DNA of 64,000 nucleotides from Anthoceros angustus (lineage: Eukaryota; Plantae; Anthocerotophyta), in assembly GCA_010909165.1 (NCBI GenBank), contig VJWM01000118.1, positions 496,001-560,000 on the forward strand, written 5' to 3'. A program made the translations under genes and the position numbers. The notes below the pieces were generated by a model, which made no database searches, had not been told where the DNA came from, and saw nothing but the letters and a program-made list of their open reading frames with translations. How positions within the stretch are numbered: the first letter of the stretch is position 1; each line of letters starts with the position of its first letter. Of the stretch, positions 1-64,000 are shown piece after piece.

Positions 1-2653
1 CGGTCTTGGGCTCATCCTCCTTGAGTCGAATTTGGTGAAAACGATCAAGTGTCGATTTTGGTGAACCAAGTCAACCCATGCACCGGTCCAAAATCTCATC
101 GATGCGGGGCATCCGTAGACATTCCCGATGGTGGCCCGATTCAATCCTCGTAGTCGATGCAGAGTCTCCACCACCGTGTTTCGCCACCAACAACACGGGC
201 GCTCCATAAGGTGAGGTGCTTGGCCTCACAAACCCCTTGTCCAGAATTCATCTACCGCTTTTGATCTCCTCATTTTCCATTCGACGCGGTATGGTTGTTG
301 ATTTACGTGCCGATGCCTGTGCACTAGCTCATGCCGTGATCGGTCTGCCTTGGTGGTAGGGCGGTGGGATCTGCAAATAACCCATCAAATTCTGCCAGCA
401 GAGCCTTAAACTCTTCAGGTAAGAGTTCCTCCGATTGTTTCTGTGCTGCTGCCCGCGATTCTGCGGTGCCCTCCAGAGGAACTACCCGCTTCAGCTTGGC
501 GATGTACAGAAAGCTTCCCTTGGTGGATTTATGCAAGGCTGACACAGTAAAAAGGTGCTTGTCCGGAAGGTAAGTTTCCCCTTCCAGCACATACGATCTG
601 TCCGCGACCCCTAGGGTTACTAAGTTCTTTTTCCAGTCTATATGAAGTTGGTGAGAATGGGCGGCCAGCCACGGTTTCCCCACAATCACGTCATGTGCCA
701 AGCTTGGCATGACTATGCATTTCAGCACTTCTACGAAACCTCCAGGGAAGGTAAGAGTCGCTCCCACTGGCCCCTCACATCCTTGCTTCCCGCCGTGACG
801 AGTAGAAGTCCGACCCGAGTGTTGGATGTGCAGCCCCCGCCGCGGACTGAGATGTAGTGGTGGCTAGCACCGAGTCTAGGAGAGTGGCAACATGTCCCGC
901 TATGTGAACCTTTAGCTTGATCGGGACATGGGTCTTGCTACATGCATTCAAAACGCAAAGACCCATTGCAAGACCTAGGGTTTTGAGCGTCGCTTCGTAC
1001 CTCTTCTAAAACCACCGAGTGGTTGCTTTTGTTGGCGGGGTTTGAGAAGAAGGGTTGGCGCGGTGGAATTCCTCCTTCACCATGCGATGAAGTCCCTCCG
1101 TGAGGGCAAACGTGAACCATGGTCGAGTCGGTAAAGCACTTCCTTTTTCTCTCAGATTCCTTCTTCTTCTTCGGAGGATTTTAAAGTCGGGTTTCCCTGC
1201 TAAGTGACTTCCCCATTTCGATTTCCGGAAGGGTTGGAGGTGCCCAAGTGTTTATACTTGTTCCGCCATAGTTCATGGCGGCTTTCATGGCATCAACCGT
1301 GGTGTTGGGGTTGGTCTGGTTGACATCGTTAAGTTCGAACCAAGGCCATCAATGAACTTCTCCACTTTTTGTTCTTCATCGAGGCGGGAAGATCCAGAGT
1401 GAGTCAAGAACTTGTCGCAGACTTCCGCATGCATCCTCGCCGATAGATTTTATAAACCGCCGATACTGTAGTGACGGTGGAGGAAATGCTCTAAGAACAC
1501 TTGCTCAACATCGCCAAGTGTATATGGCGCCCATACCTGAGATCGACTTGCCCGTTGCCTCCACCAACGATACGCATAACCCTCGAGCGACATGCGAATC
1601 AGTATGCGTTGGAGATCATCCTTCTCACCGCCGCCAGGTATTTCTCCATCTTGTCCAGCCAGTCAGACTTTGAGCTTCCTGCGATCCCACAAAGTCGTGG
1701 TTTTATCTTCCGCAACTCCTTGTCAAGTAGTGGGCGGGTTTTGAAGGGCTTGCCTCCCTCCAACAAATCGACTCTTCCTTGGCCTTGGCTTGCTCCCACC
1801 GTACCTCATGAGCTGGAGGCGTCCGCCAAGGCCTTGATGTCCTTGTTTTCTTTTCGCCTGCAACAACCTCGACCACCAACCTCTTCGTGGACTCGTCCTC
1901 ACGAGCTCGTCCTACCGATTCTGCAGTGACCCTCGACCCTCTTCCTCATCTCTTCGCCATCCAGCCCCGGAGGTGCCGAGGGGTCTTGGCCTTCAGGCTC
2001 GGTACAACCGGTGGTGAGGATTGCGGTGGTGGGTTCACCGGCCTTCCGACTGTGTCCCTTTGTGTTGCGGTGTTCGAACCGACGGTAGGGTCCGCTCCAA
2101 CAATTGCAGACGCCGCATGCTTGTCCCTCCAACTTGCTCGATTGTTTCGACACAACGCCGAGCTCCGCAGTTATTCTCCACACCACACGGTCGACTTGGG
2201 CAGCAACCTTGCTCAAGTGTCGCCCAGCAAAATTTCGAGGCGGAGATCCTCTCGGTTCATGTCCCTGCGGTTCGACCCGTCACTGGGCATGGCCATTCAC
2301 TCCGTCTGTGGCTGTGTGTGTCGGGGAACGGCTCTGCGAGGCCGGCCTCGCCTTGGTGCCGGATCACGATTTGGATCTTGGCCAACCGGCTGCCAGTCGT
2401 TCTTCTCGCTCGATTCGAACGGTCCAGACTTCTGCTTTCCGCTCCGCCGGTGTCGCCTCCGCTGCCCTTCCGTGGGATCGGCGGGGCGACCAATCACCGG
2501 ATTTCGGCCACCTCCTCGATTGGACCCGGCAGGAGGTCTCCTACCTCCTCGACCTCGTACTCTTTCGCCAATGCTTTCCAACAGCCGCCGGTCTTCATCG
2601 CTGCTGCTGGTGAGCTCCCGCTCCATTTCCCTTTGTGCGCGCCGGTCTCCCAT
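1..2653 (-). pseudogene. gag-protease-RT polyprotein, frameshifted in this sequence
   Basis: Motif-bearing fragments in ORFs 2297..2653, 1599..1799, 775..966 and 324..767 lie in different frames. Confidence 0.8.
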
Positions 2654-2900
2654 GTCGTAACTACGGGCTGAAACTCCTTGCAGGATGTGGGTCCCGGGAT
2701 GGTCTCCTGAACAGTAGCCTGAAAGATTCGACTGAGATGTGAGAACTCAAGGTATGCCCAGGTCTGAACTACCTCGCGAGCCTCAATTCACTCCTTCCGT
2801 CCGAATCGATCCCGTCGGGAGCCGGAATTGTCGCCTCCTTGCGGTTCCACCGATTGACTCCACGCCAGGACCTCACGCTTCTGCAGTGCGGGATTCTCTT

Positions 2901-2911
2901 GCTCGATACCA
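2901..2911 (-). promoter_or_regulatory. Primer binding site, tRNA-iMet type
   Basis: Minus strand reads LTR end CGTTACA, TT, TGGTATCGAGC (canonical TGGTATCAGAGC). Confidence 0.85.
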
Positions 2912-2913
2912 AA

Positions 2914-3402
2914 TGTAACGCCATCAAAGATCAAGTTCTATGCCCAGCCGGATCTTCCGTGACATAGTCTTGGTTTCGCTAGAAGGAGCTCACGAAAGTG
3001 GGTTGTGCCTTTGGTCTTGGTTATATAGCTCGCGAGAACGGTTTCCGCTTTGGCCTAACAATTGAGCACGCTTTCTTGTTCATGTAACCACTATTTACCC
3101 TATTTCTACCTATCCGCTAATTAGGATTAATATTCCTATCTATCCGCTAATTAGGATTAATTCTACTTAATGCCTACGCTCCTAACGCTACATAATTAAC
3201 CAAGTTCTATACACGCTGCTTTATGAAACTGGGCATCGCTCGCCTAATCGGCCCCAAGGCCCGGCGGGCTCACTCTTGTAGCATGCTCGTGCCTGCAGGC
3301 CGGCACGGCGTGTTCCGCCTCGCCGAATTACCTGTCTAAGTCTTATCTATATATCGAGTAGCATGCCGCAAAGTGTCTTGAGCTACATGGGAACCCATCA
3401 CA
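2914..3402 (-). repeat. 5' LTR (489 bp), TG...CA
   Basis: Minus strand starts TGTGATGGG and ends CGTTACA next to the PBS; TATATAA at 3027-3021; ~28-bp internal tandem repeat ctatccgctaattaggattaat x2. Confidence 0.85.
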
Positions 3403-3603
3403 GTGGGTATTTTCTGCCCTCCAAAAATCATAAGTGACTAGAGCCACAAAATGTAGTGACTAGGAAACATGCACCAACACGGCTGCTGCTGCAGTCACAA
3501 ACACAAAACAGAGTCAGTGCTTACACCTACAGGTTTCACTATCACCAGATAACCCATCTATGGACATTAGCCTGCAAGATCTGAATACTTGCCCGACTAA
3601 TGT

Positions 3604-5299
3604 GTGTCCGATATGAATTTTGTACTCCACATAAATCCTGTGCTGGAAGAATGCATTCTTACGGACTGTAGGTGTGCATCTTTGATACAAGGATTGGAAC
3701 TGGACAAGCTGGCAGGCTTGAAGATGTTATCCTTGGGTGAAGATTATATCACACTCTTAATGAAAACAGTTTTTCCAGCTTTGGGGGAATAAAACTTTAT
3801 ACAGCCTCTCGGTTAAGTCGTCCGCGCATTTGGAGAAGCACATGTTTATAGATGATCTTGTGTACAACTTGAACAGAAATATGTTTCTGAAATAACTAGA
3901 GATTCATGACAGGAGATGGCAGAAAAATGAAAAGTGGGCATTGGTGAGGGAAATTTTGAATTGGAATACTCGTCAAGATGCATATTTATCTACACTACAC
4001 AAGCAACACTTCAAATTCAGAATCCCAAAAGTGGGCAGACTCTCTCTTTGTGGACCACCACGAGCAGGGAATTCCATTCTTTGCTACTTATGAATAGAAC
4101 ATTATTTACTTTTTATTGATTAATTTTTATTGTTATCGTTTAATTTTTATCGTTCGCTATTCTTCCTACCAACAAGGACGATGGATGTGCGCCTACTGTG
4201 GGAGATGACAAGACGCATAGAGATCGAAAACCTCTTCAATGATGAAAAAAAAATTGCAAGTAAGCCTTTGGGATCTAGCTAGCGAAGCTAAATTTTGCAT
4301 TCTCCATGATTATCTCTTTCCTAATATTCATCAAGCTTGCCTATTTTCGTTCACATTTAGTCCCTTTGACCATGAGTTTGAACATAATACATCTAATGAA
4401 CTTATTAGCAAGAAATTTGGACAAGAATTGATGTATTGGTTAACATTTATTGCATCCAATGTCAAGCAGAGAGGTGTGGTGAAGCCAAAATTATTGGTTT
4501 TAGTTATGTATCTAGATAAATTCAAAGCAAGGGAAAAACAGATTGAAACTAGAGTATCTATAAAAATGAACCATATGAAAGAAACGGTTTCAGATTTAAT
4601 AGATCTAATTCCATAAATAAAAATTATTAAAGCTTCTTCATTATAACATATGAACAAGGTACCAAGTGAGGTGTTTACAAGCTTAAGAAGTTTGTGTGAG
4701 GAATCAAAACGCCTCAAGTATGTAAGAAATTAAGTAGTGTCTTGACAAAGTGGGTATCTAAGAATCCCTCTCAACCTTACTTGGGGGAAAAAGAGTTTGA
4801 TAACTTTTGTGTACAAAATCTTGAGAAGTTGAACAAGTTTGAGGCTACTCACAGAGAGAACATAATAGCTGCCACTACATCTTATCTATATGATACTGGA
4901 AAAATAATTCATTTCAAATACAATAATTTAATACTAGTTAATCCCACTTGGATTACTAACGTCTTTCTAGGTAATCTAATACAATCACACACACCATCAA
5001 GGTTCTCAACTAGCAAAGGATTTGTACAAAGAGAACTACTTGAAGACATCCTCATTAGCTTTACAAAGAATTATACGGAACTTAAGGCACAAGACTTGGT
5101 GAATATTATATTGGAGTTGGAGCTATGCTACGAAGGATGTTCAGAAGACATGGAGACACAATGGTTTTTCATTTCAACAACAATCAAACTGCAGGCATGT
5201 TCAAGCAATGAGAGTAGGTTCAAGCAATGAGAGTTCTCTACAATGGCCGACTAGATATGAGACTGATAACAACTAAGGTTTCATGTACATATATTTTAT
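3604..5299 (+). pseudogene. TRN1: TORNADO1-like LRR-Roc-COR (Roco) pseudogene, copy A (truncated by the duplication)
   Basis: LRR-like LDKLAGLKMLSL; P-loop LCGPPRAGNS (4052-4075); SLWDLASEAKFCILHDYLFP and ELMYWLTFIASN..KPKLLVLV resemble TRN1 Roc; YLYDTGKIIHF..LILVNPTW resembles COR; internal stops. Confidence 0.8.
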
Positions 5300-5622
5300 T
5301 TTCTTGTTCATGTAACCACTATTTACCCTATTTCTACCTATCCGCTAATTAGGATTAATATTCCTATCTATCCGCTAATTAGGATTAATTCTACTTAATG
5401 CCTACGCTCCTAACGCTACATAATTAACCAAGTTTCTTATACACGCTGCTTTATGAAACTGGGCATCGTCAATCGCCGCCCCGGCGCCGGGCTCACTTTG
5501 GTAGCATGCTTCGCCGGCAGGCCGGGCACGGCGGTTCCGCCTCCGTAACATTACCTGCCTAAGTCTTATCTATATATCGAGTAGCATGCCGCAGTGTCTT
5601 GAGCTACATGGGAACCCATCAC
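5300..5622 (-). repeat. Partial LTR copy within the duplicated unit
   Basis: Matches 3072-3401, ending ggaacccatcac. Confidence 0.88.
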
Positions 5623-5809
5623 GGGGTATTTTCCGCCTCCAAAATCATAAGTGACTAGAGCCACAAAATGTAGTGACTAGGAAACATGCACCAACATCGG
5701 CCAGCAAACACAAAATGCAGTCAAGGTTTACACCTGTGTTTCACTATCACCGATAACCCATCTATGGACATTAGCCCGCAAGATCAATACTTGCCCGACT
5801 AATGTGTGT

Positions 5810-8281
5810 CCGATATGAATTTTGTACTCCACATAAACTCGGCCGGAAGAATGCATTCTTACGGACCGTAGGTGTGCATCTTTGATACAAGGATTGAACC
5901 GACAAGTCAAGTGTGCTTGAAGATGTTATCCTTGGTGAAGATTATATCACACTCTTAATGAAAACAGCTTTTTCCAGCTTTGGGGAATAAAACTTTATAC
6001 ACCTCTCTAAGTCGTCGCGCATTTGGAGAAGCACATGTTTATAGATGATCTTGTACAACTTGAATGTAAATATGTTTCAAATAACTAGAGATTCATGATG
6101 AGATGGCGAAAAATGAAAAGTGGGCATTGGTGAGGAAATTTTGAATTGGAATACTCACAAGATGCATATTTTATCTACACTACACAAGCAACACTTCAAA
6201 TTCAATCCCAAAAGTGGGCGACTCTCTTTGTGGACCACCACGAGGTGGAATTCCATTCTTTGCTACTTATGAATAGAACATTATTTACTTTTTATTGATT
6301 AATTTTTATTGTTATCGCTTTAATTTTTATCGCTCGCTATTCTTCCTACCAACAAGGACGATGGATGTGCGCCATCAGTGGGAGATGACAAGACGATAGA
6401 GATCGAAAACCTTCAATGATGAAAAAATTGCAAGTAAGCCTTTGGGATCTAGCTAGCGGCTAAATTTTGCATTCTCCATGATTATCTCTTTCCTAATATT
6501 CATCAAGCTTGCCTATTTTCGCTCACATTTAGTCCCTTTGACCATGAGTTTGAACATAATACATCTAATGAACTTATTAGCAAGAAATTTGGACAAGAAT
6601 TGATGTATTGGTTAACATTTATTGCATCCAATGTCAAGTAGAGGTGTGGTGAAGCCAAAATTATTGGTTTTAGTTATGTATCTAGATAAATTCAAAGCAA
6701 GGGAAAAACAGATTGAAACTAGAGTATCTATAAAAATGAACCATATGAAAGAAACGGTTTCAGATTTAATAGATCTAATTCCATAAATAAAAATTATTAA
6801 AGCTTCTTCATTATAACATATGAACAAGGTACCAAGTGAGGTGTTTACAAGCTTAAGAAGTTTGTGTGAGGAATCAAAAAACGTTCCTGAAGTATGTAAG
6901 AAATTAAGTAGTGTCTTGACAAAGTGGGTATCTAAGAATCCCTCTCAACCTTACTTGGGGGAAAAAGAGTTTGATAACTTTTGTGTACAAAATCTTGAGA
7001 AGTTGAACAAGTTTGAGGCTACTCACAGAGAGAACATAATAGCTGCCACTACATCTTATCTATATGATACTGGAAAAATAATTCATTTCAAATACAATAA
7101 TTTAATACTAGTTAATCCCACTTGGATTACTAACGTCTTTCTAGGTAATCTAATACAATCACACACACCACTGTTGCCCTCAACTAGCAAAGGATTTGTA
7201 CAAAGAGAACTACTTGAAGACATCCTCATTAGCTTTACAAAGAATTATACGGAACTTAAGGCACAAGACTTGGTGAATATTATATTGGAGTTGGAGCTAT
7301 GCTACGAAGGATGTTCAGAAGACATGGAGACACAATGGTTTTTCATTTCAACAACAATCAAACTGCAGGCAGGTTCAAGCAATGAGAGTAGGTTCAAGCA
7401 ATGAGAGTTCTCTACAATGGCCGACTAGATATGAGACAGATAACAACTAAGGTTTCAGGTACATATATTTTATTTTCTTGCAGTGTTTGTGATGAAGAGG
7501 ATAACAAAATTCATTAGCTTGTATACTTATTGCACTAACTCTTTTTTCCTATATAAGGTGGTCTTGCGAAATCGTCTCTTTCCAAAGGTAAACTTAGGAA
7601 TGCATTCTCATCAATATATATTTGGTCGCAACCTTATTTGTATTATCTTTAATGACATGGATATTCTTATATAATTTAGCGGTGGAGGAGTGATAGGCTA
7701 TCATGTTGACGTACTCATCAAGTCAAAACAACGTCTTGGTTTTGCCCGTACATTTTATGAGACAACATATCCTTGAAGAATTGAGAGACTTTTGTGCTTC
7801 GCCTAGAGGGTGTCCAGGAGTTTCGTTGGTAGAAGGTTTTGTTAACCTTTACTGTGTAAGAAATTTGATACCTTGCATATTGAGATGAAACCAAGCATAC
7901 CTTGAGACGGATTTAACAAAATTTCTTCTAAACGAAGAGCAAACTTTGGAGTGCTGCAAGGGTATTTTGGTACGCATAACATATTGGATTTTATATATTC
8001 TTGGTCTGCTACAGGTGATGAATGCAATGGTTTCAAGGTATCATGTGGATGCAGAATACTTAACCCGTACGGTACAAAGAAATGCAGAGTTTCATGAATG
8101 GCAAAAAGATGCATTGAGAAACCTTCAATTGAAGCTATCGCAAGTTCAAAGAAAGGTTCAAGTGGGGCTATCACAAGTTCAAAATCTACATGCAACCCAA
8201 CTACAAACCCAACGATTCCTTCACGACTCCTTCCGAGAAAAAGTGCAAGGCAGCGGGACTTCTTATCCAGCGATGATGTGA
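5810..8281 (+). pseudogene. TRN1: TORNADO1-like Roc-COR pseudogene, copy B with C-terminal COR region
   Basis: Same motifs plus YIFGRNLICIIFNDMDILI*FSGGGVIGYHVDVLIKSK and LRDFCASPRGCPGVSLVEG, resembling TRN1 COR; stops and frameshifts. Confidence 0.8.
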
Positions 8282-9014
8282 ATGTGCAAGGTCTGCCGTA
8301 GGTGAGAGTCTTTGGAAGTGTAGGTCTGTTAAAAGAGAGTTGCTTGGTTGGTGAGTGGGGTTGCTTGGTGAACGTTCCTAAGCTGAAACGATATCCCTGA
8401 AATTTTGTGGGCTGTGGCGAGACTTTGTATTGCCATAGAACTTGCAGCTACATTTGAGCCTCGGATCACAAACTTGCAACTAAGAATCACGTGCAGTGCA
8501 AAGTTTTGATCCAGCCGTGGACCATTGTGCGTTTAGATGATGCCTGTGAAATTCAAAACCACACTATCACTACAAAGCAAGAGCTAACTTAAGCTCAAAT
8601 TGAATTCAAAGTTGCAAAAGAGTGCCGCTGACAGATGTTTCACAAAGAGTTTCAACCACATGTAGAATTGGGACAAGATGCAGAACCTAGAAAAACTTTC
8701 TGACTATGCACCTTACCAACTCGAAGGCCAGAGAATAGAATAGGGCCACCGCCACAGCTGTCACTCGTGGCTGCCTAAGAGCAGGAGCATGGATCTTCTG
8801 CAGGTGCCTTATGTACAAGCACCTGCATGTAGTGATAAAGAAAATCCGCGTTCATGCCGGTTTCCGAATCCTCAATAACCAGTTTGTCAACCCGTCTGAG
8901 TCTCATCTATACCTTTTCACACAACCGGTAGATCAAGGTGCACAGAGGAGCGGTTAAGCACAAAGCTTCAGGTTCATCTTTTGAAGTGACGGAGATACAT
9001 GACAACCCATCAAC

Positions 9015-9198
9015 TGGGTACGTAGTTTTCTGCTCTCCAAAACTCATAAAGTGACTAGAGCCACAAATGCGGTCACTGTGATAGAGAAATGCACCAACAC
9101 GGCAACAGCTACAGCTGCAATCAAAGAAACAAAACAAAGTCAGTGCCTGCACCTACAGGTTTCGTTCAGAGCAGGATGAAACTATTACCAGAAAATCC
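9015..9198 (+). repeat. Diverged direct repeat of 3403-3555 (and 5623-5770)
   Basis: Shared blocks gtgactagagccacaaa, atgcaccaacacggc, acacctacaggtttc/gcacctacaggtttc, ta(t/c)accaga in the same orientation. Confidence 0.75.
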
Positions 9199-9879
9199 GT
9201 GGGCCAACGATACCCTGCCTACAACACCTACAGTCTCCATGGCGCCAAAACTGGTACAAGTTCTACAAAAAGCTCACCGGACAGAAGGCAGCCGCCCCCT
9301 TAAATATATGGAATCTGTCCAAAGGGCTGACGTCACAGGCGAACAGATTTAGGCAAAGAAAAGCCATGATCATTTAGCTGTGACAGCTCACATAAGCTAG
9401 CAAGGTAAAACCCATTGAATTGGCACAGGACAGCACCGTTTGATGAACTGACTGCCAGGAAGGATGGTTCAGCCTTAATTGTCCATGGAAAAGCTCATAT
9501 TCCTACATCTCAAAATGTGGTTCTACTCTGCGCTTGCCAACACCAGAGGCTTGCAAGGCATTGTCTGTAGGAACATAGCGACAACGCGCTCCTGCTGGAA
9601 CAGGCCGGCAGGAAAGTCCTTACCAGCTGATCTGTACTGTTTGCAAAATGAGAGCCATGGAATATTGTCGTTCCATCAACGGAAGCAATGAGAGGATCTA
9701 CCTCGCAGATTCAATTTGTTCACAGGTAGGTAAGGGAGCTCCCGAAGCCACTACCGCAGTACACGAGCCTTTAGATCACGAATTGGGTGAAGTGACATGG
9801 CGTGTAGGAGAACGTGTCCTTCCCTGGCGTTGAAAAACCAAAATGAGCTACTCTGAGCAATAGGAGAGAGCTCCAAATA

Positions 9880-10020
9880 CTTGTTTGCGGAGGGCCTACT
9901 GCTCATGTGCTCCCACCAGGCCTGCCAGTGCTTCCGGTTCTTCAAGCCCTCTGCAATCTCAGGTGACAAGAGGAGGAGCTGATAAAACGCTGTGAGGTGT
10001 CCAAGCCCGTGAACGAGCCT
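9880..10020 (-). pseudogene. Possible glutathione S-transferase (phi-like) C-terminal remnant
   Basis: LGHLTAFYQLL..LKNRKHWQAWWEHMSSRPS resembles GSTF LAHLPF..IKDRKHVSAWWDDISSRPA; no GST N-domain found. Confidence 0.4.
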
Positions 10021-10625
10021 GCCAAGCCCCGAATCCCTGCCGTGCATCCACCGCTTGAGCTCAAGATACAAGACAGATGTAGGAGCACATTCCCCCCGCT
10101 CCGCTCCACCGGGCAATGGAATGCTTCCTCAGCGTCTCCCAGCTCCGCTTCCTCGCAGCGCGCGCCTGCTCAGCTCCTCGGTGAAATGCCTGACGGCAGA
10201 CTGCGTTTGTCCCTTGCGCGCAGAATTCCATGAACTCGTCGCTCCTCCCTCGCTGACACCGCGCAGATTGAGCTCCCCGATTGTTCCTTCATTACCACAT
10301 TTCCCCAATCACCAGCACCCAGAACCGGCAGCTCCATCCTGGCCATGCAAACCCAGCTGACGCATCGCCCTGGGCGCCAGCTACCGCGCCATCGCCATTG
10401 AAGGCTTGCGACTTGCTTCGCCCTGCTCCGCGACGGGGTGAAGGGCTAGCCATGAAGGGAAACGGTCAGTTTGACAGGTGCCAATCGGAGGCGAGGCAAG
10501 GGCGGAGGGCGGAGACGTGGAGACACAAAATTGCGCCCTAATGTAACCAAATGCAGGAGCTCGGGCCCGGGCAGCAAGAGCGGAGAGTGAGACAGACAGG
10601 CAGGCACACGGCCAGGTGTGGCTCG

Positions 10626-10889
10626 ATGAAGAAAGGCGTGCACCCCGCGCTGCAGTGGATCAAGCTGGTATCGCCGCACGGCCGCCTGGTTCGCGTCCTG
10701 GCGGCCAAAGCATTCAAGCATCCTGACCGTCCTGCCTACATCCGCGACCCCGGCAAGCAGTCCGAGACCGTAGGCCAGCTTGCCAAGTTCCGTCGCCGCT
10801 TCGACTTCGCGCCTGCCGTTGTTCCCGCGTCTCAGCCTGCCGCGCCGGAGCAGAAACCGGATCCGCAGCAGCGGCAGAAGCGCAGATAG
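10626..10889 (+). CDS. RPL31: Ribosomal protein L31, plant mitochondrial type (bL31m), 87 aa, single exon
   Basis: MKKGVHPALQWIKLVSPHGRL..VGQLAKFRRRF matches the plant MKKGIHPQMQWISYV..GQIAKFKRRF family (from memory). Confidence 0.85.
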   Translation: MKKGVHPALQWIKLVSPHGRLVRVLAAKAFKHPDRPAYIRDPGKQSETVGQLAKFRRRFDFAPAVVPASQPAAPEQKPDPQQRQKRR

Positions 10890-11043
10890 CAAGTTCCAAG
10901 GTTTCTGATCTGTCCTCTCGAAGCATAGTCCAACGTTTCCGAGATGTGTCTTGCAAGCGTTTTTCCTGCGTTCTTGGCCGCGGTTTTGCATCTATTCTTC
11001 CAGCTTTGCAAGCTGACGCGCAGGCGTGGCCAGGTTTTGTGAG

Positions 11044-11660
11044 ATGATGGAGGAGTATAACAGCAATGCCGACTATCTCAAGGCCTTCCCTCCCCGGTTG
11101 GAGGATGCTGGCTTGGAAGACACCGTCCTGTCCGCGGAGGGGATTCAGGTTTCCGCCTGCTTCCAGATGCTGCAGTGTCGGACGGGGTTTGTGCGTTCTT
11201 TCTTGCCGATGTGACATTCGTTGCTTGAACTTTTTCTTCTTTGCAGGAGGCATTCCACCGTGCTGCGGAGATGGTGCGATCAGCTACATCTACTCTAGTA
11301 GGAAGCGAGGGGAAGGAGGCAGGTTGTGTGGAAAACCCTGGCCCTAGCAACGGGGAGTGGAGTGACGTGGTGAATAGCCCCGGGCTGGGAGGAGCGTGTC
11401 CCGCTAGCTGCGTGGATACCAAGACCGGTGGCCTCATCGAGGAGGGCCGTGACAAGCTTGTCCAGATCGAAGGCGATTTTAAGGAAGATCAGCTGGTGCA
11501 GGGCCACGAGCCCGGGCCTCAGTTAGGGGAAGCTGGATGTGTTGGAGGGGAACGAGAGCGGGGAGTGACGCCAGGTTCGAGTTCGGGATCGGGTTCAGCC
11601 GAGCCAGCAGACGATGGCAAGCAGCCTGATCCTCCTATTCTCACCGGTGCTTACTTGTAG
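11044..11660 (+). CDS. Conserved plant protein of unknown function (PPRLEDAGLED..EAF motif); exons 11044-11148, 11247-11660
   Basis: PPRLEDAGLEDTVLSAEGIQ|EAFHRAA joined by a 98-bp GT-AG phase-0 intron; frame closes at TAG. Confidence 0.75.
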
Positions 11661-12360
11661 ATTTTGGGATTTGCGGTCGTAGGCCTTCCTTCGACAGAGT
11701 CGGTTTAACAACCGTAGCTGCAGGCGAGAAGTTCGTGAGATGCTTGCCTTTGTCACCAATTTTGTACATCTTACTGTAAAAAAGACAGCTGTGGAGCTCG
11801 AGCGGTGTCCGCCTTTGCGCTCCCGTATCTGGTGTCACAAAATACGCACCTTGTATGTACCGGAGCCTGTGCCACGTGGCACCCAGGTTTCTAGTGTGAA
11901 TGTATCGGTAACTGTGGTTATTTTTAATTGAAAGCGGTGCACACTGGACACTCGTGTGTGTTCTATCCCGTGGATCGAGGATTCGAGATCGGGGAATGCG
12001 AAGGAAGAGCGACAGAATCCGGCCTCCTGTTTCCTGGCTAGCTTCTAGACAGTCTCGGCGCGAGACGTGAGACGTTTCGAGCTCTAGGGTAACAGTGGAT
12101 GGTGGCGTGTGGGAGTGGATTGGCTCGGCCGGCGCTTGCTTATTGGCGTGGAGGAGGAGAGTGGAAGGGAGAGATTAGTGCGGGAGCAGGAATTGCTACA
12201 CTGTCGTGTGTTGTGTCTTGTTGTTTCACGGGGAGAGCAGGGATCGGCCTGCAGGCGGCGGGAGACAGGTTTCCCGTGATTCGAGGGTTTGAGTGCAGCG
12301 GCATGGAGGGATGCCATGTGCGTTGAGTGCCACTTCTGGTGCTGGAGCAGAGCAGAGTGA

Positions 12361-13375
<1,015 letters not shown>

Positions 13376-14634
13376 CCGAGCTAGCTCAAGTTATCTTCTC
13401 CCCAGGGCAATGTTACTCCAGATTGTGAGATCCGTGACGGCAAGTTACATCCAGCCCCAGCCTTCTCTGTAACAATGTAGCCTTCAACTGCCAGGTATGG
13501 CTTACGCTCTTGGCACCGTTCGGTGCAAGCGACGTTGTCGATACCTATCCCACAGTCCTGACAGGTTGTTTCAATTCTTCCTTCTTGAAGCCTCTGAGGC
13601 GGGAAATAATAAGGACATGTAACATGTTACCTGGCTCAAAGTTTGAACTTCGTGTGGCATAATAATGTCGTTGCACAGGGAAGTGCTATTTTCCGGCCGC
13701 CTATATTCAGCCGTCACGCTGACATGCCAGGAAGGCATTGTTTTGTAGCGACAGTCTTGCGGCCCTCGATATACACAAGCAAGGCGTCTCGCTGTACACG
13801 TGGCAGTTTTAGCAAGCCCGTCTACTTTCGAGAACGCGTCCGCAGCCCATTCAGTGTAGCGGGAGCGAGCTGGCCGGGATGTCCCGGTGCTTCCGCGTTT
13901 TGCGAAGCGGAGCTCGTTGGAGCATGGATTCATGATCTTTGTTCCCGAAAGCTGTGAGTGACCTCTGTGCAGCTCCCCCTGCGCACCCATCTGCTATTTT
14001 GCTGATTTCTGCCACACAGTCGCTGGAGTCTATCGTTTAGGGTGGATCCCAGCTGGTGATGGACTTGTGCACGATATTTTCCTCATCCCCATCTCTGCTG
14101 CTCCAGATTGAGGTCCTGCGGAGCTCGGCGTTTGCAAAGATCTGGCCACGCCCGTCTCAGGCAAGTGGGATGGGATTCTAATGGATCGGATGAGTTCATT
14201 TCCCATGTATTGCCTTTAGCTGAATCTCTTGCCAGGGACTGAAAAAAATGGACGGACCATTGGTATTGTGGTGCTGGAACCGGTGGAAGGGATAGGGATT
14301 TGCCTGGTTGTGTAGTTTAATCCGGAAGTGGTGGGAAGACGGCTCGTCTGGATCTTGAACACTTGATTTTGCACCTCGTTCTGCTTGTGTGTGGGTGGAT
14401 GGATCACTTCTTCCTGTGGAGAACATATATCTTTGAAGCTTATCGTTTGGGCTCTCTCTGCTTTTGTTACTTTGCAACCTGTCCAGCTTATAACTAAATT
14501 GAAGGCACTAGTGCAGAATCTTCGATGTGCAAAGCTTTAGAGTAATGTACTTACGCAAGTTGTGTGCTTTACTCGTATCCAGGTCGTAGCTTATCCTGAG
14601 ATCCCAGCTCCCGCTGTATGCGTGAGGAGAACCA

Positions 14635-17600
14635 ATGTCGGGAAGGTCTGGTGTGGATGGTGCTGGTTACGTGTTACCGCCGCCCACAGCGTTCCCTGAC
14701 CTAGCCCAGCCTGTACGTCCCCTCAGTGTGAGCAGCCCGTTTTATCCTCCTCAGCCATTTCCTCATTTACCTGTCTCTCAACCCTCTCCCTATGTGGTGT
14801 CTCCTCATCCTCAATTTGTTACCGTGTACCCTCTTCCTCCGGTGGAACAAGGTGGTCCAGGTGTATATCCTCCGAATGGCTTGCCTGCAGCTGTTGTGCA
14901 TCCCAATGTATATCCTCCATTGCCCCAACCTAGTACTGTCTTCTTCGTACCTCCTCACCCTAGCATTGTAAACTATAGTGCACCTGGCTCATATCCTCAA
15001 CCTAGTGTTCTGAGCTATGCACCGCCGGTTCCCTATATTGTGCCACCTGCTCCATATCCACCAGGTAGTATGAACTTTGTTCCTCCTGTTGTGCACCCTC
15101 CATCTGCTACTTTAAGCCCCGTATCGCCTGGCCCATACCAGGTTGCAGCACTTCCAAGTGGAGGCAGCACATATTCGTATGGGACTCAGACTTTACCCGA
15201 GGAATCCAGTTCTGAGTCTCAAGGAACCTTGCCAGATCGACACAGTACCAACGGTCAGGAACCTGAGAATGGATATGTTGTATCTGGAGGACTTCTTCCA
15301 CTCCCGGAACCACCAGCGGCAGCCATGGTGCCTCATTCAGGTAGCTAGCAAGAGCTTCCCAGTAGCATAAGGTTTGAATTTTAAAGCACCAGGTCACTCC
15401 CAGTTCAATTTGTTAATTCCCTTGTGGGACCAGAGTATGAGATGTCAGTCGGGTGATAGCAACCACGGCTGTGCAAAGTGCAATCACATGGGCTCCTGGT
15501 ACAGCGGATAGCTGCAGTTACTCCACCAGTCAAGAAAAGCTCCAGAAGAAGTTGTTTCAACTGATGTACCTGGATTCCTCGTTGTGTTATGTTTTCTCAC
15601 TAACACTGTTTGCTGTTATTATAGCATTGTCGACTGAGTATGTTGTGTAGTCTGGTGTACATGCCTTCCGGTAGAGCTGCCAACTGTCTGAGCTGGTGCT
15701 GGCTTGCAGCAGGTATGGCTACTGAGACTACAAATGGGGGCTCTGGTGGTCTTTGTCAAGTGGAGAGATTGATCCGTGCTCCACCTGGTATAGGATGTAG
15801 CAGGCGCACTGGTGGGAGCTTCAAGCAACAAAGTGAATTTGTCCTTCTTCATGGAACACTTGATGTATGGATATATGGGGCAACGTCTTTGCCAAATATG
15901 GATCTGGTGTCTGAGAGAGTCAGGCAGTGTTGCGTGATGTTCAGCACATGCCGTAAGCCAGTCAAGGCTGATTCAAAAGTTACAAGGTCTGCAACTGAGA
16001 AGCATCACAGGGCCAAAAGGATCACCAGTGATCCCTATGTATCAATTGTTATATGTGGCGCTAGGATGGCAAGGACTCGTGTGCTCACTAATGATTCCCG
16101 CCCTGAATGGAATGAGCATTTTTTTTTCACAGTGGCACATTTTACCGATGAAGTGGTGTTCAGAATTAAAGATGATGACATGTTTGGAGCTCAGCTTATT
16201 GGGGATGTCTATGTCCCAGCTTCTGATCTTTTGGATGGGAAGCGAGTGGAGCACAAGTATGATATCATCGGTGCTGGGGGGAAAGTAGTGAAGCAGGGTG
16301 CACGATTGCATCTTTCTATTCAATTCATTCCAGTTGAAAGGGATAATGCAGGGGACAGAGGCGTTCTGAGAACGTATTTCCCTCTCAGGAAGGGGTGCAG
16401 AACAGCCCTATACCAGGATGCACATGTGTATGATGGACACCTTCCTGCTATTCCACTGGAGAATGGCAAGTTTTATGAACATAGAAAGTGCTGGGAAGAA
16501 ATTTGTGCAGCTATATTGGGAGCAGAGCATTTCATCTACATAGTGGGCTGGTCGATCTACGACAAGGTTACCTTGCTTCGTGACAAGCCACCCCCTGGTA
16601 TGCCTGAAGGCTATCAGTTGACATTAGGAAATCTGTTGAAGAGGAAAAGTGCTGAGGGAGTGCGAGTGCTGCTGCTAGTCTGGGATGATAAGACTTCACA
16701 TAAGACCATGCTTATTAATACGGTATGGGATCTACACTCAACCGTTCGGTCTGTGCTTGTCCTACCTGTATAGGTCCCTCAATTCAATGGCGTTTTTCTG
16801 GGTGTGCATGACATGAGTGGCAGTTTGAATGTTGTGCATCACAACTTATCTTCAAAATTAAGATCCACTGATTGCTCAAACTTATTTTCATGCGAGCTGA
16901 TGACTGTGTCCATCTCTTTTGTTGCTAAACAGGAGGGTGTCATGCAAACTCATGATGAGGAAACCAAGAAGTTTTTCAAGCACACAGGTGTGACTTGCAG
17001 ATTGGCACCTCGGTACGCCTCGTCTAAGCTGAGCTGGTTTCGACAGAAGGTACTCTTTGATTCTCACTTTGTCCAGAGGATAGATACTGAATGGTCAGGT
17101 GCACATATGGTAAGTTCTGTTTCTTGAGGAACGAAGTTCCCGCTTTCATATGCTTCATGATGGTAGGTGGTGGGGACACTGTATACTCATCATCAAAAAA
17201 CCGTGCTACTAGACAGTCCAAGGGAGGGGGATGGGGCCAAGAGGCAATTAACCGCCTTTGTTGGTGGCCTGGACTTATGTGATGGTCGCTATGACACCCC
17301 AGAACATTCCCTGTTTAGATCTCTGCAGAACATGCACAAAGGCGATTACCACCAGCCCACATTCACGGTGAGGTTGTAGACCTTTTTCCAGGTTCCTTGA
17401 CTTGTGAGAAAACTTTAGTGGTTTGTAGTTTTCAGTTGTTCAGGTCTATGTGCAACAATTACATGTGGGCAGTCTGCATTGAGAATAATATGGTGGGCTA
17501 TCTTGTCAGTCTGGAGAAGATGCGGGAGGACCAAGACAGCCATGGCATGATTTACATTCCCGCATAGAGGGCCCAGCTGCTTATGACGTTCTCACCAATT

Positions 17601-19471
17601 TTGAGCAAAGGTGGAAGAAATCGAAGTGGCGAACAGGTGGTGGTGATTTAATTGAGATTCATCGAGTACCTTGGATGAACACGCCTGACAAGGCAGCCCC
17701 TTCTTCGGGTGACCCAGCTCTTTATGTTACTGGTGAGGGGGATCCAGAAACATGGAACGATCAGGTAATACAGACCTGATTTGGGATGTATGTCTTGCTG
17801 TCAAGCAGAGCGGCACGTCCAATAGTCTAGTAAAGCCTGTCTTGTACAGATCTTTCGATCTATTGATTCAGGCTCAGTGAAGGGATTCCCCAAGAAAGCT
17901 GATGAAGCTGAAGAGCAGGTATCTGTCAACCCTATTCATTCACCTGATCGCTGTGTCTTCAAGTTTTCAGTTGGGCAGAGGTCAAATGTATTGGAAGTTG
18001 ATGCCTAATCACATGTGTGTTATGTGCTCTCATTTTTGGAAACCGACATTCTCTGCAGCATCTCGTCTGCATGAAGAATATTCGTGTAGATGCAAGCATT
18101 CATGCAGCATACGTGGCAGCCATCCGACGTGCTGAACACTTCATTTACATTGAAAACCAGTACTTCATTGGATCTTCCTACCATTGGCCCAGTTACAAGA
18201 ATGCTGGTAAGGGTTTCTGGCCCCATGCCGACACTGTTGCTGGTAATGAGCTTTAAGCGATTCACTGCCAACTGTCTTAGAGCCCTATTGCATGGAACGT
18301 ATCAATTTTCTTTTTAAGTTCAAAGTTTCAGTGCATAAGTTGATGACTTTAATACTCCACTGGACTGCATGGTCTATTTTAATCTTCAGGTGCAGATCAT
18401 ACAATTCCTATGGAATTAGCTCTGAAGATAGCTAGCAAGATCATGGCCGGGGAAAGGTTTGCTGTCTATGTAGTGATTCCAATGTTCCCAGAAGGTGCTC
18501 CTGAAAGCCTATCCGTCCAGGAGATACTCTACTTCCAGGTCAGTGCCATGCTAGCTCAAGTTCAAGATAATTGTGGGTGCCGTGATACAGACCTAAAAAG
18601 GTGTGGTGGTCTGCTTTCAGTACCAAACTATGGAGATGATGTATCTCATTGTTGCTGATGCCTTAAGGCAAAAAGGTCTCCTTGGGGAGCAAAAGCCTCA
18701 AGATTATCTACTGTTCTTTTGCCTTGGCAACCGTGAAGAAAAGCCTCTGGATGAAAACGCCCAAATTCAGTCACCTGCTGATCTGCATCAGGTAATGTGT
18801 TTTATTCCTCATGCCTCCATGCTGTGGTCAGCGTGTGCTTTTAGTGTCAGAGGTCTCAGTTTGTCTATGGCTCTGCAGGCAGCAGCACAGCAAGCCAGAC
18901 GTTTCATGATTTACGTGCACTCTAAAGGCATGGTCGTGGATGATGAATACATCATTATCGGGTCAGCTAACATAAATCAGAGATCCATGGATGGATCAAG
19001 AGATACTGAGATAGCAATGGGCTCATATCAACCTGAATATACATGGTCGAAGAAACGGCACCATCCTCGTGGCCAGGTGAGGCTTATGAAGCACACTTGT
19101 GCTGGTCGTTTGGGTGCTGCATGGGGAAATGGAGAATAACTACTCATGGTTTTGTCATGCCGACCAATGACCAGGTATACGGGTTCAGGATGTCACTGTG
19201 GGCAGAACATACTGCGATGTTTGAAGACTGGTTTGCAGATCCTTCAAGTTTGGATACTGTTCGAAAGATGAAAGCACTCGGAGATGAGAATTGGGCCCAG
19301 TGGGCAAGTGACCGAGTGACTGAAATGAAGGCACACCTTCTCACATACCCCATTCAGGTGGAAGAAGATGGCACAGTGCATCCAATACCGGGGTGCGACA
19401 CCTTTCCAGATGTTGGAGGGAAGATTTTGGGAAGTAGCCAACAAGCTATGCCTGATGGCTTGACATGTTGA
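14635..19471 (+). CDS. PLDdelta: C2-domain phospholipase D (delta-like core); exons 14635-15340, 15710/15713-16722, 16933-17049, 17167-17367, 17510-17764, 17850-17918, 18059-18206, 18390-18538, 18621-18791, 18879-19076, 19175-19471 (~1106 aa)
   Basis: C2 domain (ITSDPYV, ARTRV), two HKD motifs ([19 protein letters not shown]), IYIENQYF; all introns GT-AG and phase-consistent. Joining of the Pro-rich exon 1 is inferred from phase match. Confidence 0.93.
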
Positions 19472-20010
19472 TGTCTGGGTTGAAGTAGGATGTGTCCTTA
19501 CCCCTGAGAACGTGTATTGTTGACCACTACATGCCAGCCGCTTGCCCATCTAGTCGACAACAAGCTCCCTGATGGCTTGACAAGCTGACGGATGGGCACA
19601 GGAAGCAAGTGCTCTCGCTGCCGATTGAGTGGGATGTTGACCTGTGGTTGCCAATTTCTGACCGTTTTAGGAAATTATTGGGTTTTCGTCATCTGCAGGT
19701 ACAGGATTTGTCGAACCTCTGGGATTGGGATGTGCGATTGTATGAGTATATAGTGCTGATGAGTGACGTGTAGTACATGTGGTGCATGCAGCAGTTCACA
19801 TTTGTAAAATCTGCTGCGTTGGAGAAGATCAATGTTGTCGTGCGCACACATGCTTTCACGGCCGATTGATTGTGCAGATAATCAGAAGCATATAACAAAG
19901 CCATTTCGCACATTCAAATTCTGGAGCATTGTGACAGGGCGTGGAAATGTATCTATTTACTATCTAGCCCGCCACCGTACAACGTAACGGACACCTCCAA
20001 ATGTACATAA

Positions 20011-21197
20011 CTAAGAATCGGCAGCGTCCAGTACTTCTTGCGCAGTAAGCTCCGGCACGACCCCAACACACTCGTCGTCACTGCTCATCGGTGCACTGCC
20101 CTCCCCGTTCTGTAAGGCCAGCCACAGAGATGCTGTCAGCTGGACAGCACAATTCGCAGCTACAAAAGCTGTACCGCTAATTAATAGAACATCGACACGA
20201 CAGTCATGAAACAGGTGAGAACAAATTGCACTTGCCTTGGTCATAAGAGACTGACTCTGCAAGTGAGAAGGCTGACAATTCAGGTCAATCATCCTGCCAA
20301 TTGGCTTCTCAGGAAAAGGAAAGAATTCCATGTCTTCATCCCCAACCGTGATAGCAACTGCTGGGGCATTACTATTGTTCCAATCACTCGCGCTGGGCCC
20401 CTTCTTCTCTTGAGCATGTTCGTGGTGATGGTGGTGGTGGTGATGGTGGTGGTGGTGGTGGTGTTCATTTCCTTGCTGTCTGTTGGCATCCTTCGGTGCC
20501 TCTGGGGTTTTAGCCACAGGCGCTCCAGCAGCAGCGAGACCTTTCTGAGAAGGAAGCTGCGGCATCCGTCAATAACACGATTAGACGACATACTGCCATC
20601 CAGCCTAGGAAAGACTCCCTGGAAACAGCATACAAACGGACAGATCGCCAACATACGACACACCGAAGGAAAGCAGACAGACTTACCTCCACCCTTTGCC
20701 CCATCAGAAGGTATCTTTCGTGAGTCTTTTTCCCTCCGATGTGTACATCCATGTCACATTGCAAGCATAAGGACGTTCCATCGATTCCACAGAAGAAAAA
20801 TGCTGCATGACCAGCAGAGACAGACAGAGATATCAGCATCCCGCAAGTCCACGACGCTTCTTGACCTCGCAAGAGACCTGCAGACAGGAAACCTAAACCA
20901 GCAACACCAGTCACCAGGCGCATTCTCGCAGATGTCACATCGTGGCACAGACCGAGCCTCTGCCAGCTGCACCCGCACATGTCTACTTGCAAGCTTATTG
21001 CAGCCATGCACCTGGCCCAAGAGCAACACTGAACCAACTTCAGCGACCCACGGTCGTCGGCATTGTCACACAAACCCCCAAGACTGCCACCACCACACAC
21101 AAACCTTATCATCACACTTCGGGCAGAGTGCAGCCTCATCAGCAGCGCAGAATAGTCGAGCCGGTGCTGCCTCGCAGACGTCACAGAGAGTCCTCAT
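20011..21197 (-). CDS. BBX19: Double B-box zinc finger protein (BBX18/19-like); exons 21197-21105, 21011-20915, 20802-20687, 20556-20236, 20109-20011
   Basis: [42 protein letters not shown]; second box [26 protein letters not shown]; RMIDLN motif; last intron would be GC-AG. Confidence 0.92.
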
Positions 21198-21462
21198 CTG
21201 TCAGCCTCCAACCTCCGATTCCAGGGCAAGAAGCACTCCGGCTCTCAACCGGACGAGACTAGCATAAACCAGCCCCGTCCACGGCACATCCTTCACTCCT
21301 ACACCTAACCAGCAGCAGAGATGGGGTCATACCAATCCCGATCAACCCAACATCGATCCCGCCGCACATTTTCTGCTTGGTGCCCTTGAAGAAATTGCCA
21401 TCTTCCTTGACAAACAGCCCGTGCACGGCCCTGTCGATAGCCCACAAGTACCCAAGTTTCAT
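21181..21462 (-). other. Candidate spliced upstream ORF overlapping the BBX start (exon 21462-21333, intron 21332-21198)
   Basis: Donor TTG|GTATGA; acceptor CTGACAG directly before the BBX ATG; gives a 48-aa peptide ending DEDSL* inside BBX exon 1. Confidence 0.4.
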
Positions 21463-22403
21463 CCCCCTAGCCTCCGCCCTGCTTCCTCTCCCTCCCTACG
21501 GTTCCATCCGGGGATCGGCCAGGCTCCTTACTCCTGAAACAAGATCCCAGCCACCCACACAGATTGGACAGCCCACAACAGAGAGTTCCAGGACGGACGA
21601 CACCAGCTCGATGAGGGCAAGGCCTCAGCGAGCCCGCAGACCAGCCAGCCAGCACATCAGCAAGGGCAAGACACGGAAATCGAACATGTCCCCCCCAAGG
21701 AGTGCAATGCATGTATCAACATCGCAATCCGGGATTGTTCCGCGGCGGGTGGGCCGGGGCAGGGCAGGCCAGCCCAGATCTCAAAGCCGCCCTCACGACT
21801 TGGGCGTGTCACGACCCACGCGTGATAGCCTGTAGGACAAAGAGTTGTTTTGGTCTTGTGGGGCGTGAAAAGGGACAGCTTTCCGAGCTCGCCTGTCTTT
21901 CTGTGGACCAAGGATTTGATTTCATTTGATTTTCCTCTGGCCGCGACCGAAATTCCACTGTGAGGCACACATCTGCCTTCGCTGCTGGTCCAAGCAGTCC
22001 GAATCTCTTGGGGTGCTGCAACTCCGCCATGTGGACAACAAGATATTTTGCAAAAGCCGCCCATAAATCGCGCTGGCCTGACGTGGCCCTGACCTCTTGG
22101 ATAAGTAGACCCACATCTCATGACGAATCGGATAGAAGGATAAGATTCTGCATCCAATGTCGGAGACTCGGAGTACCTTCCAGTCGCTCATCAGTGCTGG
22201 TCTGAGTAATACATAGATAGCATCGTCTTCGGTTTCTACAAGACTGGCTACGTCGAGTAGGTATGTACAAACAAGCAGGAATGCTGGCAGTTGGCGGAGA
22301 GAAGGAACGGGCAGAGCAAAATAATGACGGTCCTAATCAGGTACATAGGTGGATAGAAAGAGGATTCTCTTCTCACCCTTCTGTCCTGCAACTGCAGAAG
22401 GTT

Positions 22404-24329
22404 TCATGCCTGTTTTCTGTTGCCCTGAGGCTGCACGAAGTCGTGCCGCATCAAGTTGGCACGAAGTAGCATCGCCCTGGTGTCCCGCTGGAAGTCAGAG
22501 CCTGTTTGGAGAACTCGTTGGAAAGTTGCATTTCTTTGATCCGCGTGTCGGGCGTAGAGGATTTTGTTGTGAGAATCGATGCGGGCCTGGAAGCAACATC
22601 ATGTGCAGAACTTAAATGTCTGCGTGCAGGGTTTGTGGCAAAGTCAGATGCAAGTAAAAGTGGAAAGGATATGTGAGGGTTGTACCTGTATTTGGTTCTC
22701 CATGATCAAGGCTGCAAGTTCTTTCTCCAGTCCAGCCACACTTGTCTTGAATGCGCTTGCCATGGTGTTCAAATCTACGGAGATGAATGGGTTTGTGTAC
22801 TGAATAAGAGCTTTGTGCCGGATCTGTTCATACAGAGTCTCAACATGGTCGTGGAGATGAATATCCAGCAGAAGGTTTGGCTTCAACTTCTGCAGGTAGC
22901 TCAGACAGGAGGCATAACGGCTGCATTCGCACCGAAGCACAGCCCAGCATAGAAAGTCAGCCCCAGCAACATCCTCCGGGCACCCAGTTCATGTCCAGAA
23001 TTTCCACATTCCATTCCACAACTTTCCAGCAAGCATCGGCTGTGAATGATCAGGCAGCCAGAAAGAAAACATTGTCCCATTTCACTAACAGCATACCTGG
23101 CATAAAAGTCATTAATAAGCTCACGAATCTCTGGAACCAGCTCCAGAAAGTTTCGAAAATTGATGTTGTCAATCACTTTGCTCTGATGACACGGACCAAC
23201 AGAATGTGAGGTAACAAAAAAAAACAAGAAAAACAAAGCCAATTCAACTCAAAACTGACTGAAAGCGTGGACCCTCACCTTCAACTCAGCTCTGTCAAAA
23301 GAAGCAAGGGCACAAAGACCCCCATACGTCGCCACATCTTGCGAAGCTATGACCTCTGTGAAATTGTTTCCAAGATCAAAGTGTGTCTCGACAAACTGCA
23401 CGACATAAAAAAACCAAGGATGAAGAGACAAAACGTCTCAAGGTTTAGGGTTCAGGGTTTCGTTTCTAACAGACAGCAGAGCATTGCATGTGGAACCAGG
23501 GCAGAAAATACGACCTTTCGTGCAGCTAGCTTATATTTCTTGCTCTCAAGGTGTGCCAGGCCAGCAGCACAACGAAGCTTGGCCAACACCACGGAATCCT
23601 GGACGTCTGGTGTCTGGTCTGCCTTGGTCACATAGTTGGTGACATGGACGAACTGGCCCAGTTCAATACTGACCAGGATTACGTTCAAGCACATAGCAAC
23701 GATGTGCTTTGAAGTTGTGCAATAATCCCGTGTGCGCACATAATGCTTGAATGCCTGCTGCAAGTCCCCACGACTGTAATGAAAATCCCCCAGGTCATTG
23801 TAGCCCATGCGAATGCTCTCCTTTATAAGATTAGTCTGCAAGGAAGAGACTGTCGGTCAGGCTACAATTGACTTCCAAAGCTGCAGACATCCTCAGTCCA
23901 CTTGAACCCCTAAAAACAGGGTTAGTTGCCATCACCAGCCACAAAAGCCTCTGCTTACAGTAGACAAGGGCCACCACACACAGTGCTGAAGCACCTGCGG
24001 GAATGTGAGTTCACAGCAGCAAGAGCACAGCAACGAACCTTGTAGCCATTGAGTTCCACTTCAAGCCTCTCATACTTCTGGCTAGCTCGTCGGTCTACAG
24101 CCTCGAGCCACTCAAGATCCATGGCGTACGCGGGCCCTAACCGGCCACCAATTTTATCAACCACCTCCTTGAAAAGAGCCGTGTTTTCTCCCTTCTTGAT
24201 CTCGTCAAAGGCCATGCGCAGTGCCTCCAGCTCCAATTGTGGGGACTGACAATGATCGGCTATGAAGAGCAGCCGAGAAATTTTCGTATGGCCTGAATAC
24301 AGGCTTGCATAGCTATCTACGTCCATCAT
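22404..24329 (-). CDS. CSN1: COP9 signalosome subunit 1; exons 24329-24039, 23835-23515, 23395-23279, 23182-23097, 22920-22686, 22586-22404 (410 aa)
   Basis: [34 protein letters not shown] region [19 protein letters not shown]; six phase-consistent exons. Confidence 0.96.
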
Positions 24330-24750
24330 CTGAGACCTAGGCCGAGTCGCGAAGCCCTGCAGCGATGTTCCGTGCAGGATGGCCGTCTCTTGTAGCGGCT
24401 CAATGCTCTCGCTAGCGTTTGAGCTTAGTAGTTTACGTAGGGAGGTACCAATCTTCCCCTAAAACGATGTTGTATTAGGTTTATCAACTAGGAATTCAGA
24501 ATCAGGGTCATAGTATTAAATAATATAGGTAGTACGCCTGCCTAGTGTTGTCCGGGCAAAGCATTTGTAAGACCTTTTGACAAGGGATAAAAAATTCAGG
24601 TTAGAGATCCCATTCACCATCTATAGAAGAGTTGCATTCATGAAGTTACAATAAAGCCGAACAGAGAATAAGATTGAGGTTTTAGTTTCGTGAAGCATAT
24701 GTAATTTTGGTGAGTGTGGTCTATCCGTAAGAAGAACAGAGCAACCTCTT

Positions 24751-24975
24751 GAAGGGGTCTGTCAGTAAGAGGGCACTGCAGTCAATCCATTAAAGGACAT
24801 TTTGGTTGCATGTGTTCAAAGAAGACAAAGTTTATCCCTAAGAGCACAATTCGTACAATCTTTTAAGGGGTATGTCAGCAAGAGGGCACTATGATATGTC
24901 CATTAGAGAACATTTTGGTTGCATGTGTTCAAAGAAGACAAAGCTTTATTCGCAAAAGGACAATACATACAACTT
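24751..24975. repeat. ~113-bp tandem duplication (2 diverged copies), followed by a ~29-bp duplication at ~25029-25082
   Basis: cattttggttgcatgtgttcaaagaagacaaag and gtcag(t/c)aagagggcact each occur twice; ttgtctatggctagcta occurs twice. Confidence 0.8.
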
Positions 24976-25410
24976 ATTTGTAAGAGGACAGTCTGGTCGC
25001 ACGAGTTCAACAACATAAACGCAATGGTTTGTCTATGGCTAGCTAAACAAGGATGTCCTTGTCTATGGCTAGCTAGACAGGGGTGCCGGTAGCCAGAACC
25101 ACATCTTCTTTCTTTCATGTCCAAAATTGTCCTTGTTTTATCTGTAGCTAGCGAGAAAAGGGTGTTTTAAGCTATAACCAAATCCTTTTTCTTTCCTTTC
25201 TGCCCATTAGTATCGTCTCGGAATAGAGTCTTTTCAAGCATTTGCACTATCTTTGTCTCATGAGAGGGTCTTTTCATGCAAATGCACTATCTTTAGCTTT
25301 ATCACTTAGATTATTCAAATTAATTTTGTAATTCTACATCGTTGTTTCTAGAGTAAGTTGAAAAATATAACAGCATAGGGAGAAGAAGACAATAAGGGTA
25401 TCTTAAATTT

Positions 25411-26523
25411 ATGTTCAAACATCTCAAGGACCTTTTTCTCCCCGAAGATCCTTCTATAGCGGCTTCTCGGAGCTCTTTTCCCTAGCTGCTGTTGTGGCTC
25501 GGGGAGAGACCTCTCATCGGATCTCTCATGCCTTTATGCGGCTTCTCAGCCGTACTATTGCTCTCCAATGCCGCTCCCTTCACTAGAAGCACCTCAATCC
25601 CCTCTAATTTGGCATTACCACTCCAGGGGTTATGAGTCCATGGTGTCTAGAGTGAAGGCATGCCTCGACACCCACCTAGAGTGGGTGGTCTTATAGGTGG
25701 ATGTGGAGAACGCCCTCAATACCATCTCTAGAGATATCATCTTTGAGGAGCTCAGGGACGGTGGCAGTGTCTTGGGGAGCCTTATCCCTTAGGTGCTTCT
25801 ACGGGAGGTCCTTCAACCTCTACTATCAACACAAGAACGTGTCATCAGGATTTGCCGTCTCTATCTTGGAGTTGGCCATGGGTACGAGGCAGGGTGACCC
25901 TCTCAGCGGTGCTCTCTTCATCATCGCTTACTACAGGGCCCTATCCAGAGCTGCCTCCTCAACGCATAACTGTGTCTTCCCTTCGCTGACAGACGACTCT
26001 CACATCCTCGAGCCTAAGGACAAGGTCAAGGAGGCCTTCAAGCTCTTCTTTCATGAGCTTTCTTTGGTGGGCTTGAAGGTCAAGCTGTCCAAGTGCTGTG
26101 TTAAGTCTCTATGAGGGATCCCCCCTACTTTGCGATTCTTTGCTAGGGAGATAGCTTCGGCCCTCGGCCTGCGGATTTTGGGGGTCACCTTCGGTTCCCC
26201 TGACTTCATAAGGAGCTTCCTTGACCAGGCTCTCGCAAAAGAGCTCTCCCACATCGAGGACCTCCCTTTCCTGGAGGATGCACATGTGGCCTTTGGTATA
26301 CTTTCCTCCAGCTTTGCTAGGCGCCTTGGTTACCTCATCCGCACGTTGTCCCCGCCTTCAATCCTTTTGTCCTAGCTGGAGGGGTTTGAAAGGAAGATCA
26401 TGGACACTCTTGGTGATATCATGAGCCCCGGGGCTTCTGAGTTCCCTACAAGCAATCTTCCCCGCTGGCAAGCATCCCTGCTAGTGTGATTTGGAAGAAC
26501 AGGTCTACTGTCATTGGAGCTAT
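25411..26523 (+). mobile_element. Non-LTR retrotransposon, CRE/RLE-type, degenerate RT (5'-truncated), upstream part
   Basis: FKHLKDLF, VDVENALNTISR, GTRQGDPLSGALF, SLTDD (YxDD equivalent), GLKVKLSKC, GLRILGVTFGSPDF. Confidence 0.85.
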
Positions 26524-29500
26524 TGTGGGCTATGCACTTCCCTGGGGAGTTAAGAAATAAGTAGGGTTTCTGTTTTTTTTAGGATTGAAGGACAACAAGG
26601 CGAAAAGGAGGAATAAATTGGGGTAGCGCCGACTAGGCTCGGAGTATACCCGACTCGGAGTGAACAACGGACCCCATCACTATGGCAAGCTCCGACCACG
26701 CCGGAGTAACGGATAAGTCCGAACCCACTCCAGTCAAAACAGATAAGTACGCCAGTGAAAGTAACCCAGGAGCGGAGGCGTGAGGATGACGAGGCGGCGC
26801 CACGGACGCGGCCCCGAGTGGAGGTCGGGCATGCGAGGTCAGACCGTAACTCGCCGAGGCCGCAGGCAGTATTCACGCCCGCGGCGCGCGGCGTAAGCCG
26901 AGTAAGCGGGCGTGGGGTCGAGTAAGCCATGCACTCGCGCTACGGACAACGAAGAGGCGCCTTTCCCTGTTACTTCCAAGCGCCGAGGAGGGAGGTCATT
27001 ACCGCAGCCTCCGCATATCTCATCCTTGCGCCCGCAATCTCGCGCTTATCTGGGCGCCTGGGCCACCTTTTAGAGCGCGCCCACCGTCAAGGTTGGAGCA
27101 ACAACGCGCGCGCGAGGAACATCGTGCTGGCCGACTCGCCAGCCCAAAGAACAAGAGGAGGAGAAAGCAATGGCACCCAAAAAGCCGGCGCTGGAGCCAA
27201 GGGACCGTGGAGCGCAACATTGTGACCCGCGCTATCCGGACTTGGGCCCCGGCCGGAGGAAGTGGGAATTGGTAGGGGAATGGCACTGGATGTATTCCAG
27301 CCAGTTCGACCTTCGAAGCTATTTTGGTCCGGAGTTCGCCGGAAGATGTTACGGCCAACAAGGAGGTTCGATCCAAGAACCTCCGGAGGACCCGAGGCGA
27401 TGGACCTTGAGGTCCCGAGGCGGCCTACAACCGCCAAGGAGGAAGAAGGGGCGTGGTGCAGCCCCTTAAGGCGAAGGGGAAGATAGGGCCAGCCCACGTG
27501 GCGATCCGAGGCCGAACGCAATCGGACAACGGATGGTTCATATCCGTCAGGCTATGCACTGGGAGTTAGGAAATAAGTAGGGTTTCGCTTTTTTAGGATT
27601 GAAGGATAAATAAGGCGAAAAGGAGGAATAAATTGGGGTAGCGCGACGAGGCTCGAGTATACTCCGACTGGAGTGAACAACGGACCCCGCAACCACTATG
27701 GCAAGCTCCGACTACGGAGTAACGGATAAGTCCGAACCCACCCAGTGTCAAAATAGGATAAGTACGCCAGGAAAGTAACCCGGGAGCGAGGCGTGAGGAT
27801 GACGAGGCGAGGACGGCCTACAACCGCCCGAAGGAGGAAGAAGGGGGCGGTGCAGCCCCTTAAGGCGAAGGGGAAGATAGGCCAGCCCCAGCGCGATGCG
27901 CCGAGGCTCGAACGCAATGACAACCAACGGATGGTTCATCATCCGGCTATGCACTGGGAGTTAGGAAATAAGTAGGGTTTCGCTTTTTTAGGATTGAAGG
28001 ATAAATAAGGCGAAAAGGAGGAATAAATTGGGGTAGCGCGACGAGGCTCGAGTATACTCCGACTGGAGTGAACAACGGACCCCGCAACCACTATGGCAAG
28101 CTCCGACTACGGAGTAACGGATAAGTCCGAACCCACCCAGTGTCAAAATAGGATAAGTACGCCAGGAAAGTAACCCGGGAGCGAGGCGTGAGGATGACGA
28201 GGCGAGGACGGCCCCGAGTGGAGGTCGGGCATGCGAGGTCGACCGTAACCTTGCAGGCCGCAGGCAGTATTCACGCCCGCGGGTCGCGCGGCGCGTAAGG
28301 CCGAGAGTAAGCGGCGAGGGTCGAGTACGCCATGCACTCGCGCATGGACAACGAAGAGGCGCCTTCCGCCCAGCGCCATTTCCACAAGCGCCAAGGAGGG
28401 AGGTCCACGCGCAGCCCGCATAATCCTCACAGCCTTGCGCCCGCAATCCGGCTCGCGCGCTTTTGGGCGCCACCAGAGCGCGGGCGCACCGCCAAGGTTG
28501 GAGCAACAACGCGGGAGGAACATCGTGCCGACTCGCCAGCCAGCAACAAGAGGAGGAGAAAGCAATGGCACCCAAAAGCCGACGGAGTCTGGGAGCCATG
28601 GACCGTGGAGCGCAACATTGTGACCCGCGCTATCCGGACTTCGGGCCCCGGAGGAAGTGGGAATTGGTGCAGAGTGGCATCCGGACGTGTTCCAAATGGT
28701 CTGGACCTTTGACAACGCTACTCTAGTCCGGAGTTTGCCCGAAGATGCGGCGATCAACAAGGAGGTCCGATCCAAGAACCTCCGGAGGACCCGAGGCGAT
28801 GGACCTTGAGGTCCCGAGGATGGCCTACAACCGCCAAGGAGGAAGAAGGGGCGTGGTGCCGAGCCCCTTAAGGCGAAGGGAAGATAGGGCCCCACGCGGC
28901 GTCGAGGCTCGAACGCAGCGGACAACCAACGGATGGTTGATATCCGATCCGCCGATACGAGTAAGGGCGGTAGCCCGGATCATTGTCCATTGAACTCGCC
29001 ACCAAGGTGGATCACCTTGGTGATAACTGTATTCTCGCATGCGCCCAATGGGAAGAGAGCGACCGGGAAGGATTATCTTCGCCCGGGCAGAGGCACGCAA
29101 GCTAAGGAGCGAAGCCCTCGCCATCGCCGACCCCTACCGATTCATGTATGGGGACATTTCGAGCTCCTCAAGGAGGGAGAGCTTGAGCGGGCGCCCAAGG
29201 GCCGGAGGCCCCGCTGTAGAGCGTGCAAGGGCGCCGAGGTGGGGGTCGCCCTTCAAGACCAAGCGGACTCGGAGGAGGACGATCGAGGATTCCTGACTCC
29301 ATACGTCGAGCGAACCCCTCACCACCTGGGAAGTTTGGGAGGCGATTCCCCTTCCCTCCTTTTGGTGCCCTCCGAGCGCATGTGAGGGAGCGATGCCGGA
29401 GGGCGCTGGCGGCTCCGCACCGGCGTAATAACAGCCAACAACCACGACGGCCGCCGAGCCCCGACGAACTCAACGGGAGCCAAGAGGCGGAAGACGGTGC

Positions 29501-32500
29501 CGCTTACCAACGCAAAGACCTCGAGGTGTGACTTACCCCGCCACCTGAGTGGCAAGAGGTCAAGAGGCGTAAGGAGGGCGAAGGGACGCCCAAGGAGTGG
29601 AGGTCACCGCGCAGCCCCACCTCGAGCCGGCCTGCCCCCGAAGAAGGCAAAAGAGCTTGCTCCTGACCCCTCACCTCCTCCGAGCCCTGTGAGAAAGAGG
29701 GCACAAAGGAGTTAGAGGCCAAGAGGGCCAAGAGGGTGAGACTCGACTCACCACTCGGGACCCGAGGGTCCCGATTAGGTCCGAGAACCCACCGACTTAC
29801 TCCGGATCGGTATGGAGGTCCTTGGACCGAGAAATGCCGGCCCCACTACGGACTTTGTGGGGGCCTCACGGCCGTGGAAGAAACACGTGAGTCCTGCTAC
29901 ATATGGACGGAATGCTTTGGGGTCTCGTGGTACATGAGAAGACCTGTGGAAGTGGAGGCCACCCGAGGAGGATGGTGGAACCCAAGAGCAAGTGAAGGCG
30001 GCCGAGGGGCAAAGGAAAAGGCGGAGTCCCTCGCCGGATCGAGGAAGGGAAACGCCGGGTGGAGCGCGAGGCCCGGCGTTCACAGATCAAGGTTCTTCAC
30101 CGTCACAGGCAAGCTCCGACTACGCCGAGTAACGGATAAGTCCGAACCCACCCAGTCAAAATAGGATAAGTACGCCAGGAAAGTAACCGGGAGCGAGGCG
30201 TGAGGATGACGAGGCGGCGCCACGGACGGCCCCGAGTGGAGGTCGGGCATGCAGAGGCCAGAGACCTGCTGAGGCCGCAGGCAGTATTCACGCCCGCTGG
30301 CCGCGCGCGGCCGAGGCAAGCGAGGGTCGAGTAAGCCATGCACTCGCGCTACGGACAACGAAGAGGCGCCGAAGCATTTCCACAAGCGCGCCAAGGAGGG
30401 AGGTCGCGCAGCCTCCGCATAATCCTCGCCCTTGCGCCCGCAATCCGCTCGCGCGCCTTTTGGGCGCCGCAGAGCGCGCACCGCAAGGTTGGAGCAACAA
30501 CGCGCGAAGGAGGAACATCGTGCCGACTCGCCGCCAGCCTACAAAGAACAAGAGGAGGAGAAGCAATGGCACCCAAAAGCGAAGTCTGGGAGCCATGGAC
30601 CGTGGAGCGCAACACCCGCGCTATCCGGACTTCGGCCGGAGGAAGCAGGGGAATTGGTGCAGAGGCATCCGGACGTGTTCCAAATGGTCGGACCTTTGAC
30701 AACGCTACCTAGTCCGGAGTTTGCCCGAAGATGCGGCGATCAACAAGGAGGTCCGATCCAAGAACCTCCGGAGGACTCGGCGATGGACCTTGAGGTCCCG
30801 AGGATGGCCTACAACCGCTCAAGGAGGAAGAAGGGGTGGTGCCGAGCCCCTTAAGGCGAAGGGAAGATAGGGCCAGCGGCGATGCCGAGGCTCGAACGCA
30901 GGACAACCAACGGATGGTTGATATCCGATCCGCCGGATACCGAGTAAGGGCGGTAGCCCGGATCATTGTCCATTGAACTCGCCACCAAGGTGGATCACCT
31001 TGGTGATAACTCGCTGGTATTCTCGCATGCGCCCAATGGGAAGAGAGCGACTGGGAAGGATTATCTTCGCCTGCTCAGAGGCACGCTAAGGAGCGAGAAG
31101 CCTCGCCATCGGGGTGACCCATACACCGATTCATGTATGGGGACATTTCGAGCTCTCAAGGAGGGAGAGCTTGAGCGGCGCCCAAGGGCCGGAGGCCCCG
31201 CCAAGTAGAGCGTGCAAGGGCGCCTGAGGTGGGGGTCGCCCTTCAAGACCAAGCGACTCGGAGGAGGACGATCGAGGATTCCTGACTCATACGCCGAGCG
31301 AACCCCTCACCACCTGTGGAAGTTTGGGAGGCGATTCCCCTTCCTCCTTTTGGTGCCCCTCCGCCAAGCAGTGAGGGAGCGATGCCGGAGGGCGCTCGGC
31401 CCAGACTGACAACAGCCAACAACGACCGAGCCCCGACGAACTCAACGGGAGCCAAGAGGCGGAAGACGGTGCCGCTTACCAACGCAAAGACCTCGAGGTG
31501 CCAGACTTACCCCGCCACCTGAGTGGCAAGAGGTCAAGAGGCGTAAGGAGGGCGAAGGGACGTGGCCCAAGGAGCAGGAGGTCACCGCAGCCCCACCTCG
31601 AGCCGGGCCTGCCCCCTGTGAAGGGGCAAAAGAGCTTGCTCCTGACCCCTCACCTCCTCCGAGCCCTGGAGAAAGAGGGCACAAAGGAGTTAGAGGCCAA
31701 GAGGGCCAAGAGGGTGAGACTGACACCACTGTGACCCGAGGGTCCCGATTAGGTCCGAGAACCCACCGACTTACTCCGGATCGCGGTATGGAGGTCCTTG
31801 GCGGACCGAGAAATGCCGGCCCCACTACGGACTTTGTGGGGGCCTCACGGCCGTGGAAGAAACACGGCGAGTCTGCTACCGCCATGGACGGAATGCTTTG
31901 GGGTCTCGTGGTACAATGAGAAGACCTGAAGTGGAGGCCACCCGAGGAGGATGGTGGAACCCAAGAGCAAAGGAAAAGGCGGAGTCCCTCGCCGGATCGA
32001 GGAAGGGAAACGCCGGTGGCGGAGCGCGAGGCCGGTTCAGATCAAGGTTCTTCACCGCGGCAACAAGCAAGCTCAGAGGCCCAAGCGGGCGGAGGACCTT
32101 GCAGCTAAGAGGGAAGCGCAGAGGCGGAAGAGGCCCGGCACAAGCAGAGAGCTCGGGACCGGAGGCGGCCTGCCAGAGCGCAAATGGGCGAGGCCTGTAA
32201 AGGCGGCGAAGGAGCGGAAGTCACGGATCCTACCGCACGTGATCGGAACCGTGGAGAGAGTCACAGACCGAGGCTAACTCAAGGCCGCGACAAAGGCTAT
32301 GGAGCAGAAGGCCAAGACTCGGGAGATAGAGGATCTCCGAGTGCAGAGGTAGAAGGGAGGCGCAGCAGATGGAGGATGAAGGACACTGGAGCTACAACCC
32401 AAGATGCGCTTGAGCAAGTGATTCTCAACGAGAGAATCCACGACCGAGCACGAAAGAGTGCCTGCCTCAAGACGGAGGAAAATCGCGACTATCCAAGGAG

Positions 32501-35500
32501 TTGGACGCTGCTGAAGGAGCCGGAGGAAGTCCGGAGCCTGGACGGAGGTATCCGATCCGCCGGATACCGAGTAAGGGCGGTAGCCCGGATCATTGTCCAT
32601 TGAACTCGCCACCAAGGTGGATCACCTTGGTGATAACTCGCTGGTATTCTCGCATGCGCCCAATGGGAAGAGAGCGACTGGGAAGGATTATCTTCGCCTG
32701 CTCAGAGGCACGCTAAGGAGCGAGAAGCCTCATCGGACCCATACACCGATTCATGTATGGGGACATTTCGAGCTCTCAAGGAGGGAGAGCTTGAGCGGCG
32801 CCCAAGGGCCGGAGGCCCCGCCAAGTAGAGCGTGCAAGGGCGCCTGAGGTGGGGGTCGCCCTTCAAGACCAAGCGACTCGGAGGAGGACGATCGAGGATT
32901 CCTGACTCATACGCCGAGCGAACCCCTCACCACCTGTGGAAGTTTGGGAGGCGATTCCCCTTCCTCCTTTTGGTGCCCCTCCGCCAAGCAGTGAGGGAGC
33001 GATGCCGGAGGGCGCTCGGCCCAGACTGACAACAGCCAACAACGACCGAGCCCCGACGAACTCAACGGGAGCCAAGAGGCGGAAGACGGTGCCGCTTACC
33101 AACGCAAAGACCTCGAGGTGCCAGACTTACCCCGCCCACGGAGTGGCAAGAGGTCAAGAGGCGTAAGGAGGGCGAAAGGGACGTGGCCCAAGGAGCAGGA
33201 GGTCACCGCAGCCCCACCTCGAGCCGGGCCTGCCCCCTGTGAAGGGGCAAAAGAGCTTGCTCCTGACCCCTCACCTCCTCCGAGCCTGGAGAAAGAGGGC
33301 ACAAAGGAGTTAGAGGCCAAGAGGGCCAAGAGGGTGAGACTGACACCACTGTGACCGAGGGTCCCGATTAGGTCCGAGAACCCACCGACTTACTCCGGAT
33401 CGCGGTATGGAGGTCCTTGGCGGACCGAGAAATGCCGGCCCCACTACGGACTTTGTGGGGCCTCACGGCCGTGGAAGAAACACGGCGAGTCTGCTACCGC
33501 CATGGACGGAATGCTTTGGGGTCTCGTGGTACAATGAGAAGACCTGAAGTGGAGGCCACCCGAGGAGGATGGTGGAACCCAAGAGCAAAGGAAAAGGCGG
33601 AGTCCCTCGCCGGATCGAGGAAGGGAAACGCCGGTGGCGGAGCGCGAGGCCGGTTCAGATCAAGGTTCTTCACCGCGGCAACAAGCAAGCTCAGAGGCCC
33701 AAGCGGCGGAGGACCTTGCAAAGGGGGGAAGCGCAGCAGAGGCTAAGAGGCCCCGCACAAGCAGAGAGCTCGACCGCGGAGGCGGCCCGGAGAGCGGCCA
33801 AGTGGGCGAGGCCTGTAAAGGCGGCGAAGGAGCGGGGGCAAGAGCGACCGGATCACTACAGACGTGATCGAACCGTGGAGAGAGTCACACCGAGGCTACT
33901 CGCCGTGACAAAGCATGGAGATGGAGGCAAGACTCGGGAGATAGAGGATCTCCAGTGCAAGGGGAGGTAGAGGAGGCGCAGCAGATGGAGGATGAAGGAC
34001 ACTGGAGCTACAACCCAAGATGCGCCGGAGCAGCAGTGATTCTCAACGAGAGAATCCACGACTCGAGCACAAACAGAGCAGCCCGCCCGTCTCAAGACGG
34101 AGGAAAATCGCGACTATCCAAGGAGTTGGACGCTGCTGCTGCTGAGGAAGTCCCGAGCCTGGACGGAGGTATCGATCACCGGAGAGGGAGCGAGCTAAAG
34201 GCCGTAATGAACGGAGGAGCGAGCACCGAAGTGGGGAAAAGAAGCCGTCCGTCCGAAAGGCGGAAGGGAACGCGCGAAGGCGGGCGGCGGAGGAAACGAC
34301 GGAGCGAGAAAGTGAGCGGGTGCAACAGAGGTGACCGAGGCCTCCGAGAGCGCCCCGGCCCCACCACAACTGGCAGGAGAGGTGGCCCAACAAGCCGGCA
34401 AAAGACGCCCTAACACTTATGGCGGAGGGAGTATCGGCTCCGCACACGTGGAAGAGGCAATTCAACAAGTCGATCTGACTTTGCCTATTACCACGCCGAG
34501 CCCTCGCGAGAAGCCTCGACGGCCGCCGACGGACGGACCGGAAGGCTCAAGGAGATGAAGGCCACGGGACAAAGACAGGACCCTAGTGGCCCCTGCTTGG
34601 AGATGACGGAGCGAGAGGAGCAACCGGAGGAGCGAACGAGGGAGCGGATGCGATCGAGGTAAGCACCCCGACCTCACCATGGAAGGAGGGGCCAACGGAG
34701 AGCCATCGGGCGATCGGGAACATGGGAGGACTTGAGGGAGAGCCACGGAGGAGTCCCGTGAGGGAGGAAACCCGGTGGGCGTGAGTCCGGACTTTGTCCG
34801 ACCCAGGGAGGCCGGACCAAGTCCGACCAAGTCCGGACTCAAGTCCGGACAGAATAAGTCCGACTCAAGTCCGACCAAGTCCGGACTTTGTCCGGACCCG
34901 AGGTCCGGACCCGAGGTCCGGACCCTGAGACAAGGTCGGACCTAGCCACGACCTGTGAATAAGCCGGACTCAAGTTCGTGAGTCGAGACAGACCTCGAGG
35001 ACCGCGGGCAAGAAGGAGGAGCCCCTTCGACTTACGCTTAGGGGAGCCGATAGCCGGTGGCCCCACCGCCAAGGACCTGTGGAGGGGCCAGGGAGGATGA
35101 CGCCGTGGTAACGGCGGTTGTCGACCGCCAGAGCCCAACCCGGCTGTGATTCCGGGAGAGGAGGGGCCCGCCTCACGGATCATCCGATTGGGTGCACCAC
35201 AACCGCCTGACGGGATTGGACCACCCATTCCGAGGCCTGTGACCTTCCCACACAAGGCGAGATAGGGGATAGGGGTAGGCGTCGATTAGGGTATACCGAG
35301 CTATCACCGTAATAGGGGTGTAAAGACGCCACCTTGGGCGCAGATAAGAGGGCCGAGGTCGCCTAGTAAAGCATCTTTCTTGGTGTTGATGCCGCGCCTT
35401 GCACCTTTGTGAGTCTTCTTGCTAACGTGAGTCCCGAGTCACCGAAAGGTGCACGATACCCGGGAGATTGATCAAGGTCCCGTGACGGACTTAACGCTGT

Positions 35501-35919
35501 GTGTGTGCAGGAAGGGTGATCGGTGATCCGTGCTCGTCCGAGCCGCGTCCGACACCGAACGGACTGAACGTGAGCCGAGGAACTCCGGAGGTGTCGGACG
35601 AGAGGCCCGCGAACGACGGAGGAGGTCCGGATCACAGAACCGCTTTTTTCTAAGATCAAGAGTGTAGCGTGAGAGGAGAGAGGAAAGGATGATGCGTGAG
35701 GATGTATGTGAACGATACGGACGCCAACGGGTCAAACGCTTGGCCATACCGCAGACGGTGAACGCTAGAGTAGTTAGGAGTATGTGTGTTGAGACCGAAC
35801 GAGCGCTAAGGACGGTAAGAATCACCAAACGCTAAACGGGCCTATCATTCCCTTGGGAACGGACTTCTTCCTACAACGACACGGATTGGCGCGGCCGGCT
35901 ATCGAAAAGTCCCGCCACA
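26524..35919 (+). repeat. LTR1, internally rearranged and expanded to ~9.4 kb
   Basis: Starts TGTGGGCTATGCAC after the TSD, ends GCCACA before the PBS; LTR segments restart at ~27550, 27811, 27945, 30108 and 32549. Confidence 0.85.
34785..34943. repeat. Degenerate GTCCGGAC-core tandem array inside the LTR (also ~46121-46250 and ~56055-56147)
   Basis: Seven perfect GTCCGGAC plus GTCCGAC/GTCGGAC variants at ~10-13 bp spacing. Confidence 0.85.
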
Positions 35920-38900
35920 TTTTGGCGCCGGGAATGAAATCGGTGGTGCCGCAGCGCGCCCTTAGGAAGAGAAGGTAAGTGAATGCGTGGCGGTCGAGCG
36001 ACGGTCAAGAGTGAACCGCCGGAGGATCGGACGTGGTCACCTCGCTGCTCTCCGAGCCGTGAGAGGGAGAGACGCCAAACCCAACGAGAGCACCGCCGAT
36101 CGAGGAGGGAGAACGTGGTCGAATTGTCGGACCAAGACGAGTACGGGTACGAGGGACGCCAACGGAAGAAGGTAGGACCCACGCCTAACCCATCGATGGC
36201 GCAGCCATGGCCCCTACCTCGACCAAACAAGCGACTCCATATTCGGAGGAAGAAGGAGCGGATGCGAGACCTTTGTGGAGGACTTCGTGTCCAAAGCCAA
36301 CTTCAACGGAGAGGGAGTCGACGAGCTCATCCAAATTTTCCAAGGGGTTCTCCGAGGACAGCTCAATGGTATCGGAGAAAGTACCGACCACCGGAGAATG
36401 CCCCACCCGCCTCGCTTGAAGCTTTGAAAATGCCTTCTTAGAACGGTTTCGAGGATCGACCAGTGAGGGGTATGTATTATCAAAGTTGGAAAATCAAGCG
36501 AGGAAGAAGGAGAAGCCGGGCTCAGACATCGAGCGGTTCTATGCCCGAGGATCGGCATCCAACCCATACCACGATGCAAGCGGTGGACGGTTCGCGCCGG
36601 TCTAGCCAAACCCATGGCTGCACGCCGCCGCCGAGAAGGACGTGGGCAAGGCGGTCGAGCGGCCAAAAACTACGAGGAATCGCTACATCGAGGATAAAGA
36701 AATCCGCTCAAGGAGGCAAGAAGAAGAAGAAGAAACGGGTTCGGGACTGAGGAGGAAGAGTCTGAGGAGGAGGAAGACCAATCGGAGGTGTCTCGGAGGA
36801 GGAGCCGTCCAAGAAGAGACGGAGGTCTCTAGCGAGGAAGAGTATCCCGCAAGAAGAAGAGCAAGAAGGCCCGCTAAAAGAAGAGGAGGTAAGAAGGAGG
36901 TGGTGACACCAAGTCGTCCGAGAAGCTCCACGACCCGACTCCCTCAAAGGAGGTAGCAGTCCGGGAGGACGGAAAAGTGATAAAGAGAGTAGAGGACCGC
37001 GATAAACCGTGTTAAGGACCGAGAGCGCGGAAAACACCGACTACGATTGTGTGCCGTGTGCCGAACACGCCATTCGAATCCAACCGCCTCAAGGCCGGTG
37101 CATCAAGTGGACTACGAATACGAGGAGGAGGCCGAGGAGCAATGGGAAGAGGCCTATCGCATGTGAAGCCCCTCCGGGCCGCGATATCCCAAAACCATGT
37201 ATCCGCCAACCGGAGGTCCGTCAATACAACGAGCCCCACCGATGCAAAGACCGCATGGGAGCCCTTCGTATCCTCCGACGGCCGTGGTCTTGGAATCGGA
37301 ATCTCGCCATTACTCCAACGCGTGTCCGCACTCCAACGAGGCGGGGTAATGGGGACTTCGAGCGGCCGGTGGCGATCGCAAGGTGGGCATATGACAGCAA
37401 GACGCTATGTCCCAACCCCGCAAGGACGTACGATATGCCACACCAAGCGGAGAACCCGACCACCAACGCCACCTCCTAAGACTACTGGACGGCAAGTCAA
37501 GATGCTCACATGGAGTGGGAAGAGATTCCCAGGTACGCGAGATGGAAAAGAACAAGAAGGTACGGTGGGGTGTCGAAAGGAAGGGAGTGGGAAATCTTGA
37601 GGTGTCTACTGTAGGAAGGAAGGAGCGACGAGAAAGGCGCCATTGAAGAAGAACAAGATCGAGGAAGCCACGGACGCCGAGGAAGGCAATCAAACGGAAA
37701 TACCAGCAGAGGATCCGACCGATGAAGGAGGGCTGACGGCAGCCTCCCGAGGGATTACCCAAGGAAGTTCTCCGACAGATGTGGAGAAGGGAACGTGCCT
37801 CCCGCGACGGCCGACGTTAGCCACCGGACGTAGTCCGGAGGTGACCGAGATGTTGCAGGAGGAAATGCGCAAGCATCCGGAGAATACCGTAACAAGTGAC
37901 CCGGGAGAGGATGAGGACGCAGCAGATCCTCGATTGGGGTAGAAGCCTCGCCTTTAATGTGGCGGACGATGATGAATCGCCAGCACCTTGTGTCCTTTCG
38001 ACACCGCCGAGGATAACCCAAATACCGCAAGAGGTCCGCTGGGCCGTTAGGGAAACCCACCATGAGCACCAAAGCCGTGAAGGGTAGCAGTGGAAGTGAG
38101 GGTGGTGTCCCATACGGACCTGTGGGCGCCAGTGGTACAAGTGGAGATTGGATGTATCATCAAGGATGTACCGCTGGACACGGGTCCGAGTCAACCTCAT
38201 CACCAAGCCACGGCACGAAAATTGGGCTTCACATCCTTCAACCTCAACGAAGACTCGAGAATGGCGTATATGTCAAGAAGAGATCCGGGGAGTTAACCGA
38301 GTCTTGGCCACCATAGCCGTGCACCCTACAAACCGGATTTTGTTGTGATCAAACCGGCCGGACCATTAGGGTATGAGGTGTTGCTGGGCGGCCATGGTGG
38401 GTTGGCCTGCAAAGCTACACTTTGGAAGGAAGGAGATTCACTTCAAGCCGGTGGATGGGACCCTAAGTAGAAGGGAGGGTTGCTATCACCGGAGCAAGGA
38501 CACCTATTGTGGGAAACCGTGAGCACTACCGAAGGGTATACCTGGAGGACTCCACGGATAACAAGATAGTTCCGAGGAGGCGACTTTCGCCAAGATCCGC
38601 CGGTCCGAGGAGGAGATGGACTACCGCGGATGCCTTTGGCGGAAGTGATTGATTGTTTTAGTAAACGCCACAACGGGCCGGAGGAAGGAAGTGAAGAGGA
38701 GGTCGGACCAGACAAGGGGAGACAACAAGAGTCGGACCAAGGAAAAGCGGACATCAAGGAGTAACACGATTCACCTCCGACGAGCTCTTCGAGAATGGGG
38801 ATGCGAGAGGACGATCCCCGAGAGGAGGACGAGGGGTTTGACGCAGCGAGGCAAAGACGGAACGGAGACGGTGAACCCGGACGACGTGGAAGAAGTGGAG

Positions 38901-41900
38901 GTCCGCCAGCAAATTCTCAAGTTTAAGAAAGGCATGCCTCCGGACCAAGGAAGGACTAAAGCCTGGGGAGTTTTATGGTGTTCGCCTTCAAGGTCACGAC
39001 ATGAAGGGCATTCAAGAAGTGGGAGAGCATAAGATCGATTTGAAGCCGTGAGCGGTGCCACCGAATCCGACAATACAAGCTCAACCCCAAGTATTCGATC
39101 AAGGTGAAGGAGGTCCTTGATAAGTACCGGAGGCAGACATCATTTTCCCCATCACAGCCGAGTGGGTCGCTATGTGGTGGTTCCCAAGAAACAACCAGAC
39201 AAATTCGGTATGCCAAGATTGGAGGAAGCTCAACGAACGGAGAAGGACCACTTCCGATGCCATTCAGACGACATTTTGGACAAGGTGGTCGGACGGACTA
39301 CTTACTCCTTCCCGGATGGCTACTCCGGATATAACCAATTGCACCTAAGGGAGTCGGACCAAGGAAAAGCGGACATCAAGGAGTAACACGATTCACCTCC
39401 GACGAGCTCTTCAGAATGGGGATGCGAGAGGACGATCCCGAGAGGAGGAGGGGTTTGACGCAATGAGGCAAAGACGGAACGGAGACGGTGAACCCGACGA
39501 CGGAAGAAGTGGAGGTCCGCCAGCAAATTCTCAAGTTTAAGAAAGGCATGCCTCCTGACCAAGGAAGGACTAAAGCCTGGGGAGTTTTATGAGGTGTTCG
39601 CCAAGGTCACGACATGAAGGGCATTCAAGAAGTGGGAGAGCATAAGATCGATTTGAAGCCGTGAGCGTGCCACCAATCCGACAATACAAGCTCAACCCCA
39701 AGTATTCGATCAAGGTGAAGGAGGTCCTTGATAAGTACCGGAGGCGACATCATTTTCCCCATCGTCAACAGCCGAGTGGGTCGCGATTGTGGTGGTTCCC
39801 AAGAAACAACCAGACAAATTCGGGTATGCCAAGATTGAGGAAGCTCAACGCCGAACGGAGAAGGACCACTTCCGATGCCATTCAGACGACATTTTGGACA
39901 AGGTGGTCGGACGGACTACTTACTCCTTCCCGGATGGCTACTCCGGATATAACCAATTGCACCTAAGGAGTTTGACCGACAAGACGACCTTCACTACGGA
40001 GTGGGGTACGCTTTGCCTACAAGAGAAGTGCCTTTGGGATGACCGAGCGCCTGTGGTCGCTCATGCGTATGGTGACCAACGCCTTCCGTGACTTCCGAGG
40101 GACTTCATGGAGATATTCTGGATGATTTTGTGTGCATGGGGAGCAGGACAAACACCTTGGGCATCTAAGAAGGTGCTTGAGCGCCGGAGACTCAATTGAG
40201 CCTACACCCGAGAAATGCTACTTTGGAATGACGGAGGGAATCTTGTTGACATCGGTGGCGCTGGAATCGAGGTGGACCAGACAAGGTCCGGTCATCCGCC
40301 TCCACCGACGAACCTAAAGGAGCCGAGAGGTTTCGAATGGTGGGATACTACCGGGTTTATTAAGGACTTTAAAGAGGGCGCTAAGTTGATGTAACCACTG
40401 CAAGGAGGAGGTTTGGACCGTCACGTGAGCGAGAGGAGGCCTTCGGATTTACGTAACACCTTGGTAAGCGCACGGTTCTAAGAGGACCGGATCGAGCAGA
40501 AATTTCATGTGTATGTAGATGTGTCCGCTTTGCTATCGGAGTAGTGCCGAGCCAAGGACGACAAGCGGGATTATCCCGATACTACCGGACGAGACCACCA
40601 CGCGAACGAAAATACACAACTACAGAGGCCAAGCCGGGTATGGTATATCGTCAAGAAATTCGACACTACCTACTACCCTGAGTTTGTGTTCTATGTAGAC
40701 CACTTTGCGTCAAGCATCCGTGAATAAGACGGACCGTCCGGACGGATAGCAAGGTGGATATTGTTGCTGCAGGAGTTCACGTCAAGTGGAAACAAGACAA
40801 GGGAGGCAAGACCAAAATGCGATTTCGTCACGATTGAAAACAGAGGTGTTGAGAGATCGTGAAGATGCCCCGGATGAGACATTGGTTGCCGCAGAAAAGT
40901 ACAACCGAGGAGCCCAGACCGAACCCCAAGCTACGAGAACTGGCAGCCTTAGTGAAGCGGAGAAGGGAGGGCCGGCCGTCCGACCCACGAAGAAATAGAG
41001 CGGTACTGGGAATGGAGCTTCAAAATCACTGTGGGAGAGGAGGCATTCGTGCACTATGCTCGACCCTTCGTAATGTACAACGGTGTGTGTTCAAATTAGG
41101 GCCGGACGGAGTAGAACGAAGGTACTTGCAACCGCAGAGGGAGCGGCCAAGGGAATGCACGAAGGATTGGGGTGGACACTACGCAAAGACAGTCACCACC
41201 AAAAGATTTTGAAGCGGATCGGTGGCCAACAATGTATGGGGACACCCACCGCTTAGAAGAAGTGTGATGCTTGTCCCGATCGGAAAGCCAACCCCGACGA
41301 CACATGGCCGCTAGTACCGATATTGGCACCGCACCTTCGAAAAGTGGGTATTGACTTTGTTGGACCTATACACCACGACAAGACACACACAAAGGAGATA
41401 CATCCCGTGGCAACGGACTCGCACTGTGGGTAGAGGCGGTGGCGACAAGAACGGACTCGCAAATACCGTGGCCAAATTCTGACGAGAACATCATAACCCG
41501 ACGGATGTCCGCCGCAGCTTGGTAAGTGATAGGGGAACCCATTTCCTTAATGATGTGGTGGCCGCCATGACGGAGTATTTCGCATCAATCATCGCAAGAC
41601 GGCACCCTACAATCCTAAGGCCAATGGGTCGAGAGAAGACAAATGGGCTCATCCGCAGGATCCTCAATAAACTCAGGAACTACGCCCATGATCGGATAGC
41701 CGCCATCCGTGACTGTATGCCCGGACAGAGAAGACAAATGGGCTCATCCGCAGGATCCCGAATAAACTCACGTGAACTACGCCCATGACTGGATACCAAG
41801 CCATCCGTGACTGTATGCCCGGACAGCAGAAGGTGACCACACAACGGACCCTTACTTGACCTACGACACTCCCGTAATGCCGTGAGAGTTTGAAGTGCCC

Positions 41901-42878
41901 ACTTTTCGAGTAATGATGGAAGGAGACCGATAAGAGGAAAGCCATGAGCGACTCTTGGGGTTTGCAAAGACAGAGGAGGAAGAAGTGTGATGCTTGTCAC
42001 CGGATCGGAAAGCCAACCCCGACGACACAAAGGCCGCTAGTACCGATATTGGCACCGCACCTTCAAAAGTGGGTATTGACTTTGTTGGACCCACGACAAG
42101 ACACACACAAAGGAGATACATCCCGTGGCAACGGACCACCGCACTGTGGGTAGAGGTATGACAAGAACGGACTCGCAAATACCGTGGCCAAATTCTCGTG
42201 ACGAGAACATCATAACCCGACGGATGTCCGCTTGGTAAGTGATAGGGGAACCCATTTCCTTAATGATGTGGTGGCCGCCATGACGGAGTATTTCGCATCA
42301 ATCATCGCAAGACGGCACCCTACAATCCTAAGGCCAATGGGTCGACAGAGAAGACAAATGGGCTCATCCGCAGGATCTGAATAAACTCAAAGTGAACTAC
42401 GCCCATGATCGGGATACCAAGGCCATCCGACTGTATGCCCGGACAGCAGAAGGTGACCACACAACGGACCCTTACTTGACCTACGACACTCCCGTAATGC
42501 CGTGAGAGTTTGAAGTGCCCACTTTTCGAGTAATGATGGAAGGAGACCGATAAGAGGAAAGCCACCGAGCGACTCTTGGGGTTTGCAAGACACAGAGGAT
42601 GGAAGAAGCAAGAGATGGTGCAAAACCAAAAGATTTGGCACGATCGCCGATCGGGAATCGGAGTATGTAAAGGAAGGGACCCGCCCTCCTTTATGATAGT
42701 CGTTACATGCATTTTCCGTGCAAACTTCACCGAGATGGATGGGTCCGTAAGTGGTGCAAGTATATGACAACGGGTCCGGCTCCACGGCCTAGATGGAGAG
42801 TCGCTGCCCACTGAAACGGGGCGGGTGAAGAAGTATCATGCTTAGTGTTGGCGAGACGCCAATGATGAGAAGGGAGTA
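35920..42878 (+). mobile_element. Internal region 1: gag-PR-RT-RH-INT with local duplications and indels
   Basis: PBS 35923-35933; protease DTG 38177-38185; RT VVVPKK..GYSGYNQ..EIFLDD; INT KWGIDFVGP; ends KKYHA* at 42846; PPT GAGAAGGGAG 42867-42876. Confidence 0.9.
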
Positions 42879-45800
42879 TGTGGGCTATGCACTTCGGGAG
42901 GGGAAATAAGTAGGGTTTCGCTTTTTAGGATTGAAGGATAAATAAGGCGGAAAAGGAGGAATAAATTGGGGTAGCGCCGGACGAGGCTCGGAGTATACTC
43001 CGACTGGAGTGAACAACGGACCCCGACCACTATGGCAAGCTCCTACCACGGAGTAACGGATAAGTCCGGAACCCACCCAGTCAAAATAGGATAAGTACGC
43101 CTGTGAAAGTAACCCAGGAGCGAGGCGTGAGGATGCAGGCGGCGCCACGGACGGCCCCGAGTGGAGGTCGGGCATGGAGGTCAGACTGAATGCAGGCCGC
43201 AGGCGTGTATTCACGCCCGCGCGCGGCGGGGCCGCAGGCAAGCGAGGGTCGAGTAAGCCATGCACTCGCGCATGACAACGGAGGCGCCTTCCGCCAGCAT
43301 TTTCCACAAGCGCGCCAAGGAGGGAGGTCTGCCGCAGCCTCCGCAATCCTCACAGCCTTGCGCCCGCAATCCGGCTCTCGCGCTTTTGGGCGCCTTAGAG
43401 CGTGGCGCTCCAAGGTTGGAGCAACGAACGCGCGAAGGAGGAACATCGTGCCGCCGACTCCGGCCTAGCAGAACAAGAGGAGAGGAGAAAGCAATGGCAC
43501 CCAAAAGCCGACGGAAACTGGGAGCCATGGACCTCGTGGAGCGCAACATTGTGACCCGCGCTATCCGGACTTCCGGCCGGAGGAAGCAGGGAATTGGTGA
43601 GGCATCCGGACGTGTTCCAAATGGTCTCGACCTTGACAACGCTACCTAGTCCGGAGTTTGCCCGAAGATGCCGGGCGGCGATCAACAAGGAGGTCCGATC
43701 CAAGAACCTCCGGAGGACCCGAGGCGATGGACCTTGAGGTCCCGAGGATGGCCTACAACCGCCAAGGAGGAAGAAGGGGCGTGGAGCGGCGGCGGAAGAT
43801 AGGGCCGCCGCGGCCGAGGCTCGAACGCAGCGACAACCAACGGATGGTTGATATCCGATCCGCCGGATACGAGTAAGGGCGGTAGCCCGGATCATTGTCC
43901 ATTGAACCGCCACCAAGGTGGATCACCTTGGTGATAACCTCGCTGGTATTCTCGCATGCGCCCAATGGGGAAGAGAGCGGACGGGGAAGGATTATCTTCG
44001 CCCGCCTGGGAGGCACGAAGCTAAGGAGCGAAGCCTCATCGATCGACCCCATACCGATTCATGTATGGGGACATTTCGAGCTCAAGGAGGGAGAGCTTGA
44101 GCGGGCGCCCGGGCCGGAGGCCCCGCTGTAAGAGCGTGCAAGGGCGCCTGAGGTGGGGGTCGCCTTCAAGACCAAGCGGACTCGGGAGGAGGACGATCGA
44201 GGGATTCCGACTCCATACGCCGAGCGAACCCCTCACCACCTGGGAAGTTTGGGAGGCGATTCCCCTTCCTCCTTTTGGTGCCCCTCCGAGCGGCAGGGAG
44301 GGAGATGCCGGAGGGCGCGGCCCGGCACCCAGACAATGCCAACAACCACGACGCCGAGCCCCGACGAACTGGGAGCCAAGAGGCGGAAGACGGTGCCGCT
44401 TACCAACGCAAAGACCTCGGTGCCGTACTTACCCCGCCCACGGAGTGGCAAGAGGTCAAGAGGCGTGAAGGAGGGCGAAGGGACGTGGCCCAAGGAGCAG
44501 GAGGTCACCGCGCAGCCCCACCTCGAGCCGGTCCTGCCCCCGATGTGAAGGGGCAAAAGAGCCCCTGACCCCTCACCTCCTCCGAGCCCCGGAGAAAGAG
44601 GGCACAAAGGAGTTAGAGGCCAAGAGGGCCAAGAGGGTGAGACTCCTCACCACTGTGACCCGAGGGTCCCGATTAGGTCCGAGAACCCACCGACTTACTC
44701 CGGATCAAGGTATGGAGGTCCTTGATCGAGAAATGCCGGCTCCCACTACGGACTTTGTGGGGCCTCACCGTGGGCCGTGGAAGAAACACGGCGAGTCTAC
44801 ATGGACGGAATGCTTTGGGGTCTCTGTGGTACATGGAGAAGACCTGTGAAGTGGAGGCCACCCGAGGAGGATGGTGGAACCCAAGAGCAAGTGAAGGCGG
44901 CCGAGGGGCAAAGGAAAGGCGGAGTCCCTCGCCGGATCGAGGAAGGGAAACGCCGGTGGCGAGCGAGGCCCCAAGTTCACAGACTGGTTAAGGTTCTTCA
45001 CAGGCGTCAAGCAAGCCTGGGAGGCCCAAGCGGGCGGAGGACCTTGCAGAGGGGAAGCGCAGCAGAGGCGGAAGAGGCCCGGCACAAGCAGAGAGCTCGG
45101 GACTGGCGGAGGCGGCCCGCCAGAAAGGCGGTAAAGGCGCGGGCGAGCCCCGGGTCAGGTGAAGAGCGACCGGATCACGGACGTGATCGAACCGTGGAGA
45201 GAGACAGAAAATGAGGCTAACTGGCCGCACAAAGGCGGGTGGAGGGTGGAGGCCAAGACTGGGAGATAGAGGATCTCCGAGCACACCGCAGGAGGTAGAA
45301 GGAGGCGGCAGCAGATGGAGGGAAGGACACGCTGAGCTACAACCCAAGATGCGTCGGAGCAGCAGTGATTCTCAACGAGAATCCACGACCGAGCACGAAA
45401 TAGAGTAGCCTCTCCGTCAAGACGGAGGAAAATCGGCGACTATCCAAGGAGTTGGACGCTGCCAGGGCGAGCCGGAGGAAGTCCGAGTCGGGACGGAGGT
45501 ATCCGATCACCGGAGAGGGAGTCTGAGCTAAAGGCCGAATGAACGGAGGAGCGCGAGCACGGAAGTAAAAGAAGCCGCCGTCCACGAGAAAGGCGGAAGG
45601 GAACGCCGCGCTATGGCGGTAAGTCGGCAATGGAGAACGACGGAGCCGAGCAGGAGCAACGGGCAGCAGGAGGTGACCGAGGCCGCCTGTAGCCTCGCGT
45701 GATACACCCGCCCACACAACCGGGCAGAGAGGTGGCCCAACAAGCCGGCAAAGACGCCAACACTTATGGCGGAGGGAGTATCGGTGCTCCGCACACGTGG

Positions 45801-47222
45801 AAGAGGCAAAGTCGATCGATTTGCCTTTACCACGCCGAGCTCCCGGCGTGAAGCCTCGACTCCGCAGACGGACGGACCCCGGAAGGCTCAAGGAGATGAA
45901 GGCCACGGGACAAAGACAGGGACCCTAGTGGCCTGCTTTGGAGATGACGGAGCGCGGAGAGAGGAGCAACCGGAGGAGCGAACGAGGGAGCGGATGCGAT
46001 CGAGGTAAGCACCCCGCACCTCACCATGGAAGGAGGGCCAAGGCGAGTCACGGGCGATCGGGAACATGGAAGGACTTGAGGAGAGCCACGGAGGAGTCCC
46101 GTGAGGGAGGAAACCTGGTGAGGACTTTGTCCGACCCGAGGGAGGCGACCAAGTCCGACCAATAAGTCCGACTCAAGTCCGGAAGTCCGACCAAGTCCTG
46201 AATAAGTCCGACCTAGAGACCGAGGTCCGGACCCAGACAAGGTCGGACCTAGCCGGGCCGGACCTGTGAATAAGCCGGACTCAAGTTCGTGAGTCGAGAC
46301 AGACCTCGAGGAGGGACGGGCAAGAAGGAGGAGCCCCTTCGACTTACGCTTAGGGGAGCCGATAGTGGTGGCCCCACCGCGGGGACCTGTGGAGGCCTGG
46401 GAGGATGACGTGCGGGGCTTGTCACCGCCGAGCCCAACCCGGCTGTGATTCCGGGAGAGGAGGGGCCCGCCTCACGGATCATCCGATTGCACCACAACCG
46501 CTGACGGGGATTGACCACCCATTCCGAGGGGGCCTGTGACCTTCCCACTAAGGGAGATAGGGGGATAGGATGGTAGGCCGATTAGGGTATACCGAGGCTA
46601 TCACCGTAATAGGGGTGTAATAAAGACGCCACCTTGGGCGCAGATAAGAGGGCCGAGTTCTAGTAAAGCATCTTTCTCTTGGTGTTGATGCCGTTTGCGC
46701 ACCTTGTGAGTCTTCTTGCTAACGTGAGTCCCGAGTCACCGAAAGGTGCACGGCCCGGGAGATTGATCAAGGTCCCGTGACGGACTTAACGCGCTGTGGT
46801 GTGTGTGTGGAAGGGTGACCGTGATCCGCGGTTCCCGAGCCGCGGTCCAACACCGACCCGACTGAACGCGTGAGCCGGAGGAACTCGGAGGTGTGTAGAG
46901 CCCGGACGGAGAGGCCCTGAACGACGAGGAGGTCCGATCACAGAATCCGCTTTTTCTAAGATCAAGAGGTAGTGAGAGGAGAGAGGAAAGGATCGATGCG
47001 AGGATGGTGAACGATACGGACGCAACGGGTCTAAACGCTTGGCCATACCGGCCTCAGACGGTGAACGCTGTGAGTAGTTAGGAGTATGTGTGTTGACCGA
47101 ACGAGCTAAGGACGGTAAGAATCACCGAACGCGTAAACGGGCCTATCATTCCCTTGGGAACGGACTTCTTCCTACAACGACACGGATTGTGCGCGCCTGG
47201 CCATCAGAAAAGTCCCGCCACA
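42879..47222 (+). repeat. LTR2 (4344 bp)
   Basis: Begins TGTGGGC right after the PPT; ends GCCACA before the PBS. Confidence 0.92.
43032..46008 (+). CDS. Putative LTR-encoded ORF (~990 codons, frameshifted in this sequence); counterpart in LTR3 52919-55937; LTR1 start 26682, stop ~34661
   Basis: Conserved CACTATGGC start and ..ERMRSR-TAA end in all LTRs; charged, protein-like + strand fragments between them (ELLKEGELER, EVEEAQQMEDEG, VEEAIQQVDL). Confidence 0.55.
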
Positions 47223-50200
47223 TTTTTGGCGCCTGCCGGGAATGAAATCGTCTGGTGCCGCAGTGCGCCCTTAGGAAGAGAAGGTAAGTGAATGCGTGGC
47301 CGAGCGGTCAAGAGGAACCGTCAGAGGATCGACGTGGTCACCTCGCTGCCTCCGAGGGAGAGGAGAGACGCCAAACCCAACGAGAGCACCGCCGATCGAG
47401 GAGGGAGAACGTGGTCGAATTGGACCAAGACGAGTACGGGTACAAGGGACGCTAAGAAGGTAGGATGCCCCACGCCTAACCCACCGATGGCGCACCATGG
47501 CCCCTACCGACCAAACAAGCGACTCCATATTCGGAGGAAGAAGGAGCGGATGCGAGACCTTTGTGGAGGACTGTGTCCAAAGCCAACTTCAACGGAGAGG
47601 AGCCGACGCACCATCCAGCCAAGGGGTTCTCCGAGGACACCGCTCAATGGTATCGGAGAAAGTACCGACCACCGGAGAATGCCCCACCCGCCTCGCTTGA
47701 AGCTTTGAAAATGCCTTCTTAGAACGGTTTCGAGGGATCACCAGAGGGTATGTATTATCAAAGTTGGAAAATCAAGCGAGGAAGAAGGAGAAGCCGGGCT
47801 CAGACATCGAGCGGTTCTATGCCCGAGGATCGGCATCCAACCCATACCACGATGGTTCGCGCCGGCCTCTAGCCAAACCCATGGCTGTGCACGCCCCGCC
47901 GCCGAGAAGGACGGGGCAAGGCCGAGCGGCCGAAAACTACGAGGAATCGCTACATCGAGGATAAAGAAATCCGCCAAGGAGGCAAGAAGAAGAAGAAGAA
48001 ACGGGGTTCGACTGAGGAGGAAGAGTCTTCGAGGAGGAGGAAGACCAATCGGAGGTGTCTCGGAGGAGGAGCAGTCCAAGAAGAGACGGAGGTCTCTAGC
48101 GAGGAAGAGTATCCCGCAAGAAGAAGAGCAAGAAAGCCCCAAAAAGAAGTGGGTAAGAAGGAGGTGGTGACACCACCGTCCGAGAAGCCCGCCGGACCCG
48201 ACTCCCTCAAAGGAGGTAGCAGTCCGCGGAGGACCGGAAAAAGTGATAAAGAGAGTAGAGGACCCGCGATAAACTGTTAAGGGAGAGCGCGGAAAACACC
48301 ACTACGAACGCATCTCGTGCCGCAAGAACACGCCATTCGTCCAACCGCCTCAAGGCCGGTGCAAGTGGACTACGAATACGAGGAGGAGGCCGAGGAGCAA
48401 TGGGAAGAGGCCTATCGTGCATGTGAAGCCCCTCCGGGCCGCGATATCCCAAAACCATGTATCCGCCAACCGAGGTCCAATACAACGAGCCCCACCGATG
48501 CAAAGACCGCATGGGAGCCCTTCGTATCCTCCGTGACGCGGGTCTCTGGAACCGCGAATCTCGCCATTACTCCAACGCTGTCCGCACTCAACGAGGTGGT
48601 AATGGGGACTTCGAGCGTGGTGGCGATCGGCCGCATATGGCGTGCAAGACGCTATGTCCCAACCCCGACAAGGACGGTACGATATGCCACACCAAGCGGA
48701 GAACTCGACCACCAACGCCACCTCCTAAGACTGCTACTGACAAGTCAAGATGCTGGCGGAGGGAAGAGATTCTGAGGTACGCGAGATGGAAAAGAACAAG
48801 AAGGTACGGGGGTGTCGAAAGGAAGGGAGTCAGTGGAAATCTTGGAGGTGTCTACTCAGTCAAGGAAGGAGCGACGAGAAAGGCGCCAGCTTGAAGAAGA
48901 ACAAGATCGAGGAAGGCCGGACGCCGAGGAAGGCAATCAAACAAATACCAGCAGAGGATCCGACCGATGAAGGAGGGCTGGACGGGCAGCCGGAGGGATT
49001 ACCCAAGGAAGTTCTCCGCAGATGTGAGAAGGAACGGTGCCTCCCGCGACGGCCGACGTTAGCTTACCGGACGAGTCCGGAGGTGACCGAGATGTTGCAG
49101 GAGGAAATGCGCAAGCATCCGGAATATAACACGGTGATCCGGGAGAGGATGAGGACGCAGCAGGATCCTCGATTGGGGTAGAAGCCTCGCCTTTAATGTG
49201 GCGGACCGATGATGAATCAGCACCTGTGTCCTTTCGACACCGAGGGATAACCCAAAATACCGACAAGAGGTCCGTCGGGTTAGGGAAACCCAGCGGAGCA
49301 CCAAAGCCGTGAAGGGTAGCAAAGGAAGTGAGGGTGGTGTCCCATACGACCTGGGGCCAGTGGTACAAGTGGAGATTTGGATGTATCATCAAGATGTACC
49401 GCTGGACACGGGTCCGAGTCAACCTCATCACCGAAGCCACAAAATTGGGCTTCACATCCTTCAACCTCAACGAAGACTCGAGAATGGCGTATATGTCAAG
49501 AAGAGATCCGCGGGGAGTTAACCGAGTCTTGGCCACCATAGCCGCACCTACAAACCGGATTTTGTTGTGATCAAACCGCCGGACCATTAGGGTATGAGGT
49601 GTTGCTGGCCATGGCTGGGGTTGGCCTGCATAAAGCTACACTTTGGAAGGAAGGAGATTCACTTCAAGCCGGGACTGGGACCCTAAGGTGCGAGAAGGGA
49701 GGTTGCTATCACCGGAGCAAGGACACCTATTGTGGGGAAACCGTGAGCACTACCGGCGACCTCACGGGAGGACTAATCGGGCGATTTAACAAGATAGCTC
49801 CGAGGAGGCGACTTTCGCCAAGATCCGCCGGTCCGAGGAGGAGATGGACTACGCGGATGCCTTTGGCGAAGTGGTTGATTGTTTTCGAGTAAACGCCACA
49901 ACGGGCCGGAGGAAGGAAGTGAAGAGGAGGTCGGACAAGACAAGGGGAGACAAGAGTCGGACCAAGGAAAAGCGGACATCGGAGTAACACGATTCACCTC
50001 CGACGAGCTCAGAATGGGGATGCGAGAGGACGATCCCGAGTGGAGGACGAGGGTTTGGACGCGAGGCAAAGACGGAACGGAGACGTGAACCCGGACGACG
50101 TGGAAGAAGTGGAGGTCCGGCCGGGCAAATTCAAGTTTAAGAAAGGCATCCCGGACAAGGAAGGACTAAAGCACTGGGGAGTTTTATGGTGTTCGCCTTC

Positions 50201-52765
50201 AAGGTCACGGACATGAAGGGCATTCAAGAAGTGGGAGAGCATAAGATCGATTTGAAGCCGAGCTGCCTCAATCCGACAATACAAGCTCAACCCCAAGTAT
50301 TCGATCAAGGTGAAGGAGGTCCTTGATAAGTACCGAGGCAGACATCATTTTCCCCATCGTCAGCGAGTGGGTCGCTACGATTGTGGTGGTTCCCAAGAAA
50401 CACAGACAAATTGGTATGCCAAGATTGAGGAAGCTCAACGCAAGAACGGAGAAGGACCACTTCCGATGCCATTCAGACGACATTTTGGACAAGGTGGTCG
50501 GACGGACTACTTACTCCTTCCTCGGATGGCTACTCCGGATACAACCAATTGCACCTAAGGGAGTGACCGGGACAAGACGACCTTCACTGAGGGGGGCACG
50601 CTTGCCTACAAGAGAAGTGCCTTTGGGATGACCGAGCGCCTGTGGTCGCTCATGCGTATGGTGACCAACGCCTTCCGTGACTTCGAGGGACTTCATGGAG
50701 ATATTCCCGGATGATTTTTGTGTGCATGGGGAGCAGGACAAACACCTTGGACATCTAAGAAGGTGCTTGAGCGCCGGAGACTCAATTGAGCCTACACCCG
50801 AGAAATGCTACTTTGGAATGACGGAGGGAATCTTGTCGACATCGGTGCGGCTGGAATCGAGGTGGACCAGACAAGGTCCGGTCATCCAGCCTCCACCACG
50901 AACCTAAAGGAGCCGAGAGGTTTCGAATGGTGGGATACTACCGGTTTATTAAGGACTTTAAGAGGGCTGCTAAGTTGATGTAATCATCATGAAGGAGGAG
51001 GTTTGGACCCGGTGGAGCGAGAGGAGGCCTTCGGATTTACGTAACACCTTGGTAAGCGCACGGTTCTAAGAGGACCGGATCGAGCAAGAAATTTCATGTG
51101 TATGTAGATGTCCGCTTGCTATCGGAGTAGTGCCGAGCCGGGACGACAAGCGGGATTATCCCGTATACTCTGGACGGCAGCTCACCAGCGAAAATACACA
51201 ACCAGAGCCAAGCACCGGGTATGGTATATGCCGTCAAGAAATTCGACACTACCGCTACCCAAAGGAGTTTGTGTTCTATGTAGACCACTTTGCGTCAAGC
51301 ATCCGGTGAATAAGGCGGACCGTCCGGACGGATAGCAAGGTGGATATTGTTGCCGCAGGAGTTCACGTCAAGTGGAAACAAGACAAGGGAGGCAAGACCA
51401 AAATGCATTTTCGTCACGATTGAAAACAGAAAGGTGTTGAGAGATCGTGAAGATGCTCCGGATGAGACATTGGTTGCCGCAGAAAAGTACAACCGAGGAG
51501 CCCACCGACCGAACCCCAAGCTACGAGAACGGCAGCCTTAGTGTAAGCGGAGAAGGAGGGTCCGCCGTCCGACCCACGAAGAAATAGAGCGGTACCTCCG
51601 GGAATGGAGCTTCCAAAATCGACTGTGATGAGGGAGGCATTCGCACTATGCTCGACCCTTCGTAATGTACAACGGTGTGTGTTCAAATTAGGGCCTGACG
51701 GAGTAGAACGAAGGTACTTACAACCCAGACAGGAGCTCGCCGGAATGCACGAAGGATTGGGGAGGACACTACGCAAAGACAGTCACCACCAAAAGATTTT
51801 GAAGCGGATACCGTGGCCAACAATGTATGGGGACACCCACCGCTTAGAAGAAGTGTGATGCTTGTCACGGATCGGAAAGCCAACCCCGACGACACAAAGG
51901 GCCGCTAGTACCGATATTGGCACCGCACCTTCAAAAGTGGGTATTGACTTTGTTGGACCCATATACCACGACAAGACACACACAAAGGAGATACATCCCG
52001 TGGCAACGACCATCGCACTGTGGGTAGAGGCGGCGACAAGAACGGACTCGCAAATACTGCGGGCCAAATTCGACGAGAACATCATAACCCGCGGATGTCC
52101 GCAGCTTGGTAAGTGATAGGGGAACCCATTTCCTTAATGATGTGGTGGCCGCCATGACGGAGTATTTCGCATCAATCATCGCAAGACGGCACCCTACAAT
52201 CCTAAGGCCAATGGGTGACAGAAGACAAATGGGCTCATCCGCAGGATCTCGAATAAACTCACAGGAACTACGCCCATGATCGGATACCAAGTCGCCATCC
52301 GTGACTGTATGCCCGGACAGCAGAAGGTGACCACACAACGGACCCCTTACTTGACCTACTGACACTCTCCGTAATGCCGAGAGTTTGAAGTGCCCACTTT
52401 TCGAGTAATGATGGAAGGAGACGATGAAGAGGAAAGCCACCGAGCGACTCTTGGGGTTTGCAAAGACAGAGGACAGAAGAAGCTCACCAAGATGCGCTTG
52501 GTGCAAAACCAACAAAGATTTGGCACGATCGATCGCGAATCGTGAGTATGTAAAGGGGGACCCGCCCTCCTTTATGATAGTCGCATGCATTTTCCGTGCA
52601 AACTTCACCGAGATGGATGGGTCCGTACCAAGTGGTGCAAGTATATGACAACGGGTCCGTCGCCGGCGCCTAGATGGAGAGTCGCTGCCCACTCGGGTGA
52701 ACGGGTGGCGGGTGAAGAAGTATCATGCTTAGTGTTGGCGAGACGCCAATGATGAGAAGGGAGTA
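47223..52765 (+). mobile_element. Internal region 2: gag-PR-RT-RH-INT (5543 bp), indel-rich
   Basis: PBS 47227-47241; DTG 49405-49413; RT, RNase H and INT motifs as in region 1; PPT 52754-52763. Confidence 0.9.
47227..47241 (+). promoter_or_regulatory. Primer binding site, tRNA-Asp type
   Basis: TGGCGCCTGCCGGGA versus the Athila/tRNA-Asp complement TGGCGCCGTTGCCGGGGA; shorter variant at 35923. Confidence 0.75.
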
Positions 52766-55700
52766 TGTGGGCTATGCACTCGGGAGTTAAGAAATAAGTA
52801 GGGTTTCGCTTTTTAGGATTGAAGGATAAATAAGGCGAAAAGGAGGAATAAATTGGGGTAGCGCCGGACGAGGCTCGGAGTATACTCCGGACTGGAGTGA
52901 ACAACGGACCCGCACACTATGGCAAGCTCGGACTACGCCGAGTAACGGATAAGTCCGAACCCACCTGTGTCAAAATAGGATAAGTACGCCTGTGAAAGTA
53001 ACCTAGGAGCGAGGCGTGAGGATGACGAGGCGCCACGTGGACGGCCCCGAGTGGAGGTCGGGCATGCGAGGTCGACCGTAACTGCCGAGGCCGCAGGCAG
53101 TATTCACGCCCGCGATCGCGCGCGCGTAAGGCCGCAGTAAGCAAGCGAGGGTCGAGTAAGCCATGCACCGCGCTACGGACAACGAAGAGGCGCCTTCCGC
53201 CCAGTTACTTCCACAAGCGCGAGGAGGGAGGTCCGGCAGCCTCCACCCACATTTGCGCCCGCAATCCGGCTCTGGCGCTATCTTTTGGGCGCCCACTTAG
53301 AGCGCTCACAAGGTTGGAGCGGTGACGAAGGAGGAACATCGCCGACTCGCCAGCCACAAAGAACAAGAGGAGGAGAAGCAATGGCACCCAAAAGCCGGGC
53401 GGAGTCTGGGAGCCATGGACCGTGGAGCGCAACATTGTGACCCGCTATCCGGACTTCGGGCCCCGGCCGGAGGAAGCAGGGAATTGGTGGGAAGTGGCAT
53501 CTGGACGTGTTCCAAATGGTCCGGACCTTGACAACGCACTAGTCCGGAGTTTGCCCGAAGATGTGGCGGCGATCAACAAGGAGGTCCGATCCAAGAACCT
53601 CCGGAGGACCCGAGGCGATGGACCTTGAGGTCCCGAGGATGGCCTACAATCAAGGAGGAAGAAGGGGCGTGGTGCCGAGCCCCTTAAGGCGGAAGATAGG
53701 GCCACATGCCGAGGCTCGAACGCAGGACAACCAACGGATGGTTGATATCCGATCCGCCGGATCGAGTAAGGGCGGTAGCCCGGATCATTGTCCATTGAAC
53801 TCGCCACCAAGGTGGATCACCTTGGTGATAACTGCTGGTATTCTCGCATGCGCCCAGGGGAAGAGAGCGGACGGGAAGGATTATCTCGCCTGCTCACCGA
53901 GGCACGCAAGCTAAGGAGCGAGAAGCCTCGCCATCGGTGACCCATACGATTCATGTATGGGGACATTTCGAGCTCCTCAAGGAGGGAGAGCTTGAACGGG
54001 CGCCTAAGGGCCGGAGGCCCCGCCAAGTAGAGCGTGCAAGGGCGCCTGAGGTGGGGGTCGCCCTTCAAGACCAAGCGGACTCGGGAGGAGGACGATCGAG
54101 GATTCCTGACCCCATGCCCTGAGCGAACCCCTCACCACCTGTGGAAGTTTGGGAGGAGATTCTTCCTCCTTTTGGTGCCCTCCTGAGCAGACAGTGAGGG
54201 AGCCGATGCCGAGGCGGCCCGCACCGGCAGACAACAGCCAACAACCACGACGGCCGCCGAGCCCCGACGAACTCAACGGGAGCCAAGAAGACGGCCGCTT
54301 ACCAACGCACTGGGTGCCGGACTTACCCCGCCCACGGAGTGGCAAGAGGTCAAGAGGCGGAGGAAAAGGACGTGGCCCAAGGAGCTGGAGGTCACCGCGC
54401 AGCCCCACCTCGAGCCTGCCTCCCCCGATGTGAAGGGGCAAAGAGCTTGCTCCGGACCCCTCACCTCCTCCGAGCCCCTGTGAGAAAGAGGGCACAAAGG
54501 AGTTAGAGGCCAAGAGGGCCAAGAGGGTGAGACTCTGACCACCACTGTGACCCGAGGGTCCCGATTAGGTCCGAGAACCCCCGACCCCGATCTGGGTGGA
54601 GGTCCTTGGCGGACCGAGAAATGCCGGCCCCACTACGGACTTTGTGGGGGCCTCACCACGGCCGTGGAAGAAACACGGCGAAGTCCTGCTACCGCCATGG
54701 ACGGAATGCTTTGGGGTCTCTGGTTGGGAGAAGACCTGTGAAGTGGAGGCCACCCGAGGAGGATGGTGGAACCCAAGAGCAAGTGAAGGCGGCCGAGGGC
54801 AAAGGAAAGGCGGAGTCCCTCGCCGGATCGAGGAAGGGAAACGCCGGTGGCGGAGCGCGAGGCCCGGCGGTTCAAGCAGACAAGGTTCTTCACCACAAAC
54901 AAGCAAGCAAGCCTGGGAGGCCCAAGCGCCGGGCGGAGGACCTTGCAGAGGGGAAGCGCAGCAGAGGCGGAAGAGGCCCGGCACGCAGAGAGCTCGGGAC
55001 TGGCGGAGGCGGCCCGGCCAGAGCAAGGGGCGGGGCGGCCTGTAAAGGCGGCGAAGGAGTCAAGCCGCAAAGAGCGACCGGATCACTACAGACGTGATCG
55101 GGCCGGTGGAGAGTCACAGCAGCAATGAGGTTAACTCAAGGCCGTGACAAAGGGCTATGGAGTGCAAGGGCCAAAGGAGGAGATGGAGGCCAAGACTCGG
55201 GAGATAGGAGATCTCCGAGTACACAGGAAGTAGAGGAGGCAGCAGATGGAGGATGAAGGACACGCTGAGCTACAACTCCAAGATGCGCGGAGCAGTGATT
55301 CTCAACGAGAGAATCCACGACTCGAGCACGAAATAGAGTGCCCAGCCGCTCAAGACGGAGGAAAATCGGCGACTATCCAAGGAGTTGGACGCTGCTGTGC
55401 CATGAGCCGGAGGAAGTCCGAGCCTGGACGGAGGTACCGATGAGAGGGAGTCGGAGCTAAAGGCCGTAATGAACGGAGCGCGAGCACCGGAAGAAAAGAA
55501 GCCGGTCCACCGAGAAAGGCGGAAGGGAACGCCGCGCTATGGCGGTAAGCCGCAATGGAGAAAAACGACGGAGCCGGAGTGAGCAACAAAGGCACTGGAG
55601 GTGACCGAGGCCGCCTCGCGTGATATGCCGGCCCACCACAACCGGGCAGAGAGGTGGCCCAACAAGCGCAAAGACGACCCCTAACACTTATGGCGGAGGG

Positions 55701-57152
55701 AGTATCGGTGCCCGCACACGTGGAAGAGGCAATTCAACAAGTCGATCTACTTTGCCTATTACCACGCCGAGCTCCCCAAGTGAGAAGCCTCGACGCCTCA
55801 GAAACGGGACGGACTGGAAGGCTCAAGGAGATGAAGGCCACGGGAAAGACAGGACCCTAGTGGCCCTGCTTGAGATGACGGAGCGGAGAGGAGCAACTGA
55901 GGAGCAGAACGAGGGAGCGCGGATGCGATCGAGGTAAGCACCCGCACCTCACCATGGAAGGAGGGGCCAACGGGAGTCACCGGGCGATCGGCTGGAAGGA
56001 CTTCGAGGGAGAGCCACTGAGGAGTCCCGTGAGGGAGGAAACCGGGTGGGCGTGAGTCGGACTTTGTCCGACCAGAGGGAGGCCGGACCACAGTCCGGAC
56101 CTCAAGTCCGGACCGAGGTCCGGACCCCGAGACAAGGTCGGACCTAGCCACGGACAGAATAAGCCGACTCAAGTTCGGAGTCGAGACAGACCTCGAGGAC
56201 CGGACCGCGGCAAGAAGGAGGAGCCCCTTCGACTTACGCTTAGGGGAGCAGATAGCCGGTGGCCCCACCGCCGAGACCTGTGGGAGGCCAGGAGGATGAT
56301 TGGTAACGGCGTTGTCGATCCGCCAGAGCCCAACCCGGCTGTGATTCCGGGAGAGGAGGGGCCCCGCCACGGATCATCCGATTGGGTGCGCACAACCGCT
56401 GTGACGGGGATTGACCACCCATCCGAGGCGGCCTGTGACCTTCCCACCACAACGAAGGAGATAGGGGAAAATAGGTAGGTAGGCCGATTAGGGTATACCG
56501 AAATTACGCCCGTAATAGGGGTGTAATAAAGACGCCGCCTTGGGCGCAGATAAGAGGGCCGAGCCTAGTAAAGCATCTTTCTCTTGGTGTTGATGCTGCT
56601 GCACCTTTGTGAGTCTTCTTGCTAACGTGAGTCCCGAGTCACCGAAAGGTGCACAGGCGCCCGGGAGATTGATCAAGGTCCCGTGACGGACTTAACGCTG
56701 TGGTGTGTGTGCGGGGAAGGGTGACCGGTGATCCGTCCCCGAGCCGCGCCCGGCACCGAACGGACTGAACGTGAGCCGGAGGAACCCGGAGGGCGTGTAG
56801 AGCCCGGACGAGAGGCCCGCGAACGACGAGGAGGTCCGGACTGTAACCCGCGTTTTTCTAAGACCAAGAGTGTAGCGTGAGGGGAGAGAGGAAAGGACTG
56901 GATGCGTGAGGGATGATGTGAACGATACGGACGCCGAACGGGTCCTTAAACGCTTGGCCATACCGGCTCAGACGGTGAACGCTGTGAGTAGTTAGGAGTA
57001 TGTGTGTGTGTTGAGGACCGAACGAGCGCTAAGGACGTAAGAATCACCAAACGCGGTAAACGGAGCCTATCATTCCCTTGGGAACGGACTTCTTCCTACA
57101 ACGACACGGGATTGTGCGCGCCCGGCTGGCCATCAGCAAAAGTCGCGCCACA
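52766..57152 (+). repeat. LTR3 (4387 bp)
   Basis: Begins TGTGGGC after the PPT; ends GCCACA followed by the TSD GCTAT. Confidence 0.92.
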
Positions 57153-58230
57153 GCTATCTTCTCCGGCAACGTTCTTGGGTGATTGGGCCCTCTCCGCGCT
57201 TGCTTTGGCCTCCCGATTCATCCATCTAGACAGGCCCTTTCTAGTGGATTTTTTTGGGAGGGAGCTTTCCCTCTCCAAGTATCTTTGATTCTGGCTAGGG
57301 ATATGATATCGGCTAATGCGCGGTGCAGCTTCTCTCCCTTCACGACATTCATCACCGATGGTTTCAGGGGGTTGCAGGCTTCCCTGCTTGAGAAGCAGCT
57401 TGGTTAGGCATTCTAGTGCGTCCTCACAGACCCCTCCATCCCTAGGTCCATAAGAGCTTGACTTCACTCTTACTCTGGGAAGGGCGCAGACACTTGGCTA
57501 CTGGCTCATCCATGTATTCGGGGTTTTCACAACGCACCAACCACCTTCTTTACTGCGATGCGCTTCCATCTAAGCTTGCACCAGCTTGTGGCTTCTTCTC
57601 TCCTTACTTACGAATGCAGATCTACCCTCGATGACTCTAGGATACACCTTGCTTGTTGCCCCCATGGGGGTTATCGCATTTCCACCCATGATGCCATCAG
57701 CGATGTCATGTTCGCCATTGCTTGCGAAAGTGGCTACATGGCCTGGAGGGAGCGGGGCCACACTCTTCATATAGGTCATCAATCGTATCGACTTGTATCT
57801 CATTCGGACGACTGTGCTCGCAGTGGTTGCACGCAGTCAATCGACCGTGACGACCATTTTGCAGGTTATCACTAACCATCCAAGTTGCATGTTAGAGCTA
57901 TCAAAGTCGAAATGTAAGCGGATGCGCACCAATTCATTCCGCTCGTCCTTGAAACATATGAGGCGTTGGCTAAGGACTTCGATACATTTCTCAAGTCCTT
58001 GCCAAGGCCTATCATGCCCGCAGGCACAGTGCGGGGCTGTCCCTTTCCTATTTCATGACATTCTTCAGACAACGAGTGTCAACTGCTCTTCAATGAGCTC
58101 TCTCTACGGCGATCATCCACAAAGTAGTGACAGCAAGTGACGCATCCTTCTCTATCTTCTTGGTTTGTAGGCCATTTTCTCTTCCCACGGGTCCCTTTCT
58201 GTTGTCCTCTGCTGGATGCGCTTCTCCCAT
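57153..58230 (+). mobile_element. Non-LTR retrotransposon, CRE/RLE-type, downstream part (RT thumb, zinc knuckle, endonuclease region)
   Basis: Continues LSLELS|SPATFLGDWAL across the TSD; ECRSTLDDSRIHLACCPHGG..THDAISD; FIPLVLETY; FRQRVSTALQ. Confidence 0.85.
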
Positions 58231-59100
58231 CAAAATTTTTCCCTAAATAATTATTTTTTTGCATAATCAAGGGGTTCTTGTACATTGTGGATTGTTGATT
58301 TATGATTAGCAATATTGCATAAAAATATAGTTCGATATTCTCCATGCCCATCTATATCTTCATAAAAAAATTAACTATAAGAAAATACCTACTAGATTTT
58401 GCAAGATGTTAGATGTATCTAGAGTATATTATTCAATACCCAATATTAAAATATAAAATAATATATATCGAATATAGATTCATAAACCTCTAGTAGATCA
58501 AGTCCAAAGGCTATACATGTAGACCTATAGTGTGCCCACCCACACTGAACCTGCACTGAACCTGCACTTCTAACTAGGGTTTGGAAGGACGCCACTGCCG
58601 GGGAGCATCCAAGCAAGCAGCGACGAGGAACTTCACCCAAGGTAGGTGAAGGGATTAAACAGCTAAAAGCTGAACGAAATGGTTGATAAGTAGGAGTGAC
58701 GAAATACCGTCGTGTGGATGTGCGACCGATTCCGTGCGTGTTCACACCGCTGGCAGCCGCGAAGGAGAGGAGGGCAGACTCCAAGGTGTCGTCGCGTCGT
58801 GCTGCTGAATCACCGCCGGTAGGTCGAGCTGGCTGCGATGACCACGCCCTGCCTTCCCATTGGCCCGGCTCCGTGGCCAATTCCGCGCTGGCTTCGCAAG
58901 CCGATCTGAGATCGCTGCGCATCCCAGCCGCCTTGCTTGCTTCCTGGAATGCGCCCTTGCTTGCTTGCATGCTTATAAGATCGGGGCGAGGCAGGCTCGT
59001 CTTTGCCGACTGCGGATCTGGTGTGACTGCTGCCTGGGGCTGGGACTGAGGGTGGTTGTATGTCGGTGGAGCAGGGCGGAATCGGAGCGGGAAGGGGACG

Positions 59101-60651
59101 ATGGAGTGGCGGGTGGGAGTCGTGTTGTTGCTCCTGATCTCGGCCCCGTGGGGGTTCGCGGCGGGGGAGGAGGCGGAGGGGAAGGAGGACGGAGAGCCGG
59201 CCAAGCCTAGCTCCGTTCTGGAGCTGGATGCGTCCAGTTTTGAAGATGCCGTGGCGAAGCATGACTTCATCGTGGTGGAGTTTTACGCGCCGTGGTGCGG
59301 CCATTGTAAGAATCTGGCCCCGGAGTACGAGAAGGCGGCGGAGATTTTGAAGGAGAACGATCCTCCCATCATCCTGGCCAAGGTGGACGGGAACGAGGAG
59401 AGCAACAAGGCGCTGTTGGAGGAGCACGATGTGCGGGGGTTTCCCACGCTCAAGATCTTCCGGAGCAAGGGTTTGGTCGGTGAGGAGTACAAGGGGCCGC
59501 GGGATGCGGAAGGGATTGTGGAGTACTTGAAGAAGCAGGCAGGGCCGGTGTCGCAGGAGCTGAAGTCGGCGGAGCAGGCGAAGGAGTTTGTGGCTAGCGG
59601 TCCCGTGGTGATTGTAGGTTTGTTTGAGGAGTTCGAGGGGGAGGACTACTCCAGGTTTATCATCGCGGCGGAGTCGGTGCGGTCGGATTTTGTTTTTGCG
59701 CACACCAAGGATCCCTCGCACTTGCCCGGGGATGTGAAGGCGCCGGCTGTGGGGCTTTTCAAGGCCTTTGATGAGGGGTTTGCGAGCAGCAAGGACTTCA
59801 GTTTGCAGGCGCTTACGGCCTTCTTTGAGGAGGAGAGTTTGCCGTTGGTGACGGAGATGAACAAGGACCCGGCGTCGCATCCCTTCCTGCTCAGGTTCTT
59901 CAACCACCCGGACCCTAAGGTGTTCTTTTTGGTGGATTACTCGTCGAGCAATATCGATGAGCACAAGAAGGTGTATTCGGAGCAGGCCAAGGTTACCAAG
60001 GGGAAGGGCCTCAAGTTCTTGATCGCCAACTTGGAGGAGGCTGATAATGCCCTCAAGTTTTTCGGGCTAGAGAGGGAGGTGGCCCCCGTCCTCATCATCC
60101 ACGACAACGAGGACCACAAGTTCATCAAGCAGAATGCCGAACCCTCGGAGGTGGCGTCCTGGATTTCTGACTACTTCGAGGGCAAGTTGGTGCCGCATGT
60201 GAAGTCCGAGCCTGTTCCCGAGACCAATGATGAGCCCGTGAAGGTTGTGGTGGGGAAGACGTTGAAAAGCTTTCTGGATTCTGGCAAGTTCGTCCTGTTG
60301 GAGTTCTACGCCCCGTGGTGTGGGCACTGCAAGAAGCTGGCTCCCACTCTGGATGAAGTGGCTGAGTCCTTTAAGGACAAGTCTGATGTGGTGATCGCCA
60401 AGTTCGATGCCACGGCCAACGATGTTCCCAAGGATGTGTTCCAGGTGGACGGCTTTCCGACCTTGTATCTCCATACTCCCAAAGGTGATGTCGTTCTATA
60501 CACCGGTGACCGGAGCAAGGAAGATCTCATAGAGTTCATTGAGAAGCATAGGAACCCAGACTTTGTAAGCCATCTGGAATCAGTGACAGAGTCTACGACA
60601 GAAGAGTCCAAGACAGGAGAGGGTGCAGAGGATGTCAAAGATGAGTTGTAA
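59101..60651 (+). CDS. PDIL1: Protein disulfide isomerase (a-b-b'-a'), 516 aa, intronless
   Basis: Signal peptide, two WCGHCK thioredoxin sites, C-terminal KDEL; one uninterrupted frame. Confidence 0.96.
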   Translation: MEWRVGVVLLLLISAPWGFAAGEEAEGKEDGEPAKPSSVLELDASSFEDAVAKHDFIVVEFYAPWCGHCKNLAPEYEKAAEILKENDPPIILAKVDGNEESNKALLEEHDVRGFPTLKIFRSKGLVGEEYKGPRDAEGIVEYLKKQAGPVSQELKSAEQAKEFVASGPVVIVGLFEEFEGEDYSRFIIAAESVRSDFVFAHTKDPSHLPGDVKAPAVGLFKAFDEGFASSKDFSLQALTAFFEEESLPLVTEMNKDPASHPFLLRFFNHPDPKVFFLVDYSSSNIDEHKKVYSEQAKVTKGKGLKFLIANLEEADNALKFFGLEREVAPVLIIHDNEDHKFIKQNAEPSEVASWISDYFEGKLVPHVKSEPVPETNDEPVKVVVGKTLKSFLDSGKFVLLEFYAPWCGHCKKLAPTLDEVAESFKDKSDVVIAKFDATANDVPKDVFQVDGFPTLYLHTPKGDVVLYTGDRSKEDLIEFIEKHRNPDFVSHLESVTESTTEESKTGEGAEDVKDEL

Positions 60652-61120
60652 GATAGAGAGCGGACTGAACTAGTTAGGGTTCTCAAACTCTTGCTTGAAC
60701 ATTGCCTGGGTAATATGACAACCCTCCAGCTTTGCTTCATCTCTGTGTTTCAGAATGGCACGCAATAGGCCCACCTTGCTTGACTTGACATCCGAAGAGG
60801 CAGCTGTTCGCAGCTGCTTTTCTGTAACAGCTTGCGGTTGTTGCTTTTTGGAACAAATCAACAAACACTAATAGCACATGGGTAAACACACAGAGACATG
60901 GTCTCCCTCGCAGATCTAGTCTCGTATTCATGTCACTGGAAGATCTTTTGTCGCGCATCCATGTCCTGTGCAAGTCAGGGTCAGGAAGTTGCTGCCAGCT
61001 ATGAACTTACTGTCGGCCTTCGGTCAAAGTTTTCAGGATACTTGTCTAGATTTATACAGCGCAAGGATAACAAAATCGTCGTGGCACAATGAGGCTACAC
61101 GCAATGGAAGACCTAGTCCA

Positions 61121-61292
61121 GTAGTCGCACACTGTTATGGAGCAAGTCAGTCTGTACAAGTCTCGTCACATAGCTAAGCTCTCACAACGCATTAATAACG
61201 AGGGCATCGTGGCACAGCGGGACTCAGACGCGATGGAGGGTCTAGTCGCACACTGTTTTGCGTGAAGGGTCTAGTCGCACACTGTTTTGCGC
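61121..61292. repeat. Short repeat tagtcgcacactgtt x3 (two within a ~30-bp tandem duplication)
   Basis: Copies near 61122, 61242 and 61272. Confidence 0.7.
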
Positions 61293-61657
61293 TAGTCAGA
61301 CTGAAACAGTCGCTCGTTACATCCGTTTTGAATTTAAATTTGTAGAGCTCCGGAGAGCTCAGCCCAAAAAGTCGTGTATGCCGCTTTTAGATTCCCGCGC
61401 ACGGTATTCTTTAGTAAAAGGCGAAAGAATAGTTCGCTGTGCGTTGAAACCGCAGCTCATGGAATTACCTTGGGAGGACGCGGGTTTATGAACCAGAGGG
61501 AGTGTGCACAAGGCTCCGTGGTCAATATGGGGTATATATTCTTGCCTTGGGGACTTAATGCGCTTCTAGCCTGTTCTGTGAGTGTCCGAGTTAAACCCCG
61601 CCAGTTCAGGATTTTCGAACTTCATAGACCTACTAGGGTATAAGCATGTACTCGTAG

Positions 61658-62400
61658 AGTAACACCCCCTTTTCAGGGAGGTGGGGCCGTCATGTAGTTA
61701 GTGACAAAAACATCACCAGACACCAGCACTAGGCCTCCAAGTAGCCCGCCGTCCTTCCACGGACGACTGGTGACGTCTGCCGCTGCTCCAAGTAGCCCGC
61801 CGTCCTTCCACGGGATGACTCAGCCGACGTCATTGCTTTATACCAACAAGAGTCAACAAGAATACATGAGAGATCAGAGAGAGCTCCTCATCTTTGCCTA
61901 AGCTAGAAGCTTAGCTCTCTCCCCTCGATCTCCTCCTCAACAGCTGTCCTCTAGCACGCTCACACTCTAGGCTCCCAAGGCCTCTAGGCTCCAAAGTCCT
62001 ATCTTCACAAGAGTGTAGCTCCCAAGTGCTAGGATCCTTCTTGACATGCTCACACTCAAGGCTCCCAAGGCCTTTAGGCTCCAAAGTTCTATCCTCACGA
62101 GTGTAGCTCCCCATGCTAGGATCACAAGATGCTTCTCTACGGCTAGCCTCATCTCCTTTTATAGGGAGGCTTACAACATTTCCAAAGTAACTGCTTAAAG
62201 CAGACTTTCTTCCTTAAGCCCTAAGCTAAGTCTTACCACCACTACTTACAACTTACTGACTAGATCCATGGCTGCATGCTAGACTTTCTTCCTTAAGCCC
62301 TAAGCTAAGTCTTACCACCACTACTTACAACTTACTAACTAGATCCATTGCTGCATGCTAGACTTTCTTCCTTAAGCCCTAAGCTAAGTCTTACCACCAC
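61658..62400 (-). mobile_element. Degenerate solo-LTR-like remnant with internal tandem repeats
   Basis: (A)GTAACACCCC terminus resembling TGTAACACCCC; minus-strand CCCTATAAAAGG near 62155-62166; no second terminus or TSD found. Confidence 0.45.
62202..62400. repeat. 79-bp tandem repeat, 2.5 copies
   Basis: agactttcttccttaagccc starts at 62202, 62281 and 62360. Confidence 0.92.
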
Positions 62401-62782
62401 CAATTTTTGTAACTATATGCATATATTAGACCTCGCATCATAAAAGTCTAGCTATGTCTTCCATTAACAAGTTTGTTTCTTATCTTTGTAATTCGTTTGA
62501 TCAATCTCATTCAAGTTATTCTAATGAAAACCCTCACAAATAAAACTTTCTCATTTTGCGGTCTCACAATGAGCTAATTATCAAATAAGCCACATACATG
62601 AGAATGCAAAACTAATTAAACTAACGGTTGTTTTGATGTACGTGAATTTTTAGCATGTATTTCTAGTGTGGAAGTGTTAGTGAAAAGAGGTGCATCTAAG
62701 TAACAGCCTAGAGAAAGATGATAGGTTTATACTACAGTAATTTGTCCACTGTGTTTATCTACAGGATGCATGACGACTTGTA

Positions 62783-62915
62783 CAATTATGATATAGAACT
62801 ATTCAACAAATAAATAACATGTTAGTTTTGTCCTTGCTAAAAAAAGGCCAATTATGATATAGAACTATTCAACAAATAAATAACATGTTAGTTTTGTCCT
62901 TGCTAAAAAAGGCAA
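62783..62915. repeat. 66-bp tandem duplication
   Basis: caattatgatatagaactattcaac starts at 62783 and 62849. Confidence 0.92.
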
Positions 62916-64000
62916 CAATGTTCTGCATAAAGTATGTAAAATAGTTGGTGAAACCTGTGTACATAAAATAGCTCGTGCACCCAAGACCTTCAAAATCTTC
63001 GGCACCACGACCCATGAAGAAGAAGAAGAATTTTATTTAAGTCCGCTAAGGACGGATTTCCATCATGGGACTGAAATATGATAACTGCATCCATGGAAGA
63101 TGGATTTATCCCATCTTTTTGTAGTCATTAAAGCATCTATTAATTATTCTTTACATACTATTCAAGTCTTTAGAAGATGATATTATAAGGAAAAAATAAT
63201 TATTTACTTTCTCGAGATTTATGCATATTCTCACATTTTTCATGTGTTCACATATTCTTTGCAATTTTCACAAAAGTTTATATGTTCTTATGCCTACACA
63301 TGTGATTAGTGCATCTTTTTAAAAATTAATTGTTTCTTATTTCCATGGGTTTATTTGGTGTATTCAAATGCGGGTTAGTACATATGTTCACAACAAAGAA
63401 CTATGAGGTTCTTATAATGCATTATGTAAAACACACATACATAAGGACTATGAGATTTGAGTTCTCATTTGCATGTACTTATCCGTCACTGGTTGTAGGA
63501 TACTTGTCTTCTGATAATTTGGGGAGCTCAAAATGAATTCATCCTATTTTGTTATCAAAATCAAAGTGCCAGTATTTGTTGGTTTGGTTTTGCTGTCGTA
63601 CTCTTGTCCCACGACCGCAGCAAGATTAGACTTTCCAAGTTCAACTTCTATGTTTTTGTCATCCCTTAAGCCACAACAATCACCTCAAGTCCTTGCACAG
63701 GAAGTTCCGCAATGTCCTTGCACTCAAGTTGCTGACCCTCGAAGCAACACATGCCCCCCTAAGAAAATCTTTGTATGCCTTTGTTACCTTACCATTGGAT
63801 CTAAAGAACAATACGGCATTTGCACAAGACCACTTGATATGATATACCCGAAATGTTATCAATCTTCATTTCCAATATGGCCTGATGCACCGTGGGCACA
63901 ATGGAACATACTTTGTAGATGTCCACTTCAATGTGCAATATGTAAGGCAGAACTTAGAAATTAAAATAGACTTTGGTCACAAGTCTTGTTGTTCTTTCGT

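Follow-up and report, generated by a model that had tools for sequence, protein, structure and literature searches.

A putative ~1000-codon accessory gene inside the giant LTR of an Anthoceros angustus retrotransposon

Plant LTRs are usually treated as non-coding. Surveys of extra ORFs sort them by the side of the polyprotein, 5′ or 3′, on which they lie (PMC6317226, PMC7264820). The 64-kb stretch of DNA analyzed here (the window) raises the question of whether an accessory gene of about 1000 codons can sit in the LTR itself. If such a 3-kb gene in U3 is real, a polypurine tract (PPT) is able to move past an entire gene, giant LTRs of one kind are accounted for, and accessory proteins escape annotation pipelines in which LTRs are masked. 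In our best reading, which we hold at about even confidence, the element is of the Ty3/gypsy type and the first 3.1 kb of its 4.35-kb LTR likely contain a real sense-strand accessory gene of ~1000 codons, predicted to be expressed through a spliced RNA and to encode a soluble, probably nuclear coiled-coil protein, not an envelope. Direct observation covers the limits of the LTRs, a PPT lying upstream of the region, breakage of the frame of the kind that errors produce, and the splice-like motifs.

The element, its LTR limits and its broken frames

Three units that all begin with TGTGGG start (TGTGGGCTATGCAC) at 26524, 42879, and 52766 and end with GCCACA at 35919, 47222, and 57152, in the tandem order LTR-internal-LTR-internal-LTR (26524-57152), and a single 5-bp TSD, GCTAT, brackets the entire structure. 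A PPT abuts the LTR starts at 42879 and 52766. The LTR ends at 35919 and 47222 are followed, after 3-4 nt, by a PBS of the TGGCGCC type. The element is thus an LTR retrotransposon, with TG...CA direct terminal repeats, PBS, PPT, and TSD, and every boundary mark by which the earlier note had fixed the LTR limits was located. The two PBS copies differ by indels and the window holds no host tRNA; the corresponding tRNA may be tRNA-Asp, as expected for Athila. The features, all on the + strand, are as follows.

26519..26523, +, left TSD (GCTAT)
26524..35919, +, LTR A, 9396 nt, with restarts at 27550, 27945, 30108, and 32549
35920..42878, +, first internal region (PBS 35923, donor motif 35973, pol stop 42845)
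42867..42878, +, PPT
42879..47222, +, LTR B (middle), 4344 nt, TG...CA, short terminal inverted repeat
42921..42929, +, predicted 3′ splice acceptor (AG after a run of T), near every LTR start
43032..46008, +, putative U3 gene, ATG to TAA, 2977 nt, indel-broken in every copy
43870..44104, +, compact Trp-containing part, PPRWITLVI ... GRIIF ... PIHVWGHFEL, the most hydrophobic, with no family match
44371..44645, +, basic clusters KRRK and KRAKRVR in verbatim blocks, candidate nuclear localization signals by eye
45000..45700, +, stretch rich in Glu, Lys, Arg, and Ala, by eye a likely coiled coil
46146..46213, +, short tandem repeats of 10-18 nt after the stop, copy number varying between LTRs
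47227..47240, +, PBS, 4 nt past the LTR B end
47282..47289, +, predicted 5′ splice donor AG/GTAAGT; the likely gag ATG (47487 or 47497) follows ~200 nt later
47487..52732, +, gag-pol, whose broken fragments were assigned by eye to protease, RT, RNase H, and integrase
52754..52765, +, PPT
52766..57152, +, LTR C (last), 4387 nt, same putative gene at 52919-55937
57153..57157, +, right TSD (GCTAT)

The giant 4.35-kb LTR claimed earlier holds for LTRs B and C but not for LTR A, whose length probably reflects re-duplication in the assembly; the gag-pol of the first internal region likewise contains back-jumps, at 39351, 41729, and 41979. We rejected the idea that the long LTR is itself an assembly artefact, as both host junctions with the TSD coincide with the outer edges of the 4.35-kb unit. 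From the pol stop to the LTR there are 33 nt at both LTR B and LTR C, in agreement with the ~30 nt noted before. Judged by eye against known motifs, the broken pol fragments of this high-copy element may be put in the order protease, RT, RNase H, integrase of the Ty3/gypsy type, for which Pfam and PDB searches of the fragments gave no support.

The LTRs share an ATG (26682, 43032, and 52919, with further copies at 27698 and 28093) and an ERMRSR-stop end (~34662, 46008, and 55937), both located in LTRs A, B, and C as had been described. By its limits the region between them lies inside the LTR, and it would be upstream of the transcription start. The ~1000-codon protein stands as a distance from ATG to stop (2977 nt in LTR B, 3019 nt in LTR C) but not as a frame: an open frame of that length is absent from every copy in the window, and the longest + strand stop-to-stop frames are 162 aa (LTR B) and 188 aa (LTR C). 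The peptide that the earlier note had joined across indels is also partly doubtful, as its RVRAVARII frame hits a stop within a block of 38 nt (43870-43907) that three or more copy groups share verbatim and in which only the SKGGSPDHCPLN frame is open. Errors common to all copies do occur, so the RVRAVARII reading may yet hold. A donor-like AG/GTAAG motif overlaps the supposed stop at all three ends.

The frame breakage in the element is assembly error, because gag and pol are broken just like the LTR while host genes are intact (a 533-aa PDI is unbroken) and short-read contigs disagree with the window. These contigs (run X1) covered 30/30 bins at a word depth of 103 to 7063, and their comparison with the window, which covered the LTR region, gave 116 indel sites in disagreement at a share of at least 30%. 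The copies differ from one another more by indels (4.3-8.6 per 100 nt) than by substitutions (1.5-6.3%), and this holds for gag, pol, and the LTR.

Lineage and family of the putative protein

The earlier note had proposed an Athila extra ORF or Transposase_32-like protein and named a Pfam check for it. We ran this check on sets of 30, 30, and 18 proteins that mixed LTR, gag-pol, and host fragments; at E up to 10 there were 0 matches to PF20167 or PF03078 among the LTR fragments, none to PF04195 in the element, and no relevant match for any element fragment. Word-index searches of longer proteins only gave 0 matches for one LTR fragment, for an alignment of 12 LTR fragments, and for one RT fragment. 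With 11 aligned fragments, HMMER returned a single match among 1.84 billion representatives, a mussel Sushi-repeat protein, which we rejected as false since it had no tblastn match to the element. The ESM Atlas yielded no usable match for two fragments, recognition being low, and an RT fragment found nothing meaningful among PDB sequences. Related loci were absent from viral contigs and numbered 0 in genome contigs; one locus each from metagenome and viral pattern scans was discarded as chance, with no tblastx or blastn match to the element. The Athila/Transposase_32 identity is therefore unsupported by any search, but little weight attaches to these negatives: fragments from the element's own RT, RNase H, and integrase, which served as controls, went equally unmatched.

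It is nevertheless conceivable, though in our estimate unlikely, that the region is the env-like (ATHILA/Transposase_32-type) extra ORF of an Athila element, moved into U3 by a new PPT upstream of it, with layout and splicing as in our best reading. The 5-bp TSD fits, being found in 95% of Athila, unlike the 4 bp of Phygy and Selgy (PMC6317226 supplement), as does the PBS offset of 3-4 nt, since in Calypso and Diaspora the PBS also lies a few nucleotides past the LTR (PMC1142308). By eye there is no room in pol for an extra RNase H or a chromodomain; the additional RNase H (aRH) of the aRH-bearing Tat elements (TatI-III, Ogre, Retand) is not seen by eye in fragments too broken for profiles. 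The spacing of the PPRWIT...GRIIF segment, which appears to resemble that of Athila ORF motifs, also counts in its favor. Against it stand the absence of a PF20167 or PF03078 match even for fragments spanning PPRWIT...GRIIF in either candidate frame, the lone false HMMER match, and the absence of a transmembrane segment. Athila membership is unproven: TSD and PBS offset fit, and the element may instead belong to the aRH-less Tat Z1/Z2 of non-seed plants, which likewise lack an additional RNase H and a chromodomain.

Like the putative gene here, the extra ORFs of Athila (PF03078, PF20167; Athila4, Calypso, Bagy2, sunflower Athila 14) are in sense orientation, downstream of pol, in non-chromovirus-like elements with a 5-bp TSD. 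They differ in that the Athila env-like ORF lies between pol and the PPT, whereas here the PPT follows pol within 33 nt and the frame is wholly inside the LTR. The putative protein here has no family match and no transmembrane segment, and it has about twice the 487 aa of the sunflower Athila 14 protein. The lack of a transmembrane segment, observed in every + frame of five copies although indels could hide one, bears out what had been noted before: the highest 19-residue hydropathy (KD19) is 0.74-1.08 across these copies, compared with 1.71 for the host PDI signal peptide. A gene in env position without a membrane segment would point to a regulator rather than an envelope and bears on the role of plant env-like ORFs.

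Returning to our best reading, a more specific version can be offered only tentatively, and we regard it as rather doubtful in its full detail. In a land-plant Ty3/gypsy lineage, the PPT would have shifted to a site upstream of an accessory gene of ~1000 codons whose family is not yet described. The gene would thereby have come to lie in U3, in both LTRs and in every solo LTR; a PBS-to-U3 spliced RNA would express it as a nuclear self-activator or anti-silencing factor, and the organism would have no fewer than two diverged families that carry it.

Coding signal and diverged relative

Protein-like coding sequence in U3, as claimed earlier, has support from statistics and from a diverged relative. 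When a codon-phase model was trained on the element's own gag-pol and compared with shuffles preserving dinucleotide content in 200-nt windows, 43032-46008 scored z 5.4-8.0 in five copies, which are one family, partly the same DNA, and hence non-independent. Controls outside it scored z 0.6-2.4 (5/5), and the 1-kb thirds of the region z 2.9-5.5 (6/6). The LTR B tail also reached z 3.4 (4.2 past the repeats), whereas tails A and C did not score. The + strand excess was 15.5-18.9 per kb and the − strand excess 7.3-9.5; the host PDI gene shows this 2:1 ratio too, which makes an antisense gene less likely. With training on host genes instead, the region went undetected (z 0.2-1.2, with 4.3 for gag and 2.6 for pol).

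Three-base periodicity had z 2.6 in LTRs B and C versus −1.1 to 0.6 in the tails, with one intergenic control at 2.2. Stops on the + strand were depleted in the region (z −2.1 and −2.2) and enriched in the tails (1.7-2.9). Among blocks verbatim in at least two copies, all three + frames were closed in 0/50 in the region, 2/15 in the tail, and 1/3 before the ATG, and the mean number of open frames per verbatim block was 2.52 versus 1.40.

The relative is represented by two contigs (run X2, 7/30 bins covered), one of which, 1635 nt long, is collinear with 44610-45458. Its islands 1-3 (ELEAKRAK, MDGMLWGL, and KAESLA) lie in one frame at spacings of 100-220 nt, and part of the basic-cluster stretch at 44371-44645 is among the conserved islands. 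The nine codons before island 1 read PSPMRRRAE, versus PSPVRKRAQ in one frame of the window; by eye they contain eight differences, five at third positions, with three silent codons and three conservative changes. The relative's copy is not one clean frame, because its fourth (coiled-coil) island is one base off the frame of islands 1-3 and that frame reaches a stop just past it. A coding origin of the region is, in our judgment, quite probable, and for a single unbroken frame in live copies the chances appear evenly split.

That the region is a decaying relic of coding DNA (a captured gene or nested element), or two shorter ORFs, kept only since LTRs are copied whole, seems distinctly improbable. 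This reading gains from the long frame being absent from every copy, from the out-of-frame island and the stop in the relative's contig, from a coding signal weaker than in gag, and from the motif over the supposed stop, which means that the gene end may differ; it is opposed by the 0/50 shared blocks closed in all frames, the signal in all three kilobases, the silent and conservative changes relative to the diverged copy, and the high short-read depth of the entire region. That the 3 kb are non-coding, purine-rich U3, in which low T (12.5%) makes stops rare and fragments protein-like, is very unlikely: the host-trained model, the LTR B tail, and the known LTRs of up to ~5 kb in non-chromoviruses (PMC6317226) are in keeping with it, but z 5.4-8.0 and a 2:1 strand bias persist despite the shuffles, and three islands share one frame in the relative.

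Proposed expression and known systems

HIV nef and MMTV sag are vertebrate retrovirus genes in U3. The latter is an accessory gene that overlaps U3, lengthens the LTR, and uses a spliced RNA (PMC9147501). MMTV has an LTR of ~1.3 kb, whereas the element here, a retrotransposon of a plant, combines an LTR of 4.35 kb with a broken 3-kb frame, and we claim no sequence relation; if real, its gene would be much longer than the U3 genes, such as sag, in the literature compared. Ogre, BAGY-1, and Retrosat2/RIRE3 have similarly long LTRs, 3.2 to >5 kb (PMC1142308, PMC3485330, PMC6317226), but their extra ORFs (ORF0, Ogre ORF) are internal and upstream of gag, and the consulted portions of these sources describe no LTR-borne gene. 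The Retand/Grande TRP28 (PF04195) ORFs are proposed nuclear DNA-binding regulators beside short tandem repeats (PMC11963269, PMC7264820), like our candidate, but are antisense and internal, in aRH-bearing elements of flowering plants, and PF04195 has no match here.

Under our best reading, a promoter in the last 0.6-1.2 kb of the LTR would make the gene region U3. Within the genomic RNA the region would then be 3′-terminal, in the place of the Athila env-like ORF but downstream of the PPT, and reverse transcription would put it into both LTRs. Solo LTRs would indeed carry the frame, as had been suggested, but would probably not express it, having no upstream promoter and splice donor. The predicted protein would comprise a low-complexity N-terminus, a small Trp-rich domain, basic clusters, and a coiled coil, and may serve its own element in the nucleus. 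Its likeliest role would be that of a transcriptional or anti-silencing helper for which the post-stop repeats are candidate binding sites. Such a nuclear regulator is possible but clearly short of an even chance, judged from composition and analogy. Nuclear signals are reported in Athila and Tekay aORF proteins, including a Transposase_32 aORF (PMC11728184).

A strong predicted donor past the PBS and a predicted acceptor ~100 nt upstream of the putative ATG suggest an env-style spliced RNA, a route to which we give slightly less than even odds. In a transcript from the 5′ LTR, the donor at 47283 would be joined to the acceptor inside the 3′ LTR (52816, equivalent of 42928), removing gag-pol as in MMTV sag and in the subgenomic RNAs of Athila ORF2 and env-like ORFs (PMC7197481, PMC7264820); this junction is directly testable in RNA reads. 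Exact AGGTAAGT occurs three times in 64 kb, twice directly after the two PBS, and the acceptor motif is found at 26573, 27588, 27983, 42921, and 52809; chance expectations per 9.9-kb unit are 0.16 for the donor and 0.08 for the acceptor. Between the guessed promoter and the donor there are 5 (LTR B) to 7 (LTR A) ATGs. The relative's contig of record 9 in run X2 starts within ~1 base of the acceptor AG.

Architecture and limits of the LTRs

The putative gene sits within a single insertion at 26524-57152, an LTR retrotransposon, probably of Ty3/gypsy type, arranged LTR-internal-LTR-internal-LTR (LTR A, 26524-35919; LTR B, 42879-47222; LTR C, 52766-57152) with one 5-bp duplication at both flanks. 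All three LTR units open with TGTGGGCTATGCAC and close with GCCACA; a purine tract lies directly ahead of LTRs B and C, where the pol stop precedes the LTR by 33 nt in both cases, and a primer-binding site (PBS) follows LTRs A and B. Because the outer ends of the unit coincide with both host junctions, the 4.35-kb unit (4344 nt in LTR B, 4387 nt in LTR C) is an LTR by definition. The start and end words, purine tracts, PBS, and single target-site duplication (TSD) of 5 bp thus confirm the limits that the earlier note had claimed for it.

LTR A restarts four times (27550, 27945, 30108, and 32549) and the first pol jumps back three times (39351, 41729, and 41979), several of these back-jumps falling at short shared words. 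Tandems with a common internal LTR are described as frequent in plants (PMC11899658), though misassembly may contribute here, and the tandem with its back-jumps may be either misassembly or real rearrangement. At 46146-46213, 34812-34925, and 56083-56127, tandem repeats of 10 to 21 nt follow the putative stop, with copy numbers unlike among the three LTRs.

Coding signal and broken reading frames

We consider it quite probable that 43032-46008 in LTR B, from the common ATG to the ERMRSR-stop end, is of coding origin; that the region, which is predicted to lie in U3, holds one intact 1000-codon frame we judge an evenly balanced matter. The ~1000-codon protein proposed in the earlier note keeps a likely coding origin, but the LTRs do not show it as a single open frame, the longest plus-strand frames being 162 aa in LTR B and 188 aa in LTR C.

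In LTRs B and C alike, the three-base periodicity of the region has a z of 2.6, compared with -1.1 to 0.6 in the tails (the LTR remainder after the stop), 5.8 in gag, and 4.2 in pol; a single intergenic control that attained 2.2 counts against coding. Sense-strand stops are rarer than expected in the region and commoner than expected in the tails. Verbatim blocks (at least 24 nt, common to at least two copies; n = 50, covering 1941 of the region's 2977 nt) never have all plus-strand frames closed (0/50), against 2/15 in the tail and 1/3 upstream of the ATG. A frameshift-tolerant codon-phase model trained solely on the element's own gag-pol scored five mutually non-independent copies of the region at z = 6.5, 5.4, 5.7, 8.0, and 5.5 and five outside controls at 0.6 to 2.4, with a plus-strand excess twice the minus-strand excess, as in the host protein disulfide isomerase (PDI) gene. 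Against coding count the same model's score for the LTR B tail (3.4 to 4.2; tails A and C, 0.9 to 1.4) and a host-gene-trained model, under which the region gave 0.2 to 1.2 versus 4.3 for gag and 2.6 for pol.

A diverged relative occurs in X2, a sequencing run that is tentatively taken as RNA and of which two contigs match, in islands only. The 1635-nt contig is collinear with 44610-45458, and its islands 1 to 3 (ELEAKRAK, MDGMLWGL, and KAESLA) share one frame at spacings of 218 and 121 nt in the contig. The nine codons ahead of island 1 read PSPMRRRAE in the relative and PSPVRKRAQ in a window frame; their 27 nt, counted by eye, hold 8 differences, 5 at third positions, with three codons silent and three conservative. 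A fourth island, best read TEENRRLSKELD, is one base off the frame of islands 1 to 3, and that frame runs into a stop immediately after this island. The relative thus supports constraint on the protein sequence, though not a single uninterrupted frame.

Errors in assembling a repeat of high copy number account for most of the frame breaks, because indels dominate in gag, pol, and LTR alike (copy-to-copy gap events of 4.3 to 8.6 per 100 nt versus 1.5 to 6.3% substitutions), the host PDI frame is unbroken over 533 codons, and 116 indel sites separate the contigs of the short-read run X1 from the window (counted at a share of at least 30%; 12 displayed). These contigs (3244 placed; 30/30 bins covered; word depth, 103 to 7063) possibly come from the window's own source sample and hence are not independent support for the element. 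The window copies lose frame between PSPVRKRAQ and ELEAKRAK within a block verbatim in at least three copies, which shows that every copy may carry the same error.

Make-up, lineage, and predicted expression

Features of the putative U3 protein (plus strand; from frames chosen by eye in verbatim blocks and fragments)
N-terminal: low-complexity part
Near 43870-44100: compact Trp-containing segment
44371-44645: basic clusters
After the basic clusters in protein order: second Trp-rich stretch
Ahead of the C-terminus: long charged stretch, probably coiled coil
C-terminus: charged

As the earlier note had it, the region shows no transmembrane segment: 19-residue hydropathy is at most 1.08 in all frames of five copies, versus 1.71 for a host signal peptide. 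Pfam, word-index, HMMER, and ESM Atlas searches named no family or homologue for the U3 fragments; the element's reverse transcriptase, RNase H, and integrase fragments came up equally empty in comparable searches, and the blanks are therefore evidence of neither novelty nor absence. The sole HMMER match, a mussel Sushi-repeat protein, was not counted as naming the protein. No search backs the suggested Athila/Transposase_32 identity, weak as the blanks are, and a stop inside a block common to the copies closes the RVRAVARII frame that had been read.

The 5-bp TSD agrees with Athila and disagrees with Phygy and Selgy (PMC6317226), and the PBS is set off from the LTR end similarly to that of Calypso/Diaspora (PMC1142308). 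Read by eye, the element's pol has neither extra RNase H (aRH) nor chromodomain, as is likewise described for Tat Z1/Z2 of non-seed plants (PMC10508981 and PMC13468544). The defining site of the Athila extra ORF is before the polypurine tract, and the region lies elsewhere. Tentatively, we place the element as aRH-less, non-chromovirus-like, and Athila-like. LTRs of up to ~5 kb and extra ORFs are already known in plants (PMC6317226; PMC3485330). We found no report of a gene inside the LTR of a plant LTR retrotransposon in a literature search confined largely to open-access papers; supplementary element tables may bear on this point.

Since a 5' or solo LTR offers only 150 nt of element upstream of the ATG, it is probably the 3' LTR copy in a complete element that is expressed. 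The predicted RNA would join a donor after the PBS to an acceptor just inside the 3' LTR, at a hypothetical junction, and so reach the U3 ATG. An exact AG/GTAAGT donor motif stands ~55 to 60 nt past each PBS-bearing LTR end (35973 and 47282), upstream of the gag ATG, with just one further match in the 64-kb window. A T-run/AG acceptor motif stands ~45 nt inside every LTR start, ~100 nt ahead of the common ATG, and the interval between them is free of other ATGs. The rarity of these predicted sites is modest (0.16 donors and 0.08 acceptors expected by chance per 9.9-kb unit, single-base model), but both occupy the positions required for a subgenomic splice. Against this route count the five to seven ATGs that lie downstream of the presumed promoter and ahead of the donor motif. 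The relative's 275-nt contig (depth 4), which matches 42940-42964 and 43149-43176 on either side of the ATG, starts at the acceptor AG, give or take about one base, a hint of a merge point of spliced and unspliced forms, although contigs cannot show RNA ends.

The 25 non-coding nt at 42940-42964, between acceptor and ATG, are identical in the relative, which suggests a conserved RNA or promoter signal. Just ahead of the acceptor motif in each LTR start lies TAGGGTTT (42909-42916), which we take to be telo-box-like. A donor-like AG/GTAAG overlaps the putative stop in all three LTR ends (46003-46010; also 34657 and 55932), so that splicing could supply the protein's real C-terminus.

Among precedents, Athila ORF2 is spliced and found on polysomes (PMC7197481), Bagy2 is spliced (PMC7264820), MMTV sag overlaps U3 and is made from spliced RNA (PMC9147501), and some extra-ORF proteins carry nuclear signals (PMC11728184; PMC11963269; PMC7264820). 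By analogy with the last, and because of its basic clusters and absent membrane segment, we infer that the U3 protein may be a nuclear regulator.

Host surroundings

The host genes are compact and of plant type, comprising PDI, a phospholipase D-like gene, and COR-A fragments.

3072-7480: direct tandem duplication of ~2.2 kb, 94% alike, with a COR-A (Roc-COR) coding fragment in both halves
15625-19139: phospholipase D-like gene with C2 domain (read by eye)
59050-60651: intron-free PDI frame, 1.9 kb past the element's end, possibly a retrocopy
324-863, minus strand: fragment that by eye resembles the protease-RT linker of a different Ty3/gypsy element
20011-21193, minus strand: B-box-like zinc finger gene bearing a His run (read by eye)

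Follow-up and report, generated by a model that had tools for sequence, protein, structure and literature searches.

A candidate open reading frame within the LTR of an Athila-like Ty3 retrotransposon of Anthoceros angustus and its predicted expression from a spliced subgenomic RNA

Extra open reading frames (ORFs) of plant LTR retrotransposons are classed in surveys by their 5' or 3' place in the element (accessible part of PMC6317226), and most of those described are situated past pol and ahead of the 3' LTR (accessible part of PMC7264820). In the window analysed here, a stretch of 64,000 nucleotides of Anthoceros angustus (contig VJWM01000118.1, positions 496,001 to 560,000), a retrotransposon seems to carry such an ORF inside its LTR. 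From which RNA would an ORF in this position be translated? The initial annotation proposed a retrovirus-like splice from a donor behind the primer-binding site (PBS) to an acceptor inside the LTR, which would remove gag-pol and yield a dedicated mRNA.

The element, at 26524-57152, belongs to a non-seed land plant and is a Ty3 retrotransposon of Athila-like type. All its features lie on the forward strand. The first LTR (26524-35919), lengthened by stutter duplications, is followed by a first copy of the internal region (35920-42878) with PBS, a donor at 35974/5 and gag-pol containing stutter duplications. The middle LTR (42879-47222) holds an acceptor at 42928 and a TATA-like site at 46643. 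Downstream of it are a PBS of the tRNA-Asp/Asn type (47227-47241) preceded by a T spacer, gag-pol (47292-52732, order PR-RT-RH-IN, stop at 52730-52732), which is frameshifted by read errors, a polypurine tract (PPT, 52754-52763) and a 3' LTR of 4387 bp (52766-57152). The 5-bp target-site duplication (TSD) at 26519-26523 recurs as an identical 5-mer at 57153-57157. LTRs with TG...CA ends, TSD, PBS, PPT and domain order are those of Ty3/gypsy elements. The PBS is noisy in both window copies and intact in L001, the closest intact relative, in whose pol the Pfam order is RVT_1, RT_RNaseH, Integrase_H2C2, rve. As in Athila of REXdb, the TSD has 5 bp, the Asp/Asn-type PBS follows an AT-rich spacer (for the motif see the accessible part of bioRxiv 10.64898/2026.03.20.713144), and neither aRH nor chromodomain was seen by eye in the window fragments or by Pfam search in L001 pol; the window gag-pol offers neither motif nor room for them. 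The element departs from Athila in its extra ORF, which starts at 52919 within the LTR and not between pol and 3' LTR. Assignment to Tat (TatI-III, Ogre, Retand) was rejected, since aRH is absent. Phygy and Selgy, taken as having a 4-bp TSD, a tRNA-Trp or tRNA-Ala PBS and 5-9 kb, were rejected because of the 5-bp TSD, the Asp-type PBS and the length of ~14.3 kb. The noisy window RT as query found no match in the protein collection, viral contigs or PDB.

A single 5-bp TSD encloses the entire 26524-57152. Middle and 3' LTR differ by 282 gap events, 71 transitions and 79 transversions, and differences among the window copies comprise more indels than substitutions, plus stutter duplications. Judged by this profile, which is that of unpolished long reads, the copies differ mainly by long-read errors. 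Given this profile and the one TSD around them all, they are not independent, and we rejected them as independent evidence of conservation; the initial annotation had listed the sites in both internal copies and in each LTR without this caveat. A truly diverged variant is found at 26524-27546 (private changes: 19 transitions, 6 transversions). It keeps the acceptor at 26582, which is T-richer and scores 23, and one TATA-like word ahead of the ORF is altered.

The LTR (~4.35 kb) likely carries a large extra sense ORF of ~3.3 kb upstream of the likely promoter. This candidate, read through sequencing errors, extends from 52919 to approximately 56300 and would comprise ~1,100 codons if continuous. 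Stop triplets are depleted (0.75-0.79, P 0.002-0.004), weakly so over the last third, and a hand-picked block of 39 nt shows six synonymous and two nonsynonymous changes. A frame-free test of codon periodicity on all window copies, uninformative as a test, gave no coding signal. L001 also carries a sense ORF within its LTR, and the window ORF matches it weakly but collinearly. The best single-copy ORF score for L001 is 79, a value that 3 of 40 shuffles also reached at some point of the 31 kb, and hhalign of profile A2 against the L001 LTR ORF was not significant (E 0.064, probability 0.9%). Protein searches with noisy LTR-ORF fragments (630 candidates) and with profile A2 yielded no match; neither did Pfam for the window fragments or, at E <= 0.1, for the partial L001 ORF, nor tblastn of the loci ORFs against the LTRs. 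The L001 LTR ORF has no match in PDB, is absent from the exact-sequence collection, and, as with the L001 RT, searches of viral and prokaryote-genome contigs yielded no relative; its predicted fold is unusable (pLDDT 36.6). The label 'env' was rejected for this ORF.

L001 is 55-58% identical to the window element in RT and its sister by RT (SH-aLRT 94). In a quick, midpoint-rooted RT tree of 74 of 80 loci and two window rows, with no named reference rows, both fall into a clade of 15 rows, separate from a clade of 61 rows with the PF20167-bearing loci. The other members of the smaller clade are too short or decayed to reveal LTR starts.

The top-ranked TATA plus Y-patch site, the likely core promoter, is the same one in the middle and 3' LTR. 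In the middle LTR (46643-46690), TATA-like GATAAGAG is followed after ~28 nt by CA and a pyrimidine patch, and a paralog contig in RNA run X1 reads TATAAGAG at this place. The matching site of the 3' LTR (56549-56595) lies downstream of the ORF, which on this basis is placed in U3; AATAAA occurs 24 nt upstream of this downstream site. We infer an RNA start near 46670. The 5' exon so delimited would contain five AUGs, each uORF closing ahead of the junction, and a second donor-like site, AAC/GTGAGT (46721-46729, 8/9 if R is allowed), in the presumed R-U5. In folding, the leader does not surpass shuffled sequences (z 0.53), and an Rfam search found no match.

As the initial annotation had noted, AAG/GTAAGT stands between PBS and the gag-like ATG, at 47283/4 (motif 47281-47289) and 35974/5, the ATG at 47292 following 8 nt past the donor. 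Retroviruses likewise have a strong donor in this interval. Among 459 GTs from 46675 to 56600, 47283/4 is the sole 9/9 match to MAG/GTAAGT, exceeding all verified host donors (n=8, 6-8/9). Its chance occurrence is P = 2.4e-4 per 69-nt window (42,300 simulated windows); MAGGTAAGT was seen three times in the whole window against 0.70 expected, one of them (567) outside the element. No YAG scoring >9 lies 60-400 nt from this donor, which excludes an ordinary short intron, and none of the host range of 12-18 is found within 400 nt. Athila-type relatives often show a strong donor shortly past the PBS: five of seven other loci with Asp-type PBS, mostly of one family, have a 7-8/9 donor 18-19 nt past the PBS. 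The post-PBS donor of L001 reaches 6/9 only.

The predicted acceptor, TTTTTAG/G (52799-52817, AG at 52815-6), lies 51 nt into the LTR. The other AGs named by the initial annotation, at 42927-8 and at 26581-2, are indeed present, and two more in stutter copies (27595-6, 27990-1) had escaped it. With a score of 16, the acceptor ranks third among 148 YAGs and is the best non-coding one, the two that outscore it falling in RT and RH coding sequence; it exceeds seven of eight verified host acceptors (12-18). Its chance probability is ~0.024-0.028 in a window of 155-190 nt, or 0.007-0.008 if G is required at +1; among 52 real windows, three attain its score. The acceptor is thus a weaker signal than the donor. 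Past it, the first ATG is that of the ORF, at 52919, 103 nt downstream; by motif alone, this is the AUG-free path to a 3' ORF seen in retroviruses. The T-rich stretch of the acceptor overlaps a telo-box-like word, TAGGGTTT, which we counted against splicing. A search of metagenome contigs for the exact acceptor pattern found none.

Taken together, it is on balance probable that the LTR ORF is translated from a singly spliced subgenomic RNA in which 47283 is joined to 52817. Transcription would start near 46670, and the unspliced RNA would serve as gag-pol mRNA and genome. Splicing would take out 5533 nt (47284-52816, the span originally calculated), a stretch that holds the gag AUG, the whole of gag-pol and the PPT and ends at the 51st nucleotide of U3, whereupon, after short leader uORFs, AUG 52919 would be the first past the junction. 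Because the acceptor is inside the LTR, PPT and U3 end would fall into the intron; the spliced RNA would keep the PBS, but for want of PPT and U3 end no complete cDNA fit for integration could be made from it, and it could not be retrotransposed. The broader reading, for which we put the chances slightly under even, is that in an Athila-like lineage of non-seed plants the third gene, which has ~1,100 codons and belongs to no known family, was relocated entirely to U3 and is expressed through a retrovirus-like splice with LTR-internal acceptor.

RNA data come from one run of the same organism, X1, in which host exons are 100% identical with GT-AG joints. The element is matched by just 3 of 71,256 contigs; these derive from a diverged paralog and align in stretches of 18-39 nt, exclusively within the LTR-ORF/U3 part; gag-pol and the first LTR start are without cover. 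No contig joins 47283 to 52817 in this run, which does not cover the element's family, and we weighed this blank neither for nor against splicing; the joined form is absent from the window. Of the readings considered, the splice proposal of the initial annotation agrees best with the anatomy, and it is supported in part. Its limits are that no junction was seen, that the copies are not independent, that seven other acceptors of the host range lie between donor and LTR and that L001 is ambiguous. A further point against it is the length of the predicted intron, 5.5 kb, which is 25-65 times that of the host introns seen (82-210 nt).

Less probably, though still to be reckoned with, the ORF is driven by a promoter of its own, located where U3 starts or in the last part of pol. 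In that case the T-rich stretch would be a promoter element, a telo-box or a Y-patch after an AT-rich word, and any LTR, a solo LTR included, would make the ORF without a long splice. MMTV sag and foamy-virus accessory genes do use internal promoters. The AT-rich words at 52789-52793 and the T tract, which contains TAGGGTTT, are the next-best TATA plus Y-patch matches of the window, and L001 has a TATA-like plus Y-patch site at 6478, with an AUG-free leader of ~180 nt before its ORF AUG at 6662. However, only 153 nt separate LTR start and AUG in the window element, the AT-rich words have two mismatches to TATAWAWR, one of them is changed in the diverged variant, and the 9/9 donor would be left without a partner within 400 nt.

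It is rather unlikely that the main partner of the post-PBS donor is something other than the LTR AG. Seven other YAGs of the host range (12-17) come before the LTR in pol, so that the donor faces competing acceptors. In foamy viruses, moreover, the suppression of polyadenylation in the 5' LTR by U1 binding at the major donor does not depend on splicing (accessible part of PMC3694450). Yet the AGs in pol are accounted for by coding constraint, a splice into pol would yield truncated products that serve no evident purpose, and translation of the U3 ORF would be left unexplained.

We consider it the least probable of these readings that the promoter is upstream of the ORF, which would then be the R/U5-borne first cistron of the genomic RNA with gag-pol expressed by a mirror-image splice (as an 8/9 donor 19 nt before the L001 ORF AUG, YAGs at 272/275 just before the L001 gag AUG and the AATAAA 24 nt ahead of the downstream TATA-like site might suggest), or else that motifs are fortuitous or the ORF decayed: from LTR start to ORF AUG the window has no donor >5/9, its strong donor follows the PBS, where gag is removed, and a 9/9 donor at that place has a chance of ~2e-4.

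In L001, an acceptor of score 15 (tied third to eighth of 184) lies 93 nt ahead of the LTR-ORF AUG with no AUG between, and three AUGs follow a T-rich AG at LTR+117. Its site layout appears ambiguous, being compatible also with a separate promoter for the ORF or with a different pattern of splicing.

An LTR-internal ORF common to two elements with RTs 55-58% alike would represent an overlooked position, and such ORFs may account in part for some very long LTRs. If splicing takes place as predicted, the ORF would be a plant counterpart of the accessory genes that retroviruses encode in their LTRs, and would raise the question, known from Rev and CERV, of how the unspliced RNA exits the nucleus. 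Each LTR or solo LTR would be a ready 3' exon with acceptor, ORF and poly(A) region, a potential trap for upstream host transcripts, and annotation seeking extra ORFs only between LTRs would miss such genes. The surprise is limited, since the splicing strategy is already known in Athila and Bagy2; an ORF together with its acceptor inside U3 was not found in the published literature.

The nearest retroviral likeness is with MMTV sag, HIV nef and foamy-virus bel, whose ORFs lie in or overlap U3 and so are present in both LTRs, as here. Their expression relies on a splice that uses the major donor or on an internal promoter, and the U3 ORFs of vertebrate retroviruses have a few hundred codons. 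The candidate ORF of ~1,100 codons, in contrast, fills three quarters of a 4.35-kb plant LTR, and with the predicted acceptor within U3 the PPT becomes part of the intron. We do not claim a relation by sequence. MMTV Sag is termed 'LTR-encoded' in the accessible part of PMC11998498. In Caenorhabditis elegans, the Cer1 accessory protein CERV is made from a spliced mRNA and needed for export of unspliced genomic RNA (accessible part of PMC10309623). The strong donor here would create the same export problem; compared by description, CERV differs in being multi-exon, in sharing gag sequence and in not being an LTR-internal ORF.

Among plant elements, Tat Z1/Z2, Phygy and Selgy (basal OTA, non-seed plants), compared by description, also lack aRH and have an internal region that is almost all gag-pol (accessible parts of PMC6317226, PMC13468544 and PMC10508981). 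Supplement 3 of PMC6317226 gives Phygy a 4-bp NCGN TSD, a tRNA-Trp PBS and ~8.6 kb, and Selgy a 4-bp TSD, a tRNA-Ala PBS and ~5 kb, and lists extra ORFs for neither. The Athila group (OTA non-chromovirus Ty3/gypsy; Athila4, ATHILA2/6, barley Bagy2) shares with the element the Asp/Asn-type PBS after an AT-rich spacer, the 5-bp TSD, the lack of aRH and ~14 kb (accessible parts of PMC6317226 supplement 3 and bioRxiv 10.64898/2026.03.20.713144). Both have a sense extra ORF past pol; that of the Athila group is env-like and carried on a spliced subgenomic RNA, spliced 3'-ORF mRNAs being reported for ATHILA (accessible part of PMC7197481) and Bagy2 (accessible part of PMC7264820). All four Athila-type extra ORFs tested, located between or after pol and 3' LTR, match PF20167, whereas the L001 LTR ORF does not at E <= 0.1, and the window RT groups with L001 in a separate clade. 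In Athila the extra ORF is situated between pol and the PPT. In the window element, pol stops 33 nt short of the LTR, which contains both ORF and predicted acceptor.

The element, copies of which lie at 26524-57152, has the Ty3 domain order PR-RT-RH-IN, an Asp/Asn-type PBS behind a T spacer and a 5-bp TSD, and, counted once, is about 14.3 kb long; neither an aRH nor a chromodomain was seen in it. Absence of aRH, an Asp/Asn-type PBS after a spacer and a 5-bp TSD are Athila traits in the accessible text of two sources (PMC6317226; bioRxiv 10.64898/2026.03.20.713144), and these traits rule out Tat with aRH, Phygy and Selgy. From a metagenome scan for RT relatives the best 80 of 473 were kept. In a quick RT tree built from 74 of those loci together with two rows of the window, the window sequence forms a pair with L001, its closest intact relative (122/222 and 127/219 identical; SH-aLRT 94), inside a 15-row clade; loci with a PF20167 extra ORF sit in the separate 61-row group. 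Since the tree holds no named references, the element is placed as Athila-like and nothing narrower.

One 5-bp TSD encloses 26524-57152, which is laid out as LTR-internal-LTR-internal-LTR within a LINE-like reverse-transcriptase fragment (25500-26523 and 57153-57600; RVT_1 E 2.6e-5 at 25701-26111). Stutter duplications affect the first copies of both the LTR and the internal region. The copies differ chiefly by 1-3-nt indels, with transitions about as frequent as transversions, and the same indel-rich profile is found outside the element at 3072-7480, where 2.2 kb over a Roc-COR (COR-A) gene are duplicated in tandem, probably through assembly stutter. Host exons, by comparison, are 100% identical to RNA contigs. 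The repeats appear to be unpolished long-read sequence, and the element tandem may be an artefact. All motif positions of the initial annotation were borne out on re-reading the sequence, but the motif copies lose their value as independent evidence because their differences look like read error. One exception is the diverged start of the first LTR (26524-27546), a real variant in which 19 transitions and 6 transversions occur that no other copy has.

Resolved host introns measure 82-210 nt (n=12). A phospholipase D gene (C2 + PLDc; 15640-20109) has GT-AG introns confirmed by RNA contigs, and the adjoining minus-strand gene (20110-21769) a GC-AG intron at 20110-20235. Protein disulfide isomerase (PDI) is encoded on the plus strand at 59101-60651 by an uninterrupted 516-codon ORF with 100% coverage to homologs; among the best 120 matches listed, one transcript is 68% identical, a lycophyte 55% and seed plants 49-56%. 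Judged by sequence, the host belongs to the non-seed land plants, perhaps to the hornworts or lycophytes. PDI genes of land plants usually contain many introns; this intron-free ORF may reflect a retrogene or a trait of the lineage. Downstream lie short tandem arrays with units of 17, 45, 79 and 66 bp (61955-62910).

The initial annotation predicted a retrovirus-like spliced subgenomic mRNA for a sense ORF inside the LTR. The donor AAG/GTAAGT (47283/4 and 35974/5) lies about 43 nt past the PBS and 8 nt ahead of ATG 47292; it is the sole 9/9 match among 459 GTs scored in 46675-56600 (simulated chance P = 2.4e-4 per 69-nt window), and RNA-verified host donors (n=8) reach 6-8/9. By a simple pyrimidine/T count over YAGs the acceptor at 52816 scores 16, rank 3 of 148 (chance P about 0.025 per window, 0.007-0.008 if a +1 G is required); verified host acceptors (n=8) score 12-18, and the variant acceptor, even richer in T, 23. 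The two YAGs outscoring it sit in RT and RH coding sequence, and it is the only non-coding one of 8 host-range YAGs downstream of the donor. No usable acceptor lies within 400 nt of the donor (best score 9). The T tract overlaps a word that we take to be telo-box-like, a point against the splice model. As claimed, the first ATG past the acceptor, at 52919, starts the LTR ORF, and the inferred 5' exon holds five AUGs, each closed ahead of the junction.

In the window this ORF is broken by read errors, and its fragments gave no match in any database search. Stop triplets reach 0.79 of expectation in 52919-56290 (P 0.004) and 0.75 in the corresponding part of the second LTR (P 0.002), compared with 1.3-1.4 in the LTR past the ORF and 0.49-0.68 in coding controls; depletion in the first or last third alone is not significant, and no periodicity emerged in a frame-free test. 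In a hand-picked 39 nt that differ in the variant, one frame has 6 synonymous against 2 nonsynonymous changes; the remaining forward frames give 1/6 and 0/7, and one of the reverse frames 5/2. The strongest evidence comes from L001, which shares the PBS type and carries a sense ORF from 6662 past the contig end; its LTR end is the inverted repeat of the TG start after a PPT-like tract at 6149, an LTR start we infer because no overlap joins the two pieces of its LTR. Aligned frameshift-tolerantly to both window strands, the L001 ORF gives its top four peaks at the four copies of the N-terminal portion of the LTR ORF, in the same register, the fourth tying with the fifth. Peak mean is 65.8 against 41.6 +/- 4.4 in 40 shuffles, the four copies not being independent; the best single score was matched somewhere in 31 kb by 3/40 shuffles, and hhalign of the LTR-ORF profile with the L001 ORF gave E 0.064. 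Homology of the two ORFs is likely on these alignments.

The best TATA + Y-patch site of both full LTRs (46643, 56549) lies downstream of the ORF. The ORF would thus belong to U3 and come last on the genomic RNA, where it would need a splice or its own promoter. An AATAAA (56525-56530, 46619-46624) precedes the TATA-like site by 24 nt, with one paralog RNA contig stopping about 45 nt past it. An RNA run of the same organism (X1) yielded no contig of the element's own family and no junction contig; its records 1-3, from a diverged paralogous family, show short collinear matches to the ORF and promoter region (53029-56537), one reading TATAAGAG at the TATA + Y-patch site, which suggests that this organism transcribes a relative of the ORF region.

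With the ORF in U3, a strong donor lacking a near acceptor and a lone non-coding acceptor, the spliced mRNA fits motifs and layout best, the splice itself being a prediction; we hold expression through it to be slightly better than an even chance. Splicing would take out the gag AUG, pol, the PPT and 51 nt at the start of U3, and an RNA processed in this way would presumably give no integrable copy. An Asp-type PBS was matched in 8 of the best 80 of 473 loci, and a 7-8/9 donor lies 18-19 nt past it in 5/7 of those other than L001, most being one family. L001 is ambiguous: it has a 6/9 donor after the PBS and a good acceptor 93 nt ahead of its ORF, but this ORF is also preceded by a TATA-like + Y-patch site whose leader is free of AUGs; an 8/9 donor stands 19 nt ahead of the start codon of the ORF, and there are YAGs directly ahead of gag. 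A strong donor can also work through U1 on 5'-LTR polyadenylation with no splicing required, an influence described in the accessible text of PMC3694450.

A search mostly outside the subscription literature found no publication on an ORF inside a plant-retrotransposon LTR; PMC6673714, as far as accessible, is unrelated to such ORFs. Accessible portions of the sources report an LTR-encoded protein for MMTV (PMC11998498) and an accessory protein from spliced RNA for Cer1 (PMC10309623). For a 3' ORF, expression through spliced subgenomic RNA is already known, from Bagy2 (PMC7264820) and from Athila, whose ORF2 is reported to use a spliced RNA (PMC7197481).
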